Assembly (NCBI GenBank): GCA_002256025.1
Contig: NKIB01013343.1
Span: 1-59,316, forward strand
DNA from: Asterionella formosa
Taxonomy: Eukaryota
Direction: 5' to 3'
Length of the DNA stretch: 59,316 nucleotides
In this document: positions 1-59,316 of the stretch, in pieces
Layout of the letters: every line of letters begins with the position of its first letter
Position numbering within the stretch: position 1 is the first letter of the stretch
Translations under genes and position numbers: made by a program
Notes under the pieces: generated by a model
What the model saw: only the letters and a program-made list of their open reading frames with translations
What the model was told of the DNA's origin: nothing
Databases searched by the model: none

Positions 1-199
1 ACTACAATAATAATATTATATGACAAAAGTGCTTGCAAAAAGTGGTGTTAGGTTAGTCTTTGTGTTATAGACGCCATTAGATCAATCGATTGCACCAGTG
101 GCGTTTTCAAGTTGCGCTGTGATGCTGATGTTGATTTTCCCATCCACAAAATAGATTATATAGTTGGCGCTGGCATTTCTACAGTTATTTTATCAGTGG

Positions 200-830
200 C
201 AACGGACGTGATACACAGTGATCAACGGCTTGATCAGTGATACAGCATTGGTCAGGGGTCCAAAAACTGTATCAGTGATACACCCATGATACACCGGTGA
301 TCAGACCAAAAAAACCGTTGGTGATACACCAAAAAAAACCAAACCGCCATTTTTGTATCATATTTCGGCGATGATACACCAATGACAACAAATAACAGAA
401 TGATAAGAACTGCCCTTATATTTTATGTTGCTGCTTGATATCAAGACCATCATTATATTCTGGAGCGAGGGATATACACATGATCATCGCCAGCCAGTTG
501 CCGTTGAAGATCCATGTTACTCCATGATACAATGTGATCACAAATTAGTGATACAGTGACACTTTTGGAATGAATGAAATTCAGTTCAAATCGAGTTACC
601 GTTGCTGATACATTTTCAAAAAAATTCAAATTTCAAAAAAATTCAAATTCCGTGATACACGAAAAAAATGATAAGAACGGCCCTAAGGGTTGTTCTCATC
701 ATTTTCGATTTGGTATCATATTTTTTGAAAAGTATCATGCAATGGCTAATTGATTTAAAATTTAAAAAATCCATTCTCCACAAAAATAATAATAAAATTG
801 TATCACCAAAAAGTATCACGAAAATTCAAC
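200..830. repeat. Array of short TGATAC(AC)/GTATCA motifs, probably the subterminal region of a DNA transposon
   Basis: TGATAC recurs at about 210, 238, 277, 287, 322, 373, 525, 549, 606 and 653, with inverse GTATCA at about 269, 356, 713, 733, 800 and 812. AATGATAAGAAC(T/G)GCCCT is duplicated at about 399 and 667. Confidence 0.5.
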
Positions 831-943
831 GGTTACGGGCTGGCTACAAACACATGCATTTCCTTCCAAACTCCATACTGGTACCAAGCCAGTCCTCAAA
901 CCATGTAAGAAATCTATGCGTATTATGTATATGGACTACAATA

Positions 944-1120
944 GTCAATAGTATTTGCAGCCACAGGTAATGGTCGTAGTCACGTGATCATTTTCGTATT
1001 CTATCGCCTAGTAAGTGCTGGAGTGATAGTAGATACCGGTAGTGACAGCCAAAACCAAAGTATTTGCACAGCTAGTATATGTCGTATTCACGTGATCATT
1101 TTCGTATTCTATCGCCTATT
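944..1120 (+). repeat. Local tandem duplication (period about 107 bp)
   Basis: GTCGTA(G/T)TCACGTGATCATTTTCGTATTCTATCGCCTA occurs at about 974 and 1081. Confidence 0.75.
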
Positions 1121-1259
1121 ACTTCATCATGAGTTCCCGAATATCAGTACCAGGTACCTGTAATTAGATACCGGGTATATCTCTATGTACATCACTCAAT
1201 CTGTTCAATTCTCGACTTTGTGGTCATCGTTCCTTGGTGTTGTGGCTGAACAAGATGTT

Positions 1260-1650
1260 GGTGAGAATTTGAACAGCATTGATTGCCAGGAACTATCATG
1301 TCAGCAAGAAACCAAGGTAAATATTCGAATGGAGAATGTTCTAAGCATTCATTATTTTACTGAACAAAGGTATATATACAAGCAATGCAGAAAGCATTGG
1401 ATATTCACGATTGTTCTACTAAGAAAGTGGAGTTGAGTTGTCAGTTGAGAGTTGAATGGTGTCTAACACAAGAAGAATGAATATCTATGGTATACAAATT
1501 TGAGAAGAGAACCTTAATAATTGGTTGTATGGAAAATTACAAGATAAATCAAAAAATCTCACAATGAGGTGGGATTAGAACAGAAGGTTTAAGTACACGG
1601 AGCTTTTCTAGAAAGAGCTAGCATTGCAGTCAGACTGCGGAAGAATTCAA
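1260..1650 (+). repeat. Dispersed repeat; inverted second copy at about 43085-43450
   Basis: GAGAATTTGAACAGCATTGATTGCC...AGAGCTAGCATTGCAGTCAGACTGC aligns colinearly with the reverse complement of 43085-43450. Confidence 0.85.
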
Positions 1651-1679
1651 CATCTTTCAGCAGTAATGAGGGTTCCATC

Positions 1680-3320
1680 GTTAGCTATTATCTGGAGTAA
1701 CACAGAGGTAATAAAAAACTGTTGAATAGTCATCGATGACTGAAAATAGTGCGTCATTGCTATCTACCGGTACTTCTTCATTTTGCTACTGTACCTACCA
1801 CCAGCATTAATTGTTTGCTGACTTCATCTTGCTAATTACTGACTGCATTGCTGCACGTTGCGGTAATTTTGCTGAACTAAGGATTTCGCTGTGTTTCTCC
1901 CATGATCCTAACTATTACCGATAGGGAATCTTGTACGGTACATTAAATCCAGAACAAAAGATGGGCGGTTTTTCACTTTGGCCAGAAAAACTAATTTTGG
2001 AGACTTCAAGAATTTCCTGAAGTTTCCTTACGCATTTCCTGACGTTTCCTGAAGTTTCCTGAAAGTCATAGTCATTTCCTGAAATTCATAAGAATTTTCT
2101 GAAAGTCGTAGTCGCATGCTTTGTATTCTCGTTTTTGCAATTAGAAGAATTCCGCTTTTTATTTCGCTGAATCGTGCTATGAATAGAAGATGTCCTTTGG
2201 TACTATATATGATAAAATGTGTCACTGTCCGGTAACACGTTGTCTGTTTCAGGAAAATGACCGCAGCTTGCAGCTGAACCTGATGCGGTCATTTTGCTTA
2301 AATAAACAATGTAATATGGGATAAAGAGAGTTAAATTCTTAGTTCAGCAAATTTACCGTAACTTCCTGCCTTCAAGTTTATTTTGACGATGAAACAGCTG
2401 ACGGCTTAACATGTATCCAAACAATTATTTATAGAAAAATGGAGTGGCGCAAAACTTTAGGGGTTCGACAATTTTGGGGGTTGCGCCCCTGGAAGGTCTG
2501 GTAATAGCGAATTGCGCGCACTATATACTAAAAATTCCACATAGCGGTTTCAACCTACTTCATTGGAAGTCTGTCCGGCTCACCAATTCCTAAATGATGA
2601 AAATCTCAAATTTTTTCAATTTATTTAGATTACCTGTAACCGTTACAAACTTTCAAACGGAAAAGCGCTGCCACCTTTCACCGCAGAATCGCTGACTACC
2701 GACTTCAACTTGCTAACTGCTGACTTGATTTGCTGAAAATTTGAAATATTCTCTGACTGCTGACTGCTAACTTCAACATGCTGACGTCAAAGAAGCTACT
2801 TTGTACATAGGAAGAGACCGACTACCGTTACCGGTGTACGAATCGTGTCTACTTTTCATATAAGAATAACGATGGAAACGCATCATTTTTTGTTGTTGGG
2901 ATACTAAAAGCGATGCCTTCTACGTTCATGCTATACTATCGGGAGTAACATAGACATACCTGGTACCTGGTACTTTGTATATGATAAGAAACTGTGAAAT
3001 CGACATCGATGCCTAAAAAATTCATTGCTATCTACTTCGTGATATTGCTACCACCATGTACCGGTACTATCGTAAAAGTACTGACTTCAACTTGCTAACT
3101 ACTGACTGCTGACTTGATTCGCTGAAATTTTGAAAAAATCGCTGACTGCTGCTGACTGCTGACATGAAATTTCTGACTGTTGACTTCAACTTACTGACTA
3201 CTGAGTTCCAGTTCATTTCGACAATAAAACGAGTAACGGCTTAACGTCTATGTAAATTACTATTTAAAGAATATCGGAGGAGTGGCGCAAAATTTAGGGG
3301 TTCGACAATTTTTGCGGTAT
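1680..3320. repeat. Mosaic of locally duplicated segments (1680-1850 vs 2930-3210; GCTGACT-rich blocks; 2440-2480 vs 3278-3313)
   Basis: Shared GGAGTAACA...CATCGATG...CATTGCTATCTA...CTGACTTCA blocks. GGAGTGGCGCAAAA(C)TTTAGGGGTTCGACAATTTT occurs twice. Confidence 0.7.
1857..2361. mobile_element. MITE-like element with about 30-bp terminal inverted repeats
   Basis: Left end GTTGCGGTAATTTTGCTGAACTAAGGATTT; right end reverse complement GTTACGGTAAATTTGCTGAACTAAGAATTT. Internal TTTCCTGAAG-type tandem at 2010-2105. No clear TSD. Confidence 0.65.
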
Positions 3321-3341
3321 TCCCCTTCCTTTTTCTTGTAC

Positions 3342-3480
3342 GTGAATCGATGAACAGAAAACGAGCAACCTGCACGCTATGTTCGCTGATTACCGGACCT
3401 TCCTGCCTTTTTTCGCATGTGAATCGATGACCAGCCAGTAGACGAGCAACCTGCAAGCTATGTGCGCTGATTACCGGATT
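3342..3480 (+). repeat. Tandem duplication of a unit of about 77 bp
   Basis: GTGAATCGATGA...ACGAGCAACCTGCA(C/A)GCTATGT(T/G)CGCTGATTACCGGA occurs twice. Confidence 0.8.
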
Positions 3481-3949
3481 CCTGTCCATAGAGCTGTACA
3501 GACCATCTTCGCATAATATCATAGACTAAGTACAACATGCATGCGTAGTGTGTATTGTCTAAACATAGTGACATCATCTAGGTATGACCTTATATTGCAG
3601 CGAGTACCATATGTCATGAAACCAACCCTGATAAACTGTCGATTTCAATGACAAAACAAAAATTGTTCCTATTTTTCGATATTCTTTTTAGTAAACAAAA
3701 AGTATCATTTAGAATTTTTTTTATTTTTTTAAGCATTGATAGATCAATTATTGATTTGCTAGAATATTTAGTCAAAAAAGGGAACAGGAACTCCCTGGAC
3801 GAACTCACTGTGCATTTTCGGACACTTTTGTGCAAAAATTGTGATGGACCTTTCTCTGCCCAGGCTCATCATGCCAGAAAGCGCTACGCAGGCTATCCTA
3901 CTCTCCTAAAGTAGCCTTAGGACGCTATATAAATGTAAATGAAATTAAC

Positions 3950-4830
3950 CACATTATATTGGCATCCATACACCTATGTTTGTTTGACATAGTCAGAATT
4001 ACATGGTGGTCACTCTTTTTTCAGGCATATGGTCTCCTCTTTCCAGAGGTTTTTGGTTTGAATTATCACCCCCAGTATCTTTGAGCTTATCTTGTGGATT
4101 TGTTCCTGACTGGGTTCGCTTTCAAATCTTTTCCTGATAGATGATAGTGTGGTTGATGGTGGAACAACAACAACAGGTGGTGAAGGAGGAGGTGGACAAC
4201 AAGCTCAAGCTGCCAGGCAGAGTCGAAACGAGATCCTTGGGCTGTACTCCCAGCAGAGGGAGACGCAAAATGGTATGATACAGTTACAGACACAAGTGGG
4301 ATACAACCAGGTTGCAGTTATGAAGGAGATTAAAAAATTCAAACTACCCTTTCAAGAATGCCAAGGACGCCATCACAAAGATTAGCAGCAGGTAACCAAA
4401 CTTCGGCAGCCGCCACCACCGCAAATGTGGTATGCAATTCAAGCAATAATGAACAAGTTGATGCTACAGCAGACTCAGACATGATGGATGTAGAGGAGGG
4501 AGGTAGCAATTATGTCAGTAGCCTTTCCAAGGCACCAAAGACACAATTTGTTCTCTGGCAGGAATTCGAAGTTGGAATTGGGGGACAAAAGGCAGCTAGA
4601 CTATTTACAAGGGTTGAGAGGGGAAGAGTCAAGGTGCAGTATTGTTGGTGCCGAGTTGCGTGGGATACTGTGGCTGCCTTAGTTCAAGCTGGATTCACTG
4701 CTCATAGTACTGCAATTGATAAAATAGTATATGAGGTCTATGTTTTTGTCAAGATAAAATAGTAACACAGATTGTCAATCAAATGATGCAAGATCATTCC
4801 ACTGGTGCTGGTCATCCACAGCTTTGCATT
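3950..4830 (+). mobile_element. Decayed Crypton(F)-like remnant with a C-terminal GCR1_C-like DNA-binding domain
   Basis: ORF 4358-4762 contains LSKAPKTQFVLWQEFEVGIGGQKAARLFTRVERG...VAWDTV, matching the GCR1_C pattern (T/V-x-x-LW-x-E-x-x-x-G-x-x-G-x-x-A/S). It is frameshifted relative to ORF 4149-4385. Confidence 0.65.
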
Positions 4831-5328
4831 TAGATAATTACATTTACTAGCATACATGATTTTTTACATTAGCTACATTCATTGCTTGTGTTCACTTCAT
4901 TTCCGGCATGTTGACATCATAAAATGGAAATACCCATAAAATGCGATAGAGTCGTTTTCCCGGTATGTACCAGGGTACCTGGTATACCTGCAGGATTACA
5001 AGCAGCCATACACTATACCAGTATATTACTCAGAAGGAAAATACACGATGAAGCAAGCAGCGATGGTATGACAATTGTGGCTACATAGCTTGTGAACGGT
5101 ACTACCGGTAGTTAACTACTAGTACTGCTAGCTTCCACTACGCGTTTGATAAGTTTAATTTTTTACGACTACGTTCCCGGCATTTATGTGCTCATCACCT
5201 GAAACATTAAATAATGGTGCCGGTATTGAAGAACTCACTAAGCTACTAGCTGTAACGGTAATCGATGAACTGATAATTTATGAGTGGTTTAGAGATAGTT
5301 GTTGCTTCGGGCTGAGTGGTCATTGGAG

Positions 5329-5336
5329 TGACGTCA
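5329..5336 (+). promoter_or_regulatory. Palindromic TGACGTCA (CRE-like; contains the TGACGT bound by diatom bZIP/aureochrome factors)
   Basis: Lies about 165 bp upstream of the ATG at 5499. The motif is seen directly; function is inferred. Confidence 0.35.
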
Positions 5337-5498
5337 TGCTGGGTCAATAAGTCGGGAAACCTGTAGGAAACCGTTGGGGTTCTCAACAGCCGGTACCGGT
5401 ATGCCTTTTTCAGAACAGCACTACATACCACGTATTTATTTGTGTTTGTACGATGCTGACTGCACAAAAACCTTTTAGTCATTCTTGGTCCAGGAACA

Positions 5499-5873
5499 AT
5501 GAAGCTTGCTGTCGCGATTATTGCTGTTGTGGCGTCGGCCCAGGCATTTTGTCCCACTGCTTTTACGCGTGGAGATGTTGCTTCCACCAAGACGCAACTT
5601 TTGTCAGAGCCGGAAGACGATGAGGGAGGAGGTCTTGACTTGAACTTGGAGGAAATGTTCGATATGTGAGTTGGTCGCCAGAGCGAAGCGAGTATATGCC
5701 GTAAAGTTGCTGCACAGCAAAGCATGATGGTTTAACCTCGTTTGTGCCGGGCTTTAATCAGCAGCAACGTACTCACCCGATCTGATAATTTTGTTTGGCT
5801 CAGGTTTGACGCTGCCGACAAGGGGGTGGACTTCGATAAGGCACTTGACAAGGTCAAGGGTGGCACTAAATGA
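5499..5873 (+). CDS. Small (78 aa) plastid-targeted acidic protein of unknown function; exons 5499-5665 and 5804-5873
   Basis: Spliced product MKLAVAIIAVVASAQAFCPTAFTRGDVASTKTQLLSEPEDDEGGGLDLNLEEMFDMFDAADKGVDFDKALDKVKGGTK*. Intron 5666-5803 is GTGAGT...ACTCAC...CAG and preserves the frame. Signal peptide with AQA-F cleavage motif. Confidence 0.85.
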
Positions 5874-6166
5874 TGAAATGATTCTTCATGAATGTTAGCC
5901 AATATTACATCTTGGGTTCTGCATTAACGCTACTGAGACATTTAAAACGCAATCTATAGACACAAATTTGTCCTCTAGAATAATGAACATTTCATTGCTT
6001 TGTTTACTGTATACTCTTGCTTTGTTTGGAAGCATTTCGCCATTCTCTCGAGTTGCATGTTTGTGTAGCTCAAGTCACTGTCGCTCTTGGATACCTGATT
6101 CTTCTTTTAATGATGAGCTAGATCATCTCAATTCTAGATCATCTCAATTCTGCGTTACCAGCGCAC

Positions 6167-6556
6167 CTACAATGTCACGGGAGGCAATGCCCCCACGGGT
6201 ATCAAATCACGTGATCCCAGCATGAGGGGAATTAAAAACAAGACAGGGACCAAGGAAAGGATGATGTAAATAATGACTCGGGTTTGTTTTGGGTCGTTAA
6301 GATCCACTTTCAAGACTTCCTCGGCTATGTCGCCTTGGGACAAAAACGGGGCGACTACAGTTTGTGGTGTCGTGGTTGTTTCATCTCCCAATTCAGTGAA
6401 TCCGTCATCTCCTTTGGAAGATGTTAGTCGAAGAGTGGACACACTCTTAATCAAAGTTGCCGGTAAATACCGGACAAATGGTGCCGGTTGAAAGGCAGCG
6501 ACTTGTGTGGTTGTGGTTGCATAAGCAACTAGAGGAAGAGATAAATACAAGAGCAT
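6167..6556 (-). CDS. Plastid-targeted single-pass membrane protein (129 aa), unknown function
   Basis: Signal peptide ending VAA-FQPAP (ASAFAP-like), S/T/R-rich transit peptide, C-terminal hydrophobic helix VIIYIILSLVPVLFLIPLML. Confidence 0.8.
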   Translation of the reverse strand: MLLYLSLPLVAYATTTTQVAAFQPAPFVRYLPATLIKSVSTLRLTSSKGDDGFTELGDETTTTPQTVVAPFLSQGDIAEEVLKVDLNDPKQTRVIIYIILSLVPVLFLIPLMLGSRDLIPVGALPPVTL

Positions 6557-6841
6557 CTTGCTTAAACTGAGTAATTGTACAGATCATGATCAGACAAGCT
6601 TGACAACATCAGCAGGAAAGGGAATATACGCACGGCGGTACGTAAGTAGTGTATAGGACAAACGTATCGGTAGACTATTTCAGCGTAATGTAGCTACCGG
6701 CACGTAGATACCGGTATTTACATCCATCTTACCCCGGTATTTTAGATGTTTGTAAAGGTATTATCAATACGAGGTGCATGATATACTGGTACATACCGTC
6801 AAAACCTGGTGTCTCGTATCCCCCCAGATAGGGGTACCTGG

Positions 6842-7038
6842 TGAAGTATCTAACTAGAAGTAGTAGTATTTGTTGAATATATGAGCTTATTCGTTAATCC
6901 TTGTGTGTAACTCGTTCTCTAAGTCCACACCAAAATATACAATGAGGGTTAGTCGAGTTCTCTCATTATTGAGTTCTGATACATATATGATATAACACTA
7001 ACCCTATATACATCTGTATTGATGAGCAAGATCGCTTA
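6842..7038 (-). repeat. 3' LTR of Gypsy copy 1
   Basis: About 10 mismatches in 197 bp against 10811-11007 (counted by eye); ends ...TACTTCA on the minus strand. Confidence 0.95.
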
Positions 7039-10000
7039 CTCTCCCACACCAAGGAAAACCTTTTACCTTTGAAAAGGTTTGATGTAATGAATATTAATTC
7101 ATTCCGTAGTATGCATAGTTTGTTGAAAAGTAACTGTACCATTGGCATATACTTGAATAATAGAATAAGGACCTCATCCATGGTTATCCAAGGTAGTAGG
7201 ATTATCCAATAGGATTAAAACCTCATCAACAGCTTTGTAATCGCAAGAACGATGATGGAAATTATCACGAAATAGTCATTTGTCAATTATCACTTATCGA
7301 TATTGATATCTCAATATCAATTACATATCTTTAATCAAATCATATTGGAAAACCCATGTTCCTGGTGAAAATACACAATGTACTATAAATAGTAGCTCGA
7401 GCTGCATATGATGCAGCAAACTGGTATCCACAATATTCTGAACTTGAAATTCCTTGATTGGAGGATGAGCCTTTAACATAACTCGTACATAGACTTTTAC
7501 TGATAGATTGATGTAAACGTTCACGGATACCATTTGTTTGTGGATTCTTGACTGTAATGGTCCCAATTTTAATTCCATTCAACACTTACATGTGTATGAA
7601 CGGAATACCAGTAAATTGACCTCCATTGTCATGTATACAACCTTCTGGAAAGAGATATCTGTCTAACCAATCATTTTCAAGTTTCATCGCAATATATTCT
7701 GATGTCTTTTTATTGACATGTGAAATTTCTGGTAAATTGGTGACTGTGTTAACTCAAGTTGGAGCATGAAATTCAATCGCTTGTGCAGTCACTGTTATCT
7801 TCCATGGACCAATGAAATCCACTGTGACTTCTGAGCATTGCAATAATAATGCATTCCTTGGTGGAAGTTCACCAAAACCCAGCACCAGGTAATTTTGTAC
7901 GTTTTGACATGTTTCATATATGCTTGCAATATGTTCCACTCTTGCTTTTAATGGAGGATAGTAAAAAATGTGCAGAAACTGTGGCATTTCATCTTGTCAT
8001 ACCCATATGAGCTAACCTCTGATGATAACAATTAATAATAGGATCCAATAGTGATGTAGGAATAACAATACGTCAAGTATCTCCTGGATTCTTCACAAAA
8101 CATATAAAATGTATATGATGAAAATCGATAGAGGAAAATTTTAACGGATGTGTTTGTTGATTGAGAATGAGATGAGTTGTTTGATTGAGAATCAATTGTA
8201 TATCCAGCAATTGTCTATCATGTATTGAGTTATAATCCAGAGGATATTTAATATTGTCTGCCAAAATTGGATGATTGAGGAAACAGGTAAACAAAGGTTC
8301 ATCATCTAATTCAATTGAGAAAGTAGAAATGGATGTTGATGCTGAAGATTTCGGTCCAATATCATCCCCCACCAAAGACTCAAGCCTCGGGAGGCGAGAG
8401 ATAGAATCTGTAATATTTGACATTATCAGTACCCTTCATATTGTGAAAAGTGAGAAGATATTCTTCAATATAAATCCTCCACCGGAGAACACGTTGAGTT
8501 TCTGTGTAGGGTAATAAAGATAAAAATATGATGATCAGTGTGAACATGTAGAACCGCATTCAATGGCATAGAGCGAAATTCTTTGAAAGTTTCTGAATTG
8601 AAAATCAGAAACATTAGGAAAAAATATGGAAAGGAAAATTACGATCAGGATAACGCATGGGTGTATCTGCAACTAACAATGCTTTTATTGATGCAAAAGT
8701 TTGTTGATGTATGCATAGTAGGTAACCATACAAATGGACTAGTTCCATTTAAATCCTGTTTTGAATTTTGAAGACCAAAATTTGAAGTCAGTTGGAGTTT
8801 ATCGATATCTCAATGAGTCAGTTTCTTCAACAGACCATTTCATTTAGAATTTTGCTGGATGATTTGTGTTAAATAAATTTATTTCAGCCATTTCAGCATC
8901 TTTCTGTGTCTGTATAGTTAGGAGCTTGAATGTTCCATGTGTGAACATAACCCTTGATAGGTGTATCAAAATATGATAACAAACCATTGTGCAAATGTTC
9001 TGTATCATTATAGGAATGCATGACATGCAGAAAAATACTGATATATCCACCATACAGACAGGGCATGGTATTTGTAAATTATCCATCATAAATTAATCAG
9101 CTGGACAAATTAGCAAACTCGCAGAAGGTACTAAGACCAGGTACTTCTGTTGCAAGATTCAAGCTGACGGATTAAACTTTGGGAGCATCATAAGACAGAT
9201 TCAATGTGCTGTTGCTCATAAATATATGTATATTCCAACCTGTAATTATCCTGTAAATAACAATAGTTATTCAGGTAATGATTTACGTAAGACATATTCA
9301 ATGTGCTGTCGCTCATAAATATATATATATATATATATGTAAATTATTAAAATCGTAGCATTGGTGCTATTGTCGCACATACTTCTGTTGTTAAGGCGAT
9401 CTGTTCAGCATTCTGCTGGTTTTTTATTAGGCACATCGGCCACTAACTGACTAACAGGAGGGTTCATGACCACTAAAATTTCCTGGGCAGATTCATGATA
9501 GTCGGCAGGTTTGGCCCTGGGCACAGTACCCTAACCAGACATCATCATAGGGTTAACCCATGGATTTGCTTGTATAAAACATGTACGGAAGAAAAAAAAC
9601 ATGAATAGAGTTAGCTGTGTTAGTATGATAATTTGCTCCACGTAGAATTTCTACGCCAGAGGAACAGGAACAGGAGTCCGAACAGGAACAAGGTTAGTAG
9701 TGTTAGTAATGTTAACTCCATGAACCTTATGTTTGACCGTTGTTTCATATCCCATGAGTGGCCGGCTGCATTAAAATGCATGTGCCCTGCCATTGCCACT
9801 GAGTTTAAAATTATCATGTACAAATTTACGCTTGAAATGGTGGTTGTATTCTTGATACATCACAGGACTGCATTTAGCAATGCAAGACGATCTTTTGTTA
9901 AAATTGACACTAGTCACGCTTATTTTCTTGATGCATCATGGAATTTTCTTCAACTTCAACTATTTATATACGATTTTGTGTTAGAAAAATGACACCAGCA

Positions 10001-10810
10001 GGCACGCGCGTTCTCTCGACATAACACGATTGCCTTCAGCGATGTGAAGTCGATTGCGGCTTATGGTAGAACTCATGCTTGAGAATGAGCTTGAGTTGAT
10101 CTTTGAATGATTGTTGATTCTCAAAGTAAGTCAAAACCAAGCGAATCAATTATTTTGTGTTCTTTTCATTGTTCCATTTAAACACTTGCTTGTTGCCACG
10201 CATTGTCGATCAAGTAAAATGACAATCAACCTCAAATCTTCCTTGGCGGAAACCACTTGATCTTCTGGATGAGTTATCATGAGTTTTAGGAGCTTCTTTA
10301 AGGTCTTGAGACAGGCAGCGACATTCATCAACAGCACGTTGAACTGTTTTATCGAGTTTTATCAGAAAATCCACATCCGCTGAGGCTGTCTTTCAAAGGA
10401 ACATGTCATGAGTACAATAATGCTTCAGCCACCTTACCATGATTTTGTAGAGACTCTCATAGGACTGTTGATTATCTGGGTGCATCGCAACTCTCGCCCA
10501 GTCAGACAAGGCGATATCAATAAGGCATATTCTGTAGAAATAGGAGAACAAGCAAGGAATCTGCTGGACTGAAGATGTATGTGTTAGCCATATCACAGGA
10601 TTTACTGAAATCAATCAACAAGCTTCCACTGAGCGTCAATTGATCATATCTTTGCTGTAAGACTCCAAATGTCGACCTGGCTTGTAAGAATACACAAAGA
10701 AGTTTGAATCTTGATGTTTAGTATGTTGTTATTCTTCATCAATGGGACCACTGGAACTTGAGAGGACATCAACATTATTAATTCTAATTGGACTCTTTTT
10801 GAATTCAAAG

Positions 10811-11007
10811 TGAAGTATCTAACTAGAAGTAGTAGTATTTGTTGAATATATGAGCTTATTCGTTAATCCTTGTGTGTAATTCGCTCTCTAAGTCGACACC
10901 AAAATATTCAATGAGGGTTAGTCGCGTTCTCTCATTATTGATATCTGATACATATATGATATAACACTAACCCTATATACATCTGTATTGATGCACAAGA
11001 TCGCTCA
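10811..11007 (-). repeat. 5' LTR of Gypsy copy 1
   Basis: TG...CA termini on the minus strand (TGAGCGATC...GATACTTCA). Confidence 0.95.
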
Positions 11008-12259
11008 CCTGGTACCTGTGTTGAGGATAAACGATTACTGTTAGCAGATAGTACCTGGTAGTATAACTAGTACTGCAATGACTGCAGAGTGTGCACAACC
11101 GACAGTCATGGTGAGGAATTCCATGGAACAAGAAGGTCAGTTCAGGAAAATATATGTGGGATTCATAAATGGAATAGCAATTCCTACAGATAAAGTCCAA
11201 CATGCAAGTTTAACTCGTTAGACTGAAACAATTGGAACTACAAATTGTATGAAATCAACCAATGAGAACAAAGAGTGGATTGTGGTGAAGAGGAAGTCCG
11301 AGAAAGTAAGATTCATGAAACAAGATCATCTTGGTAAGACCAAGTGATTTGTCAAGATTGATAGAAAATTAATCTGAAGTAATCACAACATTGAAAAAGG
11401 CAAATCTAAAAGGAGATTAAAGTGTTCTCGAAAACTAGCTAGTGGAGAACTAGTAGTACTGGACACTGGACATGTAAGTACTATCGAGGAGATTTGGAAC
11501 ATCTCAACATATTACCTACAACCCCCTGTGTACATCTGGTGCAACCCCTTGCAAATATTTCATGTGTACAGAAAAAATAACACAACATAAACGTATTCTA
11601 TTCATTGATATGTATTTTTGTATATCATTCCTGGTACCATACGACTGTTCCCTGTAAAATATTGTCACAAAAGGCAACATTTGTTATGGCGAAATCCTTG
11701 GCGTCAGAGGTACCACCCATGGAAGGGGCTGTGAACAGCATGCCTGCTGTGGGGCAATCGTGAGGCAGAATGATTGTGTTTGATTCAAGGCAGCAGTGGC
11801 TGGTCCCAATGCATTGATGGAGTTGATCAGGCAGGTATAAAGGCTGTTCTGATCCTTGATTGGATGGAACTGTGCACAGTTGGTTTCCTTGGCAAGAATA
11901 TTACAGCTTTGAAGAAAACAAGTTTGTGAAAGTCATTGAGCTCTATGACTCTAGTGAAAATGCTCCCAAAAGAGCAGAAAGTCGCAATAACCTTGGAGTT
12001 TGTTCATTCCGGCTTCTTGAGAACATCCAGATTCAGGAGTAGATGTTATGAAAAATGGAAAAGCTTTCAAGTCCTTCAATCAATCTACACTATAACATTA
12101 ATAATTGTATTAGAAATTAGCATTTTCACCATTAGAATCTCTTCGGTTTAGTTTTTTTGTAGTCATCAGCTTGTTTTATTTGAACAATACTAGGGTTTGC
12201 CATCCTGAATCTAATTGACAACAATAATTCTTTCACTAAAATTAAATGTTAAAATAGAT

Positions 12260-13540
12260 TATCAAATGATCCGATCCTACTTGACTATTTAACAGCAGCA
12301 AAGCCCTCAAATCCAATGTTCCTCCAGGAATTGGTGATTGTTTCAATTGAGACTCTATCCCAGCATGCCATTTCTGTCCATTGTGCAATGCAATGCCTTT
12401 GCACCTTGGCATTATCCACATTGGAAACCATGTATTCTTCACAATATCCACGCATGTAGTCCTTGAAGGGCTTATTGACTCCTACATCCAACGCTTGAAC
12501 TCTAGAAGTGTAGCTTGGGAGGACGAAATCAACTTCAGTGCCGCAATTTTTAATTGGATCAACACAACGTTCTACCTTGTGGACAGTAAAATCATCCATA
12601 AGAAGGTGACTAGGCTCACTGAATTTTCCCAACACAAACATTCAACCCAAGCTTTGGGTTGACAAGCATATTTAATACCAACCGGAAAAAGTTGTTGATT
12701 GTTGTCTAGCTAGTAATCCCAATTGCCTCGCAATACGTCCATCCCTTGTTCCTGTAAATACAATTAATGGTGGCAACTTCTCACCACTTATTGTCACCCC
12801 TAAAATCACAGTGCAACGATTCAAATTCCCTGTTGTTCGAAGCCCAATGGTCCTTTCGCCTCGGGTTGCCAAAGTCCTTCTTGATTCAAACATGACAAAA
12901 TTGATGTTTGTCTCATTAATATTGACAATGTTTCCAGCAGGAAATTCGAACGCAGCAATTTGATTGTTGATGTAGGAAACAAAATCCTGAATCTGTTCCT
13001 GGTCCAGCCTTGAATTTTGGGCAACAAGAAGCACACGCCTAATGACAATGTCCTTACGGGCGAGCCGGCGCTTGAACCGTTTTTCAAGTGCCTTCAGCGA
13101 CACATTTTAGTTCCAAGGTTGCCTCTTAAGCTCAACACTGAGCATCCTGATGGTGCAGGCCGTATCTTGAAGCCGCAACTGGTCGAAAAGAGACTCCAAT
13201 CCTTCAGACTCAGCAACACCTTTTGGAGAGCAGCCCGGGTGAGCGATTTTTTATCAACACCTGCCTCTAAATCAAACCTTCTTCCTGCAGTGATATCTCC
13301 ACCGCCACCTCCGCCGGACCCACAACTATTGTACCATCTAGCATAGACTTCCAGCTCCGTATCTGCTTTGGCTGAACCAAATCTGCTCTGGCGGTTCCTT
13401 GATATTGTTGGGCTTGCTGTATGCTTCTGCAACAATATTTTCCTTCTGCCTGATGCAGAGATATTTTTTCGTTGTCGTGCTGATGGTTCCGGGATTCCGT
13501 AGAAAATGATTTGGTTGGCTAACCTCAATTTCTATCATGG
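12260..13540 (-). mobile_element. Frameshifted pogo/Tigger-type (CENP-B HTH + DDE_1) transposase
   Basis: Motifs NINETNINF, CTVILGVTISGEKLPPLIVFTG, LLMDDFTVH and LPSYTSRVQALDVGVNKPFK are spread over several frames. TIRs not located. Confidence 0.9.
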
Positions 13541-13849
13541 TCAGAGTTGTAGAGGAGCCTACACAATTAATTACATAGTAGAATAAGGTACAAATTTTAC
13601 ACACTCTAGAAATTTCTGTTGAAGTCATGACGAAATTCGGGCGTGCCAGTGCTCCAAAAATAGAAATTCAATTGAACCTAAAACAATTTATCTTTTAATC
13701 TTGTTATTTATTTGTTTTAGAATATGGAAAAAATGTTTTACGGTAATTAGGCCAATTTTAACCGTGAACCAAAACCAAGACACAAAAATGTAATTTTCGT
13801 TTGGTTATGGTTTCGGTTCAACAGGCTGATGAACCATGACAATTAGTAC

Positions 13850-14020
13850 GTATATGAAAGTCAGTAAAAAATTATGCCTTGGAAGTATTTTCTGGCATTT
13901 GAGAGGTTGCGCCTTCTCCGAGATTTCTATTGCTAAAGTTTTCGCATCAATTTTCCAATAGGAGTTATCAAGCTAGTCACGGCGGCCTCAACTATTTCTC
14001 TTTTCGGTCTTGTCCTCAAA
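13850..14020 (+). repeat. Dispersed repeat; second copy at about 47025-47210
   Basis: ATGAAAGTCAGTA...CCGAGATTTCTATTGCT...TCAAGCTAGTCAC is shared. Confidence 0.75.
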
Positions 14021-14499
14021 ATTGAGGAAACGATGACGAAAACAATTTCTAGTAGCAATTTCAAATTTATGTTGTCAATATTGGTGCAAAACATTTTATT
14101 ATTGAACGATTGTTAAATTGTCTAGCTTTATTCATTGAGAATATCACAGATCTTACTTGTTGTAAGATCATTAAAGCTGAAAAAGTATTTTCACTTATCA
14201 TTTTGTAATATTGCGAACTATTTGTTAATGATCTATCCAGACTTGTTCTTGCCTGATTATTCATGTAATCCTTAACAAGACATTTTACAGTTTCCTTGAT
14301 CTCGTCAATATGATCTTCGTTGCTTTGACAAAAAGTAAGCATATTGATTTGACAATAAGTAACCATTGCATATTCATTTGACAATTAGTGAGCATCTTAT
14401 TCACTTGTCAATAAGTAAGCATCTCAATTCATATAGTTTCACTAGTAAGGTGAAAATCGGTAAAGCATACTAATTACGTACATCTTACTACAACATATT

Positions 14500-17400
14500 C
14501 CTCGCCTAACCATAGACGACCGGAGCAGCTCTGCAAAAATAAGCTCTACGATCACTCAAACAATCAACTTCGATGCAGAACTCTCCTCCTTCCCTTTGTC
14601 ACCACAACGCAACCCAACTAACCAAGAATCGGAACGTTGTAAAACTCTGCTTCACAAGGAAGGACCAGGCCGACACGATGAAGAGCAGCTTACACGGATA
14701 ACAGGGGTGGTTTCACCTCAACAGACAGATCATACGACGACAGCAACAAACACTACTATGTCGACGACATGCATGGTACAACGAAGATACCAACAAACAA
14801 TACGAACGATACTTTTCCAACCACGATGACAAGGAACACCAGGACCATATTTATGCTGCACAGGAGATCCATTCCAGAAAGAAACAACTCAACCGCCTGC
14901 TGATATAAATACTAACACATGCAACTTAAAGCAGAAAAATACAATCGGTTATTAACAAGGGTAAATAAAATTTTAGAGTACGTTAAAACTAAGCTCATAA
15001 TCGCACTAGTGCCGTTTAGACACAGAGAGGGGGGAGGGGGTTAAGAAAGAGACCAACTGCAACTAACTCTGCCTATAGCAAGCCCGCGGACGACGTGGTC
15101 CTTCCAACATCTCCAATCGTGGAGCAAGGCGAAGCCGAGCTTCATCACCTTGAGCCTGCATGCCACCAGGGTGCTGTTCTTGAAGGGAAGTTTCCACTGT
15201 CCAAATCCATAGTAACTTTTGTGACAGAGTATGACGTGATTTTCTGACCTGGCACGGGATGCTAACCAAGAACCTGTCAGAGGTAGTTAACCTATCCGCT
15301 TGAGAATATAACTGTGTTATGATGCGGTCCGCCTCTTGGCCAAGAATATCAATCTGTTCATCCTCTGTGGCTCCATACAGAAACTGGTTGCGGGAAGTCC
15401 ATTGCCCGATCCCAAAGTCCCATAAGTCAGATATAAGCTGGGTTGTCCAGTGATCATCAATATTTGAATCTGAATGTAGCCGTCTTGCTTGACAATATAG
15501 CGCATTTGCTTTGCCCCAGTTGACACTGATTCTGCCCCGGATGGCCTGGTCCCACCCTATGTCCTGCTGATTAATGAAAGCTTCGAAGGTGGTGTGCCCA
15601 ATGATATCGTTTGGAGGTGGGATAACGCCCTCCCATTGTACTACGCCTTCGCTTAACCATGTTTCCATGCCCGACCGGAATACTTTCATGACATACGGAC
15701 ATGTTTGTCTCCCCTTGATTGTGGTCCACATCTCCGTCCATAGCTTATTCCTATAGGTAGTGTTGCGAAGACACCTGATCACATGATTTAAGTCCTCATT
15801 AAATCTTCCGCATCGTGGGCATCGTCCATCATTTTGTTTTTCGAATTTCCGGCGTTGTTTCATTGTGGCAAACAAATCAAATTCTAACTTGAAACGCGTT
15901 GTCTTGTGTGAAGACCCAGCTATCCTTGCCCCTGCTCGATGTCTTGCCTGCCAATCGGCCATGTCATGAATTTCTTTTGTGTCCCACCTGATCTTAGCTA
16001 TAATATGCTTTTCAGTCGATTCGCGGTAGCTAGCCTCCCGAATAGCCAAGGGATGGTGACCAGTTATCCATGTTTCCTGTACACATAAGGATGCCCTATG
16101 ACCCGGTGGGGGAGCATACTTCGTTTTACACAAGTTGTGGCAACGGAGGCAAGTCCTTGCCTGGTTTGCCAAAGCATCCACATCACAGTTGAGTTTCGCT
16201 TCCCATGGCAATTCGTTATACGCTATATCTGAATCTTCTTGGTGGGATTTGACGTGAAGTGGATTGAGCTCAATATTGTGTTTCTGGACCAGGCACATAG
16301 CTGCCTGAGGGAGATCATAATCAGGAGCGAGCGTTTGAGAGGGTCCTCTGTGCTTCCATTTTTGGATTTGTGATATGAGAGCTTTATTATCAAGATATAC
16401 CTTCAAACTTTGTGTGGGAGTTTCGCCTTCTCCCAAAGTGGTTGTGGACAACAATGTTTCTACTGCTACTAAGACCCCGAGGAGACCTCCAATCTCCGGA
16501 CGGAGGGAAGACATAGCGGTGCCTCCACTTGTGACCACCCCGTGACCCCATGCACTTGTGCCATCTTGCCGAAAGAACAGTTTCCATCCCTGAGTGGCAT
16601 CGTGTTGTCCCTGTAAGGATCCGTCGGAAGTCAACACGACCTGCCCCGAGCGCATTACGGAGGACAGGATGCAGATCTGAGACATCCTCATTGATAGTGG
16701 GTAATCTCCTCATACGTGGGGTATGTTTATCTACCTTTGAAGGGATTGCCTGAGGGAGACTGGAGATTTCGAAGATTGTTGCAGTTCGGGAAGAAATGGT
16801 GACAGGATACAACTGTGATGGGCGCAAGAACACAATGCAACTTGATGTTTGGAAAGTTCGGAGAGTATGACCTTGTGAGTAGATTCGGTATAAGCCGCCT
16901 TCCGTCTGTTCAACTAAGCGATCTTTTGTCATATCCAAGTGAAAAGTCCAATGCTGGTGCATGGGTCTTGACAATCAATTCCCCAGTGGAATACGAAGTC
17001 TCCCAGTAGTACTAGGGGTACTTATTGTCCGGCCCAGTGTTTTCCGCCATAATGCCCAGGCTACCGGTGATGGACTACAATCGGTAATAAAACACATGAC
17101 ATCCAAGAGCAACTCACCAACAACTACGACGAAAATGAAGACAAGGATCACACCGAAGAAGCGCAACATATTCAAGATCATACAAACATCATCCAGAATA
17201 CTGTTGCTACAATCACAAGAAATGGCAAGACAACGACGATTACAAAGCACGGAGGGTGCTCCTACACACGCCCAAGAACAATTCTTCAGTAAATACGATG
17301 AAAAGGAACAACAGCAACATATTGGCGAAACACAAACAAATCATGAAAACAAGGATACAACTTCACTCAGTGCAGATACACATCCCCAATAACCTGACGA

Positions 17401-19930
17401 CAATAATGCACAACACAGACACATATGCAAAGCTTGATCGATCCCTCACCAAATATGATGACAAGGAAGTGGAAAGAATGGACACAGAAGAGGATGACTG
17501 GAAAACAGTCCCACCCAGACATAGAAACAGTACAACGACCTCCCAGAGAATCCGCCCACCAACATCCCCATCACGAAATAAATCTACCCAAAAAGAGACT
17601 ACAAGCAGACAGACTGCATTCAATCAATATGCAACTCTCTTTCAACTCACGTCAACACAGAAACCACGATCTATCAAGCCTCAGTCAACGCAAGCATCCG
17701 GAAACAAACAACTGACGCTTTCACCGGATTGGCAACTACTTGATCCACGCCAGATCCCTATGCCAGAAAGCCCATCCACACCAGTAAACTCCATCCCTGC
17801 CATGTTGGAATCAAGTTTACCCAATGCACCTAGAGTTACAAATGCCGAGGTTGATGCAATGGATATTGCACTTTCTGATACTGAGGAACAAGATACTATA
17901 GGAATATCGGACACAGCACACACAGTGGTTACAGATAACCGTCAATGCTTCGAATAGTACACACCAAACAAAGAGGTCATCCCAAAAATGGATGACTATC
18001 TGTCCCAAAAGATCAACCGCTGGGTTAACTTGTCAAACGATGCCTCTATCATGACCATCATACGAGCAGTATTTAAAGCTATCTTGAAGGCCTTCGCAGA
18101 AGCGACCATCGTAGCACCAGCTACCGACTCCTCCCCTCCACCAATCACACGAAATAATGGAAATATTCCAGACTCGACTGCAACAAGAACAATCTGGCGT
18201 TACATTCACAATGGGGTCGTGACCACTGCAAATTTTCACGGCAGACTGCACATTACTACATCAACTGATATGGATATAATATCTTGCGAGCGTATTGTCA
18301 AGGTCCTCAACACTCACGAGACTCTCGCATTGGCTAAATCCCCACTCGTTCTTCTGAGAGCCAAACCGCGCTTGCTTCTTATATCATGAATACTATGTTA
18401 AGGCATTTGAATGGCAAAGTAATCCCCATCCAAGCCAGTTGGTCCAAAATCCACGGCTCAAGAGAAAGCGTGCCATCACTTCACGCCACCACAATCCGAA
18501 GCAAAAAGGAAGACTCTGCGGGCGTCAGCAAAGCCCTCACACAAATATACAGCTCAGACATGGCAAATAAAGATTGGACAAGACCTCTGGTGCATTTCAT
18601 TCCCTTTGCTACCCTCAAGAGTTCAGCGGAGTCAAACAACAAGTTCATCAGACACCAGATTGCGTTCGAAAAACAGTCTATCACAGTAATCCGTCAAAAC
18701 CTCAAAGGACTTGGCGACATTATCACATACCATGACACCATTCACCAGAACACGTTTGATATCAACAGTAGCAGAAGTGTTATGTAATATGACAAATGAG
18801 GAGGGAAACCACATTTTTGATGTGGTTGTTCCACATGGTCAGAAACCACATACAACACCACAGCCCGTAACACTGCAATGATGTACATGATAAGACACAA
18901 TCTCTTACAGGTTGCTCAAGAAACCTTTCCTGACCTTACCATGCATGACTTATCCATTCAGTCTAGTGGCCCTACAGAAGGGAATACGGAATACACCAAC
19001 TTACGACTAATTCAAGAACAAAATGGAGCTGAGAAACTCGACGATAGTATCTTTGCTGACTTAGCTTCTACTTTTCCAGCACTAACCGTTACCCCCAAGG
19101 AATCCATTGGACGACATACAAAGCTGCTCACTACATATTCTTTTGGAGACGAAAGCATTGATGGAACTGGTCACTCCCTGGCCAAACACCTCATTCTACA
19201 TTTGCCAAAACTCAAATAGAGACAGCTCCTGGAAAAATCCCGCAATCATCGTGGCCCCAACATGGACAGTGACTTAAGTAGCAGTAGCAATGATAGCCTG
19301 AGCACTAGGCAGAGTCGACAGCGAGCAAACAAACTCAACAGAAAACGCCCAGGAATAAAAAGGCAACGACAATCATATGCTCAAGCAACACAAGTGATAG
19401 CCAAAAGACACCCCACAACCTTGAAATCACCAGAAGAAGTGTCAGAAATTACCCCCTCAGAATCCACGTGGTTAGTAGGACACGAAGTTCAGAAAGAGGT
19501 GGTATCCATTCGCTGCAAACGCCTTCAAATGCAGGCCAACATTCAGGATTATCAGTCAGCCCAGGAAACTCTCAATGCCACCATGCAAACTTTGAAAAGC
19601 GATACAGAGGAAATTAAAGGGAACTTAGTCCTGAGATGGAGATGCTCAGAACCCTGCACCCAGGACTATCCCCCATAAGGAATTCAGAGACATACCAACC
19701 AATGAAAACAGGAAAGATTAAATATGGTCTTTCCCCTGAAATGGCCGCAACACCAAACTTTCCCTCAAAATCGCAGCATGGCAAAGCAAGCCATAGATGA
19801 GCCATAGCTGGCAAGGATCATGAAGTCATCTATGGATGATCTGGACGGCTTAGAGAACTCTGTTCCAGCAGCCAATCATATCAATCCACACATTACATCT
19901 ACATTCCTCACCCACAAAGCATTGCAGGCC
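14500..19930 (+). mobile_element. Decayed plus-strand ORF1-like region, probably of a large (Ambal-like) non-LTR element, split by the insertion at 14950-17075
   Basis: A/C-rich plus-strand ORF fragments (14596-14829; 17256-19678) with low-complexity ORF1-type motifs WKTVPPR and SYAQAT and a coiled-coil segment. A TSD joins the two parts. No catalytic domain is present, so the family is inferred. Confidence 0.55.
14950..17075 (-). mobile_element. 5'-truncated Ambal-like non-LTR retrotransposon (RNase H + CCHC-type C-terminus)
   Basis: ORF 15063-16691 has RNase H motifs SDGS, SSLRPEIGG, YLDNKALI, HVKSHQ and LNCDVDALA, then CPRCG..EDLNHVIRC and QQDIGWDQAIRGRIS. Upstream frameshifted piece at 16390-16974. 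TSD TACAATCGGT at 14940-14949 and 17076-17085. Confidence 0.85.
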
Positions 19931-20646
19931 AATCCAGTATCTGCAATTAAAAGCTATCATATTCCCATGATGCATCATAGGATTGTGATCATCTGATCAT
20001 AATTTTTCGTTATGATATCATCTAAGAATTTTGATAAATGCCCTTGTAATTTAAATAGTAACCCTTTTGACTACATATATCTAATTTTTATATGTATAAT
20101 TTCTATTAGATTTCTGTATTTGAATTTCTTGGTAGGATAATTTACCAGCTGAAGTAATGTAATTTGGCTTGTCATTTCCATCCGTCATTACTCCGATTTT
20201 TGCAACAACAACAAAGTACTAGACTAGCGATGACAAGTAGAATGATTGTTTGCGATAATGTCTTCAAATGTTGGTCAAGTGATCCTTATATCTTTGATTA
20301 ATTGTCATGTGCAGTGAACCTATGTTCATAATCATTCAATTAAGAGTTTACAGAGAAGAAATCATTCGAACTCCGAATGGTTCCGCACATAGCACAAAAA
20401 GTAAATCCATTCCATTGACCACCAGCATAACAATCTCGCAAATCAACTTGTAAACAAACACATTCTACTTGTTCTCGTTGACATTTTCAATTCTCACATG
20501 ATACTACATCTGCAATTGAGATTCAGCATAGAAGGAGATACTAAAATGTAACAGACTACGGTCCACATAGTTATAGTTATAGAATGATTCTGATTACAAT
20601 TTCTTTTTCATATCGCTCGTTTCCCCATTTGGGATACTGTACTTGT

Positions 20647-21030
20647 ATTCACTGTTGAACTTGTCCGCATCTTTGTTACCATTAATTGAGCGACAAGTGG
20701 CTCACTTCATTGTTGTTTGCTCATGAAAAACCCGCCTGGTATCTGTATCATCAACAATAGAGGGACGAATGTCCTTCGTCATTACCATTGTGGCTTGCTG
20801 CACGAAAAATTTGAGATCCGTATTGTCATTTGCTTGTTGGAACTGTCCATTGCCTCAAACCTGCTTGGCGTGTGCGTACACACACTGCCGACTTGTTTTC
20901 ATTGGTATGTTGTTCTAATATTCACTGTTGAACTTGTCCGCATCTTTGTTATCATCAATAGAGCGACAAGTGGCTCACTTCATTGTTGTTTGCTCCGGGA
21001 AAAATCGGTGTCTGTGTCATCATCAATAGT
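20647..21030 (+). repeat. Tandem duplication, period 273 bp
   Basis: ATTCACTGTTGAACTTGTCCGCATCTTTGTTA...GAGCGACAAGTGGCTCACTTCATTGTTGTTTGCTC at 20647 and 20920. Confidence 0.8.
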
Positions 21031-21405
21031 TGTGGCATGTTTCGCTTTGTAATCGGTATAATGTACAGATCCTTTTGTTCTGTACCAATTGTCCTAGTAT
21101 ATCTGCATGTTTTCTTTTGCGGAGCGCTCCTCATTCCTAGCTTTCCATGCACTAAGTGCCAAAGTTGAGAGATTGCTGTTCTCACCCATCAACTACCTTG
21201 TGCTCCTATGACTCCTGTGACGTGACGTCTCCTGAGGACGAGCTACAGAGAGCTTTTGTCCATAGTATTTTCCTCAAATATTCCCAAAGGGTAAGCTATG
21301 TTCCCAGCATTGCTTGATGAGCCACCACCGCTTTAATTATCTCTTCAATGTTTTGTAAGCAAGGCCTGGAGAGAAAATTTAGGTAGAAACTCCCCCAGAG
21401 TCTCC

Positions 21406-23333
21406 TGTCTGTAAATAAAAACTATCATGAAAATATGATCAAGGGTATCGTACTTTAACTGGCACAGGATTTTTACATATATGATAGTTTTTCGATCAAA
21501 AATATGATCAATGTATCATATAATTATAATCATGCTGTAAACTTTTACCGAGCTTGAAGTATGATGAGCGATACTATCATAGTTATAATACCATTGCATC
21601 ATATAATTAGTTAAACATGGTCATATGATGTGTATACTTTTGTCATACATCTATATTAGCATGATCGTAATTCTCATCGATATCACTGCCTAAAATAGGA
21701 TGAAATGGATCGAAATTTAGAACTATATTTAAGAATGGTTCTATGTTTCTATATCTTGAGTGGCTACAAAATGTTCTACACTTCTCTCATTGCAATGATT
21801 GGTGCTTCAGCTGCTTTCACTTCCACTTTCCCCCCAATCCAATTCTGAAGGTTGTTGTACTGGTTGCCTTTCCGTTGTTCCCCTGCTTGCTTTGTTCCAT
21901 TTAATCCTGACGGATCTGAGTTTGCATTCACGCACTATTGAATCCGTTTCGTCGTTCCAATCAGCCATACTAACAAAGAGAAGCAATTCATTGTTAGTTG
22001 TTCATTTTTTGCTTACACAACAACATGCATTTCGCTTCTACCTTCACTTACCACAAATTGAGGAAGTACCTGATGCATATTTCTGTAAAAGGATGTGTCA
22101 GTTCAAGATTGAATGAGAAAGTATCGATCAATAGATGGGCTCCAACGCTGCTGTTTGTAAATTACAAAAACTGTTTGTCTACCATTATCCTGAAAGAAGC
22201 AACACATATGTGTCAAGTTTTTCTAACAGTTGTGGATTGATCCAAAGATGATAACACTTACCGATTTCTTTTGTCCGCATTGATGGTTCTTGGCCAGCCA
22301 CCAAATCGAAAAGGAGCTATTGAATCACTGAAAGGGGATGAGTCATTCTGTATTTGTAATCCCAACAATTGATCATTCTGGCATTTGCTCTTGACATGCC
22401 GTGATACTATGCACAGCTTGTTGATTCCGTCCTTCTCCCTCATATTCACTCCTTCTTAGCCGCATGGTGTATCATTGTGCTGCATTGTCACTTCAGTTTT
22501 TCGCATCATGTGTTGCTTGAGATCCTTCATTTCAGGAAGTGTATGCATGACAAGAAACATGAAAGGCATTTGCTCTTGACTTACCATCAATTGATCCCGC
22601 CCTTCTCCGTAGTCACTCCTTCTAAGCCGGTCGCAAGTATCATTGTGTTGTATTATCACTTTCGTTTTCCATGTCATCATGTTTGATGATCCTTCATTTC
22701 AGGAGCAAAGTGTATGCATGACAAGGAACATGAAAACATGATTTCAATGCATCAGCCAGCCATGAAAACAGCTATATAAAGATTTGTGAGAAGTTTAAAT
22801 GTATATATAGTTGAACAATTGCATAGTTTTAAACACTCTCATTATACGGCATATCCTGTGTATACTAAAATCAATTTTGATCATACATAATTCAAATATA
22901 TACAATGCATGATGCGTTCATAGTTTTCTACAACCTGTTGAAGTTTTTCAATTTGTTTTGTGTCAATTCTTGTACCTACAAGTCAGTGGCTGATTTAATT
23001 AAGCCCTTAAAAAAGGGATTCATCACCAATTTTTCAAATGGTCTAAATCATACATTTATGTATATAGACATATTGACCAAAAATCATTTGGCCTACCGGT
23101 AGTGCTGTATACTTGCTGGGAATTTCTTCTATCATGGAAATACCACAACAGTGCAGCGGAAAACTGAATATGCTCATGTCTATAGGATCATTTGATCATA
23201 TTTTTAAGATCAATTAATCCTGATTTTCTCATCAACGACACCATTTATCATGATATGATCAATATGTTATAATCAAAGGTATAGGATAAACGAATCAAAA
23301 TTTATTGATTAAAGATCATAGTTTTTACCGGAG
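21406..23333. mobile_element. Nested element with ATGATCAT-rich ends; left end homologous to the reverse complement of 46560-46748
   Basis: Starts TGTCTGTAAATAAAAACTATCATG...GATCAAGGGTATCGTAC...TGGCACA. The right end ...GATCATAGTTTTTACCGGAG is tentative. Internal duplication of about 170 bp at 22466-22740. Confidence 0.55.
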
Positions 23334-26300
23334 TAGTTGCTCATGCATGCAACACCTCCCCCCTGTATACAGTACGGAAGTGATAACCCCCTAGCTACCA
23401 AATGTTTATGTCTTGTAAGGATTATCGCAGCATGCATGCATACATGACTCCTACTGGTATATACAATGCGGAAATGATGACCACCAGACTACCAATCCTA
23501 TAGGTCCTGTAGAATTACCGCAACATGGCTGCATATCTAATGAAAGGGTGGGAGAAGTCATCCATGCTGCAACTGTATAGTATGAAATGTGGAAATGATC
23601 AAATATAGTCTACACAAGAAGCAGTGCTTCATATATGCCCTGCTGTTTTTATTTTAATTCCTATGAAATCTCGCTCTTGATCTGTTCTGCGCTTTTTCGC
23701 CACAATTGTTTTCATTGGTTGTTTCACTGGACAGCATTCGAATTGATTGTGCTTTGAACGAAGTAATGATCGAAGTCCACCCCATTGCAGAATGGTGAGT
23801 CTCACAACTTAGTATCAGCCAGTCGATTAAAATTGGACTGTCTTTTGTGCACACTCGTCGTGTTTGTAATTGACTTAATTTGTGTGAGCCAAGAGCAGCC
23901 ATGGTATGCCACCATTTATTGTCTATACAAGTTTCGAATGCATTCAGCTATGATACTTTTGCTCCCCCCTACTACAGACTATCTCACCACCCTTGTCATA
24001 GATTTTTCTTTATCCTTCGGCTTCACAGGCCCAGGTTACTCAATGCCTTCATCTGCAAGTTCAGCCAAGCATGTTGGCGTCAAGAAAACCTCAACCCCGA
24101 TTTTCCTCACATGCTCAACCCATTGACTTCTTCATTAATGAAGTCGAGGTAGCTATATTGACGACATCAGGTGGCGCAGGCTTGTATATATTGATGATGC
24201 CGAAAGCATTGCTTCCTTTTCCCATATGTACCTATTTGTCAACATTGTTTGGGTCAATCCATTCTTGTTCCCGCAAGACCAGAAGCGATTATCCCTTTAC
24301 TTCTCCTCCCAAGAACCTTCATTTCTGCTTCACAATTGTCCTGATGTTTGCAGAGCATTTTTAACTATTTCCCTTTTGATTTTCCCACTGGTTTCGATCC
24401 CTTTTGCATTCAAGTCAAGAAACAAGCAATTCATTGAGATTTCTGGAGGTTTTGGTCAGTGGCAACATACAGCAAGCAACAATCAACAGATCATGGCGGC
24501 TGTTCTCCATTTTCTTTAGCAAGTGACATCCAAGAAGGGTCTGAGATCATTGGGGAGAAAAATTAGACTCCTCTGTGTTGTTTGCCCCTGCCCGGTTGGC
24601 ATTCTACCATTGCTTCCTCTCAATCAATACTAGCTAGTATAGCTAATGAAAACCGTAATTAGATGAAAAGTGACTTCCGGTTTCTAATATTTTACATTGG
24701 TGCACTAGTACTGAAACTTGAATCCATAAATGGTCATTCAACTTGTGCTTCTTGCATTTGTGCAGTATAGATTGGCTGGTGGTCGATAGGCCAAAGTGTC
24801 TCGCTTTTCATGATCATCTACAAGGTACTAGTGCTTTTGTCGAGGTTTGTGTCTAAATCCAACTGCTGCCATCCATTGAACCATTCCAGATACATCAAAG
24901 AATACGCTCCTGTCTTCAAAGGTAAGAAACTAGTACGATGACAAAGGAAATCTGATGAGACATGAAAACTCCGAAACCAGGCAGAATCACTCTGTTACTA
25001 TAAATAGACAGTCTCATGCTTCTTTGTGCGTATCGCCTGCTATGCTGCATTTCAATTCTAGATGTATTACATTCTTGTTAGAGAGACGAAGTTACAGAGA
25101 AGTAGATTTTACTGTTCTATAATTTTGTAGCTATGATTGAGGTTGTAACACTGATCGATGCTCTGGTGACAGACCGGCCGGAAATATTCGTCTTGTGTGA
25201 TGAGCATTTCGTTTTCATTGGATTTCTTTTCAAGCTCTTAACGGATTGCATATGAATATACTGTGCAATGTAGATGATGATTCATCGAAGACATATGATG
25301 ACTTGAACAACAAATGAAGATTTTTCACAAACACTCGTTCCTCTCGACAAGGCTGGTTTGTCGTTGTTGCAAGAATCAGAGTGAGGACTGGCAAGGATGA
25401 TGAGCCAAACCACAGCCATTAATCTATCTGGTTCATTATCCTACCAAGAAATTTAAATAAAGGAAACTAAAAGAAACAAAAAATATAATAATTAAATTTC
25501 CATTGTCAAAGGGTTAATATTTTAATTACGAGGGCATTTATCAAAATTATTAGATGATATAACGAAAAACTATGATCAGCTGATCATAATCCTATGATGC
25601 ATCATAGGAATATGATGGTTTTTATTTGCAGACGTTGGTTTGAGGTTGTGAGGTTCAATTCCCGCAATTTTTTTAGAGGTAATTGTTGGGTTCGACTCCC
25701 ACACTCCTTACCATCCTGCACGATCTTGCCTTGCTTGTGTGCAAGAAATAGTGGGTTGCTCCCCTACAAGCAGCATGTGCCGCCTTCCTAGTTGGTGGTC
25801 GGAGTTTCCCCTAATGCTGCGGTTAAGACAATCACCTTTCACAAAAGGTGGTTGGGGACTCACCTATGCTAACAAAACTAGGGAAGCACAGGTCTTGTTG
25901 GCAGGTAGCATAATGAAAGACTTGCCTAGAAATAGGGCAGTACAAATGGGCTATAAAACATACTATCCTTTTAGTTGTATTAGTGAGTATAACAGTGAAA
26001 CACTGAATGTGGAATGTAGATCATACTATTTGTCAAATTTGCGATTTCATTGCTTCCATTGTCCATTTTGATTGCTTCCATCATTGTTTGTTGTTCTGTA
26101 CTGTCATTCTGGTTCGATTGTATCTATCTACAGAAGGGACAATGTATGTATCAATGCGAATTCTTTGAAGATGTATTGTTGTTGATCTTATTTGTTGATT
26201 AGTATAGTCATTGATCATGCTGATGTCAATATTGCCACCACCAAGCAATGCTTTTCTTGTACTAATACGCTTTGCTACCTTTCAACTCAGAGTCCTTCTC

Positions 26301-26984
26301 ACAAGCTATGTATGAATATTCAGCAAGAGGGAGTTGACAGCAGTGTAGCAGCCTGGCAATCACGCTTGCTCAGAATGGAATGGAATGATCAGGGTTGCTT
26401 GCTTGGTGGGAGGAACAACTGTGGGCAGAAGCACTCCTGCTACTTGTGTCGGGCGACAGCTATGTGCATGCTGGTTGCAGCAATCAGATCATCTACACTA
26501 CATAATGATGCAGATCTAATGATGCAGATCTCAGTTGCGTTTAGCTTTTTTGTTCTTTTCTGTATTATTTCGCTCTTCGATTGTGTGATGGAAAGTCGAT
26601 GTTGCCAGTGTAAGTAGTACAACAATGAAAACGTCTCCACTGAAACTCATATTTTTGACTTCATGGTGCGCTCGAGCGAGCGTGCCCGAAGAAATTGCTA
26701 TGTATGTGATTCACAGCAACAATAGCATCCACAATGCCGTAGTCTAGTATGACTACGTAGGATGCAGCAAAAAGTCAAAGATGGAAATGATGACATATTT
26801 ATTATTGTGAGCCCATACCAAAATGTTGCCTCTTCAATTGACCGAACATATCGCTACACATTACAGATTATATATAGTCTAGACTACCGGTAGTGCGTAC
26901 TTTGGGTGGTATTGCAATAGTTCAGCTGGTTCTGGAAGCCACTGTACCGCCGGCGCGGGTCTTAACTATATTTATTGCCCGCCA

Positions 26985-29900
26985 ATGCTGCCGTATTTTC
27001 ATGACTCCTCGGCGAGCGACGAGGACGAAGGTGACAAGGTGATCCCCCCACCGCAGAGGTCAAGAATAAACCCTTTTGATGACTCTTTCTCTTCCTCCGA
27101 AAACGATGTATTTTACGACGCGCAAGAAGCGGAACAACAAGTTGTTGGCCCGCTTGAAGCAGCCCTCATGGAATATGCCGATTGGAGCGATGATTGTGAT
27201 CATAGTCAACCTGACAACTTGTCCCTGCACCGAAACTTCTTGACTAGAAGTATTCAAACTCATCTCCCATCCTATGGAAGTGACGCGGAACTAGGGACAA
27301 TCAACAGGAGGCGACCAATCCTATCTCGACGTTTGTCTACGCAACCCCAGGCTCCACGGGTGCGACTGGAATCTACAGTGTTATCCAAACTCGACAGCAA
27401 TCCTCTGGAAACAACAGCAAGTACTCCTTGGATTAAACTTATCCTATTGGAAGAACTTGGGACCGCGTCTTCATGGGTGGTCTTGTTGCTTCCTTACTTT
27501 GCCTTCATGTTGTGTTTGCTTTTGGACTCGTATTCGTCGGCAGAGCACATCGGACCGCTTAATGCCACGTCCACTTGTCAAAATACAACAGCTACACCCA
27601 TGTTTCAAATGATGGATAAATCTTGCACTCATTCTTTTTCACTCACTTCTGACTCGCTAAGTACGTCGCAGTGGTATCAGCAAATCATGAAGCGAGGCAT
27701 TGCCTTTACATCCTCTCCGATTCCCACCATCCCACCCATGTCATCCTTTTTGAGGGGTGATGCCAGATACAGCAATATCACCTCGCCCGTTGTGGCGCTT
27801 GTAGCAAGGGGGATGATATTTACTTCGACGGTTCTTATGCAATTGAACGAAAATCAAATGTGGATCCCACTTAGTGTAAGTGCACCAGAACAGCTGAGCA
27901 TGGCGTGTGTTGTGGCCGAAGACACAGCAGATGGCAAAGGTTTTCGAAATGAGGATTCTGTACCTTTATCTATTGCTTCTACGTGGGATTGTACCTCTCC
28001 CAGAATTGTCGATGTCCTCTTCAGCATGCCCGGGACTGCAGTCTTGTCAGGACGTCCACTTCAAGTCAATGTATTATATGCATTTCAGAAGTTTCCGAAT
28101 GAAATTAAGTCAATGGTTTATGCAGAAGGAGTAAACGACCTGTTTCGCAACTACGTCATAAACATTGACGACTCTGAAGTGTTATTGGAGACTATTGTTT
28201 CCCACTCTACCTATACCCTCGAGCACGCCAGTCCCTCACACGAATCTCTGAATATTTTCGTGAGATTACTGGCGTGGGTAGTAACGATGCTTTTTATGGG
28301 ACGATGGTGTCAACGAATGGGCGTAAAGGGATTCCTTGGATTAAGTGATCATGGGTGTTGCTGGTTGAATGGTGGCTGGTGGTTATGGGCTTGGTTTCGT
28401 CAAAATCATGAAGAAGAAGCACTACTGAATAAAGATAAACACCGGCGAGCCATGACTGCATTTTGGTGGGAATCTCCCTGGATTCTCTTTCCCGAGCGTC
28501 GCTACCTGCTACTCCTAATGCTGAGTCTAATGTTGGTCCAAAACCCATTTTTGATTTACGCCTACTTTCACCCTCAACTTTACAGCAATCCGAACTTTCA
28601 TACGTTGGTCGATGCAATGATTGGCATCGGAGTTAATTTCAATTTCATGTTGTGGTTGTGTATATTTCAGGGCTTGCGCTACCATACAGCGACAGTGAAT
28701 CGACGACGAGCAAGACAGCAACAGCAAGTTTTGGAATTTCAACGTACAGCCAAGTATATCGCTAAAGCCGATGTAACGTTTAATGGGAATGAAGAGGAAT
28801 TTATTGATCGCTACACGCAAGAATACTTTGATACCTACGGTGATATCGATGGGACTGGATCATCTGAGACGCTGGATGTGAGACTCAAGAGTGATCCATG
28901 TGGTGACTCATGGGCTGACTTCTTATTTTCCAAATGTGTACTCCTTCTCATTGGAGTATCCGCAGTCATTGTTTGCTCATCCTACCGATTCTCTGCAAAT
29001 GCAGCCCTTGTCTCTCCTCGTGTATTGGAACATTACAATACAATTTATGTCTGTGGTTCTTTTATCGAACTATTCGTCATATTTTTTTGGGTGTTTTTGC
29101 TACTGCGGCAAGCCATTCGAACGGGATCAAAGTTGAGAAAAGAACCCTTCCTGAGCACTCGGCCGGCGCAATTGGCATATCGCATTCTATTGGGTATTTT
29201 GTTTCTTACTCTTGGATCCATTTTTGTCCCAATCTTTGCTGATATGTACTATTTCATATCGAAATGGAGTTTGCATGGACGTGATCAAGGAAATGAAAGG
29301 GATTCGTCATCCAGCACTATAGACATCCTCCTCAAAGTTATTCTTCATGTCAGTGAACGAATTCCATTTATTGGGGCTGCTGCCTTTTATGGACCTGGAA
29401 AAGTTCTTTTTGGAACCGTAACAACTTTATTAGCAGCGTTTATATTCCTGCCATCAAGATCGTTTTCTGACCCAGATGACCCATGGTTGATTGGACGGAA
29501 TAAAGACAAAGTTCACGAAGTCACCGAACCGAACGACAACATGTTTTCTAATTTAAATCTCACAGATTTTGGACGACGAAATAAGGACAAGCGTCTTATG
29601 GTCACGTTGGCTCGATACACACACACGTGGAGAATCATGCCATTACCAATAAAGAAAGTCAATAGCAATTTGTTATCGGACCTGTCATTTCACCTCGACA
29701 CCAGCGATTCAAGCATTGCTTTCTTTGGGAAGTACACTGCAGTATTTTGTCTTGAGATTGCATGCTGGCTCCTCGAGGCGTCTTGGCAGGCGTATTATTC
29801 CCCCACGGATTTTTCCTCAGACAGCTTCGCACCTGGACGAATGTCGCTCGATAGTATAGGACTTCATTTGGAGAAGGCAATTTTTGATGAAGAAACGCTG

Positions 29901-31169
29901 ACTCAGGCATACATTTCTACCAACATGAATGCTCAGGTGGATGGTCCGGAAGATTCGATCATTGTGGTCGCTTTTCGAGGAACAGCCAACGTGCAAAATA
30001 TGAGAATGGACCTCAAACTTCGCCAAATTCCTCTTTTGGACCAAATCATTGGATTAGGGGATCCCATGTTTCAAGTTCACGTCGACGGAGTAAGTGCTTC
30101 TTACACAAATACATGGTTTTATGATTTTCCTGTGAAGCAGCCTTCCAAGCTCAAGAGCTACACACCATCCGGTTGCAATACCTGGGATGGCTGCATTGCA
30201 TTCCCGCTTCGTGTTGAGAAGCAGTCTGCCGTCACTGCTGTGTCCTTAGGAGCCAAGGCTGTCCTCAAAGCTACGCCAATGGCTAAACAGACATTGCCTT
30301 GCGTGCATCAGGGGTTCCAAGAGGCCTACTCACATATGCGAGAAGAGGTTTGGAATTCATTGCTAGGAATCCTTCAACGACAGCTGGCAAAGTCGGTGGA
30401 ACGTAGCAGACAGGATCACGAATATGGTCACAAAGAACCATTGTGTTTGCCGAAGATATATATCACTGGCCATTCATTGGGTGGATCGATTGCCCAGCTT
30501 TTGGCTCTAGATTTGGCTAGCAACTGTGAGCTGAACTTTCAACTTGATGATCCTATGAATAGTAAACAAGACTGTGACGACAGTTCCTTCCATATTCCAT
30601 TGGATACGCCAACAAGATCTGGACCAGATTCAGTGTATTCTCCATACAGACCAACTTGCACCAATGCACATCGTGAGACAAGAGAACCAATCAAATTGCG
30701 GCCTCCAATCGCTGTTTATACCTACGGTCAGCCACGAGTTGGAAACCACGCGTTCGCCAGACTCTACAAGCAAAGGGTTCCACATACCTTTCGAGTTGCA
30801 ACTGAGGGTGATGCAATAACTACCACACCAACTGCTATGATGTGTGGAGGCTGGTATAAGCATGCCGGTTTGGAAGTCATGTTAGACGAAGGGTTGACGG
30901 GTAACATTCTTGTTGGCCCCACCGTGGTAGAGACTATGTTCCGCTTCACGAAGATGAGAACTAGTCTTGTTGCTCATTCTCTGGAGACTTACCGAGATTC
31001 TTTGGAGAGTGGTTTATCTCAAGACGAACTCCAAGAGTACTATCGTACCCGGGGTACCACGACAACGAAGGATTCCAAAAAGCGAGCCAAGATGAATCAA
31101 CCCATTCACCAAAATCTCCCAGAATGGTTGACGACCGTAAAAATACGACGATCGTTTCTAGATTCTTAG
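26985..31169 (+). CDS. Multi-pass membrane protein: TMEM181/Wntless-like TM bundle fused to a C-terminal class-3 lipase (1394 aa, intronless)
   Basis: Lipase motifs VAFRGT, VHQGF, YITGHSLGG (30468-30485), YTYGQPRVGN, EGDAI and AHSL. N-terminal TM, a lumenal domain, then about 7 TMs with ERRYLLLLMLSLMLVQNPF, LWLCIFQGLR and FLFSK. Confidence 0.92.
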   Translation: MLPYFHDSSASDEDEGDKVIPPPQRSRINPFDDSFSSSENDVFYDAQEAEQQVVGPLEAALMEYADWSDDCDHSQPDNLSLHRNFLTRSIQTHLPSYGSDAELGTINRRRPILSRRLSTQPQAPRVRLESTVLSKLDSNPLETTASTPWIKLILLEELGTASSWVVLLLPYFAFMLCLLLDSYSSAEHIGPLNATSTCQNTTATPMFQMMDKSCTHSFSLTSDSLSTSQWYQQIMKRGIAFTSSPIPTIPPMSSFLRGDARYSNITSPVVALVARGMIFTSTVLMQLNENQMWIPLSVSAPEQLSMACVVAEDTADGKGFRNEDSVPLSIASTWDCTSPRIVDVLFSMPGTAVLSGRPLQVNVLYAFQKFPNEIKSMVYAEGVNDLFRNYVINIDDSEVLLETIVSHSTYTLEHASPSHESLNIFVRLLAWVVTMLFMGRWCQRMGVKGFLGLSDHGCCWLNGGWWLWAWFRQNHEEEALLNKDKHRRAMTAFWWESPWILFPERRYLLLLMLSLMLVQNPFLIYAYFHPQLYSNPNFHTLVDAMIGIGVNFNFMLWLCIFQGLRYHTATVNRRRARQQQQVLEFQRTAKYIAKADVTFNGNEEEFIDRYTQEYFDTYGDIDGTGSSETLDVRLKSDPCGDSWADFLFSKCVLLLIGVSAVIVCSSYRFSANAALVSPRVLEHYNTIYVCGSFIELFVIFFWVFLLLRQAIRTGSKLRKEPFLSTRPAQLAYRILLGILFLTLGSIFVPIFADMYYFISKWSLHGRDQGNERDSSSSTIDILLKVILHVSERIPFIGAAAFYGPGKVLFGTVTTLLAAFIFLPSRSFSDPDDPWLIGRNKDKVHEVTEPNDNMFSNLNLTDFGRRNKDKRLMVTLARYTHTWRIMPLPIKKVNSNLLSDLSFHLDTSDSSIAFFGKYTAVFCLEIACWLLEASWQAYYSPTDFSSDSFAPGRMSLDSIGLHLEKAIFDEETLTQAYISTNMNAQVDGPEDSIIVVAFRGTANVQNMRMDLKLRQIPLLDQIIGLGDPMFQVHVDGVSASYTNTWFYDFPVKQPSKLKSYTPSGCNTWDGCIAFPLRVEKQSAVTAVSLGAKAVLKATPMAKQTLPCVHQGFQEAYSHMREEVWNSLLGILQRQLAKSVERSRQDHEYGHKEPLCLPKIYITGHSLGGSIAQLLALDLASNCELNFQLDDPMNSKQDCDDSSFHIPLDTPTRSGPDSVYSPYRPTCTNAHRETREPIKLRPPIAVYTYGQPRVGNHAFARLYKQRVPHTFRVATEGDAITTTPTAMMCGGWYKHAGLEVMLDEGLTGNILVGPTVVETMFRFTKMRTSLVAHSLETYRDSLESGLSQDELQEYYRTRGTTTTKDSKKRAKMNQPIHQNLPEWLTTVKIRRSFLDS

Positions 31170-31369
31170 CCGTGGCATGACCTTTGTTATGTATCCTTCT
31201 TGCTGTATATTGACGATATCTAAATATTGATGTTAAGTTGAAATTGCAATTCTTCAGAAGTTCTCTCAGGGCCGACAACAGTGCCCCCGATATCAGAGTC
31301 GAATACTCAATTTGAACGATGTGAAATAATCATATAGATCCATGAAATGCAAACACAAATCATTTCCAA

Positions 31370-33056
31370 CTAACAGGCAGCATGAGGATGAGATAGGAAA
31401 TAGCGCACATTAGCATCTCGGATTACTCCTTTTTGGGCTAGGAGCCATAGCTCTCCGCCTGAGCGCTTCGTCGTCAGGCTATGAATGGAATGATATCCAT
31501 CTTTCATGCTGTCCATTAGGGGGATGACAGAGTCAATGTGGTCGGCAAGGTCTTCTGCCAAAGTCATGGTCAGGTTAGACTTGACAACGACGCGAAACAT
31601 TGAAGCATCAATAGGAGCTCCAATTAGCAACGCTTCCAATTCTCCCGCCTTGGTGAAGTTGTCGAAATTCATTTGATAACCAGACACATACCAGTGACTT
31701 TCGGAAAGAGCATGTTGCAGATCAACATCATCGTAGCTTACTCCTCCCTCAGGACTGAGACGAGCACCAACCACTGGAAGGCAATGCGTATCCCCATCAT
31801 CGACTATGTGAAATCTAGGCCGTCCATCAGCGAACTTCATGGCCTTCAAACGATCACGCAAAAACTTGGACACGGCCATTTGATTGTCCACCTTCTTTTT
31901 GTACCCATCCATACCTAGGCGTAAGAATTGGTAGTACTGTGCATATGCAGCAGTGGCGGGACGCGAGAAGTTGAGCGTCATGCTATCGCATTGCCCGCCC
32001 AAATAACTGACAGTCACAGCAATGTGCTCTGCAAGATCCTCTCGGTGACGGAAGACAACCCATCCTGTGCCACAAACTGATTCTCCAAACTTGTGACCAG
32101 AAGCCGAAATAGACATGACGTTCTTCAAACGAAAATCGAATGGAGGCATGCTATCTTGAAATGGAGCAATGAACCCACCAGAAGCAGCATCAACATGAAT
32201 ACCAATCTGGTATCCCTTTTCGGTGTTGAGCCTGCCTATGGCCTCGTCAATGTCCCAAATGGGATCATAAGCACCATTATAGTGGTTACCAAGAATGCCA
32301 ACGACAGCAATGGTCTTTTCGTCGCATAAGGCGACCATGCTGTCGGCATTGACTTTAAACTTATTCTCAATGGAAGGTTTGCAAAATCGCGGTTCGACGT
32401 CGAAGTAACGGAAAAATTTTTCCCAGGCTGCTTGGAAACATGTACTGATGACCATGTTTGGTAAGACACCAATGACTTGGCTAGAAGTCAAGCCTTGCCT
32501 TTTGGCATACCACTAAGCAGAAAAGAAGAGAATCAAATGAAGCGTTAGAGCATAGCCCCGAAGCAAAACCAAATGTTTCACCTACAACACGAATCCTTAC
32601 ACTTCTCCAACGAAACTTGAGTGCCAACCCAGCCAGCAAACAAGCTTCCGTGCTTCCCACAGTGCCAGCTCCACTAAAGTCTCCCTCCACTTCAGGGGCA
32701 TTCCAAAGCTTGGCAATCATGTTAACACACTCATTGTGGATGCGAACACTTGCCGGGTAGACGCTGGCATCTGCCAAATTCGTAACCATGCCCAAGAGAA
32801 TAACTTCCTCTTCTTCAGGTTCAGTGACGACATTGACGTAGCTGCTAGTATTCAACCGAGGCTTATTATCCAGTTGATTTTGTTGGATGATGCACTCCTT
32901 CACATGACGAGCGGGCATTCCAGATTGAGGTATAGATTTATGCGTGTTGCGGGGAATAGCTGCATGGCCCGATGCGAAATATTGCGCCTGGTCGTCGCGA
33001 AGGGCCACCAGTTGGGCTTGAAGTTGTGAAATGGTTTCATCTTTGTTCTCCGACAT
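31370..33056 (-). CDS. GAD: Glutamate decarboxylase (PLP-dependent group II), 532 aa; exons 33056-32601 and 32512-31370
   Basis: Motifs TVGSTEACLLAGLALKFRW, IHVDAASGGFIAPF, SGHKFG (PLP Lys), YLGG..TLNFSRP and YYQFLRLG. The 88-bp intron 32513-32600 (GTAAGG...CTAAC...TAG) joins the two ORFs in frame. Confidence 0.95.
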
Positions 33057-33249
33057 GGTGATGAGTCGGGGCTGTGTGAAGGTGAATGAATGAATGCAAT
33101 GCAATCAATAGAAGATTTGATGGTACCTGGTACGTGAATCTGTGTAAAAGTGTTCAAGTGTTCGCTTGAGCAAATTTTGTTCAATTTTAATTTTGACTTC
33201 TATCTGTTTATGTAGCGGTAGACTACCTGGTAGTCTATGTGTATAAATT

Positions 33250-33307
33250 ATGTATGGTACCCCTGGTACCAGGTACCCTGGTACCATACTAGGTACCTGG
33301 TACCTGC
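33250..33307. repeat. Stacked TA-CC(W/C)GG-TA (GGTACC-rich) tract upstream of GAD
   Basis: TATGGTACCCCTGGTACCAGGTACCCTGGTACCATACTAGGTACCTGGTACCTGC. Confidence 0.85.
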
Positions 33308-36300
33308 TGAGCGATCCTGAACATCGATACAGATGCGTATAGGGTTAGGGTTATATCAAATATATCAGAACTCAATAATGAGAGAACTCAACTAACACCT
33401 ATTGTATACTTTGATGTCAACATAGGAAATGAGTTGTACATCAGGATTAATTAACAAGCTCATATATTCAACAAATACTGCTACTTCTAGTTAGATACTT
33501 CACTTTGAATTCAAAAAGAGTCCAATTAGAACAAAATGAACATGGCAATGTATTCAAGGGTTCCTGTCATTCCTTTGATCAAAGATTACAATGTATTGAC
33601 TATCAAGACTAAAACATTCAGAGTTGCTTTAACCGGTGGAAGGTTTGAATTGTTTGATCAAGATATGATCGATGGAAGCTCTGTGGAAGCATTGTTGATT
33701 GGAGTGAGTAAATTTCGTGACATGGCTAACACATGTGCCTTTAGCCCTGCAGATACCTTTTCCTACTTTAAAAGGTGTTTGACGGACATTGCCTTATCGG
33801 ATTGGTTGAATGTGGAAGTACATCCAGAAGATCAATCCTATGATAGTTTCAATGAAGCGATGGTTTTATGGTTAGATGATCGTTTACCAAATGAGAGTTT
33901 TCGACATCAATGACAATGGATGCTACTCTACTTATCTAAACCCTTTTCTATGTTGGTAATGGATTTCGGAGCTCGTATTAAAACTTTTAACAGGCTACTT
34001 CAACTAATGCCTCATCCAGAAGATCAAAACGGATTGTCAAAAGAAGATATGCGGATTATCATCATCCGGTTTATGCCTGATGAGTGGCAACAAGAGTTTG
34101 AATTGAATCATACTAAAACTTCAGACCAATCAATTCGCTCGGTTCTTGCTTACTTCGAGAGTCAACAGTCGTTTAAGGAATGAAACAAGCATCTTCCCAA
34201 TAACAGTTTTCAAACAATCACGCAAAATCGTCTTCGTATTGCTGAAGGCAATCGTGTGATGCGTCAAGAAAACAAGCGTGTCAGTTGTCAATTTTAAAAC
34301 GATAATTTTACTCGAAGTGGTCGTGGAAGAGCGCGTGCTATTTTCAACGCAGCCGGTCGCGCATGAGATCGTCAGGCGACTGTTCGTCATCAAGCTCTAC
34401 AAGCCAGTCATACGTATCATGATTATCGTGGCCCTTGCCCAGTACATCCTGAAGGTACACATACTTGGGGCAATGGTTTTCAGAATCCTCATACTCAAGG
34501 TGGTCGAGCAGGTAGCATCATGGCTGGTCGTCATAATGGACGTGGCCGTTCCACTTTTGGTGGACGAGGACATTTTGGTGGTCGTGGAGGCGGCTCACAC
34601 AGCAATCCTACAGAAAGCTACCATACTGACACTGCTAACCCTGTGCCTGTTCTACATGCTCGTATGTTAAATACATGGGGTCGTAATACTCATCCATCCG
34701 GTTGGGGTACTGTGCCACATGCCGATCCTACCGAGAATACATCTGCCCAGGAAATTTCAGTGGTCACGAACCCTCCTGCTGGTCAGATAGTGACTTTTTT
34801 CCCTACTACACAACAGCAGATTGCTGATTGCCATCACAGAGGTATGTGCGATAATAGCGATGCTATTCATAATGACTCATTGAGCATATCTCACGTTAGT
34901 CATCACCTGAATAATATTGTTTATTTACAGGTTGAATACACAATGGATACCGCTGTTGCTGTAATGCGGGACATATATAAATGCATCGATAGACATGACG
35001 TCCCACATACATATCAGGGCCCAATTCCGGTTTCCTGTTTTACTTCAAAGGATATATTAACATCAATTGATTTGATTCCATGTCTCTTTTAGCGCCACGA
35101 TTGGTGGATGATATATCTATGCATAAAATACTACGAGTATTATTTGATAGTGGAGGATTCTTATCCTTAGTAATACATGAACGAGTTATGCCTCAAGGTA
35201 TTTCTTTGTCTAACAAGACTTCACAATTAATACATACCATAGCTGGTACTTATTCATCTCATGCCAGTGTTATTTTACATGACCTGATTCTACCTGAATT
35301 TAATCGATCTGCTCGTGTTTTACAACAAAAGTGTCAAGTCTTTAATGGTCTATGCACATTTGATGCTATTTTAGGACGTGATTTCCTTCGTCAAGTTGGT
35401 TTAACCATTGATTTCGTAAATAACACCATGTCCTGTATGTATATAACTGTTCCTATGGATTCTCTCACATTCTTTGATGATGCAGAACGTTTACGTGATG
35501 TATTATTATATTTTGATGCACCTATGATTGTGGAATCTTCATATGCGCTAGAAATTAAATCTACTGAATATAATTATGTGAATATTGATACAGTGGTGAA
35601 TAAACAGATGCATTTAACAACAATTCAACGGTCATGTTTGCGAACTATATTGGTTAAATATCAAATATTATTTGATGGAAAATTAAAAGTTTATCCTCAT
35701 AAACAGGTACATTTGGAATCATTATCAAATGCCATCCCTCGTCAGCAACGAGCGTATCCTGTCGCTCATATTCATCTAGAAATTTTCAAAACCGAATTAC
35801 AACGGTTGTGTGATATTGGAGTCCTACAAAAATGCGGTGGTTCTAAATGGGCGTCGCCTACGTTTATAATTCCTAAAAAGGATGGAATTGTCCGATGGGT
35901 ATCAGATTTTCGTGAACTCAATAAAGTCATCAATCGCAATATATATCCGTTACCTCGAATACAAACGATTCTCACTAAACATTCTGGATATGTATTCTTC
36001 ACCAAACTTTCGCATTAGATGTGGAGAGTCAAAACTTGTGCGTTTCTTCCACTCCATTTGTTTTATATATATATTTACGTCTCCCGATGTGGGTGAAACA
36101 ATCATCTCATATAGCACAAGAAACTATGGAACAGATCCTTAGTGATTTAGATGATGTGGAAATTTATATTGATGATGTGGGTTGTTTTTCAATGAATTTT
36201 TCGGATCACCTTCATTTATTGGACACTATTTTACATCGTTTACAGACATATGGTTTTACAATTAATCCATCTAAGTGTAATTGGGCAGTCCAAGAGACAG

Positions 36301-38246
36301 ATTGGTTAGGCAATTGGTTAACTCCTAATGGATTGAAACCTTGGTCTAAAAAGGTCCAAGCATTGATTAATATGTCTTCACCTACCAATCTTAAAAAAGT
36401 CAGATCATTTCTTGGTGCTGTTATGTACTATCGAGACATGTTTCCTAGACGATCTCATGTTCTTGGACCACTTACAGATTTAATTGGAACTAGTCCATTT
36501 GTCTGGTTGCCTAGACATCAACAAGCTTTTGAAGAAATGAAAGCGTGTTTGATTTCAGATTCACTCATGCGTTATCCTGATCATAATCTTCCTTTTCATA
36601 TATTTACTGATGCCTCTGATTATCAATTAGGATCGGTCATTATGCAAAATGATCTCCCAGTTGCTTATTATTCTCGCAAATTATCTGCTGCTCAAAAGAA
36701 TTATACTACTATTGAAAAAAGAATTACTTTCTGTGGTAGAAACCTTCAAAGAATTTCGCTCTAGGTTTTTGGGTGCAGTTCTACATGTTCATACTGATCA
36801 TTGAAATCTTATTTATAATACTTTACATACTCAATGTGTTCTAAGATGGAGACTTTATATTTATTTTTCATTATGTGAAAGGGACTGACAATGCTATTGC
36901 AGATTCCATCTCTCGCCTCCCGAGGCTTGAGTTTTTGGTGGGGGATGATATTGGACCGAAACCTCCAGCATCAACATCCATTTCTACCTTTTCAATTGAA
37001 TTAGATGATGAACCTTTGCTTACCTGTTTCCTTAATCATCCAATTTTGACAGATAATATTCAGTATCCTCTGGACTATAATTTAATACATGATAGACAAT
37101 TACTGGATATACAATTGATTCTCAATCAACAAACACATCCGTTAAAATTTCCCTCTATCAATTTTCATGACATAATTTTAATATGTTTTGTGAAGAATCC
37201 AGGAGATACTTGGCGTATTGCTATTCCTACATCATTATTGGATCCTATTATTAATTGGTATCATCAGATGCTAGCTCAAGTGGGTATGACAAGATTAAAT
37301 GCTACAATTGCTACACATTTTTATCACCCTACATTGAAAGCAAGAGTAGAACATATTGTAAGAGTATGTGAAGCATGTCAGCGTACAAAATTACCTGGTA
37401 CTGGTTTTGGTGAACTTCCACCCAGGAATGCGTTGTTATTACCGTGGTCAGAAGTCGCAGTAGATTTAATTGGTCCATGGAAGATAACAGTGGCAACTTA
37501 AGTAATTGAATTTCTTGCTCTAACTTGTATTGATACGGTTACCAATTTGGCAGAAATTTCATGTATCAATAACAAAACATCAGAATATATTGCAATGAAA
37601 TTTGAAAATGATTGGTTAGCCAGATATCCCCGTCCAGAACGTTGTATACATGACAATGGAGGTGAATTTACTGGTGCTCCTTTCTTACACATGTTGGGGT
37701 TGAATAGAATTAAAGATGTGACTACTACAGTCAAGAATCCACAAGCAAATGCTAACTGTGAACGTTTACATCAATCTATCAGTTATGGTCTACGAGTTAT
37801 GTTAAAGGCTCATCCTCCAATGAATGAATTTCAAGCCCAAAATATTGTGGATACGTGTTTTGCAACTGCATCATATGCAGCTCGAACTACTATTCATAGT
37901 AGTATATTATGTATTTCACCAAGCGCATGGGTTTTTCAACATGATATGATATTAAAAATTCCTTTGATTACAGATTTACAATTAATATATCAACTTCGAC
38001 AAGTGATAATCGACGAACGCTTACATCGCGTTAATTTCCGTCGTCGATCTTATGATTACAAAGTGGGTGATGAGATTTTATTACTTTTGGATAATCCTAC
38101 TACTTTGGATGATTGTGGACGAGGTCCTTATACTATTATTCGACTACATGCCAATGGTACAGTTATTTTTCAACGCACTATGCATATTACAGAACGAATT
38201 AATATTCGTCGTATCAAACCTTTTCATAGGTAAAAGGTTTTCCCTT
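33308..38246 (+). mobile_element. Ty3/Gypsy LTR retrotransposon copy 2: 5' LTR, gag, PR, RT, RNase H and IN, with stops and frameshifts; 3' LTR absent
   Basis: LTR 33308-33502 (TG...CA). gag from 33536; protease LFDSGG; RT WASPTFIIPKKDG, DFRELN and YIDD; RNase H TDASDYQLG; integrase VDLIGPW, IHDNGGEF and NPQANANCERLH. Similarity to copy 1 stops at AAGGTTTTCC just before the PPT. Confidence 0.95.
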
Positions 38247-39028
38247 ATATTGACATAGGTTTTATGCTGATTTTACTCTTCCAAACAGGGAAACGTCAAA
38301 ATGTGGGCAAATGGCTTACAACAAGCAAATGACAATGATCAGTAAGTGTGACCTGAAGCAAAAGTAAGCAATAATATTGCTAATAAGTTGGTATGGGAAA
38401 ACAAAGGCAGATTTTTGTGGTTTCAATAAGGGTATTTCATGGAATGATGCCAATTTGATTAGCTTTTGCACAAATGCCAATGAGAGCATTGATTAACTTG
38501 CTATCAGTATCCATGTCAACATCCTCCTTGCTGAGTTGTGGTGGCACATTTTTCTTGTTTCTGTTGGGAGTCTGCATATAAGGGAATGCCAACCAGAAAT
38601 AGTTGCAACAGTCAACAATTTTCTCTCAGAAAGAATGCATTAGCTATTCATTCCTATTCAGTGAATCATTTGGTGAATTCAAAATAGTATCAATTCTTTC
38701 CTTTTACCATATTCATCCACTATATTGACAACATTTGATATTCATTATTACATGATAGGGTCAATATTATGTCAGTTGAATACCAACTATACACAGTTCA
38801 TGAGAAGTATATGTAACTTGAACCAATTTACAAAAGTCTAAGTTCTACAGTTCTTTGTTATCACAATGCTAGATTCACTTGCCAATCAGTCAACATCTGC
38901 AACCGCTCTCAACAATAATTTAAAAATAGAGGGGGCTGTAATAGCTTATTGTTGACTACTTCTACTCCAGAGGATACCAAAGGGATGCATGAAATGAAGA
39001 GAACATGATGTTGAGTGGCTTTGCTTTG

Positions 39029-41877
39029 TTAATCATCCATCATCATACCAAGGTCATGCTCTTCTTTGACAGCAATGTCGTCTGTGTCATTGCTTTCCCC
39101 ACAACCATCAGGGTCACTTCCCGAGCTAGCATCGGTATGTGGCTCTTCTTCGATTGTTTCCGAAAATAATAGTTCAAGAAGTTCGGGAGTGATGAAACCT
39201 GATTGACCACCTGTTCCTGGGCAGTCCGTGAGTGCACAGTGAAAACACCGCTTCCCAGGATCTGGATCTCTCATTAATGTGACTGTCATGTAAAGGGGGT
39301 TGGGATGGTGAGTGAGGGCAACATCCTTGCGCTCTCCCCTGGACGGAAAGGTGATGCATGGAAGCGTGATAGTATTATTATTCCATGTCTCGGATCCATT
39401 CCCCTCGTTAGAACTGGATACTCGACTGGTGTGTCCAGATGATTGGCCATCAGAAGAGAAAGATCCAGTCTCGTGCTTGTTGCTGCATTGCTCGCTCTCA
39501 GTGGTGTCTTGACGAAGAGCCTCCGCAACGATCTGGAATAGATTTGAAAGTTTGTCGGGTTTGACAATGCTGAAAATTGTCAAGCGTGAAGCTCCTTGTT
39601 TGGTCAGTCCAGTAGCCTTGAGAAAGAAATCGTTAGTGGTAATGACACGACCAGAAGGTGTGGCCAGAAGTTGCGGAATATTAGAGGCAACAAAGACCTC
39701 TTCGTAGTCAAGAGCAAAATTGGATGACAAAGAAGTTATTTCTTTCTTTCTTGCATCAACTTTGATTTTCTTCGCCTTCTTTATTTTGATGACAACATCA
39801 GATCGACCATGATCGCCAACATTGGCACTTTCGCCTCGGGCAACTGCGGCAGTCGAAGATATACTACTGTTAGGTTGACTGTTGTCATCTTCGTTTCTAC
39901 CTTCTGCATCCTTCTGACGACGCTTTCGGCGCTTTGTTTTTCTGTCGCCACCACTGTCGGACGAACCACGGTTGGAGTCTGTCACATCCGAAATACTGGA
40001 GCTCATCTTATTGAGGGAAATGTTATGACCACCAGGACCACTTCCATTGCCACGGTCGTCTCCACTAGATGATTCTTCAGCTGATGATTCGCTGTCTTTG
40101 GCCTTTCCTACGACTGCTCTGTCTTCCGCATCAGTGGTCACTTTACGCTTGCGTCTCGATCTCGCTAGTTGATCCTTTTCCATGGCTTTCGTGCTGGCTG
40201 TGAGACTCGAAGTTACACTCTCGGGCTCCGATCTCGATTGCTCGAGTATCTTCTCCTCCAACTTTCGTTCGGACATTGCAAGATCGCCCTTAGCCTGCTC
40301 TACGGCTTCCTCTTTGTTTTGGGTTGTTTCAATCAAATGCTTCACATAATCGGCGCAACTGTTTCAAGGAGGCGAGATATGAGGAATATGCCTGTTGAGT
40401 TAGAACACGTCACAGCAGCTAAATGCGATCAACAAATGAATTGAACTCACGTGGAAAGTGTATGATATTTAGACTTCATCTCCACCTTCCAACCACCCTT
40501 TTCCATACTTACCCGCAAGGCATCAATCAATTCAGTAATCTTTTGAGCCCGCTTTTGTTCGCGCTCATTTCGTTCCCTTCCCATTTTCGGCTTATTGGAA
40601 CGCCCATCAATAAGCCTGACCGTCCCAGGAGAATATAACGACAATGACGAGGAAATCCTTGTAACTGGATTAATTTGAGCATTGAGCTGGGGGTGAAACC
40701 CATTCACTGCCATGCCGTAGTGGACGGTATTGCAATCGTGGTAGAGAGGAAGGTTGTGCATTCGCTGCGAGGCCAAGAAATTAGTTCTAAGTTCCACTGG
40801 CGCATCAAAGAGCATAAACGGAGGAACGACACCTCCCGTTGGTTCAGCAACAATTGACAACGGCTTGGCCGTTTTTGTTTGTTGAGTAGCTAAAGTGGTA
40901 GGAGTTGGTTCATTTACCGGAACAATAGGAGGAGGAGCAGAAGTGGATGGCGCTGGAGCTACGCGATGTTGCTGCTGCTGAGCGACATGCTGCATCTGCG
41001 CTTGCTGTTGTGCCTGGAAAAGTGCATTGAGTTGTGGGTTCGAAGCGACAACACCAGCTTGGAGAAGTGGATTAAACATGAATGGTAAAATAGGAGAACC
41101 TTGGAGGACATTAGGATACATATTAAAGTGCATTAATGGTAGTGTGCCATGGACATGTGTAGGGCATGTCGACGATGCTTGCATGGCAAGAGGATGAAGA
41201 TGCGGGGCCCCATGATGTTGCTTGTTTTCTGCATAAAGTGATCGTGGTGTTGCAGAGGAGGATGTTATTGCTCCGTGACTTGTAGTAGTGGACGACGTTA
41301 TTGTGCTGTTGCTTGACGACGTTGAGGCAGAAACTACAGATGGCGACTGGTGATGGGTGCTTGCCAAAGCTGCATATTGTTGTGGCAGAAAAGCTGGGAC
41401 TTGTTGTTGATGAGCACCACTGGCGACCGCTGCCTGATGATTGAACGAAAGTTGTTGATGAATCAAGTGTTGTGGAAGCTGGACATAGCCATATGGTGCT
41501 TGATGATGTACTAATACTTGCTGGGTTGCTGCATACATCGGCGCTGAAGGGCCAGCATCAGACTGAGTCGCAGCTTGTACTTGATTCGCCCTGATATTCG
41601 CCATTTGAAAAGCCTGCAGCCTCTCCAACGCATCTGTCTGATCCCCCAGAGATCCGTTTGTTGTTATTGCATTGCGTCCAACTGGGTTAAGCGATGATGC
41701 TGTAGACGTGAATGCAGAGGATGTCCCACTGCAGATTTCCCCAAGGATTTCTGGTTGCATGGTTTCATGTGACGCCTCGCATTGCTTTTGTCCTATGAAC
41801 ACACTAGCATCTCCATCATTGTCATCCTCCCATTTCATAAGTGACGACGCAAAGTCCGAGGATATTTCCTGGTCCAT
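39029..41877 (-). CDS. bHLH-PAS transcription factor; exons 41877-40451 and 40358-39029
   Basis: bHLH RNEREQKRAQKITELIDALR...KSKYHTLSTCADYVKHL is restored by the 92-bp intron 40359-40450 (GTGAGT...CAG). PAS-like segment DYEEVFVASNIPQLLATPSGRVITTNDFFLKATGL...LTIFSIV. Q/H/S-rich N-terminus. The start codon is the first in-frame ATG. Confidence 0.9.
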
Positions 41878-42965
41878 CTTTTCCTCGGAGTCGTCCAAGT
41901 CTACTTCGTAATGACCCTTTCGGTTTCCTCGATTTTATTCCAGTGTCCTTCCTTCATTGAAGAGAAGTTTAAGATGCGATCGTGTCAGCAATCAAGTCAG
42001 TATGCTTGTGGTGAAGAAGACTAAGAAATATAAGCCTTGACAATGGTAATGATTCGATTAATTCATTCATTCATCAGATTATAGGAATGCGAAGCACTAT
42101 TGTTGACTCGAACGTGCTTCGTACCAGTAGTTGATCTGGTTACCGCTGAGGAAATAATTCGACCAGCTGTCAAAACTAAAAGCCATCACCGCCTTTTCGT
42201 TCGTCGCTCAACCAAAAACAGGATCACTTGAGGAGCATGAACAGCAGGCAAAGGGAAAACTAGCTATGAAAATTCCAGAGTAAAAAGGTGACGTGTGTGC
42301 GCGTATGCATGATCCGTCTTTCTCAAGGACCTACGAATAAAAGAGTGATTGACCCGTGACCGACCGACCGACCAACCACCATCAGCCCGCAATGGTAAAA
42401 CGCGAAGAAAATGTGATCGAAACAGATGAAAACTTCACTATCTTTGCAAACTCACCTTTAATTACTTGTGAGGAGCGTTGTAGAACTCTAACGGACTGTT
42501 GTAAAGCTAATGGTAAGCAAAATAGTGCATCAATCGCTCAGAACGATTTTCGTTTTTCTCGCTTGCATTTTGTGATGAGTGATGGGTTTTACTCCTGCAT
42601 AAAATAAGATGAACGAAGGTGCATTGCACAGCTGCTAACATCTGCGTCGACTCACGAATAGAATTGCCCCGTGATTGAAGTACCAGATTGTAAACCAAGC
42701 TGTTGCTAGCTACCAGGTTCCTGGTACCAGGGGTACCAGATAGCGCTATATGTATATAATGCTATTCATTACAATATGTACATATTGTTACACCGGTATA
42801 AAAAGTGCTCATGCCGACGTGCTACAGTATTCATATTTCGCTCATGTATAAGAAATTCATGCACTGTACACTTCACATGGACAAGAATACAACTACCGGT
42901 ACCGGCACCGGTAAATGTGTACGGGGTTACGGGAAATGAAAGAATACTTTTGTAATCATTAATGG

Positions 42966-43673
42966 AGTGGTACCAGGTACCCTTGTAACTGGTGCATGGT
43001 GCACCAGCAAGTTGCGGGCAAAAACAATTTAATATGGAATAAAGATAGCTAAACAATAATTATCATCAGCAAAATTACCGGAAGTCTTCTGCAGTCTGAC
43101 TGCAATGCTAGCTCTTTCTAGACAAGCTCAGTGTATTAAAACCTTCTGTTCTAATCCCACCTTATTGTGAGCTTATTTGATCTATCTTGTAATCATTCAC
43201 TTGACCAATTATTAAGGTTCTCTTCCCAAATTTGTAAATATTTATTCATTGTGTTGTTAGACATTCAATTCTCAACTGACAACTCAACTCCACTCACTTA
43301 CTAGAACAATCGTGAATATTCAATGCTATCTGCATTGCATATATACCTTTCCTTCATTGAAATATTGATTACTTAGAACATTCTCCATTCGAATATTTAC
43401 CTTGGTTTGCTGATATAGTTCTTGGCAATCAATGCTGTTCAAATTCTCACAGCATTTCAATACGGGATTTTGGCTGGAATATTATTCAAGATTGATTAGT
43501 TCGACTGAGCTAATATGCACGCAGTACTAAATCTTGACAGAGTGGTACCAGGTACCAGGTACCAGGTACCCTTGTAACTTGTGCATGGTGCACCAGCAAG
43601 TTGCGGGCAAAACAATGTAATATGGAATAAAGATAGCTAAACAATAATTATCATCAGCAAAATTACCGGAAGT
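42966..43673 (+). repeat. Direct repeats of about 120 bp (42966-43085 and 43540-43673) flanking the inverted copy of the 1260-1650 repeat
   Basis: AGTGGTACCAGGTACCCTTGTAACT...CAGCAAAATTACCGGAAGT occurs twice; the second copy has two extra AGGTACC units. Confidence 0.85.
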
Positions 43674-43684
43674 TGCAGGTACTA

Positions 43685-44376
43685 GGGCGGAGTACCACCT
43701 AAAAACTGCTTTGAATCTCCATCGGAGTTATTTTACGGCTTGTTTGAACCTCTATACGTAGAATAACGCGTTAGTCACGAGTTTTCTGCTTAGCATGTAG
43801 CACTTCTCTATGTATGAACGAGTTAAACTGAACATACATTTGTGTATAGTCGATATTTATATTTCATACGTGAAAGTGTCGATCGACCTTTTTTTGACAA
43901 AATAGCGGTTGACCACGACGTCGGAGTATTCAGGCATGAATTCGTTCATGAATTAAATAAACCTTATCATTATCATTTATTTATTTAGATCACACATAGA
44001 TTTGTTTAGCGCCAATGTAGAAATTATACCAAGTGTATGTAGCACCGGTAATTGATGGCGAATATGCATCATTAAACGTTGCACTGGTAATCCGTCTTCC
44101 CTGTAGAACATAAATTGATTCTACGGTATTAAGATATTTTTATATACCACTTTGAACCTCTATAATTGATAAATTCATGAATATAAACAATCATATCTTC
44201 CATTGTGCGTCGATGGAATCTGGGTGAATCGTTTGTCCAATCATAATCCCCCACCTCTCGTGAACATCTGGAGCATCTAAGATGATTGAAATGAATATTT
44301 CAGTGGTTAGTCATACTAATCGATCGAACGTAGTGAAAACGAGGTTCAAAGCAGTTTTTAAGTGGTACCTCGACCT
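43685..44376. mobile_element. MITE of about 690 bp with about 35-bp TIRs, flanked by TA
   Basis: GGGCGGAGTACCACCTAAAAACTGCTTTGAATCTC vs reverse complement AGGTCGAGGTACCACTTAAAAACTGCTTTGAACCTC. TA at 43683-43684 and 44377-44378. Confidence 0.75.
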
Positions 44377-46559
44377 TACCAGGTACCGGTACCTTAAAAT
44401 ATGGAATACTGTACATTATATGACAACCGGTACCAGACGTATTTACTGGTACCATGTCGTCCATCTGCATCCGGGAGTTGTTATTAATGGCATTATCGAC
44501 AGGAGCCATTTTTCTTGCAGCAACAACTTAAAAAGAAACATCATCATCGCTTTCAGTATCAATTAGGAAATCCTGTGTAGCTGATAGTGTCCCCATTGAC
44601 GATGGGGTAGTTCCCGCACTAACTCCTTGTCGCCGATTGGGTACAATCGCCGATTCGCTTTTTCTTTGTTAACTCATTTTGGTACTTGCTTCTTTGTTCC
44701 ATAACAGCAGTATTTGCCACATGTCACTTGTTTCCATGAACGTCTTGATGCTTTTTTGAAGACATTGTCCTCCTAGATAACTGTTGTTGTTGTCTTAAGA
44801 AGTTCGATGATCTTAAAATCAGATGTTGCTACAATGAAATGAATCATCAGCCACTACATGTAATATTTTACACTGTCTAGATACAATACCATAAGACCAA
44901 CAGTGCTATTTACATTATCAAATACAAAATCAGAACCAAGTTTGAGTAATAGCATATCTTGCTTTCAATTTTATGATCATGCAATCCTGAAATTATGATG
45001 ATTTACTGTCCCGCTACAATAGCAACAGTCCTGAACATATGGTGTTCTGTTGCTTGCTTACTACTCCGGCCGACTACCCCCAGTATATCACTTCCTACCT
45101 GCTACTAGTACTCTGTATATATACATATGATAAAATGCTATGATCATATGATGTACACATGAAGAACTCCCGCAAAATAAGGGGCTTAAATATTTGGCTA
45201 CCAAAATCCTTGCATATAAATAATGATACAAATGGGTTATGACTTACACCAATTGAATGGTCTACATAATTAGTTCCAACGGACGTAGAAAATATTGATG
45301 CAAACAACATTCAGAAACAGTACTGTTACACGAAGTCGTGGTAAACAATGGATATATCATGCATTGAATATTTTCGAATTATGTATATGCAAATAAGATC
45401 ATCTCAATAATACCAGACGTGCCATATTGAGAGTGCCTTTGAATTATATAAATGTACGACACTTAATATATTTATATATTTACAAATTTTATAACTATAT
45501 ACAGGGCAAATATATTTGAAATCGTTCTGACATCATGTTAACAAACAATGCCTGCTTCATGACGACAAGAAATTTCATAGTGACATTTGACAAAAGAAAG
45601 TTTACGCAATGACGAAAAAGATTATGGCTTTGACACATTGCGCCTTCGAAGGATGGAGTATGTTTAAGGTAATGAAGCCATCAATGTGGTACATGGATGA
45701 CAATTGTTGGGAGGACAACAACAAATAGTAAACTAGACGCACGTTTCCTTTCTTCTCAGTTGATTCAATAGCTCATTTCGCTTGTTAGGGAGCTCCAATG
45801 TAAAACAAAAAAATTGGTAAGTGCTATTGTCCTTGGACCTATTCACTACTGTTGGAACATAACTGAAGGACACATTTACCTTCTTTCAAAGTTAAGCTAA
45901 CGAAATGAATCGGTAAGTTTTCTTTGACAACATTGGATACCTGAAACTTACTACTAATTCAAGAATTTACTGACAATTTACTGACAATTTACTATTACAG
46001 ACTTATGCATCACTTGCTTTGATTTTTGGTAAGTGAAGCAAGAGGACACAATGGAATTGCGTGGTGTTGTGTCAGTGTCACATGACTAGCTAACAAGTCA
46101 TTCCTTCTCATTGTTACTGTAATTGCATAGGACAATAAAACCGATCAAACAAAGGACTAAACGGCAAGTTCAGAGTGTCACTAACAGCAAGGAGAGCGAC
46201 GAGACATTAAGCACTGCATAAAAAAATCAGAATAGAGGAGGGGCGAGACAGGAACAATATACATTGAGCCGAGTGGAGAGAGAAACATTGGGTCGCTGGC
46301 CTGTAGAATCATAGATAGCATTGCTAAATTTGATAGTTAAATTACGATCTATTCCAATCTATTTTGAACAATGCTTGTGATTAGAATTATGATGATGTTT
46401 ACGATAGATATACGATGAGACAATTCACATGATAGCATAGAGTTGAGCTGATTTTAGGATGCATTGTAGTAATAATTTATATTTGGCGATCACGAGAATT
46501 GAAAATGATATGAGAAGGTTTATGATGTTGATGAGTAATGTTGTTGATCAGTTGATATA

Positions 46560-46748
46560 CATTGTGTGATGATACTGAACTTATTATCATTATACTTCAA
46601 GGTCGGTAAAATATTAATAAATCATCATAGTTACAGGATACCTTGATCATAGTTTTGATCCAAAAATTATCATATATATGAAAATCTTGTGCCACTTAGC
46701 GTACGATACCCTTGATCCTATATGCATGATACTTTTTATTTGCAGACG
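46560..46748 (-). mobile_element. Terminus of a CGTCTGCAAATAAAAA-family element
   Basis: The reverse complement matches 21406-21590 over about 170 bp and shares its terminal 16 bp with 25634. Confidence 0.7.
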
Positions 46749-47337
46749 AACCTGATTTGTATCCACATATAGGGTTGATTTTTACCGAATAAATCAAACT
46801 TTGCATAGGTTACATGTAGAAAGAAAAAAAATTGCATGAAAGTGTCGGGAAATGCACAAACTGTCAGTCAGAGGAATTAGTATTTACATTTTAGCATCGA
46901 AATATTTAGTCGCTGTAAGGACAAACAGCATATTGTTCTATGTCTATATGTATGTATAGAAGTAACTTTGAAATGACCTACGGTAATCAAGATTCCATAG
47001 GAATATGCTACACGACATGGTAAATACATGAAAGTCAGTACAAAAAAGTTTTTGAGGTATTTCTTGCATTTTGAGCTGTTGCGCTCTTTCCGAGATTTCT
47101 ATTGCTCAAATTTTCTCATCTATTGGTAAAGAAGATAGAAATAATTCTCTAATAGAAGTGATCAAGCTAGTCACTGCAGACTCAAAGATGTCTCGTTTTT
47201 GTTCGTAGCCTACCGGTAAATAATATGGTTGTTTGTCCCGTATCATATGTCCTACTTATGTAGCTAGTTGAAACTGATAAGGAGTACCTGGTACCAGTAA
47301 ATTCCGGTAAGCTATCAATGTCACAACCAGGTACCTG

Positions 47338-47632
47338 TTTTGCGATACATCTCATGCAACCAATCTGTTGATTTGTCGCTCTAATACAGGTACTATTATC
47401 CTATTTTAAATGGCACTGCAATTCGATGGTATTCAAAACGTCAAAACACGACTGAATCTTCCACTTCCGGTCCTGAGTTTATTGCACTCAAAATAGCTGC
47501 TGAAATGAACGACGCAATGCGTTATAAACTTCGCATGCTGGGGATACCCATACAACAACCTACTAATACATTCTGTGACAAGAACAGTGTGGTGATGAAT
47601 GTGACTACACCAGAATCAACTTGACAAAAGAA
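47338..47632 (+). mobile_element. Isolated Ty1/Copia (CoDi-like) RNase H fragment
   Basis: Translates as FCDTSHATNLLICRSNTGTII / YLNGTAIRWYSKRQNTTESSTSGPEFIALK...RYKLRMLGIPI...FCDKNSVV. Not in the ORF track. Confidence 0.9.
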
Positions 47633-47949
47633 ACTTGTTTGCTCAAATTTCGGCGCATGAACACAGTTGAGGCACCATTAGAAGCGCAGCAACCTGTTTG
47701 TTCAATGCGAATTCTAACAATTACATTAGCCCTATTCTATAAAAAGAAATATAGAACCAATTTTAGTCATATATGCTGGTGCCCTTGCTGTTGCCGCTGT
47801 GTATTTATGTATATTGTATATATTGTTAGCTTGTTTGTGTAATATATACTTCCTGTTTATCTTCGTGTTTATATTGAGTAACTGTGTCCATTGACAATTA
47901 ATCTGTTCTCATGAAATCTAAACAGAAATAGACATTACAAACTTACATA

Positions 47950-48070
47950 GAAAATTGATATAAATATGGATTGATTTGCTAGATATATAGTCAAAAAAAG
48001 CAATCATGCATTCCCTGCTGGACTAACTCATTGTGCATTTTCCGACACTTTTGTGCAAAAAAGTGTAGGG
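47950..48070 (+). repeat. Dispersed transposon-end-like repeat, also at about 3735-3845, with a partial inverted match at about 46830-46860
   Basis: ATTGATTTGCTAGA.TAT.TAGTCAAAAAA...TGTGCATTTTC.GACACTTTTGTGCAAAAA is shared. Confidence 0.7.
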
Positions 48071-48084
48071 GACGCACCGTTACA

Positions 48085-49400
48085 TGTAGTTTAGTAGTAA
48101 CCCGAGTCATTAGTTCGGTTCTCATCTGATCCAGGGCAGTTGTATCACGAACCTCGTGATCATAACAATTTTGTCCCTCCCAATGAATACAACATGCACA
48201 TCTGTCTGCATCACGTGCTGGCGTACCACGTGAGTCCCTGTGTATTAAGCAGCAGTGACAAAAATACGTGGAGTTGGCACTAGAACCCCCAACACACAAA
48301 AATTTCCATTGTGATGACATGTCCTGGGGACTCAAAACGTTGAATGGGCGGTATACAGGTCCATGAATACTCTCAGCCAGGTAAGCCCTCTTGTTGCAGC
48401 TTCTTCATGAACAAGAAAAAATATTTCATAACAACCACATGATAAGCCTGTTTGCTGTCATTTGCAAATAACACCTTGAAAGGAAAAAATTGTTCTCATG
48501 ATTGGTACTTGCTGTTTAGAAAAAACGGTTCATTGGTGAGTGGGTCAGTTGCTCGTTCATCACATACTAGCTTGAACCCAGCCAGCAGGTGAAGCATTTC
48601 GTTAATGGAGCGCCATCCAATGTGAAGGAGAGTAACACCTGTGTCTCATTATTCCCAATCAGGCGATAATTATGGAACCCAGATTTTTGCAACAGGTATC
48701 GAAGGTTTATTTCAAATGAAAACTAGTAAGTGGGGCCAAAATCGGTCATTGAGCTTGTCCACAGGATGATTGTCATGGCATATTGTTCTAACTCTCTTGC
48801 CTTCTTCTTAATGCTTGTCGATCATGGCATGCAACACTGCAGGTTTGGGTGATTTTCGAGAAAACGTAATTCATCTATTGCGATGTAGTTGAGTCTGCCA
48901 TTGGTGGCAGAATCAATTGTTTTTCAGGAGAAGGTGAGCTTTATAAATCTACTCTCGAATTGCTTTTCTACTGTGATCTAACAATTTCTCTTCGTATATA
49001 CTTCTGCCAAAACAGACACCCCAAAGAGACACTCAACCAGGATATGGCATTTCGACAATACCCATTTATAGCCAAGCAAGGATGAGACCAAGAAGGAAGC
49101 GTATGGCGGCTCCTGTAAGTAAATAATGTTGCTCATTCAAACAGCTCTCTTGTGTTTGCCTCAAATTGAGCTGGTGCGCACTCTCTTCCAAAATTTCCAC
49201 TAACTCAGCTTTTTTTGTTCCTCTAAAAAGGAGAGAAGAGGTTGTTTTGTTTGCTACCAGCTGGTGCTGCTGTCGATTGTTTTCATTGTACTCCTCCGCT
49301 CTTCTTTCCAATTCGACAGCTCTTTGTTCCAGGAGAGCAATTTTTTATTCCTTTTTCTTAAGTTATTAACCGAGTTGCTCCCTAGTTGACAGATGCTAAT
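48085..49400 (-). mobile_element. Decayed DDE transposase of RAG1/Transib (CMC)-like architecture
   Basis: LLSFTLDGAPLT (D at 48615-48617), then PQDMSSQWKFLCVGG...YFCHCC (D at 48321-48323 followed by CxxC). Many frameshifts. Confidence 0.5.
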
Positions 49401-49529
49401 TATTTTCTTCAACTGGCGGAGGAAGAGATTCAAGTGTTGACGATCTCAATATTTTCTTGGTGTGGTGGTGAATTATCTTGGTGGTCTTGCATGACTTTTT
49501 GACTTTAGGTCCCTTCTTGGAGGATAGAA

Positions 49530-50330
49530 TTTTTAGATAAGTGAAAAGAGCAGGCGACTGGTTGGTTGGTGGAAACATTGTTTTCGTCAAATTTCTGCTC
49601 CATGAACAACCCGATGATTTTAAAATATACTTTGCGCCTCACAGCTCCGAAATTCAGAAAAGGCTCATTTGCAGCGCTGTAAAAGCCCAGCTCTTAGTAA
49701 TTGGGAGGGTGCTCACCCTGCTTGGGTATTTTTTGATAGAGTGGCAGGTAGCAATCGAGTTATGCGCGAATCTCTCCCAGACTCAGGAACTCAATCAGGC
49801 GCAGGCCCTACAGTGGGTCAAGAGTGTAATTATAGAAATATGGCTTCTTACTACCCAGGCATAGGCCTACCGCAACACAGCTCTACATCAACGAAAAAAT
49901 GCCCACATCATCTAGTCAGAATGTGACATGAGGGTTGCAGCCCTGTATGCTGAACAATATGACATATGTCTAAGAGATAGACATCTGTTTCACCAACCAC
50001 AGGAGGATCCTCTCAGATCCAAATTAGGCTCCAAACGACGTTTTCTGGAGAAGGCCAAGTTTCTCTTTGAGGAATCAGCAAAAATGGCAAGAAAGGGGCA
50101 GCAATACATCCACAAATTCTTTCCGAGAAAAAAAAGCACACCATCGGTGGCCCCACAACCCATGGTTCTGGGGCAGCCAACCAAACAACCACAAGCACAA
50201 ACCTGTATTCACACTTTCTTCTCAGGTCACAGGACAAAGAGATTGAATGACCCAAAACCATGCATCATTAGAACTCTTGCTTTCAGCACCACTCTGTACT
50301 ACTCCACACATCAATAGCAGGTCGATAGAG
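49530..50330 (+). mobile_element. 3' fragment of a second Ambal-like non-LTR element
   Basis: AQLLVIG..LGYFLIEW...QWVKSVIIEIW...RNTALH...VAALYAEQYDICLRDRHLF parallels the C-terminus of ORF 15063-16691. Confidence 0.65.
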
Positions 50331-51618
50331 TCCCACCACACAACACATCCTGCTTGACAGCGCCAGAATTCAATACAGATGTTATGATGATATCAGGAGG
50401 GTTAGTATTTTCGAACACCCAGGCTGCTCACACCAGGAAGCGCCATGCCGGTTGCCCTATCACAAATAGAGTAGTTTAAAGGCGCTATAAAAGTGAAGTT
50501 GATTAAATGGAGGAGTGCTACAAGGGAGTTCAGAGAAAGATATCATAATTGTAATTGGTACTTTGATGTCTCCTTTGTCATGAGCTGCTAGATTTCGAGC
50601 ATTGCACCTTGTTTATTGTCTTGATTCATCGTGAATGGCTGATTTTTTGCCTCCTCTGGAAGAATGTTGATTTGCTCCCTGAATATATCACATTCATGGC
50701 AAGTATGAATGCCATGAGCAATGGCGAATCGTCGAGGAACAACAGAGCAATAACATTCAGCCAGAATGCCTCTGAACGGACTGGTATCAGGAACACAGTC
50801 ATCGTCATTCTCCATGGTGAATGAAGGTGTGTTTCTAAAGAAATGTATATGAAGACGGATTGAGCATAAGCTAATATAAAATCATTTTTTAATTACTTAG
50901 AAATTTTATATTGCCCCTTTTCACAAATGCTGACCACGAAGTTTTAGAGACGATTTCTAACTTTGGCAATATTGACTTTAACTGCTGGTAACCCTTTGCT
51001 GGGTGTCTATTGCCCGAGTTGGAGTACCACCATATGGAAGGGTTGCGAGTTAAAGTCACAATTAAGAGAGTTTTTTAATGATGCTTTCTGCCAAGGGGTA
51101 ATTTTCCCTTTTCTGATGGCGATAAAAGGAATATATTTATTTAGCATATATTAAACTAATAGCGTAAAAATCCATTTTGTACTGCCCTGGTATCCGAATC
51201 CTATCCATAACAACAAGTGCTCCACCATGTGTTTCCTGTAATTGTTCCCCTCCTTTGCTGCATTAGAACCCTCTTTGTGGGTTGAATGAGGCACTTGCTG
51301 TTTGCTTGGCGTGCAGGTGAGCTTTTGCCATGTTGATTGTGTTTCTTGGGACCATTCCCAGAAGGGAACCCGGAAACCTTCGTAGCTTCACTACCAGTTG
51401 TTGCCTTGCTGCTCTTTTTGTACTGAAGTAGACTTTTTATATTTGCTTTTTATACTTAGTTAAAAATTGGTATCCAGTAATAGGCAGCCAAGATCCCTGT
51501 TTAGCCATTCTTTGAAATCTCCTTTTTCTCGTTCTCATAATGGCAACCTTTTCTGGGCCACATGGTGGCTAACAAAGCATGAGTGACACAGGACACAAGT
51601 TGCACTTAATATTTGCCA

Positions 51619-52992
51619 CTAATCAGAACCTTCTTCCTGGTGGTCTATCGTGTCCTTTCCTACTTCATTACCCACACCATTGTTTTCATATTCCCCTAGA
51701 GAATCAAAACATGCTTCCATCCCTTCTCCAAATCGAACTAACAGAGTTGCTCCATTTTCTTCCACTGGTGGTGGGGGATACATCGTGATGTAAAGTGAGT
51801 TCTCATCGCTGCTCCAAGTTGCAGTCTTACTCAAGAACGGCACACAGATCCGCCCTTGGAGGCGTAAGGGAAGGTCATACTTGGAGAATACTTCAACAAT
51901 AGTGAGGGGTTGATTCGATAATGTGACATTGTTCCAAAGTGGTAAATCATTGTAGGTGAATAGTTCATTCAACTTGTCTCGTGTGGCTGCTGGCAATGGT
52001 TGAATACCACATGGTTTCGACTCCCAAAAATTCACCAAAAAGGTGATTCTAAGCATATTCTTTTTATCATCGTCGTTGAGTTGTTGTCGTAGGGCAGGAT
52101 GAGAGGGTGCCCCATGCAACAATCGCCCATCAAAAACAACATGCTTTCCTACTTTGGGGTGAGATACAATCATGTGTGTCATTGAATTTTCCACGGATTG
52201 ATCATATCGGTGCGGAAAAATGATGGTAGGATTTGAATTCGACTGAGTCAGATACGTGACAGTGGATAGGATTGGAAACGATCCCAAATCGAAGTGTTCA
52301 GCGAGTAGTTCGTCTTTGTCGTAATGCAAATCAACGGCTTCATTCGGGTTGCCTGGTCTCGAGAGCAAAAAGTCTTGATAATTTGTTATGCTACTAGTTG
52401 GATCTGTTGATTTGATTTGTACCCACCATTCGGCTCCACCCAAGGGTAAATTATACGTTATTTTGTGAGATAGCAAGATTTTGTGAGCGAGGCGCTCGAG
52501 TGTAGACATCTCCTTGTCCTCTGTGCCCGCATTTGGATCGAGCCAAAATGTTTCCTTGGATATCTTGGCTAACTCTATAGCTTGTTGTATCAGTGCGTCA
52601 CAAAATGTCGTATGTATTTCTAATATTTGATAAACATCTTGAATGTATGTATTGTCGTGATGCAATTGATTTGAGGGGTTAACAGCCACGGCAGCATTCG
52701 AAGGGCTCCCTTGAAATATTCCCAACTGTTCGGCAACTTCTTTGGATGTCTCCACTAATGTGCATGACCCCATGGTGCGACAATCACAATAACTGGGTCC
52801 CATGCCAATGAATTCGACATCGTGATCTGCATGACAGGTTTCCGAACAACCTTGGCAAACGCAAAGAGGCGCATCGGACAAGTGGCATGTTTCACAAACG
52901 AATATTGCTTGCCAGCACGTAAGAGGTCCTGTAACAGCATATGTGCAATTGCAAGATGGTATCGGAGGAGGCATTGACGCTGTACCAGACAT
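51619..52992 (-). CDS. UBR-type zinc finger + 2OG-Fe(II) oxygenase-like protein (457 aa from ATG 52992)
   Basis: CTY...QAIFVCETC...VCQGCSETCHADHDV...YCDC (zf-UBR pattern). AEWWVQ, LHYDKDE (HxD), STVTYL, FDGRLLHG (distal His) and RITFLVNFW (2OG-binding Arg). Confidence 0.88.
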   Translation of the reverse strand: MSGTASMPPPIPSCNCTYAVTGPLTCWQAIFVCETCHLSDAPLCVCQGCSETCHADHDVEFIGMGPSYCDCRTMGSCTLVETSKEVAEQLGIFQGSPSNAAVAVNPSNQLHHDNTYIQDVYQILEIHTTFCDALIQQAIELAKISKETFWLDPNAGTEDKEMSTLERLAHKILLSHKITYNLPLGGAEWWVQIKSTDPTSSITNYQDFLLSRPGNPNEAVDLHYDKDELLAEHFDLGSFPILSTVTYLTQSNSNPTIIFPHRYDQSVENSMTHMIVSHPKVGKHVVFDGRLLHGAPSHPALRQQLNDDDKKNMLRITFLVNFWESKPCGIQPLPAATRDKLNELFTYNDLPLWNNVTLSNQPLTIVEVFSKYDLPLRLQGRICVPFLSKTATWSSDENSLYITMYPPPPVEENGATLLVRFGEGMEACFDSLGEYENNGVGNEVGKDTIDHQEEGSD

Positions 52993-53194
52993 GGTGGAAC
53001 GAATGCTTGAGCGCAACAAAAATTCCAAACTACCGGTAGTACTGGTATATGAAATGTGTATGGGTTTGAGCGTTGGCAATGGTGTTCACTCAATGCATCA
53101 ATATTTATTTATATATACCGGTACCTGTGCATTCATACCGCTTTTATGTATGTATAATACACCGGCAATCCCCACCCTAGCTATCGTCTTGCTT

Positions 53195-53350
53195 TTCGAT
53201 GAGAACTGTGGGTGTCTAAGTATTTTTGGTACATTTAAGTTATTTTTTAGATGAGAACTGTGGGTGTCTAAGTAATTTTTGGTATCTCTAAGTCCCATTC
53301 GGGTACTTCTAAGTAATTTTTAGGCTCTAAGTAATTTTTTAGGTAATTTT
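53195..53350 (+). repeat. Short tandem/subterminal repeats
   Basis: GATGAGAACTGTGGGTGTCTAAGTA occurs twice and CTAAGTAATTTTT several times. Confidence 0.7.
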
Positions 53351-53649
53351 TATTTAGGGGCAATATGGGGCACATCGAATTTTTCGGCATTAAAATTGCC
53401 GATTTGAGCATGACAGCCAGAATAATGGTAAATGTTGGTTTTTTCAATTGGTCAAAGAACACCATGGAGAAGAGAAAATTTTTGACCATCGAAAAATTCA
53501 CACAAAAATGATTGCAACATATGGATGTCAAAAAATTGATTATCATGTTTTTTGCAATCAAAGTATGATTTCATGATTGAATCATAAACAACAAAGGTAA
53601 GCAACGAGAAGATGATTCAAGTAGGGAGAGAGCGAAAGAAGAGAAAAGG

Positions 53650-55010
53650 AAAGGAATATTGATCCATGCCTGGATTTATGAAGAGTAATCTTTGTAGGTA
53701 ATGCAACACTAGAGTTGACAAGTGAAGAAATCATACTCTTCCTCCTACCATGGGCAGTGCAACAAGCAGCATTATCCGTGCCTGAAGCTGTAGCTAAGTC
53801 CTAAGTCAACACAAAGCCTAGTAGCATAGCCTTTACCAAAGTAGTCTCCCTTCTTGTGTCCTGCCTTGTATGTTAGCCCTAGCTTGCATTGGTTCTTAGT
53901 ACCAATTATACGAGAAGCAATGTAGAAAGAGATGCACGTGAGTTAGAACATAGATATGCATATGCATAAAAAATCACCGTTACCTGATATCATCAGAACA
54001 AATGTATTGTAGAAATACATACCTTGAGCTCCTTCTCAGGAGCACGTCGCCGAAAGAACGGTTGGTTGCTACCAGGTAGTTACCATCTCGGGCGAACAGA
54101 GGTTATCCCGGTAGTGATGTATGAGCTTCACTATGCATGTAGGGTTGCCAGTATCCTCGATCATGGTATGTTCCTGTAGACCTTGGTACTTCCACTCAGT
54201 ATGTTGCGACGTCAGGGCATTATTTTTTTCGACTTCACTTGGATGTAGCACGACAGTTCGTAGTCAGTCCAAGAAACCGTCTGTCACCTTGTTGAAAGTC
54301 AAATCGTACATTTCAATTGAACCTTGAACACCGAACGCTTTGCCCATTTTCCATACCATGGACCTGAGGCAATTGTCATAATTCAGGTAAGGCTGCATCC
54401 GTAGTGCTCATAGCTTCCTGTCTTCATCTTGATCGAACTGCGAGGCCATGGGCTTGTGACCTTATTCCGATGGACGGTGCTTGGCAGCAATTGCCTTTTT
54501 TTTAAAGAAAGCTTGTATCTCACCCTTGCCATTAAAATCCTTTGACAGGGAGTACAGGATGCCTTGACGGGAAAAGCATCGGAAGAGATCTTTCAGCTTG
54601 GTTTTGGCAGTGTTCGGTTGGTACATTGCTGATGCGATGGCTTCGTCAGATGCACTTTCAAGGATGACAGGTGATTTTTTCTTAAAAAATTTGGTTGCGA
54701 ACCAAAGCACAGCACTATTGATGATGTCCTTGGTAGCGTTACGTCGTAAGCTACGACATAGTAGAGAGAATCGACGGATTGGCTGGTTTCCGTTGTCGGG
54801 ATCCTGATCCATACAAGCAAGCGAGCCCAAGGTTGGATTTCCGACGAGAGTTTCAAAGAATCTGCTTTCGATGATGGTAAGTGCCTTGGTATACCTGCTT
54901 GTGTTGTGCGTCAGGTTCCTGATAACATCTGTTTGTGTAGCAGATCCAAAAACATCGTTGCTGGATCGAATGGCATTTGCATAGTCTTCAGCAGTTGCAA
55001 CCAATTCCGG
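53650..55010 (-). mobile_element. Decayed intron-containing tyrosine recombinase (Crypton-like)
   Basis: YQPNTAKTKLKDLF; FGVQGSIE (the R position reads CAA); CTAHGRRK (HxxR at 53741-53752); SRH (53666-53674). Probable intron 53895-54022 (GTATGT...CTAAC...AG). Catalytic Tyr not found. Confidence 0.7.
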
Positions 55011-58002
55011 GAATCACGGCGGCGATAATGAGCTCCAGCGGTAGGATCAACGACAGTAAAAGTTCTTTGGTACTAGTACTTCTTGTCAGAATCACATGCG
55101 CTACTGTCGCTGCAATCAGAATCACGACAATAGACAGAGCTGGAGCTTTCAAGATCAGAATGGTGTTTTGCTAAATCGGAATCTTTCACAGTTGTAGTGG
55201 ATACATTACTTTTACAAGTTTCTTTAACAAAGCTGACAATGACAAGAAAGAAACAGTGCAACTGTGAGTGATTGCAAAACCAAGGAACGGAAGCACAATG
55301 ATGCAACAATCAACAACAAACGCACCTATATTCTACGTCTTTTTTTGCTTTCTTCAATGGCTATTTCGGGAATACTTGCAGTATTTGCAGCAACCTCATT
55401 CTGTTCCAATAAACTGAAGAATGTAATGGATTGAATATGTTAGCTAGGATGAAATCGACCATACAGGCAGCATGGAAGCACACAAAAATCAACAACATAC
55501 CTAAGCTTCTTTTTCCTTGCCAGTGCACACAATGGCGATGCAGCACGCCGGTTACCATCTTGCTCTTTGCGCTTAGCAGTCTTTGTCACCGCTCTTTGAG
55601 AGAAACGACGGCTTCTAGTTCCCGTTGTCATTGTAGAATAATCAGTATGTTAGAAATATAATAACATTGAATGAAACCAGAACGAATCTATATTTTAGAG
55701 CCGCTCAAAAAGCACTATCAAACTTGCTTCCAAGCCATCATATCTGATCTTCACGTAGAAACATACTAAAAAAATCATTTTTGAATTGTGACTGAATATA
55801 ATGTATGGAAATAGCACCAAACATCTGACAACGATGGCGCGAAATTGACTCCTTACCAGCGCAACCCATGAATCTTGGTCCCCAAAAGTCCAATCAATGA
55901 TAGTATCGATGAGCGATCATCCGAGTCGTCAGTGTCCAACAGATCGGATGATGAATGATGAGACTTTTGGAGTTCGATTGAATTACTAGGAATTACAATT
56001 TTGGCGCCACCACGATGAAGTAGGTATGATGATACGACATGAATCCCACGTAAAGACGAGTAATCCAACAACCAACCAAATCTGTTTGATGACAAAGTCG
56101 CTACTTTCGTCATCAATGAGCACATTTTGCTTCAGATTGGGCATGATGATTGATGATTGACTGTGTCAAAGCTGTATTTCCGCCCTCACATTTTAAGAAA
56201 CAAACAGAATCGATGTATATTACAACAGATTCGTGAATTCTAGAAACAAACTATTAAAATCTGTTGAGTATATAAAATGGTTTCCTTAAGTAGAAACCTT
56301 GCCAATTTCGGCAATCCCAGGGCTGGATAACCGAGGGGCAATTGCTACAAATTGTAATATCAAAATGCGAAAATAGGAAATATACAAAATATGTATAATG
56401 ATGGGCGATATAGGACCCATTGCAAATTTCGATGTGAAGATAGGAATTATATTAAATATATTTCATAGGATGGGCTATAGCGAGCTAAAATTGACATTTA
56501 CACCCGATGAGTGGGCAGTAGGTAAGCAAATGGCGCAACGATAGCTAGTTTGTGAATGGGCCTCAGCAATACCCTTCTCGGTGGCTACATGCCTTCTCGT
56601 AAACATGTGTACTCGCAGGCATGAGACCACCTCGGGCGTGTATTGCCTTCAGCAGTCAATTTTAGGTTTGAGCAGCAGGGACCATCGAGCAACGTCAGGA
56701 GTAGAATTTTCATGAGAAAAAGTTTGGACACATCAAAAATGCATGGACCACCAGATATACCGGTACCAGTATATGCATGAAAAATAGTCACACAAGAATG
56801 ATTGTACCAAGAATCGAAAATTCGACATGATGTTGTTAAGCAACCAAAGTATGAAATGGAAATCGAAAGTTAAGAAGTAAAAATGACAAGCAGGGAGTAG
56901 AATAAAAAGTGAAAAAAGAAAATGGGTCAGCGGAAAAATGGTGTGAAAATTTGTCAACGCATTTTCATTAACAATTGTCATCTCACACTTTTAGAAATGT
57001 TCAGATTGGGCCTGGAGGAGCAGAAACCGATGCCTGAATGGATTTAGAGGCAGTGCTGGTTTCTGTATTGATTCGGACTTGTGGTTGCGGAGGTGTTGGA
57101 GGAGCAACACCATTGCTGGCGTAAAGTTACAAGACCGGGATACTCCAGCCGATCTGCAGCAGGTGAGTAAAGTCAATTAAACCAATCAGAATATGCGTAG
57201 TGACATGGGAACTTACCCTGGAGTCTTTTCGGACAGAGAATTATTCAGGAAAACATACCTACGCAAGACTCTAAGTCTACGAGAACGTTTTTGCACGTAC
57301 TAATTCCGATTCCAATATTTTGGCGACTGTTGAAAAAACCGATCAGGTCGACTTTTTGGAAGAGGATTGCTCTACATCTACGGGGTTTTATGACGATTAA
57401 AATAGATAGCCGTGTACCCTATAACGTCAGGAGTTAACTTCTGGAGAGAAGTGGCAGTTATGTATTGTAGATTTTTTGAAAAGCTTTGTAGTACCTTTTC
57501 TTGGCTAGTTTTGCGGTAGTTACGAATCTCTGATACATAACTGCGCCACTTGTTCGTTCAACCTACTCACGCCTCCCAAGCCTCGAACACAAGAATACTC
57601 ACAGGCAGTCTCCACCCTCAGTCGTGTATTACCTTCAGTATATTACTCATGTAACAATGTACTGTACACATACCAGTATTCTTTAAGGTTCCTGCATTTG
57701 AACCCCTACATAGGCAAAAATTAAAATATTGCTTAGGGTTGCCGAAATTCCCTGGAACTCAGAATTTTTATGAGCTATTTTTGAATGACGTGATCTTAAA
57801 TATTTAAATGAGTGGATATTTGCCCATATGCACATAGATTCCTTTTCGAATTCGCTAAATATAAATATAAAAATTCTCCATTGCTCGATATATATATACA
57901 CTATAATACGATCAACATTTATGTGTCAGAGCATCAAGCTGGCAACTTGGCAAATATCATTGATGACTATACTGGTAAGAAACAAAAAAAGCGAAATCAA
58001 CC

Positions 58003-58400
58003 ATGAGGGAGATTTCACATCACCATGATGACAAGGGGGATGACCCATTCAACTACAGTCATGATACATGTCCAACATGTCAAGACTTGTTGATTGTAGA
58101 GTCAGATGTGGAGAGATGTGACAATGCATCTTCTGCAAATGCTGTGATTTTGGTTGCACTGAATGTCAGTGCCGATGGGATGAAGTCGAAGAGACGGAAA
58201 GTTTTTGAAGATGATTTAATTCTTACAAGAATGAAGGATGAAGACATTCCGGCGTGGTCAAGGGCCCGCAATCTTCTCTACAATTTTTTAATCAGAGTTT
58301 ACTGTGGACCATTAGGAAAAGGTGTTCGGATGGAACTTCCTGACTGTTGTTTGAAGGGGGTTTGATCCATATTGAAAAAAAGTATCCAAACTAAGAGTAA
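58003..58400 (+). pseudogene. P2X7 C-terminal (ballast)/Nanor/KolX-like small Cys-containing ORF, probably a transposon accessory gene, truncated
   Basis: CPTCQD..C...ARNLLYNFLIRVYCGPLGKGVRMELPDCCLKGV* matches the R-x-x-x-Y...G-x-LG-x-x-x-R-x-x-LP-x-C pattern. A TGA stop falls where the family has R. Confidence 0.55.
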
Positions 58401-59316
58401 ACTGGCTTCAAACCTGTTTCCAAAGGTTCTAAATTTAGTAGTGATTAGTTTATTTTACTATTTTCATTCAATTCAATAGAATATTATACTACGATGCACC
58501 TAGTGCATATGTTGTTTCAAACTCATCATCTAAAAGTGAGGTGGAATGTATTCTTCTTGATTTCTATATTATTTTGTTAATGTTGTGCTATAATTTATTA
58601 GTTTAATACATCAGTAATAACAATAAACAACATAGACAACAACAGTAACATCTACAACGCCGATTACTGGTACAGCCGCCACAAAAAAACGCTAGTCAAA
58701 TATGATCACCCAAATTAATTATTTGGGTGGCCCAATATGACGAATTTAGCTACGTACATAATTTAAGGGTATGACATCACAAAAAAATATGATGCATCAT
58801 ACAATATATATGGACGGAGTGAACTAAAATAGTTTCGACAACTTCCATAATTATTTTAGAACCCACATAATTTTTGGGGCCAACTGACAATATTTTCTTG
58901 CGACACGAAGAAAAATTTGTTCAGTAATAATCTCTATAATACGGTACTTTTCTCGACAATTCGCAACATTTCCGTTCACAAATATTCTTCACTCTGACTA
59001 CCATTAATTCTGTTAGTTTGCTCCCATTTTATCTTTACTTTGATCACATTAATACCTCAAGGTTAAACAAATATATATGCTAGTCAAAAAAATTATTATG
59101 TGTAACCAATTCACTCTTTCAATTTCATTCTACAATCGCAAAATCAATCAAATTAATCGCTTCGCTATATAGTAGTTCATATTGATACTTTCTATAGAAC
59201 GCGATTCTCAAACCAATACGACAAGCAATGGATGTTCATTCTTGCAGCTGGATGCTGTAACGACTCACAAGATTGCCTGGCTACTCATACTTGCAGGAGT
59301 CCCTGTTGCTAGTATC

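Follow-up and report, generated by a model that had tools for sequence, protein, structure and literature searches.

Short insertions between repeat copies in Asterionella formosa as probable excision scars of resident cut-and-paste transposons

Introduction

Copies of one repeat around positions 1755, 2930 and 3024 differ by very short words set between two TA dinucleotides. What made these words, how common are they, and which elements, if any, can be matched to them? We addressed these questions in the whole stretch of 59,316 nucleotides (the window), which is one entire contig of an assembly of 68.4 Mb in 15,436 contigs. When Tc1/mariner elements excise, the cut in the non-transferred strand falls a few bases within the element, so that repair by NHEJ retains terminal bases between two TAs, as set out in passages of PMC8151067, PMC4561436 and PMC2874221. 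A sequence-only reading of the locus had suggested excision of this kind. Our analysis indicates that the small insertions are probably end-joining scars from excised resident cut-and-paste transposons of at least three families, one of which is not restricted to TA.

Materials and Methods

Small indels were collected by self-alignment of 186 segments chosen around transposon matches. Together these cover 781 kb, or 1.1% of the genome, and form a sample that is mostly repeat DNA and biased to repeats. Gaps were kept only with clean flanks, and polarity was taken from third copies by the majority of copies. Motif counts were compared with a Markov-2 background; the window has 40% GC and is CpG-depleted. 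The flank test used the base preference at positions -14 to -3 (3 to 14 bases from the junction) with position-permutation p values, and included 103 CGTCTGC, 83 pogo and 22 CCA ends. The strict three-state test (empty, occupied and scarred copies of one site) was BLAST-based, looser matches being mostly chance, and it compares paralogues, not alleles.

Results and Discussion

Insertions at the locus

All three strings quoted in the sequence-only reading are present in the copies concerned, and its gain of TA-CCGG-TA at 1765 is borne out. In an alignment of 17 rows (15 distinct copies), one row carries the word, 15 rows lack the six bases and one other copy has TA-CTAG-TA at the homologous TA, so the difference is an insertion. 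Assembly error is excluded, because this stretch is identical in contigs of three public runs (X1, X2 and X6). A GT-GC-GT insertion lies 16 bases ahead of the CCGG scar. At 1787 the reading was right that nine bases are extra relative to the 3024 copy; they may stem from separate CTG and CC gains, as it proposed, or from a single event. The nine bases are common to C9877, C5191 and C9941/C3705, occur in a variant form in C13532/C3719 and are missing from nine other copies; the gain is an insertion inherited within a subfamily. The sequence at 2957 is, as claimed, absent from the 1700 copy, and the gap of about 25 bases is a small array of TA-x-TA units, whose relatives carry one or two CCTGG units each. 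The repeat at 1690-1850 has many copies in the genome. These sites are listed with the other mapped features in Table 1. One X7 contig over 5358-5602 has a 6-base gap, which may be the motif at 5394.

Table 1. Scars, reference sites and transposable elements mapped in the window.
Feature	Position	Strand	Basis or remark
GT-GC-GT insertion (NN-GC-NN class)	1749..1754		10 short vs 0 long partners
TA-CCGG-TA insertion (pogo-type scar)	1765..1772		11 short vs 1 long partner
9-base TA-CTG-TA-CC-TA gain	1787..1797		inherited by one subfamily; one or two events
MITE with the 3024 copy, ends GAAGG..CCTTC, 3-base CTG duplication	2492..3402		presumably Harbinger-like
Empty TA	2556..2557		homologue occupied by CCG-ended pogo (C402); TA-CTGG-TA in C13239
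AT-GCT-AT, 5-base insertion with 2-base duplication	2928..2934		7 short vs 1 long
TA-CCTGG-TA-CCTGG-TA array	2957..2972		alignment of copies
TA-CCGG-TA in 3024 copy	3059..3066		common to close relatives
TA + terminal inverted repeat of CCG-ended pogo	6794..6830	+	
Decayed pogo (DDE_1) transposase	12324..13531	-	parted from the 6796 end by a retroelement
Nested copies of CGTCTGC-ended family	19939..25634		23 insertions of 3-9 bases inside
TA-flanked MITE, CCA..TGG ends	43693..44367		candidate source class of TA-CCWGG-TA
Partial copy of CGTCTGC-ended family	44447..46748	-	
Empty TG	57164..57165		homologue occupied by CGTCTGC-ended element (L253); TG-C-TG in C13036

Enriched words and their total load

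Two of the words that the earlier reading took for footprints are strongly enriched in the window. TACCGGTA occurs 14 times against 0.4 expected and TACCWGGTA 17 times against 0.5, 33-35x over background, and TACCAGTA/TACTGGTA occur 13 times against 2.1. TACTAGTA is weak in the window (3 against 0.7) and reaches 53 against 10.5 in the 781 kb; CCSGG is also enriched (20 against 2.3). Two other words proposed as common scars fared differently in the window: TACTGTA/TACAGTA (8 against 9.2 expected) is at background and TACCTA/TAGGTA, that is TA-CC-TA, is found 20 times against 23.9. Both were rejected as main scar classes, although a CAG-ended pogo exists (L032). An origin of CCWGG by decay of CCSGG was likewise rejected, as the sister product CCCAG/CTGGG is unenriched (7 against 5.8). 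CCAG, CTGG and CTAG may be largely CpG-deaminated CCGG, because the window is CpG-depleted (rho 0.71). The claim that such footprints have rewritten the intergenic DNA goes too far: about 800 motifs in 781 kb make up roughly 0.7% of bases, and the load rises to about 1% once the second class of scars described below is added. Scars are thus sprinkled through the DNA but have not rewritten it.

The small-insertion spectrum between paralogues

After grouping by homology, 825 events were insertions and 408 were deletions, while 454 groups were ambiguous. Deletions are mostly of 1 base. Among the insertions the commonest lengths are 3 bases (268) and 4 bases (185), 453 together as against 156 of 1 base (105) or 2 bases (51). 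Within the 825 insertions, 205 are of the form NN-S-NN (S, C or G), 122 are NN-GC-NN and 23 are TA-CC..GG-TA, so that scar types account for 350 (42%) of the polarised small insertions; the corresponding deletions number 17, 3 and 1. The 23 insertion groups against one deletion group agree with the direction in which the earlier reading had the TA duplicated. CCGG, CCWGG, CCAG/CTGG and CTAG fillers occur at TA only, with the TA duplicated; single CCWGG indels were caught in only three groups, all ambiguous.

The commonest stereotyped insertion, NN-C/G-NN and NN-GC-NN, was missed by that reading and occurs at any dinucleotide. Since some fillers are restricted to TA and others are found at any dinucleotide, two processes must be at work, and the class that is not TA-specific points to a different transposon superfamily. 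Its filler is constant across differing flanks: among unambiguous insertions, 110 of 118 of 3 bases hold C or G and 56 of 69 of 4 bases hold GC, at 40% GC, and at non-TA sites alone, before grouping, it is C or G in 85 of 93. NN-CG-NN was found in none of the 825 polarised insertions. Different copies can carry a C/G and a GC variant at the same homologous position, a sign that both have one source. A flank-templated (P-nucleotide) origin of CCGG was rejected, the filler being identical in 12 polarised groups with unrelated flanks.

The process is recent, because the same scar types set apart copies from other samples that are 96-98% identical. Thirteen allelic contig pairs were tried; their overlaps are mostly identical, with few scar-type indels (TA-CCWGG, GT-GCC-GT, TA-C-TA), and no occupied-versus-scarred allele was found among them. 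CCWGG words cluster in arrays, some of which expand by tandem duplication (42971 versus 43546).

Candidate source elements

TA-flanked elements with the termini that the sequence-only reading called for are all present, with CCG, CCA(G/C) and CAG ends. The genome holds 93 DDE_1 matches. Pogo family A is 2.46 kb long with CCG..CGG ends, which we take to be Tc2-type, and encodes a 433-aa DDE_1 transposase between its TIRs (PF03184, E=3e-20), with TA duplication. Identity among most of its copies is 99-100%, there are 80 exact ends, 83 of 96 CCG ends have a TA flank, TIR pairs were found and the empty site is present in paralogues. The CCG-ended pogos are young; they include further families, and the CAG-ended L032 is another pogo. 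In the window a retroelement parts a decayed pogo transposase from the pogo end at 6796; the transposase has itself received TA-GC-TA (12706) and TT-C-TT (12877). Decayed, mutually inverted LTR retroelement copies with RT, RNase H and integrase zinc-finger matches lie at 6838-11513 and 33360-38243, the former nested in the pogo copy. Family A also has a second, convergent frame of 145 aa with no Pfam match (L058:4323-4760, minus strand; likewise L179).

The CCA-ended MITEs, with 24 + 34 exact ends, begin with CCAC or CCAG (43695-44365 in the window) and have a TA duplication, and the sister copy of the MITE in Table 1 has an empty TA site. GG-TA is the context of 14 of 22 and 15 of 24 of their ends. 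An autonomous DDE/D partner was not found, and a PF13358 profile search returned no match. As an alternative to Tc1/mariner they may be affiliated with ESTA, which is EnSpm-like with a TA duplication (PMC12730594).

The third candidate is a family ending in CGTCTGC, with 467 exact ends in the genome and C..G termini (CGT..ACG). Six of eight end pairs show a 2-base duplication, at varied dinucleotides, and an empty site was seen in pogo copies. The interior ORF is collinear in two copies and has 159 genome matches; all five of its protein relatives, at 47-49% identity, carry PF18759, and the ORF of L207 matches this profile with E=5e-4 and 19.8 bits, below the 26.3 cut-off. Four of five ORFs of the family have no Plavaka match in Pfam, Atlas gave 0.95 with recognition below the Atlas threshold, and a PF02992 profile search had no match, its control likewise matching nowhere. 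PlavakaA and PlavakaB make 2-base duplications and fall within the CMCT clade (CACTA-Mirage-Chapaev-Transib), as stated in parts of PMC12730594. The CGTCTGC family resembles Plavaka in its 2-base duplications, its long subterminal repeats and the PF18759 of its protein relatives, and differs in its termini, those of PlavakaA/PlavakaB being TGT..ACA or CATCA..TGATG. Its nested copies in the window hold 23 insertions of 3-9 bases with a 2-base duplication, the filler being mostly C, G or GC.

P0001 was considered as the transposase of this family and rejected, being only 25-28% identical; P0001 comes instead from another Plavaka family, a very young one with 125 matches, seven of them at 100% identity, and has an intact ORF of 930 aa. 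The left end of the second family starts with CTAAG (G000 C258/C1852/C2248; L355-L363). A short CGTCTGC-derived piece is fixed 208 bases behind its ORF, and there are also fusions of its 5' part with interiors of the CGTCTGC family.

Pairing scars with elements

The insertion-site preferences of the TA-flanked elements match those of the scars, and the comparison extends to the CGTCTGC family. NN-S-NN and NN-GC-NN scars correlate with CGTCTGC ends at r=0.70 each (p 7e-4 and 2e-4) and with pogo ends at r=0.23 (not significant); polarised CCGG scars correlate with pogo ends at r=0.51 (p 5e-4) and with CGTCTGC ends at 0.28 (not significant). The flank preferences fit one family per scar type, but the pairing is imperfect: CCA-type ends also correlate with the polarised CCGG scars (r=0.47), and CGTCTGC ends with the TACCGGTA words as a whole (r=0.52, p=0.02). 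For CCWGG the GG-TA context was compared: 294 of 518 half-sites have it (57%), as do 63-64% of CCA-type ends, against 8 of 83 pogo ends (10%), 14% of CCGG words and 136 of 2470 background TAs, a test that is partly circular because arrays place the CCWGG motif in its own flank. TA makes up 29% of the sites of C/G scars against 9% of those of CGTCTGC ends, and part of the TA-C-TA class must therefore come from another source.

At 21 sites occupied by CGTCTGC elements, 163 paralogous copies were compared; 3 of them have a scar at the same dinucleotide, where 0.2-0.4 would be expected (p 0.001-0.009). For pogo, two such sites were seen, one of them the empty TA at 2556; the strict test gave 1 of 72 copies, and the pogo sites are not clearly above chance. 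TA-C/G-TA scars were also seen three times one base beside the CGTCTGC-occupied dinucleotide of a paralogue (in fetched repeats), which suggests local hot spots.

Proposed mechanism and its rivals

We infer excision, overhang lengths and repair route as follows. Pogos with CCG..CGG ends would insert at TA and on excision leave a few terminal bases on each flank; two 3-base CCG overhangs could pair via CG and yield TA-CCGG-TA, from which CpG decay would give CCAG, CTGG and CTAG. Plant mariners leave 4-base overhangs. MITEs with CCA(G/C) ends would insert at TA with a preference for GG-TA sites, and two CCAG overhangs joined with an A:A mismatch would yield TA-CC(A/T)GG-TA. Each CCWGG scar may in turn create new GG-TA-CC targets, and arrays would grow because of this supply. 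Plavaka-like elements of the CMCT clade with C..G ends would cause duplication of any dinucleotide, and their scars would read NN-C-NN, NN-G-NN or NN-GC-NN. A filler of C or G alone would be simple retention. Retention of both ends predicts CG, whereas CG was observed in 0 of 825 and GC in 122; GC would need a G gained at the 3' end of each flank.

If a hairpin on the flank were nicked one base within the element, C would be turned into G, which could account for GC over CG. The hairpin model found no support in longer fillers (11 of 21 against 9.9 expected, p=0.39); 4-base fillers other than GC complement the flank in 2 of 29, and the flank-palindrome test was negative. Transib and RAG1 have common CMCT motifs and form hairpins on the flank, according to parts of PMC5499845. 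The known hairpin footprints of hAT, Transib and RAG are flank palindromes, in contrast to the constant filler here.

For the NN-C/G-NN and NN-GC-NN class no element may be needed at all: 2-base staggered breaks could be filled in and receive an untemplated G from a TdT-like polymerase at either or both of their 3' ends, the breaks being of Spo11/topoisomerase type or due to aborted target cutting by a transposase. Terminal nucleotide addition is G/C-biased. Breaks of this kind would explain the G-then-C order and the lack of CG (0 of 825) directly, and 14 of 36 5-base insertions are bracketed G..C around a middle base unrelated to the flank. We nevertheless regard this as unlikely, since the scar flanks fit the CGTCTGC site preference out to 14 bases (r=0.70) and 3 of 163 copies have the scar at the very dinucleotide where a paralogue holds the element, although aborted target cutting by the same transposase would satisfy both of these tests.

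It is about as doubtful that TA-CCWGG-TA is made by the CCG-ended pogos, as CC plus an added A/T plus GG, instead of by the CCA-ended family. Active-looking pogos are abundant, no autonomous CCA-ended element was found, and the enrichment of CCSGG (20 against 2.3) would fit; the GG-TA context of CCWGG resembles that of CCA ends and not that of pogo ends or CCGG words, with the circularity mentioned above. An origin of the GC class in an unseen family with G..C ends and a 2-base duplication, which would yield G, C and GC by simple retention, or in the second, younger Plavaka family, is distinctly improbable. The second family does exist, and only 1.1% of the genome was read. Yet the terminus surveys of the first 460 kb revealed no G-ended family with a 2-base duplication, C is likewise the first base of the one end of the second family that could be seen (3 flanks), and the flanks of the GC class fit the CGTCTGC family. 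That the TACC(W)GGTA words owe their abundance to selection as regulatory motifs or to growth by slippage, with the insertions secondary, is very improbable and for CCGG largely refuted: CCWGG words do cluster and can expand in tandem, TACCGGTA is a named promoter motif in Phytophthora (in the motif list of PMC3597505) and only 2 of 47 motifs lie in long ORFs, but the depletion in ORFs per TA is not significant (p=0.12), each word appears in a single step at a bare TA, without a template next to it and inside decayed transposons, and slippage cannot make the first unit.

Relation to known footprints and implications

The proposed excision scars resemble Tc1/mariner footprints (Sleeping Beauty, Stowaway/Osmar) in that the TA duplication is kept and the filler consists of the element's terminal bases, and the CC(A/T)GG join parallels the C(A/T)G mismatch join of Sleeping Beauty (CAG footprint). 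The 433-aa transposase, short TIRs and TA duplication are those of pogo-like elements (DDE_1, PF03184). Unlike in the Tc1/mariner reports, the proposed scars have CCGG and CCWGG as fillers, derived from elements with CCG and CCA ends, and what is seen is accumulated natural variation, about one word per kb, and not a single test locus. Our literature search, mostly of open-access papers and with older En/Spm footprint papers outside its scope, found no report of these scars, no published footprint of CCG-ended pogos and no footprint or biochemical data for Plavaka; the word 'footprint' is absent from the main text, as available, of PMC12730594. The mechanism of the TA scars is known, with new fillers and an unusual density. 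The scale and the Plavaka-type scar look new.

Two promoter motifs of Phytophthora infestans, M93 (TACATGTA) and M94 (TACCGGTA), are listed in part of PMC3597505. They read TA-CA-TG-TA and TA-CC-GG-TA, the forms expected of Tc1-type and pogo-type scars, respectively.

Taken together, we tentatively suggest, as a reading that falls somewhat short of even probability, that excision scars are the main source of small insertions here (42% of those polarised), that each family leaves its own word, that NN-GC-NN is an inverted terminal pair left by the Plavaka-like family, that the CCA-ended family builds its own targets so that arrays grow by positive feedback, and that 'promoter motifs' of other stramenopiles, such as TACCGGTA and TACATGTA, may be scars. 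If this is true, NN-GC-NN would expose an undescribed cutting or repair of CMCT ends, and the constant C, G or GC filler would be a natural read-out of Plavaka-type end cutting. The scars would act as a mutational force that frameshifts or lengthens DNA. Footprints also record transposition by elements since lost. Scars outnumber insertions of 1-2 bases here, so they would preserve, family by family, the past rates of excision and the preferred targets. Over-represented palindromes from motif searches can accordingly be scars, not binding sites.

Other features of the window

Several MITE families have 3-base C(A/T)G duplications, at 1850-2369, 2492-3402, 43008-43085 and 43597-43676, with ends CAAG..CTTG or GAAGG..CCTTC; the 3-base duplication ruled them out as TA elements. 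The MITE that contains the 3024 copy is presumably Harbinger-like. CCWGG scars may be targets of these MITEs, because they often lie in A-CCWGG-T context. At 1-760 there are back-to-back MITEs with GGG ends and TAA/TTA flanks, assumed by us to be PIF/Harbinger-like, which have the deepest read cover within 1-6830. Elsewhere, TTAA-flanked repeats with GG ends (L052, L062 and L059) are, we assume, Kolobok-like. Host genes are found at 26883-33104 and 51619-53085, comprising a class 3 lipase frame of 1428 aa together with genes for a pyridoxal-dependent decarboxylase and for a UBR-box protein. Near 5500, a small gene encodes a signal peptide with what we take to be a diatom-type plastid targeting motif.

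What the first reader, a model, noticed from the sequence alone, without database searches (positions are those of the whole stretch)
6831..11018. Both Gypsy copies integrated at the same register within a TACCTG(G/C) motif: possible targeting of footprints
Seen: copy 1 has TSD CCTGG, and its reconstructed empty site is ggggTACCTGGTAcctg, so the duplicated 5 bp are exactly the core between the two TAs. Copy 2 begins right after GGTACCTGGTA-CCTGC (33303-33307). Both sit about 250-290 bp upstream of a host ATG (6556; 33056). Known: some Gypsy integrases have sequence or promoter preferences (Tf1 targets Pol II promoters). Inference: this family prefers TA-CCWGG-TA palindromes or the promoters that accumulate them. 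The sample is only two insertions.
Basis: partly seen in the sequence, partly recalled or inferred. Interest (0 to 1): 0.7.

Follow-up and report, generated by a model that had tools for sequence, protein, structure and literature searches.

The report
Diatom retrotransposon lands on transposon scars
A Gypsy-type jumping gene in a diatom genome inserts, in most of its copies, at exactly the same spot in one short palindromic DNA word that looks like the scar left when a different, cut-and-paste jumping gene leaves, which is an unusually strict choice of landing site for this kind of element.

Summary
Confirmed and extended from 2 copies to the genome. The element is a Ty3/Gypsy LTR retrotransposon (197-bp LTR, 5-bp target duplication). 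155 of 251 right-hand junctions read CA|CCWGGTA and 148 of 263 left-hand junctions TACCWGG|TG, about 1,000-fold over background. Two Copia families give 1 of 90 and 1 of 45. The equally common sister word TACCGGTA is almost unused (1 of 107). Promoter proximity is no greater than for unoccupied copies of the word, so it is a by-product, and copy 1 lies inside a decayed pogo transposon. The word (26,886 copies) behaves as a 7-bp insertion at TA; a TA-flanked family with CCA...TGG ends is a candidate source, by inference. Best reading: direct sequence readout by a chromodomain-less integrase; not tested biochemically. Six readable junctions of distant relatives lack the motif. The scan noted the same targeting earlier on other pieces of this genome; new here are genome-wide counts, controls and the promoter test.

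The parts
6842..11007 (-). Gypsy copy 1, decayed and internally deleted, with both LTRs
   Evidence: LTR pair; ends TG..CA and 187/197 identity; inverted matches to copy 2
10811..11007 (-). 5' LTR of copy 1 (197 bp)
   Evidence: followed by the primer-site palindrome
6842..7038 (-). 3' LTR of copy 1 (197 bp; first dinucleotide reads TA instead of TG)
   Evidence: preceded by a purine tract
6835..6841 (.). Left half of the target: TA plus duplicated CCTGG (6837-6841)
11008..11014 (.). Right half of the target: duplicated CCTGG (11008-11012) plus TA
10798..10809 (-). 12-bp perfect palindrome at the primer-binding-site position
   Evidence: palindromes at the same position in related elements
7039..7045 (-). 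Polypurine tract abutting the 3' LTR
6793..6838 (.). Terminal inverted repeat end of a decayed pogo-like (DDE_1) transposon in which copy 1 is nested
   Evidence: 91% to intact copy L088 over 45 bp
11513..13733 (-). Rest of the interrupted pogo-like element, with a DDE_1 remnant at 12324-12818
   Evidence: 84% to L088 and L101; PF03184 hit
6167..6556 (-). Host gene, 129 aa, 281 bp from copy 1
   Evidence: ORF; RNA contig covers 5804-6554; no Pfam hit
33292..33307 (.). Left flank of copy 2: GGTACCTGGTA then CCTGC, one mismatch to the target
33308..38245 (+). Gypsy copy 2: 5' LTR 33308-33502, broken gag-pol, integrase stop at 38233, no 3' LTR
   Evidence: (RVT_1, RNase H)
31370..33056 (-). Host pyridoxal-dependent decarboxylase gene, start 247 bp from copy 2
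   Evidence: PF00282 in two ORFs
43695..44365 (.). TA-flanked miniature inverted-repeat element with CCA...TGG ends; member of the family proposed as source of the TA-CCWGG-TA word

Best explanation
This Ty3/Gypsy family integrates by direct readout of a short palindrome. The integrase multimer binds (G)TA-CCWGG-TA(C), cuts the two strands 5 bp apart around CCWGG and duplicates it, in either orientation. The word is plentiful (about 1 per 2.5 kb, outside long ORFs) because cut-and-paste transposons that insert at TA leave it behind on excision, most likely a resident pogo-like family with CCA...TGG ends. These scars crowd upstream of genes, so the retrotransposon ends up near promoters without aiming at them. 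Shown: the site preference, the register, the 5-bp duplication, the family specificity, no extra promoter bias, and that the word can arise as a 7-bp insertion at TA. Inferred: that the integrase itself reads the bases, and which transposon writes the word.
For: 155 of 251 right junctions and 148 of 263 left junctions exact; background 5.7e-4 per position, about 1,090-fold. In 107 distinct junctions from loci not chosen by flank: 69 exact, 15 with one mismatch; outward profile C C W G G T A C C. The central A/T agrees on both sides in 11 of 11 elements with CCWGG on both sides (p = 0.0005), and a non-consensus CAAGG is duplicated exactly, so the word predates insertion. Of 35 junctions whose duplication is not CCWGG, 24 keep TA at +6/+7 against 0-6 at seven neighbouring offsets. 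TACCGGTA (28,528 copies) is used in 1 of 107. No preference for arrays: 17 of 69 vs 28 of 108. Copia A 1 of 90, Copia B 1 of 45 (p = 2e-37), though many Copia flanks hold the word out of register. Three LTR subfamilies share it: 22/34, 20/30, 5/10. The integrase ends after an SH3-like domain with no chromodomain. Scar origin: a single TA in 10 of 10 intact pogo ends where the window has TA-GGGG-TA-CCTGG-TA; one solo LTR carries CCAGGTA inserted at a TA; 3 of 49 distinct LTRs carry such words; 342 ends of a CCA-ended family, about 86 of the 100 listed preceded by TA and about 73 by GTA (hand count), matching the 65% of words in G..C context; its 2.9-kb member encodes a DDE_1-like protein (atlas score 0.94).
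Against: No biochemical test. 23 of 107 junctions differ from the word at two or more places, and 3 of 15 readable pairs lack a perfect duplication (L063, L067, L071). A fourth, small subfamily gives 0 of 3. A small Copia family shows CCWGG in 2 of 7 matches and one Copia B copy sits in CCAGGG, so some regional or structural attraction also exists. The genome-wide counts include duplicated contigs and some primer-site variants (5 of the 100 listed). The empty-allele search found only 1 true case among 410 distinct sites, array sites being skipped, against 6 of 3,465 control sites. CCWGG from CCA ends needs a one-base mismatched overlap plus fill-in, which is not the Sleeping Beauty geometry in the passages read (10.1101/659086), and TA-CCATGG-TA and TA-CCA-TA are not enriched (0 vs 0.16; 19 vs 25). 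Pfam did not hit the candidate transposase pieces.
Confidence: 0.72

Rival explanations
1. A host or transposon protein that binds the palindrome, or a chromatin or methylation state on it (CCWGG contains a CHG site), tethers or licenses an otherwise unspecific intasome.
For: The words cluster: 10.2 per kb within 100 bp of occupied sites vs 0.8 per kb beyond 1 kb. Copia insertions often fall near, and sometimes in, the same words. Only about 1% of the 26,886 words are occupied. Tethering is the known route for Ty3 (10.1101/2021.07.27.453949, passages) and Tf1 (PMC3706591, passages).
Against: The insertion axis is the symmetry axis of the word, whereas tethered elements insert at a distance from the bound site (PMC3706591, passages). 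TACCGGTA in the same clusters is not used (1 of 107), single words are used as often as arrays, and near-miss sites keep the flanking TA. The integrase has no chromodomain or C-terminal extension.
Confidence: 0.13
2. The sequence targeting is real, but the word is not a transposon scar: it is a slippage-expanded heptamer repeat or a selected regulatory motif.
For: Tandem arrays of the heptamer are common (28 of 108 background sites are followed by another unit). The words face ORF 5' ends (47 of 84 vs 222 of 603 random positions). Few empty alleles were found. No excision of the CCA-ended family was observed.
Against: Single 6-7-bp words appear at a lone TA inside repeats whose other copies lack them, with no neighbouring unit to slip from. 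The enriched family of words (CCGG 28x, CCWGG 49x, CCAG 5x, CCWGGG 26x between TAs) begins like the resident TA-flanked elements (CCG.., CCA..).
Confidence: 0.12
3. Tf1-like promoter targeting: the element goes to Pol II promoters and hits the word only because promoters are full of it.
For: Occupied sites face an ORF start more often than random non-ORF positions (31 of 50 vs 222 of 603; within 500 bp 11 of 50 vs 60 of 603, p = 0.016).
Against: Unoccupied words show the same bias (47 of 84; 18 of 84, p = 1). Even at 10 words per kb a position-blind insertion would land in register about 1% of the time, as Copia does, not 62%. Copy 1 sits inside a pogo remnant.
Confidence: 0.02
4. Artefact: assembly duplicates, misplaced LTR ends or retention bias make random insertions look targeted.
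For: The assembly is fragmented (15,436 contigs) and some flanks recur. My first search carried one flank base on each side and was biased.
Against: Pattern searches anchored only inside the LTR give the same result; 107 distinct flanks remain after removing duplicates; internal junctions of the same LTRs abut the primer site and purine tract, not the word; Copia treated alike does not show it.
Confidence: 0.01

Closest known systems
Drosophila errantiviruses and two-ORF derivatives (gypsy, ZAM, Idefix subgroups)
   Same: Ty3/Gypsy elements that integrate into short palindromes (TATA, CGCG, ATAT; PMC5408687, passages; PMC3276498, passages). ZAM integrase binds its CGCGCg target directly (PMC2527525, abstract). 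The motif extends beyond the duplication.
   Different: Diatom host, no envelope gene seen, 5-bp not 4-bp duplication, a longer mixed-base motif (9-bp core, up to 13 bp). PMC5408687 calls sequence-specific integration exclusive to that lineage among the elements it reviews. The target here appears to be written by another transposon class.
Tf1 (S. pombe) and Ty3 (S. cerevisiae)
   Same: Ty3/Gypsy elements whose insertions gather upstream of genes.
   Different: They are tethered by host proteins, carry chromodomains and insert near, not at a fixed place inside, a sequence (10.1101/2021.07.27.453949 and PMC3706591, passages). This integrase has no chromodomain and no promoter bias beyond that of the word.
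GyDi elements (Ty3/Gypsy from diatoms)
   Same: Likely the same broad lineage: PR-RT-RH-IN order; the one hit among 120 listed that names a eukaryote is an integrase of Nitzschia inconspicua at 52%. A diatom-specific Gypsy cluster is described in PMC2806351 (passages).
   Different: No target specificity is stated for GyDi in the passages read; the supplement with their duplications could not be read. Six readable junctions of relatives lack CCWGG. No tree with GyDi1/2 was built.
Rice Tos17 (Ty1/copia)
   Same: Prefers a palindromic consensus around a 5-bp duplication (ANGTT-TSD-AACNT, as cited in PMC6911290, passage).
   Different: Copia; its duplication itself is not given as fixed. That paper finds only weak palindrome preference across plant LTR elements.
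Tc1/mariner excision footprints (Sleeping Beauty TACAGTA / TACTGTA)
   Same: TA-bounded palindrome with an ambiguous central A/T, left at the donor site (10.1101/659086, passages).
   Different: Five bases between the TAs, not three; 26,886 copies in one genome; the source element is inferred, not observed.

Membership tests
Ty3/Gypsy LTR retrotransposon | Direct LTRs with TG...CA ends and a short target duplication | tested here: met
   197-bp LTRs; 5-bp duplication exact in 12 of 15 readable pairs
Ty3/Gypsy LTR retrotransposon | pol order RT, RNase H, integrase | tested here: met
   RVT_1 then RNase H in copy 2; RNase H then Integrase_H2C2 in one natural ORF
Ty3/Gypsy LTR retrotransposon | Integrase with HHCC zinc finger, D-D-E core and C-terminal GPY/F region | tested here: met
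   H20, C58, D87, D150, E186, G306-P307 invariant and H25, C55 nearly so in 26 sequences; matches PFV and Ty3 integrase by sequence and fold
Ty3/Gypsy LTR retrotransposon | Primer-binding site and polypurine tract inside the LTRs | tested here: inconclusive
   Purine tract present; at the primer position lies a 12-bp palindrome; complementarity to host tRNAs was not tested
Errantivirus-type sequence-specific Gypsy (gypsy/ZAM/Idefix) | High-information palindromic target motif centred on the duplication | tested here: met
Errantivirus-type sequence-specific Gypsy (gypsy/ZAM/Idefix) | 4-bp duplication with TATA, CGCG or ATAT core; insect lineage | tested here: not met
   5-bp CCWGG; diatom-type integrase. 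Works like them, is not a member
Errantivirus-type sequence-specific Gypsy (gypsy/ZAM/Idefix) | Integrase binds the target word in vitro | not testable with these tools
   needs protein
Tf1/Ty3-type tethered chromoviruses | Chromodomain or C-terminal tether after the integrase CTD | tested here: not met
   ORF stops a few residues after the last CTD strand in nearly all of 26 aligned sequences; no chromo hit at E 0.1
Tf1/Ty3-type tethered chromoviruses | Insertion at a distance from a promoter feature rather than inside a fixed word | tested here: not met
   (ORF starts used as proxy for promoters)
GyDi (diatom Gypsy cluster) | RT groups with GyDi1/GyDi2 in a tree | not tested
   reference sequences not fetched; only the Nitzschia integrase hit
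Tc1/mariner excision footprint (the target word) | Short insertion at a TA that duplicates the TA | tested here: met
   pogo end at copy 1, solo LTR L073, 3 of 49 LTRs; few cases
Tc1/mariner excision footprint (the target word) | Inserted bases come from the ends of a resident TA-inserting element | tested here: inconclusive
   CCA...TGG family with 342 ends fits CCWGG and CCAG, but CCATGG and CCA words are not enriched
Tc1/mariner excision footprint (the target word) | Word seen at a site known to have held the element | not tested
   needs filled and vacated alleles from other isolates

The most novel reading that the evidence does not exclude
The integrase of this lineage evolved its specificity in response to the scars of a co-resident pogo-like transposon: one mobile element uses another's excision footprints as a self-renewing landing pad that marks DNA already proven tolerant of insertion. 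Every scar also offers two new GTAC sites for the pogo, so the two elements and the scar arrays feed each other. Relatives in genomes without the scars would have unspecific integrases, as the six readable junctions and the near absence of the word (1 in 340,867 bases) in related loci suggest.
Probability: 0.3. Interest if true: 0.9.

Novelty: new variant of a known kind. Interest (0 to 1): 0.72.

Why it matters
Sequence-specific integration is rare among LTR retrotransposons and retroviruses and has been described mainly for the Drosophila errantivirus lineage, with 4-6-bp words. A compact integrase (about 340 residues, no tether domain) that places about 60% of insertions at one base position in a 9-bp palindrome, and has relatives at 50-60% identity that seem not to, gives a natural pair for finding the residues that read target DNA, an open question for this enzyme family and of use for site-directed gene insertion. 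If the word is an excision scar, it also shows a coupling between two transposon classes in shaping diatom promoter-side DNA.

Tried and rejected
First genome search was biased by one flank base on each side; its 30 loci were left out of the junction counts. Empty site of copy 1 in other samples: three DNA runs from two studies have contigs that run from the left flank into the LTR (to 6850, 6850, 6881), and none of the 15 joints shown skips the element alone (40 more not shown), so no empty allele was seen. A second Gypsy family in the genome as internal control: a search with a distant integrase returned 107 matches, and those checked were this family. Tc1-type DDE_3 search: 0 matches. The CCG-ended pogo families explain TACCGGTA, not CCWGG. 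A repeat read by eye as a CCAG-ended element (window about 43005) is not TA-flanked. Metagenome, prokaryote-bin and viral scans (78, 10 and 2 loci) gave mostly collapsed, circularly permuted contigs; only six junctions were readable, and L106 (98%) had no readable host flank. Copia loci: 20 fetched, LTR ends defined for three families; family C had only 7 matches. No auto-insertion into the TACCTGGTA inside the integrase gene was found in the loci held. The integrase model (pLDDT 83) matched PFV and Ty3 intasomes but did not single out a specificity residue. TIR ends of twelve further DDE_1 loci were not examined, so other source families remain open. Literature: 'CCWGG + retrotransposon + target site duplication' 0 papers; 'LTR retrotransposon, transposon footprint, preferentially insert, MITE, target site motif' (4 of 5) 0 papers; searches listed nothing on a diatom Gypsy target motif by title or abstract start. 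The library lacks most subscription journals and Repbase entries, so prior description is not excluded.
Full report
Observation. Copy 1 is an LTR element on the minus strand at 6842-11007 with 197-bp LTRs (187 of 197 identical) and CCTGG on both sides. Copy 2 begins at 33308 after GGTACCTGGTA-CCTGC, encodes broken RT, RNase H and integrase, and lacks a 3' LTR. The distances to the ATGs at 6556 and 33056 are 281 and 247 bp; a polyA RNA contig covers the first gene and the second hits PF00282. The host is most likely a freshwater diatom: the one hit among 120 listed that names a eukaryote is from Nitzschia inconspicua, and the runs holding the flank are mostly freshwater or algal samples.

The element. 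Domain order RT, RNase H, integrase makes it Ty3/Gypsy. The integrase has the HHCC finger, the D87-D150-E186 triad and an SH3-like C-terminal domain, and stops there, with no chromodomain; it matches PFV and Ty3 integrases by sequence and fold. An 18-base LTR end occurs 549 times in the genome, and dozens of contigs give the same integrase score, pointing to a recent burst.

The target, genome-wide. My first search included a flank base on each side and was set aside. Patterns anchored inside the LTR give 251 right-hand junctions after a filter against the primer site, of which 155 continue CCWGGTA, and 263 left-hand matches, of which 148 are preceded by TACCWGG. The denominators include some internal junction variants (5 of the 100 listed) and both sides include duplicated contigs. 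CCWGGTA follows 158 of 278,632 background positions, so the enrichment is about 1,090-fold. In 107 distinct junctions read from stored loci, 69 are exact, 15 differ at one place and 23 at two or more; the outward profile is C C W G G T A C C. The last two positions mostly reflect the usual context of the word (63 of 69 vs 87 of 108 for the first C), so the core is TA-CCWGG-TA. Of 15 elements or solo LTRs with both flanks readable, 12 have an exact 5-bp duplication; the central A/T agrees in 11 of 11 with CCWGG on both sides, and CAAGG is duplicated as such in L070. The word was therefore there before the insertion. Three LTR subfamilies share the target (22 of 34, 20 of 30, 5 of 10; a fourth 0 of 3). 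Two elements in contig C1361 sit in adjacent units, 12 bp apart.

Controls. Two Copia families treated the same way give 1 of 90 and 1 of 45 (hand counts; p = 2e-37), although many of their flanks hold the word out of register; a third, small family gives CCWGG in 2 of 7 matches. The sister word TACCGGTA is as common (28,528 vs 26,886; reversed controls 1,718 and 902) and lies in the same clusters, yet starts 1 of 107 junctions. Arrays are not preferred over single words (17 of 69 vs 28 of 108). Where the duplication departs from CCWGG, 24 of 35 junctions still keep TA at +6/+7, against 0-6 at neighbouring offsets. A regional preference cannot give this; symmetric readout centred on the cut can.

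Promoters. With ORFs of 150 codons or more as gene proxy, the nearest ORF outward starts at the near end for 31 of 50 occupied sites with 3.5 kb of flank, 47 of 84 free words and 222 of 603 random non-ORF positions; within 500 bp the counts are 11, 18 and 60 (occupied vs free p = 1; occupied vs random p = 0.016). None of the 84 free words lies in a long ORF. Promoter proximity is thus inherited from the word. Copy 1 is in fact nested in the end of a decayed pogo-like element (6793-6838 and 11513-13733). True transcription starts were not mapped.

Is the word a footprint? At copy 1, 10 of 10 intact pogo ends printed have a single TA where the window has TA-GGGG-TA-CCTGG-TA (the right side is further disturbed by a 500-bp insert, so the alignment is not unique). 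One solo LTR of this Gypsy carries CCAGGTA inserted at a TA, and 3 of 49 distinct LTRs carry such words. A wider empty-allele search gave only that one true case among 410 sites, arrays skipped. Between two TAs, CCWGG is 49-fold, CCGG 28-fold, CCWGGG 26-fold and CCAG 5-fold enriched; CCATGG and CCA are not. Resident TA-flanked elements end in CCG and CCA; the CCA family has 342 ends, by hand count about 86 of the 100 listed after TA and about 73 after GTA, and a 2.9-kb member encodes a DDE_1-like protein by the atlas (0.94) though not by Pfam. By established Tc1/mariner chemistry, 3-base overhangs are left on the donor (10.1101/659086, passages); CCG ends can pair through CG to give TA-CCGG-TA, and CCA ends joined over one mismatched base would give TA-CC(A/T)GG-TA. 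This last step is my inference.

Relatives. Of 78 metagenome loci (48-63% integrase identity, one at 98%) and 12 more from other collections, six right-hand junctions could be read: CAGAG, AACCC, GAGGA, TAGGC, GTCTA, CTCCC; none is CCWGG, and the word occurs once in 340,867 bases. The sample is small, but the specificity looks lineage-restricted. An earlier scan note reports CCWGG-like edges in marine metagenomes; I could not check which elements those were.

Mechanism. Most likely (0.72) the intasome reads the palindrome directly, as shown for ZAM (PMC2527525, abstract), and the target supply comes from DNA-transposon excision. Rivals: tether, chromatin or methylation (0.13); real targeting of a word that is not a scar (0.12); promoter targeting (0.02); artefact (0.01).

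Known systems and novelty. It is a member of Ty3/Gypsy and works like the errantivirus group, whose palindromic 4-6-bp targets are described in PMC5408687 and PMC3276498 (passages), but fails their membership marks (5-bp CCWGG, diatom-type integrase). It fails the marks of tethered Tf1/Ty3 (10.1101/2021.07.27.453949, PMC3706591; passages). Passages of two diatom transposon papers (PMC2806351; 10.1101/2025.10.24.684338) state no Gypsy target motif; the supplement of the first could not be read and may bear on this. Searches found no description, within a library that lacks most subscription journals. The scan had noted the same targeting on three other pieces of this genome and the scars on many; those notes are not independent evidence. 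Verdict: new variant of a known kind, interest 0.72.

Noticed in passing
window 10798-10809 and 33504-33515; L107-L178, L309-L311: The primer-site position holds a perfect 10-14-bp palindrome in this family and, with different letters, in about 30 related loci. Two Copia families here also show a palindrome at that position. A paper on fungal Copia may be relevant (PMC5445492, search listing only).
   Followed up: partly
L191 (G000:C14326:19400-29300): Copia element whose LTRs end AGC...GCT instead of TG...CA, with a CCAGG duplication; the family has few copies.
   Followed up: partly
L197 (G000:C971:18800-28700): Copia B copy with an apparent 6-bp duplication CCAGGG inside TA-CCAGGG-TA.
   Followed up: no
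L075 (G000:C1361:1233-1271): Two Gypsy copies of different subfamilies inserted in adjacent heptamer units.
   Followed up: partly
window 5499-5871 (+) and 6167-6556 (-): Two small convergent host genes joined in one RNA contig; the plus-strand gene has a GT-AG intron at 5666-5803. The minus-strand protein begins with a hydrophobic leader and an AAF motif that I recall as typical of diatom plastid targeting.
   Followed up: partly
window 11019-11509: About 490-bp insert bounded by TGTTGAG...CTCAACA between copy 1 and the rest of the pogo; may be a solo LTR; no match in the other loci held, but high summed depth in other samples.
   Followed up: partly
window 37392-37400: The Gypsy's own integrase coding sequence contains a TACCTGGTA; no auto-insertion there in the loci held.
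   Followed up: yes
L198, L199: A Copia A element is nested inside a copy of this Gypsy.
   Followed up: no
window 42969-43085 and 43558-43673; 1261-1648 vs 43081-43450: Near-identical direct repeats 588 bp apart enclosing a repeat that also lies at 1261-1648; the heptamer array differs in unit number between the two copies.
   Followed up: no
L233:28-600: Array of about 80-100-bp units in inverted arrangement.
   Followed up: no
L305-L314: Diatom-type Gypsy integrase fragments lie in 10 short contigs of bacterial genome bins, probably eukaryotic contamination.
   Followed up: no
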